The position numbers and the translations under genes were made by a program. 32,000 nt of DNA from Candidatus Baldrarchaeum yapensis (GTDB taxonomy: Archaea; Asgardarchaeota; Baldrarchaeia; Baldrarchaeales; Baldrarchaeaceae), in contig JAEOSH010000009.1 in assembly GCA_016840465.1 (NCBI GenBank), positions 20,695-52,694 on the forward strand, written 5' to 3'. Below the pieces are notes generated by a model. That model saw only the letters and a program-made list of their open reading frames with translations, was not told where the DNA came from and made no database searches. Positions 1 through 32,000 of this stretch are shown here, in pieces. The number at the start of each line of letters is the position of its first letter. Position 1 is the stretch's first letter.

Positions 1-2
1 AT

Positions 3-701
3 CTGGTGCATGCACAGTTACCGCTTCCTCCCGGGAAAATCGTAGAAACTAACCGTCTCATGATAATGTCCTCATTGAAGAAAATTGGCGCCGAACCAAT
101 AGATGGAGGAATAGTCGGAGACGATATTAGTGAAATTATGGCGGCTATTTCATCTGGACTTAAGATTGCGGATGCCGTTGTAATTTCTGGGGGCACCAGC
201 GTAGGGAAGGGGGATGTGGTTCCTGATGCAATTTTATCCCTTGGAGGAAAAATTATAGTGCATGGAGTAGCCATTAGCCCCGGAAAGCCCGTCGCACTAT
301 GCGAAGTTAAAGGAAAACCGGTAATTTGCCTACCGGGATATCCAGTAGCGGCCTTCATAGGATTTCTTTTGTTTGTAAGACCGCTGATCGATAAACTTCT
401 AAGGATTCGGGGAATAAGGATGGAGAAGAAAATAAATGCCGTCCTTTCGAAGAGAGTTCCGTCTAAGACCGGGATAATGGAATTTGTCAGGGTATCCCTT
501 GTTGAGAGCACAGATGGGTTGATAGCCGAGCCTATCAGAATCACCGGAGCAGGGGTGCTCTCGAGTTTGAGCAAAGCGGATGGTTTCCTCGTAGTGCCCG
601 AGGATGTTGAGGGCTTCGAAGCTGGTAGTAACGTGGAGGTGGTGGCTTTAAGGGATCATTTGAGGAGGATGAGAAAGGGTGGAAAGGAGGAAGATATTTA
701 A
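3..701 (+). CDS. moeA: Molybdopterin molybdenumtransferase MoeA, 5'-truncated by the window edge
   Basis: MoeA C-terminal motifs ISGGTSVG..D, HGVAISPGKP, LPGYP, EFVRV, SGAG-like ITGAGVLSSLSKADG. The frame is open from base 3, so the real start lies upstream. Confidence 0.92.
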   Translation: MVHAQLPLPPGKIVETNRLMIMSSLKKIGAEPIDGGIVGDDISEIMAAISSGLKIADAVVISGGTSVGKGDVVPDAILSLGGKIIVHGVAISPGKPVALCEVKGKPVICLPGYPVAAFIGFLLFVRPLIDKLLRIRGIRMEKKINAVLSKRVPSKTGIMEFVRVSLVESTDGLIAEPIRITGAGVLSSLSKADGFLVVPEDVEGFEAGSNVEVVALRDHLRRMRKGGKEEDI

Positions 702-2664
702 AACTCTCGTAACCCTCGAGGAGGCAATTAATAGGCTTTATGAACATTTTTCTCCTAGACCGGTCGGTGTGGAGGATGTGCGGCTGGAGGAGGCACTGGG
801 GAGAGTTCTGGCAGAGGATGTATACTCTAACGTGGATGTGCCGCCTTTTGACAGAGCGGCGATGGACGGGTATGCCGTTAGAGCTGAAGATACTTACCGC
901 GCGAGAGAAGACCGTCCGGTGAAACTTAGGATTGTTGGAAGAATAAAGGCCGGTGAGGTTCCTAGTATTTACGTTAACAGAGGGGAGGCTACAGAAATAA
1001 GTACTGGCGCACCGATGCCCGGTGGCGCAAACGCGGTCGTGATGGTGGAGAACACGGAAGAAAAAGATGGATATGTTTACATTTACAAACCTGTAGCCCC
1101 GATGGAGAACGTGCAGCCAACGGGATCCGACATAATGATGGGAGAGATGGTACTTAGAAAGGGGCAACTTTTAACACCGAGGGAATTGGGAGTACTGGCT
1201 GCAATTGGACGTACTCGTGTTGTGGTGTATAGGAGACCTAAGGTCGCGGTTTTCAGCATAGGCGATGAGATCGTGAGTCCGGGTTCAAGGCTTGAGCCAG
1301 GAAAAATATTCGATATAAATGCTACAACCATATGCGCCGCGGTTCGTGAGTGCGGCGGCGATCCTTTGTTCTTGGGAATCGCTCATGATGATGCTGACGA
1401 AATAATTACGAAAATACGAGAGGGATTGAGAATTGCCGATATCGTGATATCTTCCGGGAGCACTTCTGCTGGCGTTAAAGATATCCTTTATGAGATTGTG
1501 GGAAAACTTGGATCGCCCGGTATACTGGTCCACGGAATAAAACTGAAGCCCGGCAAGCCCACCCTTATTGGTGTGATAGACGGCAAGCCATATTTCGGGC
1601 TTCCAGGTTATCCGACTTCGGCGCTCATGATATTCTGGCAGGTTGTTGCCCCAGTAATAAGGAAAATGTGCGGCCTGAGAGAAGAAGAAAGATTGTCCGT
1701 AAGAGCAAGGCTAAGCTATAAGGTGTACCCACAACGTGGGAGACGAAACCTTATTCCAGTTTCTCTTGTGAGTAGAAATGGAGAGTTGATAGCTGTACCC
1801 ACACCCGGTGGTTCCGGGTCCATCACAGCATTGGCAAATGCGGACGGCTATATGGACATCCCAGAGGGCGTTGAGTACCTAGATCCTGGTGAGACCGTAA
1901 ATGTTAAGATGTTCTCAAGTATAATAACCGCGCCGGATCTCGTCATTATAGGGAGCAACTGCGCCGGCATAGGGCTGATTCTGGAACTTATTACCGAAAT
2001 GTACGAATTTTTGAATATCAGAGTTCTTAATGTCGGGTCCATGGGTGGAATTATGGCTATAAAGCGGGGAGAGGCGGATATCGCGGGTATTCATCTGCTC
2101 GATGAGGATACTGGCGATTACAACATTCCGGTGGTCGAGAGGTACGGATTGCGCGGGAAAGCGGTACTTGTGAGAGGATACGTTAGGGAGCAGGGAATAG
2201 TTGTGCAGGCAGGCAACCCTAAGGGTATAAGAGGAATAGAGGACTTTGTTGATAAAAGTATTAGAATCATAAACAGAAATGTGGGGTCGGGAACTCGTGT
2301 GTTGCTGGATTCCTATTTAAAGAAGTTAGCGGCTACGCGGGGAGAAGACTTCGATGAAATGATTAAGAAAATCGATGGATACCACGTAGAGGCGAAAACC
2401 CATAGCGCGGTTGCGTCAGCAATAAAAATGGGGAGGGCTGATGCCGGGCTTGCGATAAGATTCTTTGCGGAGCGGTACGGTCTCGGCTTTATTCCCCTAA
2501 GGGAGGAGCATTTCGACTTCTTGATCTCTAGGGACTCGCTGAGCAAGCCCGCTGTCCAAGCCTTCATTAATGTGTTACGAAGTGAGCGGTTTCATGAGGA
2601 ATTGGCACGAAGGTTTCCGGGACTCCGAGCAACGAGGGACACCGGGAAGATTATCTGGCAGTGA
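679..2664 (+). CDS. moeA: MoeA fused to a C-terminal PBP-like (substrate-binding) domain, archaeal MoeA2 type
   Basis: PPFDRAAMDGYAV, ISTGAPMP, SSGSTSAG, GKP, GLPGYP; C-terminal GSMGG..ADIAGIHLLD, RNVGSGTR, HSAVA..GRADAG. GTG start overlaps the end of the upstream moeA. Confidence 0.93.
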   Translation: MERRKIFKTLVTLEEAINRLYEHFSPRPVGVEDVRLEEALGRVLAEDVYSNVDVPPFDRAAMDGYAVRAEDTYRAREDRPVKLRIVGRIKAGEVPSIYVNRGEATEISTGAPMPGGANAVVMVENTEEKDGYVYIYKPVAPMENVQPTGSDIMMGEMVLRKGQLLTPRELGVLAAIGRTRVVVYRRPKVAVFSIGDEIVSPGSRLEPGKIFDINATTICAAVRECGGDPLFLGIAHDDADEIITKIREGLRIADIVISSGSTSAGVKDILYEIVGKLGSPGILVHGIKLKPGKPTLIGVIDGKPYFGLPGYPTSALMIFWQVVAPVIRKMCGLREEERLSVRARLSYKVYPQRGRRNLIPVSLVSRNGELIAVPTPGGSGSITALANADGYMDIPEGVEYLDPGETVNVKMFSSIITAPDLVIIGSNCAGIGLILELITEMYEFLNIRVLNVGSMGGIMAIKRGEADIAGIHLLDEDTGDYNIPVVERYGLRGKAVLVRGYVREQGIVVQAGNPKGIRGIEDFVDKSIRIINRNVGSGTRVLLDSYLKKLAATRGEDFDEMIKKIDGYHVEAKTHSAVASAIKMGRADAGLAIRFFAERYGLGFIPLREEHFDFLISRDSLSKPAVQAFINVLRSERFHEELARRFPGLRATRDTGKIIWQ

Positions 2665-2667
2665 TCG

Positions 2668-3501
2668 TCAGGCCAGTAAGGACTCCTTTAAGGCCCTCTC
2701 TATTCCCTCTTTCAGTCTTTCTAGAGTTTCTCGAACCGGTAATGCGCCAATTCCTTTGTCTACGGTGAAAGGAACCCATATCGGCAGAACCTTTGCAGGC
2801 ATTTTACGAATCCGCGCCTCCCTTATCAATCCTCCCTTTTGTAACACGACCGGGTTGAATCGTACGTCTATGACTCCGTCGACTATGCAATCGAGTAGCA
2901 GGTCGAACTCCCGTGAGAGCCCTGGCATCACAGATGCGAAGACGGGAACCCACAGTTCTTTTACGATTGTAGATCTTATTCTTCTTATGAAATCCAGCAG
3001 ACTTGTTTGGCTCATCGTTACCATGAGTTCAGTCAGCGAGTCTATTATCACGGCACCTTGCCCTATCATCCCCATATTTTCAACTGAGCTGTAGATCACA
3101 GAGTAAAGTTCGCTGGGATCACCTGGAGTTTTGAGTACGCGCATTACCTCCCTGAATTTCTTGTAAATTTCCTTAACCCTCCCGTGCATCTTTTCGACGA
3201 TCCACTCATGTGCCACCCTGGTGCTGAAGCCGTCTATGAAAACTATTTTCTTCCTTTCTATGTGTTCTGTTATGTCCCACTCCATTGATAGGAATCTCTG
3301 TATCAGGGATAGAGGCGTCTGCCCAAAAACTACCATCACAACGGGTTCTCCGCGTTCGAGCGTTCTAAAGGCCAATTCGGTCATCATTGTTGTCTTTCCA
3401 GTCCCAGGTTCTCCTTTGATCACAACGAAAACATTTCGGGGGAAACCATCGGGCATAAGCGCATCGAGCAGTTTCATTCCGAGTTTTATTCTCTCGACCA
3501 T
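2668..3501 (-). CDS. KaiC/RAD55-family RecA-superfamily ATPase (single domain)
   Basis: Walker A GEPGTGKT, Walker B VIIDS, DGVIDV, C-terminal IRKM. Start moved from the ORF-track 3561 to ATG 3501 (G-rich RBS upstream, and the longer ORF would run through the TATA element). Confidence 0.85.
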   Translation of the reverse strand: MVERIKLGMKLLDALMPDGFPRNVFVVIKGEPGTGKTTMMTELAFRTLERGEPVVMVVFGQTPLSLIQRFLSMEWDITEHIERKKIVFIDGFSTRVAHEWIVEKMHGRVKEIYKKFREVMRVLKTPGDPSELYSVIYSSVENMGMIGQGAVIIDSLTELMVTMSQTSLLDFIRRIRSTIVKELWVPVFASVMPGLSREFDLLLDCIVDGVIDVRFNPVVLQKGGLIREARIRKMPAKVLPIWVPFTVDKGIGALPVRETLERLKEGIERALKESLLA

Positions 3502-3543
3502 CAACACGACCCCTTCCTTTACAACCCTGCTGCATTGGTCAAA

Positions 3544-3556
3544 CAATATATATTTG
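3544..3556. promoter_or_regulatory. Palindromic TATA element between the divergent ATPase gene and the membrane-protein/FGGY operon
   Basis: AATATATATT (3545-3554) is a perfect palindrome about 45 bp from both start codons (3501 on -, 3600 on +). Confidence 0.5.
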
Positions 3557-3599
3557 CTCAAGCCTCAAATCTAAGTATCTTGATACAAGGGTGGGGTTA

Positions 3600-4151
3600 A
3601 TGCTAATTGTAAGTAGGCTAATCCGCGTGGCTGCCATTGGGGTCGACATACTTGCGACGTTAATACTGATAAGCACAATATACTCCGCGGTGACAATGTT
3701 TCTATTTGTCGGCTCACCCGATCAGATAATTTCTACGAACGCCGCCAACGTCACAATAACGGCCATTGCCAGCGAGGAGGAAAACGTTCTGAAGGTAAAT
3801 GTTCTGATGGATATAAATCTGACAATAAGGAATTACGGATTATATGAGTTTAGAGACGTACTCGTGTATTGTTTCTTCGTAAATAAGACCTCAGATAAAG
3901 TTTTGAACTCCACGCAACTAGATTTTACAAGGCTGGACACTGGTGGTAACATCATATCCCTCGGGGAACATGAATACCGCATGAGTGGAACCATAATCGT
4001 GGAGGTGCCAATACCCGAGGGTGCATCGTTAGAGGACATCAAAAGAGAGTTGCAGGAGGATTGCGCAATAAGACTGTTGCTTTCCTCGAAATACTCAATA
4101 TTTGGGTTTAATATAACATTAGAGTTCCCAATCGGGGGAGCCTCATCATGA
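3600..4151 (+). CDS. Hypothetical membrane-anchored protein (N-terminal TM segment plus beta-rich extracytoplasmic domain)
   Basis: Hydrophobic N-terminal ~40 aa, then alternating beta-type pattern with several N-x-S/T sequons. ATG 3600 follows GGGGT; the stop overlaps the next start (ATGA). Confidence 0.72.
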   Translation: MLIVSRLIRVAAIGVDILATLILISTIYSAVTMFLFVGSPDQIISTNAANVTITAIASEEENVLKVNVLMDINLTIRNYGLYEFRDVLVYCFFVNKTSDKVLNSTQLDFTRLDTGGNIISLGEHEYRMSGTIIVEVPIPEGASLEDIKRELQEDCAIRLLLSSKYSIFGFNITLEFPIGGASS

Positions 4152-4600
4152 GAAGTAAGAAAAGAGAACCCTCACTATCAAGAGCCTTCTTTGCAATGTT
4201 TTGGACTCTGCTAACGATGGTTGTACTTCCTTATATGATCTTCTTCGTAGTGTTTGAGAGAATGGGCATAAGCGGACCCTTTGAACGCGCCATTGGAACG
4301 TATTATGAGACCCTTAGGAATATAGGAACCCTGATCGCTGGCTTCATGTTCCTTAAGAACTGTGTCCCTTATTACTCTAGAACGCGGGCATTTGGTGACC
4401 TTATGATAACATTCCTTTCGCTGATACTGTTCTATCAGATCTTCATGACAGTAATCGAGGTTTCCATACCGGGTTTGGCGATTGCAATAGATATACACGG
4501 CCTCTTTTACCTTTACCTCTTGGCGGCATTGCTAAGAATCACATCGAGAGCGGTGGAAATAATAGAGATAGGAGGAAGGGGTGGGGGAAGTGCAGGGTGA
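4148..4600 (+). CDS. Hypothetical integral membrane protein (~4 TM)
   Basis: 150 aa with four hydrophobic stretches; ATGA overlap with the upstream gene and overlap with the downstream gene. Confidence 0.72.
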   Translation: MRSKKREPSLSRAFFAMFWTLLTMVVLPYMIFFVVFERMGISGPFERAIGTYYETLRNIGTLIAGFMFLKNCVPYYSRTRAFGDLMITFLSLILFYQIFMTVIEVSIPGLAIAIDIHGLFYLYLLAALLRITSRAVEIIEIGGRGGGSAG

Positions 4601-4889
4601 TTGGTCGGAATTTCTAGATTATCTGCAAATGTTTTTTGAGACGATTGTCCCATACCTGAACAAAATATACCTGTGGCTCGAGAAAAACGTGTTTCCGCAC
4701 CTCGTTTCAGTAGAACGGTTCTTTAGAGAAGTTCTGATTCCAGCACTTCCAAAAACGTATGAAGTTTACGTTGGAATTGCTGGTGCACTCGTAATATTGG
4801 GCCTAATTTTATATGTGAGATACCGTTCTAGAGAGAGGGTTGAGAGACTTGAGGCCGAGGCAGCAGAGTTTGAGGCGCTCGAGGAGTGA
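4581..4889 (+). CDS. Hypothetical small membrane protein (single C-proximal TM, charged tail)
   Basis: 102 aa, TM VYVGIAGALVILGLILYV followed by RYRSR; overlaps both neighbours. Confidence 0.65.
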   Translation: MGEVQGDWSEFLDYLQMFFETIVPYLNKIYLWLEKNVFPHLVSVERFFREVLIPALPKTYEVYVGIAGALVILGLILYVRYRSRERVERLEAEAAEFEALEE

Positions 4890-6339
4890 ATGTATAGCGG
4901 TCTTTGATGTCGGAACGACCAATGTAAAGTCTGTCATCATAGACGTGGAGGGCAATGTGCTCTCAAAGTCCATAAAGGAAATACCGCTGATAACCCCAAG
5001 ACCCGAATTTATAGAGTTGGACCCGGAGGTTCTATGGAAGACTGCAACAGAAACAATGAAAGAGGCTGTCAGAACCGCGGGAGTTTCTCCTGATAACGTG
5101 CTTGCGATCGGCGTATGCACACAGCGTGCGACCGTTATTCCCCTAGATAAGGACATTAAGCCTCTGTATAATGCGATCACATGGATGGATGGTAGAAGAA
5201 GCAAATCTGCCGAGAGCATATGGAAGCAAATAATCCAAAGAGTGCTTGCAATAAAGTTCCTCTGGTTTAAGGACGAAAAACCCGAGATTCTGGAGAGAAT
5301 GTGGAAATACGTGACTGTCGACACATACATGTACCTTAAATTGGCGGAAAGTTGTGTTTGCGACTTTTCGAACGCTGCTTATGGTCCCTTCGATGTAAAG
5401 TCTCTTAAATGGTCAGATCAGCTTTCAGAAATTTTCAAAGTTCCGATCGATAAATTGCCGGATATTGCAGAGCCTGGAACCGTCGTTGGGGAGTTGACAT
5501 CAAGTGCTGCAGAAGAAATTGGACTGAAGAAAGGAACTCCGGTAATTTGTGGCAGTGGGGATCAACAGTGTTCAAGCATTGCGCTGGGGGTTGTAGAACG
5601 GGGAAGAGCGAAAGCGACGACCGGGACCGGCACATTTCTTGATGTGTGCGTGGATGCCCCACCTTTTGATTTTTACCAATCGGCTTTGAGGATATTCTGC
5701 CTTCCTCATGCCATCAAAAACTTATGGCTTCTAGAGGGAGTCCTACCAACTACGGGGGCCATTTACCGATGGCTTAGAGACAAATTGTCAGAAAATGTAG
5801 TGGAGATGGCGAGGTCCAGAAATGTGGATCCCTACGTGATACTGGATGAGGAGGCCGAAAAGGTAGGACCAGGTGCCGACGGACTGATAGTGGTTCCACT
5901 ATTTTCGTTTTCTAAGGGGGTAATACATGGTCTAAGTTTGGAGCATGGACGTGCACATATAGCAAGAGCAATACTCGAATCCGTGGGATTCGGGCTTCGC
6001 CTCTTTCTCAGGTTCATGGAGGCTTTTGGAATCAAAGTAGAGGAATTGTATGTTGACGGTGGCGGCATGCGGAGCAGGCTTTGGAGGAGAATATTAGCGG
6101 ACATTACTGGGAAGAAAATAGTGTTGCCCGAAAACATCGAGGACTGCTCATCCATTGGCGCTGCGATTCTTGCTGCATGGGGCGTAAAATTCTACCCATC
6201 GATCGAAAAGGCTGTTAAGGGAATGACAAGAATTGTCGAGGCCCTGGACCCGAATCCTGACAACAAGAAGGTTTATGATCAAATATATCCTAGGTTTGAA
6301 AAGCTAATAATGAGTGTGGCTGCCGAGTTACCCGTTTGA
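4870..6339 (+). CDS. FGGY-family carbohydrate kinase (glycerol kinase/xylulokinase-like)
   Basis: FDVGTTNVK, TQRAT, PLYNAITWMDGR, DFSNA, GDQQCS, TTGTGTF, LEG, ARAILESV, DGGG, IGAAILA. Start uncertain (TTG 4870 chosen; the ORF track uses 4840). Confidence 0.9.
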   Translation: MRRSRSECIAVFDVGTTNVKSVIIDVEGNVLSKSIKEIPLITPRPEFIELDPEVLWKTATETMKEAVRTAGVSPDNVLAIGVCTQRATVIPLDKDIKPLYNAITWMDGRRSKSAESIWKQIIQRVLAIKFLWFKDEKPEILERMWKYVTVDTYMYLKLAESCVCDFSNAAYGPFDVKSLKWSDQLSEIFKVPIDKLPDIAEPGTVVGELTSSAAEEIGLKKGTPVICGSGDQQCSSIALGVVERGRAKATTGTGTFLDVCVDAPPFDFYQSALRIFCLPHAIKNLWLLEGVLPTTGAIYRWLRDKLSENVVEMARSRNVDPYVILDEEAEKVGPGADGLIVVPLFSFSKGVIHGLSLEHGRAHIARAILESVGFGLRLFLRFMEAFGIKVEELYVDGGGMRSRLWRRILADITGKKIVLPENIEDCSSIGAAILAAWGVKFYPSIEKAVKGMTRIVEALDPNPDNKKVYDQIYPRFEKLIMSVAAELPV

Positions 6340-6362
6340 TTGCGTTTTTTTAAGGGGTAAAC

Positions 6363-7802
6363 ATGTACGGCAGCGTCACACCCGATATTATTGACGAATT
6401 GAAGTCCATAGTTGGCGAGAAGCACGTTTCAACAAGTCTTGTCGATAGACTAGTTTGCTCCCGCGATCTCTGGTTCCCCATGCTATTCAAAACTCTAAAG
6501 GGAGAACTATGGCCAACGGCTGACGTGGTTGTATGGCCGGGTTCGGCAGAGGAGGTCTCAGAAGTACTTAAATTGGCAAACAAAAGAAGAGTGCCGGTGG
6601 TAACACTTGGAGGAGGGGCCGGGGTGTGCGGCGGTTTATCGCCGATTCGTGGCGGAATAGTCATGGACATAAAGCGTATGTGCAAGGTTTTGGAACTTGA
6701 TGAGGAGTCGCTGACGGTTGTCGTGCAGGCAGGGCTCATAGGTATGGAGTTGGAGGAGTATCTAAATAGGAAAGGTTACACACTCGGTCACTATCCCCTG
6801 TCTATATACGCATCGACGATCGGAGGCTTTCTTGCGTGCCGGTCGGCTGGCGTTCTCTCCAATAAGTATGGCAAAATTGAGGATATGGTTATAGCATTGC
6901 GAGTGGTTCTTCCCACGGGGGAAATTATTGAAACGAAACGGGTTCCGAGGAGGGCAACAGGTCCCGATCTCATGCAGTTATTCGTCGGGTCGGAGGGAAT
7001 TCTGGGTGTTATAACGGAGGCCGCCCTCAGAATTCATCCATACCCGGAAAAGAGAATATTTACGTCCTATAGGTTCAAGGATCTACACGCAGGGCTGGAG
7101 GCCGTAAGAAACATATTTAGGAGGGGCGTGAGACCCGCCATTGTCAGGCTTTATGATGAGAGAGACACAAAAATAACGCTAGGAAGCCTAGGATTGCCAG
7201 CAGAGGGCTGCCTTTTAATTTTAAGTTTCGAGGGAACAGAGAAGCTTGTGGACGCCGAGGCTGAGGTTGCCGATGAGGTTTGCAGACAATGGGGTGGTGA
7301 ACAATTGGGCGATCTTCCAGCAAAGCATTGGTGGAAGCACAGGCATGATCAATACTGGAACCTGCCGCACCTGCTCAAAGGGTTTATGATCGTCGATACC
7401 ATAGAGGTGTCGGCGCCCTGGGATAGGCTTGAGAGGTTGTACTGGGAAGTTAAGCGGGCGCTTGAGGGGCAGGGCGTGATTCCGATGGCTCATTTCTCGC
7501 ACTTTTACCTCGATGGCGGCTCGATTTACTTCACATTTGTAAAGCCGAGAGAACCGAAAACGCCAATTAATGATGCTTATTGGAGGATTTGGAGTGCAGC
7601 GATGGAGGCGTGTATCAGGGTGGGCGGATCTATAAGCCATCACCATGGGGTGGGGCTCGTAAGGTCGCCATGGATGGAAAAGGAACATGGCAAGTCTTTT
7701 GAGATCATCAGGGCATTGAAGAAGGTTCTCGATCCAAATAATATTTTAAACCCCGGAAAATTGGGAATGGTGGGATGGAGTGAGGTTAGAAGAGTTTTCT
7801 AG
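6363..7802 (+). CDS. FAD-linked oxidoreductase of the PCMH/VAO fold, alkyl-dihydroxyacetone-phosphate synthase (AGPS)-like subfamily
   Basis: GHYPLSIYASTIGGFLACRSAG..SNKYGKIEDMV, GSEGILGVITEA, AHFSHFYLDGGSIYF, C-terminal SISHHHGVG (AGPS-type HHHG, not the GEHG of GlcD/D-LDH). Confidence 0.85.
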   Translation: MYGSVTPDIIDELKSIVGEKHVSTSLVDRLVCSRDLWFPMLFKTLKGELWPTADVVVWPGSAEEVSEVLKLANKRRVPVVTLGGGAGVCGGLSPIRGGIVMDIKRMCKVLELDEESLTVVVQAGLIGMELEEYLNRKGYTLGHYPLSIYASTIGGFLACRSAGVLSNKYGKIEDMVIALRVVLPTGEIIETKRVPRRATGPDLMQLFVGSEGILGVITEAALRIHPYPEKRIFTSYRFKDLHAGLEAVRNIFRRGVRPAIVRLYDERDTKITLGSLGLPAEGCLLILSFEGTEKLVDAEAEVADEVCRQWGGEQLGDLPAKHWWKHRHDQYWNLPHLLKGFMIVDTIEVSAPWDRLERLYWEVKRALEGQGVIPMAHFSHFYLDGGSIYFTFVKPREPKTPINDAYWRIWSAAMEACIRVGGSISHHHGVGLVRSPWMEKEHGKSFEIIRALKKVLDPNNILNPGKLGMVGWSEVRRVF

Positions 7803-8901
7803 CCGGATTTTGACCTGTTCATTATGCCTAAAAATGTGCAAGTACGTGTGTCCGGTTGCATCCGTAGTCAGGTACGAGCCTGTGTATCCGCCAAATAAGG
7901 CACTGATTGCGCACATGATCCTATCCGGTATGATAAACCTGAAGGACGAGGGTGAAAATGTTGCCAGGTACGCTTACCTTTGTACGACTTGTGGCCTCTG
8001 TAGCACGCCTCCATGGTGTGGTTTAGACGTGAGGCTCTGGGAGATCATTGAGGCTTTACGTGCGGACCTCGTTGATCAGGGCATAATCCTAGAACCCGTT
8101 AAGAGAGTTCTGAAAAGTGCTTCGGAGAACAGAAACCCGTACGGTGAGAATCTTCATGCAAGGTTTTCTAAAGTCAAACATGTGTTTTCGGACGATGCAG
8201 ATGTTGTTTACTTTGTCGGATGCACAACGTCGTACAGAGTTCCGCAGATAGCCAATGCCGTAATCGATGTTTTATCCATGGCGGGGCTCAACTTTACGCT
8301 CTTAAAGGACGAATGGTGTTGTGGCTCACCTCTTATTAGGCTTGGGCTCATTGATCTTGCCCGAGAGCATGCGGAACACAATATCAATGCATTAAACGAT
8401 ATTGGAGCAAAGACCGTCGTTTTCTCATGCCCCGGATGCTACAGGACATTTAAAATAGATTACGAGAGGTTAGGATATAAAATAAAGTTTGAAGTCAAGC
8501 ATGTTACTGAAGTTGTAGTTGATCTGCTTAAGAGTTTGAAGATACGCAAAAAAGAGGATATTACTGCAACATATCACGATCCCTGCCATTTAGGGCGTCA
8601 TTTGGGAATATTTGATGCTCCTCGACAGATACTCTCGGTGCTCGGAATACAGATAAGGGAAATGCAATGGAGAAGAGAGAACTCTAGGTGTTGTGGGGCC
8701 GGCGGTGGGATGCTAATTACAAATAGCGAGGTTGCATATGCTGCCGGGAGAAGAAGAGTTGAAGAGGCTTTAGAAAGTGGGGTCAAAAATCTCATAACAG
8801 CATGTCCGTTCTGCAGGATCTCGCTCGAAAGGGCAAGTGGCGGAAAAATAGAGGTTAAAGACGTCATGGAATTGTTAGCGGAATCTTTAGAAGAACGTTA
8901 A
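7780..8901 (+). CDS. Fe-S oxidoreductase, HdrD/GlpC/GlcF-like (ferredoxin motifs plus two CCG domains)
   Basis: CSLCLKMCKYVCP, CTTCGLC, YFVGC, WCCGSP, SCPGC, YHDPCH, CCGAGG, TACPFC; overlaps the upstream gene. Confidence 0.88.
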   Translation: MRLEEFSSRILTCSLCLKMCKYVCPVASVVRYEPVYPPNKALIAHMILSGMINLKDEGENVARYAYLCTTCGLCSTPPWCGLDVRLWEIIEALRADLVDQGIILEPVKRVLKSASENRNPYGENLHARFSKVKHVFSDDADVVYFVGCTTSYRVPQIANAVIDVLSMAGLNFTLLKDEWCCGSPLIRLGLIDLAREHAEHNINALNDIGAKTVVFSCPGCYRTFKIDYERLGYKIKFEVKHVTEVVVDLLKSLKIRKKEDITATYHDPCHLGRHLGIFDAPRQILSVLGIQIREMQWRRENSRCCGAGGGMLITNSEVAYAAGRRRVEEALESGVKNLITACPFCRISLERASGGKIEVKDVMELLAESLEER

Positions 8902-9207
8902 TTATTCAAATCCGAATCGCTTTCTTAACTCCCTAGACATTCGCTCCGGCGTCCAAGGAGGGTCAAATACTAACTCTATTTCTACATTTTCCGCTCCAAG
9001 TTCCTTTATTGCCCGCTCGACTTCTCTGAGAAACATCATGTAGAGAGGGCATCCAGGCGTAGTTAGTGTCATCTTTATGTAGACGTTCTTGTCCTTCACG
9101 TTGACTTCGTAGATCAGCCCTAGATCTACTATGTTCACACCCAGCTCTGGGTCATAGACCTTCTTCAGTGCATCCATCACCTGTTCTTTCGTGAGCAAGA
9201 TCTGCAC
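8902..9207 (-). CDS. DUF59/SufT/MIP18-family Fe-S cluster assembly protein
   Basis: ALKKVYDPELGVNIVDLGLIY, MTLTTPGCP, LVFDPPWTPERMS. Confidence 0.92.
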   Translation of the reverse strand: MQILLTKEQVMDALKKVYDPELGVNIVDLGLIYEVNVKDKNVYIKMTLTTPGCPLYMMFLREVERAIKELGAENVEIELVFDPPWTPERMSRELRKRFGFE

Positions 9208-9401
9208 CCCGCCTGCACGGTCGACTAGATATACGTTTTACCTTTATAAAAAGTCCTCATTTTGCAATAGCACAAAAATAAGTACATCCTCTAGAGGCGT
9301 GGAGCACTCCAAATGGCTTGAGCAGTTCACGTCGACCCACTGGATGGTTGCCATATTTTGCGTATGCGGGAATATTATCTGGAGATTTCGAACGTGAGAG
9401 A

Positions 9402-10328
9402 TTACGTCATTAGTAACCATACGGGAATGAGGAATAGGGACACTGCTGTGAGTATGGGGATTATTTGCGACGCCAGATTTACATTCAGTTTGTACTTCTC
9501 AGCGAGTGCGGAATTCATCACTGCGGGAGGCATACCCGCCTCTAACATTATCACTGATCTTTCGAGATCCCCGGTTGTGACGAAATCGAGAATGTAGAGA
9601 TTAAGGAACGGGGAGAACACGAATCTGATAAAGGCGGTAAGTAAACACGCGCGTGCAAATTTATTAGCATTGCCAACACTTCCGGCGAGTCGATACCCTA
9701 TTGTGAAGAGGATCACCGGAACCGTGGTATCGCCAATAAAGGACAGTATTGTGCTGGCCACGGCGCCAATGGTCCAAGGGCTCACAAGTATAACTATTCC
9801 TATGATGGATGCGGCCATTGGAGGGTATGAGAGGGCTGATCTTATGATATCCGCCATACGTGTTGACTCTCCCGAGTATGATGCGGCTATGAATGCGCCC
9901 ATTGTGTTCATGAGGAACCCATTTATCAGCATGTAAAACACGACTGCCACGACTCCTCTATCGCCCCATAATGATAGCGCTATAGGAAGCGGGAGAAAAG
10001 CGGTATTTTGAAAGCTTGCGGTTAGTATTACGACGGCGCGGCTCCTATCATCCATGTCACGTGCAAATAAGCTGGTCAGTACCGATATTAGGAAAAACGA
10101 TGATATCTGCGTGATGAAAGAAAACGTCATCATGAGGACTGCGGTTTCATATACTGCAACGAGAGACTGTGTCCCAAAGCTTTCAATTATCAGACATGGA
10201 AGGGCCAAATAGACTACGTAGTCCACAAGCGGGGATATGTCTCCACTGCGTGGTATCCCAGCTTTTCTAAACAGAAAACCTGCAAAGATGGGTGTATAGA
10301 ACATTAGAAGAACCACGTGTAGGTTCAT
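9402..10328 (-). CDS. AEC-family (auxin efflux carrier/malate permease-like) transporter
   Basis: About 10 TM segments; YVVYLALPCLI, FQNTAFLPLPIA..LWG, PVILFTIG, MLEAGMPPAV. Confidence 0.88.
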   Translation of the reverse strand: MNLHVVLLMFYTPIFAGFLFRKAGIPRSGDISPLVDYVVYLALPCLIIESFGTQSLVAVYETAVLMMTFSFITQISSFFLISVLTSLFARDMDDRSRAVVILTASFQNTAFLPLPIALSLWGDRGVVAVVFYMLINGFLMNTMGAFIAASYSGESTRMADIIRSALSYPPMAASIIGIVILVSPWTIGAVASTILSFIGDTTVPVILFTIGYRLAGSVGNANKFARACLLTAFIRFVFSPFLNLYILDFVTTGDLERSVIMLEAGMPPAVMNSALAEKYKLNVNLASQIIPILTAVSLFLIPVWLLMT

Positions 10329-10455
10329 ACGCTCACCCGGTATGTGACCTACAGAGGCGTGATGACTTCAATCGACATGCTACATGCATGGAGGACGGTC
10401 TACATAAACTTGAAATTGAGGTCTAAGATGCAATATTCGTCACAGCGGAGCGTAT

Positions 10456-11130
10456 GTGGTGCATCAGATGATGGATCTTCACATACACAGCGTTTATAGC
10501 GACGGAAACGCGCATATCGAGGATATTGTCCGGCATGCAAGTAGGATAAGGCTAAAAATAATAGCAATTACCGATCACTGCTCGAAAACATACACTTACG
10601 TTGGCGGGAGGATGTTGAACCCCGATGTTGCAATGGAGCGTGCAGAAGTAATTTCTGAGGTAAATTCTAGGTACAACAACATTGTTGTTTTGAATGGCAT
10701 TGAGAGTGATATTGATGGCGGGATTGTCGTCTTTCCTCGGGGGTTAAAGAAAGATTTCTTCGATCTCGTTATTGGTAGCATTCATAAGTCGGTTTCCGCG
10801 AAAGTATGGTACCAGTGGTCGCTATCGGCCATAAGAAGCGGGAATATCGACGTTCTCGGACACCCGTTCTCTTATGTAAGGGAGAATATTCCCTTTGAGA
10901 TGGTGGAGGAGGTATTAATTGAGCTTGCCGATCATAATGTGGCCTTTGAATTGAATATGTCGTACGGACTGCCCCCAGAGGATGTATTGCTACTGTGTAA
11001 GGAGTATGATGTCCCCGTATCCGTGGGGAGTGATGCGCACTCGCTATTTAATGTTGGAATGGTGGATGCGGGATTTTCAGTTGCGAAGAAGTTTGGTTTG
11101 CGAATAATAAGGCCGCAAAAGAGGTATTAA
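10456..11130 (+). CDS. PHP-domain metal-dependent phosphoesterase (histidinol-phosphatase/PolX-PHP-like)
   Basis: DLHIHS.YSDG, ITDH, GIE, IGSIH, GHP, ELN, GSDAH metal-binding motifs. Confidence 0.88.
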   Translation: MVHQMMDLHIHSVYSDGNAHIEDIVRHASRIRLKIIAITDHCSKTYTYVGGRMLNPDVAMERAEVISEVNSRYNNIVVLNGIESDIDGGIVVFPRGLKKDFFDLVIGSIHKSVSAKVWYQWSLSAIRSGNIDVLGHPFSYVRENIPFEMVEEVLIELADHNVAFELNMSYGLPPEDVLLLCKEYDVPVSVGSDAHSLFNVGMVDAGFSVAKKFGLRIIRPQKRY

Positions 11131-11366
11131 TTGGAAATTTGGTCGCAGTATGCTGGATGTGCCGTAATACAAGCAAGAGTTATTTGACGACGTATTCCGT
11201 CGAGTGGCAGAGTGTTAACACACACTTTGCTTATACCGCCCACTCATCATAGACGTGTGAGATTGCCCGCCGTTTTGCGCGCAATTTTCTGAGAACAATA
11301 TGATAGGCTTATAAAATCTTAGTGTGCTTTACTCACACAAGACAGTCCAAGTGGCGGTGAACACTT

Positions 11367-11549
11367 ATGCCACCAGTAATCGACGAATCAAAATGTGAGG
11401 GCTGTGGTGAGTGCGTGGAGGCGTGCCCACAGGGAGTTCTTGAACTCGATGAGGAAACGGGCAAGGCAAAGGTTGCACATCCTGAAGAGTGTGTGGAGTG
11501 CGAGAGCTGCGTCGATGCTTGCCCGAATAACGCCATCTCCATGGAGTGA
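11367..11549 (+). CDS. 2x[4Fe-4S] ferredoxin
   Basis: CEGCGECVEACP and CVECESCVDACP; RBS GGCGGTGA and upstream TTATAAAA at about 11309. Confidence 0.93.
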   Translation: MPPVIDESKCEGCGECVEACPQGVLELDEETGKAKVAHPEECVECESCVDACPNNAISME

Positions 11550-11586
11550 CCCTGTCCGAATGATCTCTCTTCGATCTATCCTCATT

Positions 11587-12117
11587 TTATTTTTCTCGGG
11601 AATGGAACACTATGTGAGGGGCTTCCGGTAAAAGGATTTCTTGAAGTGCCAGAGAGACCGCATCAGGAGACCCAGGAATACATGCCACAAGGGCTCCCCT
11701 TATTATCCCCGCGTCGGCACGAGACGCTACGGCTGCTGTTCCTATCTTGTTAAACGAGAGCAACCTGAATATTTGACCGAACCCCGGAAGACGCTTCTCA
11801 AATAGAGGTTCTATGGACTCTATTGTAACGTCCTTAGGACTGACGCCCGTACCGCCAATGAACACTATCACATCGGCTCCTCCTTCCAGGGCTTTGAACA
11901 GCGCACTTCTTATTTTAGAAGTCTCGTTTGGAACGAGATCGCGCAGAACCACCTTGTGACCCTTCTCTCTCACCAGTCTTTCAGCTAAATCTCCAGATTG
12001 GTCTTCTACCGGTTGACCTTTGATCATTTTGTCATACCGTGATCCGGATACTGTGATTATCGCAAAAGAGAGGCGTTTGGGGGCAGCACTCTTATGTCTC
12101 TCACTTACGACTGACAT
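11587..12117 (-). CDS. moaB: MoaB/MogA-family molybdopterin adenylyltransferase
   Basis: AIITVS, DQSG, GGTGVSPKDVTIE, PGFGQIFR, IPGSPDAV. Confidence 0.9.
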   Translation of the reverse strand: MSVVSERHKSAAPKRLSFAIITVSGSRYDKMIKGQPVEDQSGDLAERLVREKGHKVVLRDLVPNETSKIRSALFKALEGGADVIVFIGGTGVSPKDVTIESIEPLFEKRLPGFGQIFRLLSFNKIGTAAVASRADAGIIRGALVACIPGSPDAVSLALQEILLPEAPHIVFHSREK

Positions 12118-12209
12118 GCATATTTACCCCCGCCGATTATTAACATTAGTCATAATGTTTATAAAATGATTCGGATAGTGAGCACTAACAGGCCAACGGT
12201 GGTGAGCCG

Positions 12210-12578
12210 ATGTTGTCACCACTGCAATTGGAGCCGCGGATATTTGAGATCGACGCTGCGACCCTCAAAGTGACCTTTGAGGAGGAAAGTTCCCCTACTC
12301 GGGTCGGTTCATTTAATGGCACCGAGATCTACGTATGTAGAGGCAATACCACACCTCCAAATGCGAGGAAAGTCTCCATTGGGGATGAAATGTTTGCGAT
12401 GAACCTCGGAGATCTGATAAGGATGTTATTTGACACGGTGCCCGCGCTTACAAAATATAAGAAGGTTTATGTGTGCGTGGAGCCCGTACATCTCACATTT
12501 CCGTCTCAGAAATATGACAGGATAAAGTACGTCCACTGGTTCGTTGTTAAGCTTGTTGACCTCCTCGGTGAGGGCTGA
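12210..12578 (+). CDS. Hypothetical protein
   Basis: 122-aa ORF with RBS GGTGGTGA, divergent from moaB across a shared TTTATAAAA (about 12158-12166). No family recognised. Confidence 0.6.
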   Translation: MLSPLQLEPRIFEIDAATLKVTFEEESSPTRVGSFNGTEIYVCRGNTTPPNARKVSIGDEMFAMNLGDLIRMLFDTVPALTKYKKVYVCVEPVHLTFPSQKYDRIKYVHWFVVKLVDLLGEG

Positions 12579-13016
12579 TCAGACCTCGAACGTGGCTTTC
12601 ATTCTTATTCTTGTCGGTTCCTTTATTGTGTTTAAAACTATTGAGTTCCTTTCCAGCCTGCGCAACAGCTCTTTTATTTTTGAACTCTCATCACCCGTTG
12701 TAGTCGCCTCTATCTGAACACTGATCTCCTTGAACTTCGGAAGTTTTGTTCCGCCACCGCTGATTCCCTTGACCTTTATTTTTGCCTTTTTGAGGTCAAC
12801 TCTCATCTTTCGCGCTTCTTTTAGCAATTCGTACATTATACTACTACCAAGGGCGGCGAGAAGCAGATCTTTGGCCTCGAAGCCGGTCTCACTTTCGGAT
12901 GTTGGAGTCTTGGGAGACTTTACGAGAACTATTGAGCCATTTGACATGGATTTTATTTCCTTCTCGTATACGTTCCACACGACCGATACTATACTCTTCT
13001 CACGCTCATTACTCAC
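12579..13016 (-). CDS. OsmC/YhfA-fold protein lacking both catalytic cysteines
   Basis: G..AKDLLLAALGSSI and LERNSIVLNTI match the OsmC LLLAALGAC and EKYCxVxNTL patterns with Ser in place of Cys. Confidence 0.7.
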   Translation of the reverse strand: MSNEREKSIVSVVWNVYEKEIKSMSNGSIVLVKSPKTPTSESETGFEAKDLLLAALGSSIMYELLKEARKMRVDLKKAKIKVKGISGGGTKLPKFKEISVQIEATTTGDESSKIKELLRRLERNSIVLNTIKEPTRIRMKATFEV

Positions 13017-13321
13017 AACATTTCACCACGCGGTACGAGGATTGCAGTCTTCCGTCCTAATAAACTTTTCGAATTACGGGGTGAAATCGGTTTCATAGGT
13101 GTTTTTGTCAAATAGACGAATTCTATCATGTGAAAATATGGGCCGCGTTATACGTCGCTAAAATATCCTTTTCTTGAAAGTCCCTGCTTTTTTACGTCAG
13201 AGAGTGGCAACTTTTACTGGAATTTGCTGAAGGAGTAGGCGATAAGGTTTTGTTGTTCGTGGTTTGAGGATTCTTAACACAGAGGTTGAGAATTTTTTAA
13301 ATCGACTTTTCAAGAGATATT

Positions 13322-13946
13322 GTGATGATACATGCGGTGGTTTTGATAAAGGCAGATACGGGTGAGTACTTACTGGACAGAAAGTACGGCGATGTCGAGG
13401 TTGACGAGTGCTGATAGGTGGTCTTATCGATTCTTTGAGGAAGTTCATAGAGGAGGTCATAAAGGGCAAGAAGAACCTAGAGAAGGGAGAGTTGGAGGAA
13501 ATAAAATATGAGGGTTCCGAGGCGTCTTTGAAGACTCAAAAACCGCATATCTCGCAGTAATTGCAGACTATAGGGACGATACAGAAAAAGAGAGGCGCTC
13601 ATAGATATACTTAGGATAGTGGATGAGGAGTACGGGGATATTATAAGGAACCGGCATGGTGAGGTTTCGAGGCTGGAAACTCTCTCATAAATCATAGATG
13701 AAATTCTCATGTTCGGGAGGGTCGGAGAAATCGCACCACTTACGATGAAGGACGCATTTCGGCTTGCCGAAGATTTCGGGTTGCTGGACTCTGATGTTCT
13801 CGAAATAGCAAGATTATGTAACGGGCAGTATACAATTCCTGAGATCGCGAGGAAGATACAACGTTCAGAGCAGGACGTAAGAGAGTATAAAGAAGTTGAT
13901 GAAATTAGGGATCGTCGCAATGGTTTATCCTAAGTGTCGGAGGTAA
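13322..13946 (+). pseudogene. Pseudogene of a longin-like domain plus C-terminal winged-helix protein
   Basis: Stitched reading: MIHAVVLIKADTGEYLLDRKYGDVEVDE / LIGGLIDSLRKFIEEV..GELEEIKYEG / VFEDSKTAYLAVIADYRDD / EALIDILRIVDEEYGDIIRN..*IIDEILMFG..IARLCNGQYTIPEIARKIQRSEQDVRE / IKKLMKLGIV. Four frameshifts (about 13409, 13517, 13590, 13887) and an in-frame TAA at 13688-13690. Confidence 0.72.
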
Positions 13947-13954
13947 GGTTTAAA

Positions 13955-14637
13955 TCATCTTCGCCCAAGTATTTGGCTTCCGCTGACTATGAAGAAGAGT
14001 GCTAATAATACTAGTGATGGTGGGAAAAGGAGAGTTATTGGTTTCCATCCAACCATCTGCTCGAACCAGGGTTTTATTAGTGTTGCGTGGAGAGTTCTTC
14101 CCACGTATAGTATCATAAAGTCAATGCTACAGAGCAGTGCACCAGCTCTTATGTGGCCAGCGAACTTCCATGCTATGAGGAAGAAGAACATGGGTATTAG
14201 AAGCGCGTATATTGGGGCAAATATGTAGAGCAATAGGAGCCTCATTAGTCCTATGTGTTCTTCTGGGGATTAATAGTGTCACACAACCTATTATCACCGG
14301 GGGGAGTATAAACAGATAGTATTGGAGGAGTTTCGCCCTACCTATGAAGAGTCTTATCGCAATGGCCGCGCTTATGCACGATAGCCCTATCCACTGGAAG
14401 AATGTCCCCAATTTTCACCATAGGAGTTCGCCCTTTTGGTAGAAGTCGTATATTATGTAAAAAGGCGCGCCCAATGGCGAGATAGATGATGAAGAGTGCA
14501 ATGGCAATGTTAAAGGTATTTCTGCTTTCGCGGTAGCGGAAAATGAGATAGTAGCCAAGGAGTAGCCAGTAGTAGCCAACAACAGCATATCACATCCCGA
14601 ATGCTATGGACTCTGATACTGTTTCGAACACCAGCAT
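13955..14637 (-). pseudogene. Pseudogene of a multi-TM membrane protein
   Basis: Stitched reading: MLVFETVSESIAFGM*YAVVGYYWLLLGYYLIFRYRESRNTFNIAIALFIIYLAIGRAF / YIIYDFYQKGELLW*KLGTFFQWIGL..IP / EEHIGLMRLLLLY..; two frameshifts (about 14460 and 14265) and two in-frame TGA. Confidence 0.68.
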
Positions 14638-14833
14638 AAGATGTACAACCCTAGTTTTGAGAAGTAAGGGCAGATGATAATACAGATCAAATACGTTTAA
14701 AAACTTTGCACGAACCACTGAACTCCGGGATAAGATCCTTCTCTCCAAAAATCTAGAGACGAAATTGTATAAATGCCGTTATCTGCGTTTTTTGACGAAA
14801 AACCTATGTACGAAAACGCACGAGGATGTCTTT

Positions 14834-15439
14834 CTACGAGGATCGTGAGGACCTCTTTTCTCTGATGAAGCTTTCAAGGACATCTTTCGACTCTTTAAAT
14901 CCCCTAGTTATCAGGACATCACCAGGTTCTATTTTGAGGTTTGCTTGCGGGTTTATGAACCATTTATTGCCACGTCTTATTGCAATTATCGAAATTCCAG
15001 CTTTTTCATCGAATTCGGCGTCCTCCACGGTGACTCCCGCAAATGGCGACCTTTCGTCAACCTCTATCTTCATTATTGTCTCCTCAGTTTCTTCTATAGC
15101 ATATCTTAGTACGGGATGTGCCTTAACTCCTCCGATTACGAGTTCTGCCATCCTCGATGCTGCGTCAGCGATGTTTTCGGCCGCAACTCCGAGCCTCAGC
15201 AGCCCCAGCACCTCCTCTTCTTCCACTTCCTCGCTCTTCTTCTGTAGTATCTCGAGCACCTTCAATTCAAATTTCGTGTAAAGTTCATCCATGTGTTCCT
15301 CGAGTTTTAGAACCTCCTCGGCAATCCCCGGATCTTGGAATATAAGCGCCGAATACGCGAGATCTACCATTATCTCAGACGTGTTTTTCATTTCCAGAAT
15401 CATCTGCTCAACTTCTTTCCAGTGTCTTTCTCGGTCCAT
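14834..15439 (-). CDS. PhoU-like plus TrkA-C (RCK_C) domain protein (archaeal COG3273-type)
   Basis: EMKNTSEIMVDLAYSAL, AAENIADAA, IIAIRRG..W..NP, GDVLITRG. Confidence 0.85.
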   Translation of the reverse strand: MDRERHWKEVEQMILEMKNTSEIMVDLAYSALIFQDPGIAEEVLKLEEHMDELYTKFELKVLEILQKKSEEVEEEEVLGLLRLGVAAENIADAASRMAELVIGGVKAHPVLRYAIEETEETIMKIEVDERSPFAGVTVEDAEFDEKAGISIIAIRRGNKWFINPQANLKIEPGDVLITRGFKESKDVLESFIREKRSSRSS

Positions 15440-16050
15440 TTCATCACCTCCGGGAGGGAGGGAACAACCCCACAGGCTATTCTTTCAAGTTCCTCCACGC
15501 CTTCAGGCGTCCCCCTCGCTATTATTACATCGTTTTCCCGTATCTCAAAGTCTTTATCGGGATCCAATATCCACTCCCTTCCTCTCCTAATTGCTATGAC
15601 ATCTGCACCGACCCTTGCCTCCAATAGAAGATCCCCGAGTTTCTTACCCACAAGCACACTATCTTTGCTAACCTTTATCCTAGCAACCTTCTTTTCGGCA
15701 CGAAGGAACGCTGAAACTATGGCCCTATGTGGAACAACTCCTAGAAAGACTAGGTTTGCAATATCAGCCGCTGCGTTTGATATCTCGTCTGCGGAGATTG
15801 CAGTTTTCATAATTGCGAGCATCTGCTCCGCATCTTCCCTATCTCTGACGGCGAGGGCGGAAGTCATCAATAATAGGTTACATAACTCATCAACCTTTTC
15901 TTCCAGCCGCATAACCTCTTTTGCGAGGTCTTTATTGTTGTAGAGGAAAGCAGAATACGCGAGATCTATCATGAGACCTGAGAGATCCTTCATTTCCTTT
16001 AATAGTTCGAGCACCGGAATTGCTTTGTACGTTATGCGCTTATTGCCCAA
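15400..16050 (-). CDS. PhoU-like plus TrkA-C (RCK_C) domain protein, paralogue 2
   Basis: EMKDLSGLMIDLAYSA, ADEISNAAADIA, DVIAIRRGREW..DP, NDVIIARG. TTG start after GGAGGA; own TATA-like CTTTAAAA at about 16104-16111 on the minus strand. Confidence 0.85.
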   Translation of the reverse strand: MGNKRITYKAIPVLELLKEMKDLSGLMIDLAYSAFLYNNKDLAKEVMRLEEKVDELCNLLLMTSALAVRDREDAEQMLAIMKTAISADEISNAAADIANLVFLGVVPHRAIVSAFLRAEKKVARIKVSKDSVLVGKKLGDLLLEARVGADVIAIRRGREWILDPDKDFEIRENDVIIARGTPEGVEELERIACGVVPSLPEVMKWTEKDTGKKLSR

Positions 16051-16129
16051 CTTCTTTTATTCCTCCACTTCCTCCATGTTACACAAATTCTATATTCCTA
16101 CTCCTTTTAAAGACTTTTGTCCTGCTCTC

Positions 16130-16585
16130 TTATTCGCGAGACTTGGTGGACTCTTTTAATTGTCCATGTTTCTTCAATTTGGCGGGATTTGGGCCCAAAG
16201 ACCTTATCCTCTCGACAAACTCTCTAATTATCGATGCAAATTCGGCACCCATCGCGGCGGAAACAAACACCATCTCCAGCCTCTCCGGCTCTATTCCTAT
16301 ACTTTCAAGGATTCTCTTTGCAAAAATCACTCTCAGTTCTGCCTTCAGATTCCCATCAACGTAGTGGCATTGCCCCTTTAGGCATCCAGCCACCAGAACT
16401 CCGTCTGCTCCTTCCGCGAACGCCTTAAATATATGGATTAAATCCACTCTCCCCGTGCACGGCACCCTTATTATTCTAATATTCGTCGGGTACTGGATCC
16501 TGCTTGTACCCGCTAAGTCCGCCGCGGCGTAACTACAATGCCAACAGCAGAACGCAACTATTATCGGATCAAAATGCTGATCCAT
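16130..16585 (-). CDS. mvhD: MvhD/FlpD [2Fe-2S] adaptor subunit
   Basis: AFCCWHCSYAAADLAG, RVPCTGRVD, GADGVLVAGC..GQCHY..GN, IEPERLEM. Confidence 0.95.
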   Translation of the reverse strand: MDQHFDPIIVAFCCWHCSYAAADLAGTSRIQYPTNIRIIRVPCTGRVDLIHIFKAFAEGADGVLVAGCLKGQCHYVDGNLKAELRVIFAKRILESIGIEPERLEMVFVSAAMGAEFASIIREFVERIRSLGPNPAKLKKHGQLKESTKSRE

Positions 16586-16586
16586 G

Positions 16587-18539
16587 TCACACCCCCAAGA
16601 TCCCCTCTATCTGCGCGAGTATTTGCTCATCCTTGTAGTGTTTTAGTTGTATTGCCCCAGTGGGGCAAGCAGCGGCGCACGTTCCACAACCCTTGCATTT
16701 CAGTTCGATAACCCTTACGGATTTCCCTTCTGGGGGAAGTTCTAGTGCATTAAATGGGCAAAACCGCACGCATATTCCACATTTCCTGCAAAGATCTTCA
16801 TTTACCTCTGGAATTATAAGGTCAATTGTTATCTCTCCTCTCGAAAGGAGGGATGCGGCTCTTGCCGCGGCGGCACTTCCTTGAGCCACCGAGTCCGGTA
16901 TGTCCTTCGGTCCCTGCGCACATCCACAGATGAATATTCCTGGTATTTTCGTGTCGATAGGCTGGAGTTTAGGGTGCAATTCTTTTAGGAAACCGTCTGG
17001 CCCCACTTCTACTCCCAGAATCTTTGCTAAGTCCTGTGTACCCCTAGATGGAATCATCGCGGAAGATAGCACTACAAGATCCGCGTCTATGACCATGACT
17101 TCATCTAACACGACATTATATACGTACACTTTCAACTTTCCACTTTTTTTGTCCTCTTCTACCTTTGACACACGACCCTTTATTATTTTTACTCCTAATT
17201 CCCTTGCCCTGTCCGCGTACTCTTCATATCCCTTTCTATACGCTCTTATGTCGATACAGCAGATGTATACTTCCGCTTGAGGGTCGTGCTCAAGTTTTAT
17301 CAGTTGAGCGTGCTTTAGGGCAACCATGCAACACACACTACTACAGTACTTATTGAATCTGTGATCTCGTGAGCCCACACACTGTATCATCACAATCGTC
17401 TTAGCGGGTTTTCCGTCTGCTCTTAAGATCTCACCGTGTGTGGGGCCTAAGGGATCAAGCATCCTAGCAAGTTGCATCTGCGTAACCACGTTATCATATT
17501 CTCCATATCCATACTCAGTTATAGGAGACGGGTCGAACTCCTCGAAACCCGTTGCAACGATTATCGCCCCTACCTTCAGTTCTAATTCTTTCGGTTTTTC
17601 GTCGAAGTTTATTGCATTCCTCTCACAAACCTGTGCGCACATTCCACATCTTATGCATTTATCCGTATCAATCAGATACACACGGGGAATTGCCTGTGGA
17701 AACGGTATGTATATTGCTTTTCGCATACGCATCCCGAGATCAAACTCGTCGGGCACGAGAACTGGGCAAACCTCCTCGCATGCACCACATGCAACGCACT
17801 TTTCTTCATCAATGTGTCTTGGCCTCTTCAATATTCGTACTGTAAAATTGCCAACATGCCCATCAACTGAAATTACTTCTGAGCACGTAAAGAGAGTTAT
17901 ATTGGGGTGAGATGCCACTTCACTCATCTTTGGGGAAAGAATGCACATAGCACAGTCATCGGTCGGAAAAGTCTTCACCACACGAGCCATGTTTCCGCCT
18001 ATCGATGGGGATCTCTCCACCAGGTAAACCCGAAAGCCCTGCTCTGCGAGATCCAATGCCGCCTGTATTCCCGCAACTCCTCCACCTATTACCAGTACGG
18101 ATTTTATTACCGGTATTTTGACACTCTTTACCGGTTCTAGCCTTTTAGCACGTTCGACCGCCGCTTTGAGCAAGGCTTTTGCCTTTTCAGTTGCCTTTCC
18201 CGGTTCATATAGATGCGGCCATGAACAGTGTTCTCTGAGATTCACCATCTCCAACAAATACGGATTAAGACCGGCTTCGGAGATGCATTTTCTGAATGTC
18301 GGCTCGTGAAGTTTGGGAGAGCAGGAGGCTACAACCACTCTGTTAAGTCTATGCTCTTTTATCGCGTCCTTGATCAACCTCTGCCCCGTTTGACTACACA
18401 TGAACATGTAATCTTTAGCGACGACCACTCCCGGTAGTTTTTCCGCAAATCTTCTTACCTCTTCAACGTTTATAACGCCAGCAATGTTTTTTCCGCAATG
18501 ACAGATGAAAACTCCCACCTTTGCATTATCGGGACTCAC
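16587..18539 (-). CDS. hdrA: Heterodisulfide reductase subunit A, full-length canonical architecture
   Basis: N-terminal FICHCG..MCS..SCSP..REHC; Rossmann GGGVAG; KTFPTDDCAMCILSP; inserted 2x[4Fe-4S]; QCVGSRD..YCSSVCC..K; GCAQGPKDI; C-terminal 2x[4Fe-4S]. Confidence 0.95.
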   Translation of the reverse strand: MSPDNAKVGVFICHCGKNIAGVINVEEVRRFAEKLPGVVVAKDYMFMCSQTGQRLIKDAIKEHRLNRVVVASCSPKLHEPTFRKCISEAGLNPYLLEMVNLREHCSWPHLYEPGKATEKAKALLKAAVERAKRLEPVKSVKIPVIKSVLVIGGGVAGIQAALDLAEQGFRVYLVERSPSIGGNMARVVKTFPTDDCAMCILSPKMSEVASHPNITLFTCSEVISVDGHVGNFTVRILKRPRHIDEEKCVACGACEEVCPVLVPDEFDLGMRMRKAIYIPFPQAIPRVYLIDTDKCIRCGMCAQVCERNAINFDEKPKELELKVGAIIVATGFEEFDPSPITEYGYGEYDNVVTQMQLARMLDPLGPTHGEILRADGKPAKTIVMIQCVGSRDHRFNKYCSSVCCMVALKHAQLIKLEHDPQAEVYICCIDIRAYRKGYEEYADRARELGVKIIKGRVSKVEEDKKSGKLKVYVYNVVLDEVMVIDADLVVLSSAMIPSRGTQDLAKILGVEVGPDGFLKELHPKLQPIDTKIPGIFICGCAQGPKDIPDSVAQGSAAAARAASLLSRGEITIDLIIPEVNEDLCRKCGICVRFCPFNALELPPEGKSVRVIELKCKGCGTCAAACPTGAIQLKHYKDEQILAQIEGILGV

Positions 18540-19008
18540 TTCTCATCTCCTCAAATATCGCTTTTAAGTTGAAGATCGGGAGAATTCTTATTGCGCCCTC
18601 AGTACATGCCTCGACACATTTCTTGCAAGCAGTACAGAAGACTCTCTTGTACCTGATGGTTCCGAACCCGGGTATCCCGTCGGGAACTATTATTGCCCGT
18701 TCAGGCATTCTCTTTGCGAGTTTCCTTATGAGTTCTACGAGTATTCTTCGATTTTCCGATCGTATTTCATCGATGTTGAGATGAGGGTCAAGAAAAATGG
18801 ACAAGTCTAAGACATTTTCAAGTGAAAGAGCATCGTCTTCGCACACGTTTATACATTTCCCACATGCAATACATGCGGCAGGATTGTAATGTACTTCTCC
18901 AAAACCTTCTAGTCCTTCGGGTACCTCTATTGGGCCCTCAGGCTCCTTTATCGCGAGTTCTCTCAATAAATTTAGTAAAAGGACGCGTTTTGTTAAGGGC
19001 TTTGACAT
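18526..19008 (-). CDS. 2x[4Fe-4S] protein built from two ~80-aa repeats
   Basis: CIACGKCINVC and CTACKKCVEAC, each preceded by a helix-P..PI.VP.G..GFG unit. Confidence 0.8.
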   Translation of the reverse strand: MSKPLTKRVLLLNLLRELAIKEPEGPIEVPEGLEGFGEVHYNPAACIACGKCINVCEDDALSLENVLDLSIFLDPHLNIDEIRSENRRILVELIRKLAKRMPERAIIVPDGIPGFGTIRYKRVFCTACKKCVEACTEGAIRILPIFNLKAIFEEMRSESR

Positions 19009-19026
19009 AAAAACACTCTTAACCCC

Positions 19027-21327
19027 TTATCCTTTTTTAACAGCATCCACTATTGCTCTTATTGAGTTTAGCAACTTATCGGTTTCCACTGATACCACGT
19101 CGACGTATCCGAGTTTATCGGGGTCGTATCCGAGTTCTTTTAAAACCTCCTTTGCGAATGCTACCATTCGCCTTGCCCTGACGCTACCATCTAAGTAGTG
19201 GCAACTCTTTTCGCCACACGCTATTACAAGGACCGCATCAGCGCCTTCTGCAAGCGCTTTCAATATGTCTAACAGTGATACACGTCCAGCGCACGGGAGC
19301 ATAATCGGGTACACGTATGATGGGTACTCCTTTCCCGTGATGCCTAAAAGGTCAAGTGTCGCGTATGCACATTCTTCGCAACAGAACGCGATCACTTTAG
19401 GAGACTCGTTATCGAGAGACTTTGCAGTTCTCAGCACCGCTTCTATCTGCTTGAACAGCAGTCCCCGTTCATAATCTCTTAGTTGCAGTGCACCCGTTGG
19501 GCAAAGAGCCGCGCAAATTCCGCATCCGTTGCACTTCGTAACATCTATCACCGGCTTGCCATTAACGAGTTTAGGTGCGCCGAACGGGCAAACCTCCTCG
19601 CATGCACCACATTGGCTACATAATTCCTCTCGAACAGCTGGTGTATATGTCTCCTTCGGGATTCCATTCCTCAGGAACTTGAGGGCTCGTTCGGCGGCGG
19701 CTGATGCATGGACTATAGCATCTGATACGAACATTGGCGTATATGCGGTTCCACATAGGAATATTCCACGTTCCCTCGTGTCCGTCGGTCTCACTTTCGC
19801 GTAAAGCGACTGGAGGAATTCATTGAGTTTTCTCGGCATTTTAAGGCCTTTAAGGAAGCCTGCGGCGTTTGGCTTCAGTGTTGGGGTCAGTACGACGAGA
19901 TCTGTTTCTATTGCCATTATTTGTCCCGTTATTGTGTTTTCCAAATATGCCACCGGCTTCTTCGTCTCCGGATCCAGATCTACCGTTGCGAGATCCCCTC
20001 TAATGAATATTACACCCATTTCGCGGGCTTTCTGGTATAGGTTTTCCGCGAAAAACGGAGATCTTATGTCCATGTACGATATTATCACATCGATGCCGCG
20101 CTCGCGGAGTTTTATTGCGTGCTTGAGAGCATAGGTACAGCAGATCCTCGAGCAGTAGGGATTGTCCTCGACCGTTCGGCTACCCGTGCATAACGCCATT
20201 AGAACCCTCTTTACCTCCTCACCTGTATCTGGGCGAATAACCTTACCTCCTGTCGGACCTTCTGGATCAAGCATTCTTTCTAATTGGAACTGCGTCACCA
20301 TGCTCTTTATCTTTCCGTAGTTGTAACCAGCGTATTTTGAGGGGTCTGCCTCTCTCATACCCGTCGCAATCAGTATTGCTCCCACGTTTACGGTAATCTC
20401 CTTTTCTTCACCGTCCAGGGAAATTGCATTTTGCTTACATGCTTCGACGCATTTACCACATTTTGTACACGCGGAGAAGTCAATTGCGTAGCCTTCGGGG
20501 TATGGCACCTTGGATGGAAGGTATATTGCCTTTCTCTTTGAGAGACCGAGGTTTAGGTCGTCGGGGACCTCCACCGGGCAAACCTTCGCGCACTCCCCGC
20601 AGAGCGTGCACTTCTCCGGATCAACCCCCCTCGGGCGCACCTTTATTGTAACCTTGAAGTCCCCGGGTTGTCCCTCGATCTTTTCAACTTCTGCACACGT
20701 GATCACATGCACAGTAGTTTCCTTAAGTTCCTGGTACAATTGTTTTAGAAGATCTTGTGGTGGTTTGAACGACGGAAAGAGATCCACGTGATTAGACACT
20801 ATTCCTCCCAAAGTTGGGCTTTTCTCGACCAAGAAAACTTCCACACCGGCGTTGCTGAGATCAACTGCTGCCCTTATTCCGGCAACCCCTCCGCCTATCA
20901 CTAATGCTGCGTTTTTCGGGGTTATAACTCTCGTTTCCGGCCCTTTAGTTTCCGAGATTCTTGCAAGTGCAGCCGCTAATAGAACCTTGGCTTTCCTAGT
21001 TGCGCCATCTCCATCACTTTTATGAGGCCATGCGCAGTGCTCACGTATGTTAACGAACTCTATCGGTACACTCAATCCGGCGCTTCCGAGCTTTTCTCTT
21101 ATCACGTCTCCGTAAATTTGCGGAGAACACGCGAGCACCACTAACGCATCCACTTTACCTTTAAGTTCCTCTGCAGCCTTTTTTGCATCCTCATTACAGA
21201 GTTTGTCGACCAGTACGACCGATACCACACCGTTTTGTTCCTCAGCGAACTTTTTCACCTCATCAAACTTTATAACCCCTCCAAGCGTCCCCCCACATGT
21301 GCATAAGATCACTCCGACATTCTTCAT
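19027..21327 (-). CDS. hdrA: HdrA-MvhD fusion protein (QmoB-like architecture)
   Basis: CTCGG..LC..ACSP..REHC, GGGVAG, inserted ferredoxin, LCTGSR..YCSRICC, C-terminal ferredoxin, then MvhD domain AFCCEEC..PCAGRV..C..CHY. Lacks the TFPTxDCxxC motif. ATG 21327 sits 6 nt after GAGGTG. Confidence 0.9.
20522..20619. repeat. 98-bp near-identical segment, copy 1 (in hdrA-mvhD)
   Basis: 97/98 identical to 22188-22285; the single mismatch is 20582 vs 22248. Confidence 0.95.
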
Positions 21328-21337
21328 GCACAACACC

Positions 21338-22633
21338 TCACTTCAGGGAGTTTAATATCCTTATTGTGGCCGCATATGCGTCATTCATGAGGTCTGGTAT
21401 GCTCTTGGGGCCAGTGGCACATCCCACCGCAAATATTCCGTCAACCATCGTTTCCACGCCGTTTATCTCCTTTGTTTTTATAAAGCCATATTCGTCCGTC
21501 TCTATTCCGAGGATCTTTGAAATCTCCTCTGTGCCCTTGGAAGGTACGATTGCGGGAGTTATCACAAGGAGGTCGGCTTCGATTGTCTGGAGTGTCGACG
21601 TGTACGTGTCCTCAACGTATACCAGCAGTTTGTCCTTTTGCTTCTCAACGGCACCGACTCTTCCTCTTATGAATCTGACACCCTCGGCCCTCGCTCTTCT
21701 GTAGTAGTCCTCGTACTCTCCGAACGTTCTTATGTCCATGAAGCAGACTATGACCTCGATGCCCTTTTCTCTGAGCATCAAGGCGTGTTTGAGCGCGTAG
21801 GTGCAACATATCTTGGAACAGTAAGGCTTCAGCCTCTGGTCCCGAGATCCGCTGCATAACGTCATCACAACTCTTTTTGCCAGTTCCCCACTTTCTAGAT
21901 TCTTAACCTCACCGCCTGTGGGTCCATTCGGATCCAAGAGCCTAGCAAGTTGTAATTGGGTAATTACATTCTTGTACATGCCGTATCCGTACTCCTTGAG
22001 CAGTGTTGGGTCGAGTTCCTCGAATCCCGTCGCCACGACAATCGCATCGACCTCCAGCTCCATGGATTCACTCTTCCCATCGAGGCTTATTGCATCGAAT
22101 TTGCAGACCTCAACGCACTTGCCGCATTTATTGCAGTTTTCGAAGTCGACAACATAAGTTAACGGCATTGCTTGAGGATGCGGGAGATATATTGCCTTTC
22201 TCTTTGAGAGACCGAGGTTTAGGTCGTCGGGGACCTCCACCGGGCAAGCCTTCGCGCACTCCCCGCAGAGCGTGCACTTCTCCGGGTCCACACCCATGGG
22301 ATGCCGTTCAAGCTTTACTTTGAATCCACCGTTTTTTCTTTCTACGCTCTTTACAACAGTGCGAGTTAGGATCTTGATGTTCGGGTGGTCTTTGATGTTG
22401 AGGCGATAATAACATTTCCTAAAGCCTCTCGTTCCCTTTAGCAATTCGGACCGTGAAATGCAAAGCCCGCAGTCATCCGTGGGAAAGACCTTGCCGACCC
22501 TAAGTATATTCCCCCCGAGTGTTGCCTCCTTTTCGGCGATAAATACCTTAATTCCAAAATCCGCAAGTTCTATTGCGGTTTGGATTCCGGCTACTCCGCC
22601 CCCTATTATCAAAACAGACCTTTCATTCGCCAT
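21338..22633 (-). CDS. hdrA: Short HdrA (FAD domain plus inserted ferredoxin only; QmoA-like architecture)
   Basis: Starts directly at [10 protein letters not shown]; [10 protein letters not shown]; 2x[4Fe-4S]; LCSGSRD..YCSKICC; GCATGPKSI. No N-terminal cluster domain and no C-terminal ferredoxin. Confidence 0.88.
22188..22285. repeat. 98-bp near-identical segment, copy 2 (in short hdrA)
   Basis: 97/98 identical to 20522-20619; flanks diverge immediately. Confidence 0.95.
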
Positions 22634-22643
22634 TTGTACCTAC

Positions 22644-23525
22644 CTACCTTATCTTTTTGAGAACGCGATCCACTTTAACCCTATGCATCCCGAGGCCCAG
22701 TTCCCGCGGGCTAAGGCCAATTGCGTACCCGAGGAGTTCGGAGAAGTAAAACACCGGGATGTCGAAACGTTCCTTAGTGAGCCTTCTTATCTCAAACTGT
22801 CCCATGTCGTACTGTATAAAGCAGAAGGGACACGCAACCACCATGCAGTCCGCGCCGGCTTCCTTCACTCTAACGAGTTTTTCTCGGGCCATCCTTATGG
22901 AGTATTCGGACATCACATTTCTAAGGCCTGCGCCACAGCATAGTGTTTTCATCTCATATTGTTGAGGGGTTGCACCGAGGGCTTCGACGAGTTCGTCCAA
23001 TTTTCTCGGGTTTTCGGGGTCATCGAATTTCAGTATTTCGCTGGGACGGAGAATGTGGCAACCGTAATGTGCGGCTACTTTCAGCCCCTCCAGTGGCCTC
23101 TTCACCATCTCTCTTATCTTCTGGAGGCCAATATCATGATAAAACACCTCGAGGAGGTGCTTAACCTTCGCCTTTCCCTTGAATTCCCTATTTGCCTTAG
23201 CTAAAATTTCGTTGATTTTTTCTCTCATCTCCGCGTCCTCTGTGAGGGTCACGTATGCGGTCTTTAGGGTTTCGTAGCATCCGTTGCAAAGAGTAAGTAT
23301 ATCAAGCCCCATTTCATCTGCAACTGCGAGATTCCGCGCTGCTATTGCAAGCCACGTCAAGTAGTCCATGTTTCTTATGCCTATGGGATCAGGACAACAC
23401 GTTGCTTCACGCATATCGACAAGTTCCACTCCAAACTCAGCTAGGACGTTTCGAGTTGCGTATTCCAGGTTAGGTAGACGAAGGGGTATCATACAGCCGA
23501 GAAACAGGGCGTATTTCATATTCAT
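22644..23525 (-). CDS. hdrB: Heterodisulfide reductase subunit B (copy 2)
   Basis: LFLGC, TCCPDP, LCNGC, HYGCH, LCCGAG, ACPFC (two CCG domains). Confidence 0.95.
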   Translation of the reverse strand: MNMKYALFLGCMIPLRLPNLEYATRNVLAEFGVELVDMREATCCPDPIGIRNMDYLTWLAIAARNLAVADEMGLDILTLCNGCYETLKTAYVTLTEDAEMREKINEILAKANREFKGKAKVKHLLEVFYHDIGLQKIREMVKRPLEGLKVAAHYGCHILRPSEILKFDDPENPRKLDELVEALGATPQQYEMKTLCCGAGLRNVMSEYSIRMAREKLVRVKEAGADCMVVACPFCFIQYDMGQFEIRRLTKERFDIPVFYFSELLGYAIGLSPRELGLGMHRVKVDRVLKKIR

Positions 23526-24031
23526 CCCCTCACAAGCTTTAGAAATCCTGTGGCTTCGAATATTTTCATTATCTCCTCGGTGTTTGGCTTGGGGAGTTCT
23601 GGCAGTTTCATTTCTTGTCGTCTCTTCAGGATGGCTGCCGCCGCTGGAATTGTAAACCCAGTTTCGACGAATTGTGACGCTATTGCCTTGACACCTTCAG
23701 GAACGTTGTTCTTCCTGGTTGCGAAGTTTCTAATTATTGAGAGGACCTCGGAGACCTTTACCCCTTGTGGGCATCTCTCGATACAGGTGTGACAAGCAAC
23801 ACATAGCCATATATCCGGGGATGAGAGAAGATCTTCCGTCAAGCCGAGTAATGCGGACTCTATTAGGAGCCGCGGGTTATAACGTCCCGTTATCTTCGTA
23901 CTGGGACAACATCCGGTACATGTACCACATTGGAAGCAGTAATTTATTGTTCTTGCCTCATGGAAGTGTTCTTCGAGTTTTTTCCTAAATTCAAGGTCAA
24001 ACTCCGTCTTGGGGAGTCTTCGTCCGAGCAT
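23522..24031 (-). CDS. hdrC: Heterodisulfide reductase subunit C (copy 2)
   Basis: CFQCGTCTGCCP, WLCVACHTCIERCPQGV. Confidence 0.93.
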   Translation of the reverse strand: MLGRRLPKTEFDLEFRKKLEEHFHEARTINYCFQCGTCTGCCPSTKITGRYNPRLLIESALLGLTEDLLSSPDIWLCVACHTCIERCPQGVKVSEVLSIIRNFATRKNNVPEGVKAIASQFVETGFTIPAAAAILKRRQEMKLPELPKPNTEEIMKIFEATGFLKLVRG

Positions 24032-24044
24032 TCTTTCACCTTCC

Positions 24045-24893
24045 TCAGCCTTGGGTTAATAGCAGGGACTTCACCCTGTTCCAGAGCGGGGTATTAACAT
24101 CAGGACAGGATACGCTCTCTCTAGATATTCTTATTGCGCCGGGTGAGGGACACACCCTCACACATACACCGCACAACACACAAAACTGATTGAGGATACG
24201 TGGTCTTTTTGCATCAAGAGTCCTTAAAGTCTTTCTGACAACCGCCCTCCTGACCTTATTCTCCTCAACCTCGGGGTGGAATATTGCGTGCGCCGGGCAA
24301 GCAATAGCACAGAGGTGGCATCCCTCTCTGCACAATTCGGGCGAGATTTCAACCCGACCGTTGAAAACCTTCTCTACTTTTATAGCCCCCCTTCCGCACA
24401 CCTCAGCGCACCAGCCGCACGCTATGCACAAGTCTCGGTTTATAATAATACTTCCATCGGAATCCTTCAGTATCGCGTTCCGCGAGCAAACTTTTGCGCA
24501 CGCACCACAGCCGTTACATTTCTCCTCGTCTATTATGGCATACTTTCTCATGGGAGGAATAATGCCGTTCTTTATAAGCAGAGGCGTGGCTTCGGGTGTG
24601 CACCCCGGTTTCCCATGTTCGAAGCTTATCGCACCGAATTGACACACAACAGAGCATAGCCCACAAAAGGAGCATTTTTCGTGATCTAATGAGAATTTCA
24701 CCTTAATACTGCCATCTCTAACCTCTACCTCTACAGATATGGCGTTTTTTGGACATGTGGTTGCACAAATACCGCATCCAGTACATAAACTCGAATTGTG
24801 CGATAGTTTCACGTAGTAGGTGTAAGAGCGCAGTACAACGGTGAACCTACCGTCTTCATGCTCGGTAACAATTCTGGACCACAGCGGCATCAC
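24045..24893 (-). CDS. Polyferredoxin with six [4Fe-4S] motifs, FwdF-like
   Basis: CTGCGICATTC, CSFCGLCSVVC, CNGCGACAKVC, CIACGWCAEVC, CREGCHLCAIAC, CVLCGVCVRVC. The AIKVEKVFNG and terminal AIRISRE segments recall FwdF. Confidence 0.8.
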   Translation of the reverse strand: MMPLWSRIVTEHEDGRFTVVLRSYTYYVKLSHNSSLCTGCGICATTCPKNAISVEVEVRDGSIKVKFSLDHEKCSFCGLCSVVCQFGAISFEHGKPGCTPEATPLLIKNGIIPPMRKYAIIDEEKCNGCGACAKVCSRNAILKDSDGSIIINRDLCIACGWCAEVCGRGAIKVEKVFNGRVEISPELCREGCHLCAIACPAHAIFHPEVEENKVRRAVVRKTLRTLDAKRPRILNQFCVLCGVCVRVCPSPGAIRISRESVSCPDVNTPLWNRVKSLLLTQG

Positions 24894-25777
24894 CCATCCC
24901 TCGATATCTTGCTCAAGAGCGGTGATACGTCAGACGCATGGGTGTTCAGTCCCAGCTCCTCGGGGGGTATTCCGAATGCGAGTCCTATCAACTCCGTTAG
25001 GTAAAGGACAGGTATTGAGATATTCTCCTTAAGGTCCCGCTTTGCCGCCTGTTGTCCCATATCGAATTGTATGAAGCAGAATGGACATGCTGTCACTATA
25101 CAATCTGCGCCCTCTTCTGCTATGCTTCTCAACTTCTCGACCATCATTTTCATGCTGAGTTCTTGGTCTATTCCGCTCAGCGTTCCTCCGCAACATTCGT
25201 ACTTGCCCGTATATTCTATTGGCTTTGCACCCAAGGCCTCAACAATTTTATCCAGAAGTTTGGGCTTTTGGGGGTTATCTGACGTCCTGAGTGCCCTGCC
25301 GGGACGGAAGAGGTGGCAGCCTGGGAACGTTGCTACACTGATATCTTTTAAGTCTGCAGACACTTTCTTCTTCAACTCGCCGACGCCTATGTCTTTGGCT
25401 AGTAGAATGGCTATGTGTTTCACATTGACATTCGTGCTAAGCTTCCTTCCCGCGGAATTCAGGATATCTTCGACCTTTTTCCTTGTGTTGACATTTTGCT
25501 CAAGTTCGATTTTTGCCCTAAGCAACGTTTCGAAACACCCGCTACATAATGTTAATATGTCGAGGCCCTTCTCTGCTGCAACGGATAGGTTTCTTGCCGA
25601 TATTGCGAGAGCACCGTAAAAATCGAGAGAGTATAGAGGTGCTGGACCGCAACATGAGAACTCCTTAAGGGTCACGAGCTCGATTCCAAGTGCCTCTAGA
25701 ACCTTACGAGCGGAAATTTCGTAGCTTATTGACCGGACCGGGATCGTGCATCCGAGAAAGAAGGCATACTTTCTCAT
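24890..25777 (-). CDS. hdrB: Heterodisulfide reductase subunit B (copy 1)
   Basis: FFLGC, SCCGP, LCSGC, FPGCH (HYGCH variant), ECCGG, ACPFC. Confidence 0.92.
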   Translation of the reverse strand: MRKYAFFLGCTIPVRSISYEISARKVLEALGIELVTLKEFSCCGPAPLYSLDFYGALAISARNLSVAAEKGLDILTLCSGCFETLLRAKIELEQNVNTRKKVEDILNSAGRKLSTNVNVKHIAILLAKDIGVGELKKKVSADLKDISVATFPGCHLFRPGRALRTSDNPQKPKLLDKIVEALGAKPIEYTGKYECCGGTLSGIDQELSMKMMVEKLRSIAEEGADCIVTACPFCFIQFDMGQQAAKRDLKENISIPVLYLTELIGLAFGIPPEELGLNTHASDVSPLLSKISRDG

Positions 25778-25779
25778 TC

Positions 25780-26235
25780 TTATCCCTCTCTTATGAACAC
25801 AGATAGTCCGGATGTGTTAATGATGGATTTTATCTCCTTTATTGTCTCCTGGGATGGTGATGGGTCCGGCAACCCGTATTCTTCTCTCTCCATGAGCGCA
25901 AACTCATCGAGTTCGAGCGCGGTTCCGTGCTTTGATATATTTGCCAGAAGCATCTTATATGCGGCGGGGAGGTTTCCATGTTTTGCTATGTAATTACGCA
26001 GTCTTGTGAGGATATCCGGAAACTCCACCGCCTTGGGGCAACGCTCACTGCATATGTAGCAGTATGAGCATAGCCACACCGAGGGCTCATTTATCAGGCG
26101 GTTAACATCTACCACTGCCGTGTGGATTATCCTCATGGGTCTAAACCTTTTATCCAACCTGCTGACAAGGCAACCGCCGACACATGTTCCACATGCAACG
26201 CATATTTGAATCTTCTCGGCTATTTCTGATAGCAT
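25780..26235 (-). CDS. hdrC: Heterodisulfide reductase subunit C (copy 1)
   Basis: CVACGTCVGGC, WLCSYCYICSERCPKAV. Confidence 0.9.
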   Translation of the reverse strand: MLSEIAEKIQICVACGTCVGGCLVSRLDKRFRPMRIIHTAVVDVNRLINEPSVWLCSYCYICSERCPKAVEFPDILTRLRNYIAKHGNLPAAYKMLLANISKHGTALELDEFALMEREEYGLPDPSPSQETIKEIKSIINTSGLSVFIREG

Positions 26236-26572
26236 CGAGTTACACCATTGAGTTGTGGCTATCAGATTTCTGAAACTTCTGTTTCTTAAATTCTTTTCAT
26301 GCCACTAATTATGCTCTCTTCGGCATATATGCTAATATCTGCCACCCGGATTCTTCAAATTCAATGATTTAATGTAATCATCGAAAAAATCTTAATAGTC
26401 CACCATTTTTTTGATGCTCAAGTGTCGTTGCACTTTTAAGGCGATTTTTGTCTACAGGTATTTCTTATAAGAAACCTCGACAAAATATAAAGTTCAAACC
26501 CCTTGCTTTATTGAACTCTAACGTAATTCTTTGCCTTGTGGATCTGTTACGGAAAAGCAAGCTTAAATACAC

Positions 26573-26608
26573 ATTTGAATAATTTGAATAACTTGTTTAA
26601 CTCGATGA
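26573..26608 (+). repeat. Four tandem 9-bp direct repeats at the element left end
   Basis: ATTTGAATA ATTTGAATA ACTTGTTTA ACTCGATGA (A1, T3, G5, A9 invariant), between CTTAAATA and the HTH start. Confidence 0.6.
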
Positions 26609-26619
26609 AAATGGAGATA

Positions 26620-26781
26620 ATGATGAAAGTTGGCGAAGTTGCGAAAATCTTGAACATCAGCAGGCACATTGCCCAAATGAGAACGGTGAGGCTCCCCGGC
26701 GGGCGGTACTGGATCCCAGAGTCGGAGGTGCGGAGGATACTTGAAAGCGGAGGCGATAAAGGACGTACACGGTTCCGATAG
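26620..26781 (+). pseudogene. MerR/excisionase-type HTH like the IS607 TnpA N-terminus, with an internal deletion and no recombinase domain
   Basis: MMKVGEVAKILNISRH..RTVRLPGGRYWIPESEVRRILE; RBS GGAG at 26613. The usual W..EGKI helix segment appears to be missing. Confidence 0.72.
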
Positions 26782-27730
26782 ATGATCTCCCGCGGGCCTC
26801 ATCGAAAATTTCTTCGAAATCAGGGGGAGGGCATTGGAGGAAACCCTGAGGTGCGTGAAGCACTCGAAGAGCGGGAAGGCCCACCCGAAGCTCGGCAGGA
26901 AGAGAAGAGGCTGAGGAACGAACTCCTCAAAGACTGGGGGTACGCAAACACCACGTCGACTCCGCAATAAACTCGCGATTGAGCCCGTGAAGGGCCGGAT
27001 CTCCCTCCTCAAGAGGGGCGTGGCGAAGGAAAAACCAAAAATGACTAGGAAGATCGTGTACGTGAAAACATCCCTCTTCTCGTGAAGAACGGAAAAATAA
27101 AAATCACGATCACGCCCGAAGGCGGTACCTCGAAGTCGATCTGCCCCGATTTGACTACTTGCCGAAAGACTACGACGCAATCGGCGGCCAGCTCCTGACC
27201 GAGAAGCATCTGATAATAACGTTCAAGAGGAGGGTGGAGCCAGAAGACTACGTCGCGTTCAACGTGAACCTCACGAACGTCACCGCGCTCATCAACGGGA
27301 AAATCGTGAGGCACGACTTGAGAAATCTGTACCACGTCCACAGGGCGTACGAGGAGAAGAGGAGGATGCAGAAACTCTCCAAGACGAGGCCGAGGATCGC
27401 AAGGAGGCTGATAGGGGAAGTATTTTAGGAGGGAGAGGAACAGGGCGCGGGACTTCATGCACAAGTTGACAACCGCGATTGCGAGGGGCTCACATCTCTC
27501 AAGTGCGGCGCGACCCTCGAAGACCTGCCCGCTCTGCTCTGGCCGCATGGCGGCCTATGCGGGCAGGACGATGAGGTATAGGAAGTGCGGGTAGATCTTG
27601 GATAGGAACGTCGTGGCGTTCTGAACTTCGGATGTGGGGCTCGGGGGTTACCCCGAAAGGGGCGAGCCCGGAAAAGGTGATATACCCCAAAGCGGACATA
27701 TGTCTATCAAAGATCACGTCCGCCGAACCC
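26741..27730 (+). pseudogene. tnpB: tnpB (RNA-guided nuclease) pseudogene, archaeal type
   Basis: Stitched reading: MKAEAIK/AYTVP..SKSGKAH..LRNELLKDWGYA/HHVDSAINS..YVKTSLF..VAFNVNLTN (RuvC-I)..HKLTTAIAR..LEDL/SKTCPLCSG..DRNVVA..MWGSGVTPKG. At least eight frameshifts, a TAG and a large internal deletion. TTG start after GGAGGA. Confidence 0.85.
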
Positions 27731-27735
27731 CGAAA
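27630..27735 (+). ncRNA. Candidate omegaRNA/reRNA scaffold overlapping the tnpB 3' end
   Basis: GGGCTCG(27637-43)/CGAGCCC(27663-69) stem enclosing CCCC-GAAA-GGGG; second stem GCGGAC(27692-97)/GTCCGC(27718-23). Position is typical of TnpB RNAs. Confidence 0.45.
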
Positions 27736-27804
27736 CACAAATATCGACAAGATGAGGGTTATGATTTTCTAGTGCCGGAGGTGTTTCCGGTGGGTGATGC
27801 CGTA

Positions 27805-28407
27805 ATGGGACAGAACGCTCCGGCGACCGGAGACGTTCTAAAGAGGATCTCTAGGAGATTAGGTATGAAGTCTGTCAGTCAGTCATTCGAAATCATGAAG
27901 AATCTTGCAGAAACGCGCAATGATGGTAAAATTATCGATAAATTTAGCGGAATGCGCATTTTCATCGTTCCACCAAAATTTATGTCCCACATTATATACG
28001 CGTTCATCGAACTACTTGGGGAACGCCTAGGAACGAGGATTGTGTACGAGGCGCACATAGAAACTGGGAAAAACATGGTTCGCATAGGAAAGAGGGCTTT
28101 CGGGCTCGAAGGCATCGAGGCATTTGAGTTTTACTTCTGGCTACTGTCCTCATGTGGATGGTGGAAAATCATTGACTTCAGTTTCGATACAGAGAGGTTA
28201 AATGGCTATGTGCGGATGGTGCCATTATATCCTGCGATACTTCCCCAGAACGCAAAAAGAACTATAGCATTTCATCAGGATGCTGCGGGAGAGATTGCAG
28301 GGGCAGCCGAAGAGTCCTTTAATGTCCCGTTTATCGTAAAGGAGACTAGATGCACCGCCTCCGGAGATGAGTTTTGCGAATTTGTAATCAGGAGGAAGAA
28401 TGAATGA
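27805..28407 (+). CDS. V4R-domain protein
   Basis: CGWWKI, GEIAGA, KETRCTASGDEFCEF. Start set at ATG 27805 (after GGTGAT); the ORF-track start 27634 lies inside the IS. Confidence 0.85.
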   Translation: MGQNAPATGDVLKRISRRLGMKSVSQSFEIMKNLAETRNDGKIIDKFSGMRIFIVPPKFMSHIIYAFIELLGERLGTRIVYEAHIETGKNMVRIGKRAFGLEGIEAFEFYFWLLSSCGWWKIIDFSFDTERLNGYVRMVPLYPAILPQNAKRTIAFHQDAAGEIAGAAEESFNVPFIVKETRCTASGDEFCEFVIRRKNE

Positions 28408-28922
28408 GTGAAAAGGGTCTCGATAAGAAGTTGTTGGAGAGAATAAAATCGCTAAAAATGGAGAAGAATGGAGAGATAATGCTTCAGGGCTTTGCAGGAA
28501 CTTTTGGAGTTAAGGATACTAACAGTATCAGGGATCTTCTCCTTTACGTGGCGGATAACTTCGGGTTTAAGGGGGCTGGGCCAATATTGTCAAGGGCGGG
28601 ATACATGTTTGCACGTGAGTTGTTAAACGAATTCAAGGAAAAGGGAGCAGATCTCATCAGAAAGTTTTTGGAGTTTCTAACGCTTAACGGCTTCGGAATA
28701 TTTGAGGAGAACGTTGATGAAACCGGCGGCGAGATTGTGCTGAAAAACAGCATATTTACGGAAAACTTTCAGAATATCGACGAGTGCATCGACCACTTCG
28801 TTGTTGGGATGCTAACAGCATTACTCGAGAGGGCATTTAATCGGAGATACATAGTACTGGAGACAGAATGTTCCGCAAAAGGCGACCCTTATTGCAAGTT
28901 TTCCGTAAAGCTGGCTCAATGA
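28404..28922 (+). CDS. V4R-domain protein, paralogue 2
   Basis: NGFGIF, CIDHFVVGMLTALL, LETECSAKGDPYCKF; ATGA overlap with the upstream V4R gene. Confidence 0.88.
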   Translation: MSEKGLDKKLLERIKSLKMEKNGEIMLQGFAGTFGVKDTNSIRDLLLYVADNFGFKGAGPILSRAGYMFARELLNEFKEKGADLIRKFLEFLTLNGFGIFEENVDETGGEIVLKNSIFTENFQNIDECIDHFVVGMLTALLERAFNRRYIVLETECSAKGDPYCKFSVKLAQ

Positions 28923-28925
28923 ACC

Positions 28926-28931
28926 AAAAAA
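28926..28931 (-). terminator. Oligo-T tract after the Rab-like gene
   Basis: T6 on the minus strand 15 nt after the stop codon, in the 24-bp gap between convergent genes. Confidence 0.35.
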
Positions 28932-28946
28932 TGTGAGCAAGGGTCT

Positions 28947-29474
28947 TTACGCCCGCGGACTCTTCAACATTTCTCTTGTTAATCTCTGAAATACCTCATG
29001 CACATTCTCTCCAGTTTTTGCCGAAGATTCTATGAATGCGTTGAACTTCAACTTCTCGGCGAGCGACTTCCCCATGTCGGTCGTTACCTTCCGCTCGTCC
29101 TTTAAATCTATCTTGTTTCCGACTAAAATACACGGTATGTTTCCGCAATGCTCCCGCACGTCCCCGCACCATTTTTCAACATTTTCGAAGGATCGCGGAT
29201 TTGTTATATCGTACATCACAATCGCGCCAGCTGCCCCCGTGTAGTAGTATCTTCGAATTCTTTCGAAGACTTGGTGGCCCGCTATATCCCATATTGCGAG
29301 TTTGACACGTAGTCCCTTAATCGTTATTACCTTTATTGCGATGTCCGACCCCAAAGACGGCTTATAGCTTACTGGGAATCGGTTCTCGGTATAGCGCATT
29401 ATTATGCTTGTCTTTCCGACCCTCTCATCGCCCACAACTATTACCTTAAATACGTACTCCTTCTCCTCACTCAC
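28947..29474 (-). CDS. Rab-like small GTPase (Ras superfamily, eukaryotic signature protein)
   Basis: FKVIVVGDERVGKTS (G1), PSLGSD (G2), KLAIWDIAGH (G3), YYTGA, VMYDIT, LVGNKID (G4), ESSAKTGENV (G5); no C-terminal Cys. Confidence 0.93.
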   Translation of the reverse strand: MSEEKEYVFKVIVVGDERVGKTSIIMRYTENRFPVSYKPSLGSDIAIKVITIKGLRVKLAIWDIAGHQVFERIRRYYYTGAAGAIVMYDITNPRSFENVEKWCGDVREHCGNIPCILVGNKIDLKDERKVTTDMGKSLAEKLKFNAFIESSAKTGENVHEVFQRLTREMLKSPRA

Positions 29475-30309
29475 CCAGCACTCCCTCCTTCATTTCCTTC
29501 AAACGGTCCTTTAGGGGCTGGGAGAGAGAGATTAGCTTCTCGACCAAGTACTCGAAGGACCTCGCATACATGGGATTTTCTGTCCATAGTCCTATGTCGT
29601 ACGTCAGTAGGGGGCTCCAACTACCGACTAACGTTACAAGGCATCGGGATCCGTCTGAGACATAGCATCCAAGCGGCATTTCTCCGAGATTCCAGTGGTA
29701 GACCTCTGCGACTTCTGCAACCCGCTTGACGAGATCGAGCACGTCCCTTGTGACCTTGAAGCATACTATTATCTCCACGTTCTCTCTCGCCTTTTGCTCG
29801 AGCATGTTCACGAGAAGGGGGCCCCTGTCGTGCATCACATCGGGTGTAATTATTGCTTGAATGCGATCACGGGCCTCCTCTATCAATTCACGCATCACCT
29901 TATCTATCCTGCTGTAACCACTGATCAGCCACGCGGCCTCGCTCAGATTCCTTCTGAGCGAAAATGCTTCCTCTAACTGCTTTTCAAATAGATTTTTGAC
30001 TTCTCTTACCTTCCTTATTGCCTCCTCATGTTCACGTTCCAGCGTTTCAAATATCTCACTTATTGGGAGAGCTAAATACTTGGACCCCCTCCCCGAGGCC
30101 TCCTTTATAACGAAACCTCTGCTCACAAGTTTGTTCAGGGTCTCATAAACATTAGGCCTAGGAACGCCTGATCTCCTCGATATTTCGGAAGCGTTTAGCG
30201 GTTTACCCGCTATTAGGAGTGTTAGCAACACTTTTGCCTCGTTCTGAGTGAGACCTAGACTCTCGAGTGCTTCCTGCAACTTTGTCAGTGACAATTCTGC
30301 CGCCCCCAT
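29467..30309 (-). CDS. TrmB-family transcriptional regulator
   Basis: LGLTQNEAKVLLTLL..ASEISRRSGVPRPNVYETLNKLVSRGFV wHTH, a coiled coil, and a C-terminal effector (PLD-like) domain. Confidence 0.9.
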   Translation of the reverse strand: MGAAELSLTKLQEALESLGLTQNEAKVLLTLLIAGKPLNASEISRRSGVPRPNVYETLNKLVSRGFVIKEASGRGSKYLALPISEIFETLEREHEEAIRKVREVKNLFEKQLEEAFSLRRNLSEAAWLISGYSRIDKVMRELIEEARDRIQAIITPDVMHDRGPLLVNMLEQKARENVEIIVCFKVTRDVLDLVKRVAEVAEVYHWNLGEMPLGCYVSDGSRCLVTLVGSWSPLLTYDIGLWTENPMYARSFEYLVEKLISLSQPLKDRLKEMKEGVLGE

Positions 30310-30323
30310 TCACCTGACACAAA

Positions 30324-30336
30324 TACTATAATAGTA
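30324..30336. promoter_or_regulatory. Candidate operator TACTAT-A-ATAGTA at the trmB-family transcription start
   Basis: Perfect 6-bp inverted repeat between TATA-like TTTAAATA (30343-30350, minus strand) and ATG 30309. Confidence 0.45.
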
Positions 30337-30494
30337 ATGGCTTATTTAAATTTGTAGTAGTATAAACTACATCAGAATTTACGTAGTAAAATCCTCTAAA
30401 AACAAATAATGGAGTAAGATTGTTGTTACTACAAGCTACAAGAAAAAAGTTATCATTTTGACAGATGAATGTAAAAAAGTAGCACCGGAAAAAT

Positions 30495-31586
30495 TCACCG
30501 GGTGACCTGCAAGCGTGAAATCAAATTGTATAGTTCCGCCGCCTCTCGGTTTCTTTCGAAGTATTCCCTTATTGGTTTAAGTAGTTCAATGACCGCCTCC
30601 GCGGTTGCCTTTTTAAGATCATAAGGATGAAGTTGCCCGCTTGTATACATTTCCTCAAGTTCCTTATAGCTGTGCACCTCCACATCGCCGCCGTATTTCG
30701 CGGGGCGTTCTATTTTGAGCGTGAAGTCCTCCTGCGCGAACAACAGATACTTATTTATCTCCATGATTGGGTTCAGTTGCGTTTCCCTTGCCGGGCAGTA
30801 CGCGTCCATAATCTTTTTCCTTATGACATCCGGAGGATCGTGCACAAATATGCAACTTTCTGGTATGCTTTTGCTCATTTTGAGATCGAGCAACCGCTCA
30901 TCGGTGATTTTAGCGGAATCCATCCTACGCGCACCTTTCAATCCCGTAAGTAATGGGGTATGAACGGCAACCGGCTTCTTTCTGCCAAGCTTTGGTGCCA
31001 ATTCTCGGCATAACACATGTATATTCCTCTGGTCCGTACCTCCGTACGCAACGTCGACATCAAGCAAAAATACGTCCGCCGCTTGCATGGGAGGATATAT
31101 CAGCATGCTGAACTTCATTGCCGCCTCTTCCTCTTTCCTTCCGAGTATTGTGAGGGTCCTCTTTATTCTGGCGAGGGTTGATAGTTTTGCAACCCTTATC
31201 ATTGTCTCTACGTACGTTGCCCCCATCTCGTTTATGAAGTCCGTGGCAAACAGGTATCGCACCTTCTCCCGACGAACGCCGAATGCGGTGAACACATGCT
31301 CCATGTACTTCGCGCATGCCTGTATGTTCTCGAGTTTTCCGCCGAGCTTCTCATTTGCGTATGCGTGGAGGTCGGCCCATAAGATTGTGAAATCGAAACC
31401 GGCCTTCACGAAGTCCCTTATCTTATTGATCGTGATGAGCCATCCTAGGTGCACAATTCCACTCGGCTCATAGCCTATATATCCCTTAGGACGCTCATTA
31501 GTTTCGAGAAGGTTCCTTAACTCCTCCTCGGTGAGAACCTCCGCTGTGTTTCTGGTGACAAGGTACATTCTTTCCTCCACGTCCAT
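30495..31586 (-). CDS. tyrS: Tyrosyl-tRNA synthetase, archaeal type
   Basis: YIGYEPSG.VHLGW (HIGH), ADLHA, YPPMQAAD, GGTDQRNIH, KMSKS, LHPYDLK. Start set at ATG 31586 after GAGGTG. Confidence 0.95.
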   Translation of the reverse strand: MDVEERMYLVTRNTAEVLTEEELRNLLETNERPKGYIGYEPSGIVHLGWLITINKIRDFVKAGFDFTILWADLHAYANEKLGGKLENIQACAKYMEHVFTAFGVRREKVRYLFATDFINEMGATYVETMIRVAKLSTLARIKRTLTILGRKEEEAAMKFSMLIYPPMQAADVFLLDVDVAYGGTDQRNIHVLCRELAPKLGRKKPVAVHTPLLTGLKGARRMDSAKITDERLLDLKMSKSIPESCIFVHDPPDVIRKKIMDAYCPARETQLNPIMEINKYLLFAQEDFTLKIERPAKYGGDVEVHSYKELEEMYTSGQLHPYDLKKATAEAVIELLKPIREYFERNREAAELYNLISRLQVTR

Positions 31587-32000
31587 TTTTCTGCACCTCA
31601 CTACGAATGATATGTAAGTACAGCAATGAGATTATCTGCACCGCTTGCATTCGATCTTTTCGCCATTACATTGTCAGCCATCGGCGTTTTATCATTTTGC
31701 ATTTAGTAAATACTCGATGTAATTTAATGGTTTTCTTTAGCTAGATGAATTTGGCAAAAATTCGTCTAGGATGGGCTTAAATTCCTTATGAATATGATGT
31801 ATGATGGACAATTTCTCCGATAAATTCACCAAGTGAATATATGATTGCCAATTCCGTCAGTTCGTTTGGCGTTACGTATTTATTGTTGCCATCTAGGGGG
31901 ACAAATTTAATTATTAATTATAGCTCAGCGAAAATTTCACTGCATTTAAAATTCTACTTAAATACCTTACCCACACCGGTTTATTCTTCAAAACAGACTA

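Follow-up and report, generated by a model that had tools for sequence, protein, structure and literature searches.

If ten consecutive genes encode three HdrAs, two HdrB/HdrC pairs and two MvhDs, and no electron-donor enzyme lies beside them, what kind of Hdr system could they build? The question is raised by a block located at positions 16130–26235 (minus strand) of a 32,000-nucleotide stretch of DNA from Candidatus Baldrarchaeum yapensis, hereafter the window, for which the initial annotation had proposed a multi-input hub served by donors encoded elsewhere. The evidence inclines, by our estimate, toward one conserved operon for a pair of Hdr units that would each bifurcate electrons at a flavin, along with Fe-S wiring of their own; that these form a single hetero-oligomeric hub is plausible.

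All genes of the block are co-directional and follow the order HdrC–HdrB–polyferredoxin–HdrC–HdrB–short HdrA–HdrA::MvhD–ferredoxin–full HdrA–MvhD, with junctions of 2, −4, 13, −4, 10, 1, 18, −14 and 1 nt. The upper limit of 18 bp that the initial annotation gave for gaps and overlaps is exact (range −14 to +18 nt), and the ten gene calls of that annotation all correspond to minus-strand ORFs, whose identities, assigned with Pfam and NCBIfam profiles, agree with those proposed. The gene spacing suggests that the ten genes are carried on one transcript, whose putative promoter site would be the 327-nt AT-rich upstream spacer (26236–26562, minus strand), apparently the sole gap of sufficient length when the sequence is inspected. 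The whole stretch is covered, without sequence conflict, by Logan contigs from three metagenome runs, the source sample being possibly among them; in all three runs the contigs break only at a 98-nt near-exact repeat common to the adjacent hdrA genes.

The same ten-gene order, with one-to-one orthologues, is found in two other Asgard lineages, represented by locus L036 (contig C56 of genome G298) and by loci L058–L060 (JGI/NCBI contigs); protein identity across the three lineages is 34–69%, and the best match in this genome of each L058 protein is its positional counterpart. Since the order is kept in these lineages, the block is not a chance pile-up. The initial annotation had made its proposal conditional on such an order not being already widespread and described with a known partner: the order recurs elsewhere, though rarely (in two of the 400 Asgard genomes sampled and in one additional lineage); it has no known partner attached to it, and no paper describing it was found. 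The parts are of known kinds, whereas neither their conserved combination nor the ferredoxin adaptor discussed below is described in the literature searched.

The first HdrB/HdrC pair consists of HdrC1 (25780–26235; 151 aa; TIGR03290, E 1.5e-27), which has two [4Fe-4S] motifs (2x CxxCxxCxxxC, at residues 12 and 56) and positional orthologues in both L036 and L058, and of HdrB1 (24890–25777; 295 aa), which has two Pfam CCG domains, retains all ten cysteines of both CCG motifs and aligns end to end with 5odc_B (230 bits). In the second pair, HdrC2 (23522–24031; 169 aa) matches TIGR03290 with E 2.9e-37, and HdrB2 (22644–23525; 293 aa), with its ten motif cysteines likewise retained, scores 359.7 bits against TIGR03288, above the 345-bit cut-off. 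The disulfide substrates of the two HdrBs would not necessarily be CoM-S-S-CoB. Between the pairs lies a polyferredoxin gene (24045–24893; 282 aa; best NCBIfam match NF042909 FwdF, E 2.5e-41) whose product has 26 cysteines, with five canonical [4Fe-4S] motifs and one variant. This six-cluster, FwdF/MvhB-like protein is a probable low-potential wire or outlet that would accept electrons from an inserted ferredoxin domain, a role suggested, by analogy only, by Elp-Hdr, in which MvhB docks onto that domain of HdrA (PMC12350162).

The three HdrAs are indeed distinct, as first noted, but they are not equivalent inputs. The full-length HdrAf (16587–18539; 650 aa; NF040770, 892 bits) possesses the canonical set consisting of an N-terminal domain, a Cys197 motif, an inserted ferredoxin domain and a C-terminal ferredoxin domain. 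On the other hand, the short HdrAs (21338–22633; 431 aa), which matches HdrA models at positions 133–553 only, retains the FAD/TrxR domain, the inserted ferredoxin domain and a Cys197-type motif (FPTDDC), but has neither of the terminal domains (N-terminal and C-terminal ferredoxin) nor MvhD; the motif and the inserted domain are kept in all its orthologues, which have in common an extra insertion with a conserved cysteine (RKCYYR). The defects of the fusion protein HdrAD (19027–21336; 769 aa; FlpD at residues 648–768) are complementary: its N-terminal cluster domain and C-terminal ferredoxin domain are in place and MvhD is attached, whereas its TrxR domain is devoid of the Cys197 motif, FPSFKPP occupying the place of the methanogen FPTDDC in the alignment with 9sfi_A. 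Neither the Cys197 motif nor the inserted ferredoxin domain is present in any of 11 HdrAD orthologues. Phylogenetic trees recovered HdrB1, HdrAs, HdrAD and HdrAf as orthologue groups: HdrB1 clades with the first-position HdrBs of L036 and L058 (support 95/98), HdrAf with its orthologues of the same two loci (support 100/97; identity 62–65%), and the placement of the HdrAs orthologues in the HdrA tree is consistent with their having arisen once. The last gene of the block (16130–16585) encodes a free MvhD, a [2Fe-2S] adaptor of 151 aa (FlpD, E 4e-53) with five cysteines that are invariant in the alignment.

From these domain compositions two units can be envisaged. Unit 1 would be canonical, with all the domains of the methanogen enzyme: since neither the N-terminal cluster domain nor the Cys197-type motif is missing, HdrAf should be able to form a symmetric dimer. 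The free MvhD would sit on the mobile arm of HdrAf, and the high-potential electron would go to one of the HdrBC pairs. Unit 2 would be an asymmetric HdrAs/HdrAD heterodimer: the MvhD arm and both terminal domains (N-terminal and C-terminal ferredoxin) would come from HdrAD, and the armless HdrAs would bring the Cys197 motif, a flavin site for that arm to serve and an exit through its inserted ferredoxin domain. Together they would make essentially one complete bifurcating site, working with the other HdrBC pair. Complementary defects are the published criterion for tandem-HdrA heterodimers in ANME archaea (PMC9012536), and those of HdrAs and HdrAD (the Cys197 motif versus the N-terminal domain and mobile arm) fit this one-site logic. 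In the HdrADs of the Asgard family f31 (probably Thorarchaeia) the cluster cysteines of the TrxR domain are lost, as expected for a non-catalytic half; the HdrAD of this genome departs from its orthologues in possessing an inserted ferredoxin domain, and these cysteines are still present in it, so that the notion of one active site may not hold here. The repeat at which the contigs break has two copies (20522–20619 in hdrAD and 22188–22285 in hdrAs) that are identical at 97 of 98 positions, and amino acid identity between HdrAs and HdrAD amounts to 68–82% in the inserted ferredoxin domain vs 25–57% elsewhere; the repeat is the core of a gene-conversion tract spanning this domain.

The element proposed to wire the system is Fd160 (18526–19008), an internally duplicated 2x[4Fe-4S] protein of 160 aa, whose predicted model (pLDDT 90) has no match among PDB folds at E<=0.001. 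Its family is small (at E<1e-20, 1.84 billion representatives yield only ~36 clusters) and so far found mostly in Asgard-labelled or Asgard-like loci. Fd160 and MvhD are fused colinearly (Fd160::MvhD, 304–322 aa) in 22 f31 loci, in 21 of which the fusion gene stands between hdrAD and hdrAf, with hdrAD directly upstream, and independently in the reverse order in protein P0011, whose MvhD half is 58% identical to the free MvhD; two further kinds of protein end in Fd160, a GltD-like NADPH module (P0038) and ~745-aa proteins encoded right after hdrAD. In all 18 loci examined the HdrAs–HdrAD pair adjoins Fd160 or lies within ~1.5 kb of it. Members of a rare family that recur as fusions with MvhD or donor modules are not expected to be loose electron carriers; we propose instead that Fd160 is an MvhD-side adaptor that would plug onto the outer, donor-facing side of MvhD, occupied in methanogen complexes by MvhG, FdhB or ElpB, and that it probably wires the Hdr units together or to a donor. 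Free as it is here, it would most likely connect the MvhD of HdrAf with the HdrAs/HdrAD unit, with an external donor or with the two of them. Thus, of the two MvhD sockets that the initial annotation had assigned to donors encoded elsewhere, at least one is probably filled from inside the operon.

Could the block instead consist of two or three independent Hdr modules sharing a promoter and never in contact, with their own donors elsewhere and with Fd160 and the polyferredoxin diffusible or private to one module? This reading, possible though clearly the less probable, finds some support in the genome, where seven HdrA-type, six HdrB, five HdrC and six MvhD genes are spread over five contigs, mostly in separate specialised operons, and in the variable combinations seen among Asgard lineages: hdrAs-hdrAD-fd160 alone in family f28, with neither free mvhD nor hdrAf nearby, which indicates that Fd160 does not always depend on unit 1; the same trio accompanied in f15 by a fused hdrAf::mvhD; in f16 and f17, a longer protein that contains Fd160. 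Moreover, the polyferredoxin is confined to the ten-gene form, G298 being the only other one of 400 Asgard genomes with an orthologue (E<=1e-25), and L058 also having one. However, co-regulation alone is hard-pressed to explain the fusion of Fd160 to free-type MvhD in both orders, the placement of the f31 fusion gene and an order retained at such low protein identity; the conserved order and the gene fusions support a functional coupling of the ten genes.

An unlikely variant would make Fd160 plus free MvhD a detached mobile arm for the armless HdrAs, giving a heterodimer with two served flavin sites and leaving HdrAf as a separate enzyme. Indeed, Fd160::MvhD plus HdrAs matches the domain list of HdrAD (TrxR, C-terminal two-cluster ferredoxin, MvhD), and the TrxR-cluster cysteines and inserted ferredoxin exit kept by HdrAD here mean that its flavin site could be active if served by an arm. 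In f31, however, the fusion is the sole MvhD available to the adjacent HdrAf, itself without MvhD, and the HdrADs, devoid of the TrxR-cluster cysteines, would have a site unable to feed HdrBC; furthermore, mvhD begins 1 nt after hdrAf in this genome, like canonical hdrA-mvhD pairs (PMC11227280).

The nearest homologues are labelled Helarchaeota or Promethearchaeota, a Ras-family GTPase is encoded within the window and McrA was not found in the 96%-complete genome, all of which bear out the non-methanogenic Asgard host first proposed; the absence of a donor enzyme was likewise borne out, no hydrogenase, Fdh or Flx subunit being detected among the other window ORFs scanned, and neither FdhA nor an Mvh-type hydrogenase (MvhA/MvhG) in the same 96%-complete genome, where the one soluble [NiFe] hydrogenase, the HydBGDA set, belongs to group 3b and the remaining two are group 4/Nuo-like. 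It is very improbable, therefore, that the block is a methanogen-type H2:CoM-S-S-CoB reductase, even though the best solved relatives of all subunits are methanogen HdrABC structures, or that HdrAs and HdrAD are a QmoA/QmoB equivalent for dissimilatory sulfur metabolism, as their domain layout and the match of the HdrCs to the N-terminal third of the QmoC model might suggest, since the membrane subunit is absent from the cluster and the best QmoC score genome-wide is 78 bits against a cut-off of 300, reached by HdrC2 over the HdrC-like part only (positions 2–120 of 360).

The external mid-potential donor/acceptor would probably be F420H2/F420. In L058 an FrhB/FdhB-like gene starts 2 nt past mvhD; an orphan FrhB-like copy, 43.6% identical to it, is encoded elsewhere in this genome (C19:14069–15187) and has an N-terminal 2x[4Fe-4S] domain, and cofE and cofD of F420 biosynthesis are present. 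F420H2-driven Hdr operating via an FdhB homologue and MvhD is experimentally established (PMC12350162), and F420H2, through the orphan FrhB-like protein, is a candidate donor, to be taken as a lead only. The mvhD-frhB adjacency in L058 may reflect an insertion rather than a functional link, because TFIIB and RNase HII, which flank the ten-gene block plus FrhB there, are also the neighbours of the FrhB orthologue in G298.

How does this operon compare with known Hdr systems? HdrAf, MvhD and both HdrB/HdrC pairs are full-length homologues of the MvhAGD-HdrABC subunits of hydrogenotrophic methanogens (5ODC, 8RVU), HdrAD matches 5odc_A with E 8e-129, and the cluster-binding cysteines are all retained, as is the FAD motif; the Asgard operon differs in adding two HdrA types, a second HdrBC pair, Fd160 and the polyferredoxin and, as this genome has neither MvhA/MvhG nor MCR, the resemblance implies neither an H2 donor nor a CoM-S-S-CoB substrate. 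In the ElpABC-HdrABC and FdhAB-MvhD-HdrABC(-Fmd) supercomplexes the donor module docks via MvhD, an FdhB/FrhB-type subunit oxidises F420H2, and the polyferredoxin MvhB or FmdF draws electrons from the inserted ferredoxin domain of HdrA (PMC12350162; 7BKB). The FrhB-like genes and F420 biosynthesis genes recall this arrangement, whereas the ElpA/FdhA scaffold is missing from this genome, the FrhB-like gene lies outside the window and those complexes have no counterpart of Fd160.

Tandem or fused HdrA paralogues are known from ANME archaea (HdrA5/6 and 12/13; Chadwick et al. 2022, PMC9012536), and two bifurcation events have already been proposed for multi-HdrA clusters (Lyu, Yu and Lu 2025, PMC12054007). 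Unlike these, the Asgard HdrAs and HdrAD groups lie outside the canonical HdrA clade and each could have arisen once, whereas the Bathyarchaeia tandem pair sampled (L065) falls inside that clade; the published clusters are not reported with Fd160 or with the ten-gene order, and neither paper treats Asgard Hdr clusters (the word "Asgard" has zero occurrences in PMC12054007). QmoABC of sulfate reducers also combines a short HdrA-like flavoprotein with a long HdrA-like protein ending in an MvhD domain, but the Asgard operon has complete HdrB and HdrC and no QmoC membrane subunit. Finally, the sHdr operon of sulfur oxidisers (HdrC1B1A-Hyp-HdrC2B2) likewise has two different HdrBC pairs, whereas sHdrA is a minimal flavoprotein and the Asgard operon has three MvhD-linked HdrA types; HdrAD matches the sHdrA-type structure 6tjr with only E 1.5e-25, as against 1e-131 for methanogen HdrA.

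The ten ORFs at 16130–26235, all on the minus strand (contig C52 of a 2.27-Mb, 96%-complete MAG), encode in transcription order, and with assignments by Pfam and NCBIfam, HdrC1 (151 aa), HdrB1 (295 aa), a polyferredoxin whose best match is FwdF (282 aa), HdrC2 (169 aa), HdrB2 (293 aa), a short HdrA here called HdrAs (431 aa), an HdrA::MvhD fusion called HdrAD (769 aa), a two-cluster iron-sulfur protein of 160 aa designated Fd160, a full-length HdrA called HdrAf (650 aa) and MvhD (151 aa). The nine junctions measure, in the same order, 2, −4, 13, −4, 10, 1, 18, −14 and 1 nt, and a 327-nt AT-rich spacer lies upstream of hdrC1; the gene identities, order, single strand and tight spacing read by the initial annotation are therefore correct in every detail. 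The cluster motifs of the HdrC and HdrB subunits of HdrABC-MvhD complexes are present, namely those of two [4Fe-4S] clusters in HdrC and two CCG motifs; the ten cysteines of the latter, corresponding to the non-cubane clusters, are kept in both HdrB proteins, and HdrB1 can be aligned over its full length with the HdrB structure of 5ODC.

Conservation of the block was assessed using as anchor Fd160, which has no paralogue in its own genome. A search of 400 Asgard species genomes led to 18 regions, each of up to 20 kb, being fetched around Fd160 matches, and the identical ten genes in identical order were found in one of these, L036, within a genome of another family (G298). Searching an Fd160 profile against 1.84 billion representative proteins, followed by contig look-up, yielded a third lineage with the same order, represented by JGI contigs and by NCBI GCA_054383415.1 (loci L058–L060). 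Protein identity to the window is 34–69% across these other ten-gene loci, and the best match of each L058 protein in the window genome is its positional counterpart and not a paralogue. Phylogenetic trees recover an HdrB1 group along with HdrAs, HdrAD and HdrAf groups, each of the three HdrA groups being compatible with a single origin (support for HdrAf, 100/100). A related arrangement, hdrC-hdrB-hdrAs-hdrAD-[fd160::mvhD]-hdrAf-hdrC-hdrB, characterizes family f31 (86 genomes), which is probably Thorarchaeia; the HdrB tree gave no assignment of the window HdrBC pairs to the upstream or the downstream pair of this family. The block is a conserved functional unit whose gene order recurs in two other Asgard lineages, yet the ten-gene form is rare: with six candidates per genome scored, the cluster-specific polyferredoxin is found at E≤1e-25 in 2 of the 400 genomes, and none of the four genomes sampled from the order to which the window organism belongs contains a convincing Fd160, three giving no match and one a weak match at E 6e-4. 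Beyond mvhD, on the same strand, two tandem PhoU+TrkA_C genes (14834–16050) follow an 80-nt spacer with a TATA-like box; this pair displays no conserved adjacency to the block in L036 or L058.

All three HdrA proteins carry the GGGVAG motif and, for the TrxR-domain cluster, four cysteines (CxGSRD...YCSxxCC); they score between 413 and 892 bits with the HdrA models and differ in the remaining domains. HdrAf possesses every domain of the methanogen enzyme, including the N-terminal domain and the Cys197 motif. HdrAD comprises an N-terminal cluster domain, a C-terminal ferredoxin domain and MvhD and lacks the Cys197 motif, reading FPSFKPP at the site of FPTDDC(A/S)M(C/U) of methanogen HdrA. HdrAs, which begins at the FAD fold, retains FPTDDC together with the inserted ferredoxin domain and stops before the C-terminal ferredoxin domain. 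In HdrABC-MvhD complexes HdrA dimerises obligately, Cys197 of one protomer completing the N-terminal cluster of the other. Of the two elements that such a dimer would need, HdrAf carries both, HdrAD the N-terminal domain alone and HdrAs the Cys197 motif alone. This pattern, in which one of two adjacent hdrA genes has lost Cys197 and the other the N-terminal domain, is kept in 11 orthologous pairs; neither the Cys197 motif nor the inserted ferredoxin domain occurs in any of the 11 aligned HdrAD orthologues. In the f31 copies of HdrAD the TrxR-domain cluster cysteines are lost as well, which is to be expected if a scaffold half lends only its mobile arm to the partner's flavin. Since a model of the methanogen complex has the arm of one protomer serving the flavin of the other (PMC12350162), the HdrAs/HdrAD pair would amount to approximately one complete bifurcating site. 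A short/long HdrA pair is also encoded in a Bathyarchaeia locus with MvhD, HdrCB and an MvhG-like gene; because this locus is devoid of Fd160 and its HdrA proteins fall within the canonical HdrAf-type clade, the Asgard pair would represent a separate lineage of the same idea. In family f15 a second full-length HdrA (L038:4834–6705, minus strand; L037:7939–8865, plus strand) has an in-frame TGA (FPTDDCAI*IL) where the second Cys of the FPTDDCxxC motif is expected, and the corresponding residue is given as X in the solved chain 9sfi_A; this TGA probably encodes selenocysteine, and the window HdrAf has a Cys at that position.

The window genome is the only one in which HdrAD carries the inserted ferredoxin domain. 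This domain is 68–82% identical to that of the adjacent HdrAs, as compared with 25–57% over the rest of both proteins, and within the region 19027–22633 a 98-nt core is identical at 97 of 98 positions between hdrAD (20522–20619) and hdrAs (22188–22285). These data are most readily explained by a gene conversion with hdrAs as source and hdrAD as recipient, by which the domain was apparently regained. In three runs the Logan contigs end precisely at the 98-nt repeat, and the 1628-nt piece between the repeat copies has ~80% of the flank depth in each of these runs, which may not be independent; this depth could reflect a deletion or fusion allele in part of the population. An assembly error as origin of the extra domain was considered and rejected, since the copies differ (83% identity, 157 nt) and the same pieces occur in the three runs.

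Fd160, whose gene adjoins hdrAs-hdrAD, is a protein of ~160 aa with two CxxCxxCxxxC motifs, conserved (V)PExLxGFG boxes and an internal duplication, evident from the BLAST match between its halves; alignments A1 and A2 contain 20 invariant columns. The family is small (~36 clusters at E<1e-20 among the 1.84 billion representatives), and a word-index search returned one homologue only. Its fold is predicted with confidence (pLDDT 90), and a Foldseek comparison of the model found no PDB structure at E≤0.001, the hits being generic two-cluster ferredoxin-like proteins such as FwdF and NuoI. The f31 counterpart is a colinear Fd160::MvhD fusion of 304–322 aa, to which the Fd160 and the MvhD of the window both align end to end without overlap; the fusion occurs in 22 of the best 30 loci, with hdrAf downstream in all 22 and hdrAD upstream in 21. 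The metagenomic protein P0011 has the two domains in the opposite order (MvhD::Fd160), its MvhD half being 58% identical to the free MvhD of the window and its Fd160 half 37% identical to Fd160, and in P0038 Fd160 constitutes the C-terminus of a GltD-like NADPH-type module. Furthermore, Fd160 forms the C-terminus of proteins of ~745 aa (L050:7931–10168, L051:10066–12354, L052:9733–11976 and L066:11740–13932) that are always encoded directly after hdrAs-hdrAD; their N-terminal 600 aa found no match in Pfam or in an Atlas search, and these proteins may be a donor or docking module. The two independent fusion orders with MvhD, together with the fusions to a donor-type module, are the strongest evidence that Fd160 would act as an MvhD-side adaptor and not as a free ferredoxin. 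Some f31 orthologues of HdrAf (L045:10711–14115 and L049:5970–9386; 1134–1138 aa) contain an inserted GltD/NfnB-like module (Fer4_20 + Pyr_redox_2), an architecture corresponding to the "type III HdrA" of PMC12054007, here within an Fd160::MvhD cluster.

As to the source of the electrons, the initial annotation had remarked that no donor enzyme is present, and this holds for the window, where no MvhAG, FdhAB, ElpAB, FlxABC or other hydrogenase, formate dehydrogenase or Flx subunit was found. In the whole genome a PF00374 search gave four matches, making up three [NiFe] large-subunit loci, one of which, on contig C96, holds a group-3b HydBGDA set and its protease, the other two being group-4/Nuo-like; at one locus (L004; contig C1, 2163–5369) a NuoD-like group-4 [NiFe] large subunit lies directly beside an HdrB-type CCG protein. 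The genome search found no group-3c hydrogenase and no FdhA, the sole molybdopterin enzyme being an FwdB-like protein of 448 aa, and no McrA in this 96%-complete genome, which has seven HdrA-type, six HdrB, five HdrC and six MvhD genes. The organism is thus non-methanogenic and rich in Hdr paralogues, and its presumed Asgard nature is borne out by the nearest HdrAs homologues, labelled Helarchaeota or Promethearchaeota, and by a Ras-family small GTPase (28947–29474, minus strand; Pfam Ras, E 2e-54) encoded beside a TrmB-type regulator. The molybdopterin/tungsten cofactor genes of the window (3–2664, plus strand; 11587–12117, minus strand) include MoeA sequences, one a fragment at the edge of the window and one of 661 aa with a PBP-like domain fused to it, as well as a gene for a MoCF_biosynth protein. 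A separate operon (4840–8901, plus strand) comprises an FGGY-family kinase, an FAD-linked oxidase (FAD_binding_4 + FAD-oxidase_C) and an HdrD-like Fer4_8+CCG protein, the latter being a further CCG-type enzyme 7 kb from the Hdr block.

A lead as to the donor is F420H2. In L058 a gap of 2 nt separates mvhD from a following FrhB/FdhB-like gene (389 aa), and metV-metF lie upstream in divergent orientation; the window genome has an FrhB-like orphan on contig C19 (43.6% identical, with an N-terminal two-cluster domain), metVF beside a luciferase-family (Mer-like) gene on contig C1, and both cofE and cofD. Methanothermobacter has an established F420H2-driven Hdr, in which an FdhB homologue acts together with MvhD (PMC12350162). 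The adjacency to mvhD is confined to L058, the gene being an orphan in the window genome and in G298; in the latter its neighbours on either side are TFIIB and RNase HII, which in L058 flank the block together with FrhB, so that the adjacency could be an accident of insertion.

The reading that we somewhat favor, judging from motifs, gene order and fusions, is that the block would specify two units, an HdrAf-MvhD-HdrBC unit and an HdrAs/HdrAD heterodimer with an HdrBC of its own, linked by the Fd160 adaptor. A less probable though serious alternative is that the modules are co-regulated and physically separate. Against the latter stand the Fd160::MvhD fusions and the fixed order of the ten genes. 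No weight in either direction is given to a complex prediction of Fd160 with the free MvhD and residues 560–769 of HdrAD, which scored about the same as the control with chain 2 replaced, or, as regards domain packing, to the AlphaFold2 model of the f31 fusion, which was made from a shallow alignment and reached a pLDDT of 40. An extension of the two-unit reading, which we consider rather improbable, has the two bifurcating units joined input to input through MvhD-Fd160(-MvhD) in a single donor-independent particle: at one flavin the confurcation of thiol couple A and reduced ferredoxin would feed the other flavin, which would bifurcate to disulfide couple B and to ferredoxin or the polyferredoxin. 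Such a particle would be an Asgard tandem two-stage bifurcation machine connecting two thiol/disulfide pools and ferredoxin, and reducing power would be exchanged without H2, formate, F420 or NAD(P)H. Still more doubtful is that Fd160 and MvhD serve as a detached arm for HdrAs, which ends before the C-terminal ferredoxin domain and has adjacent to it an HdrAD retaining both this domain and MvhD. Qmo-like or methanogen-type readings are very improbable: the best QmoC match is 78 bits against a 300-bit cut-off and covers model positions 2–120 only, and CoM-S-S-CoB as substrate, which would go with a methane or alkane metabolism, is not indicated by a 96%-complete genome in which no McrA was found.

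To our knowledge, Asgard archaea possess many Hdr genes and no methane metabolism. Highly expressed HdrABC with an "unidentified heterodisulfide" has been described (PMC11291895), and the substrate and electron feed of Asgard Hdr are a question acknowledged in genome papers. The present locus offers a compact, conserved and testable unit of ten genes, which encodes two different HdrB active sites and also a small adaptor, the docking place of which is indicated by its fusions. Were Fd160 a general donor plug, for MvhD, NADPH modules and perhaps FrhB, this would explain how one bifurcating core accommodates many partners and would provide a handle for pull-downs, in the few cultured Asgard strains or upon heterologous expression.

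Multiple and fused HdrA genes have been reported in Thor- and Lokiarchaeota (PMC11237513), as have the hdrA-mvhD pairing and selenocysteine in Asgard HdrA (PMC11227280) and, in methane-metabolising archaea, HdrA classes along with multi-HdrA clusters possibly serving two bifurcation events (PMC12054007). The ten-gene order, Fd160 and its fusions are not described in the searchable papers, a set that excludes most subscription papers, including the HdrA-module review by Appel et al. (2021). QmoC is a membrane subunit, an HdrC/HdrE fusion, and QmoABC is linked to APS reductase; the window block differs from QmoABC in that this membrane subunit was not found for it. With the tandem heterodimer of the HdrA5/6 type of ANME archaea the block shares adjacent hdrA genes and complementary losses, the same complementarity that was used by Chadwick et al. 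(PMC9012536) to predict heterodimers of tandem HdrA paralogues. Each component belongs to a known kind, and the novelty lies in the fixed way in which they are combined, in the proposed adaptor Fd160 and its Rosetta-stone fusions, and in the apparent local conversion of HdrAD.
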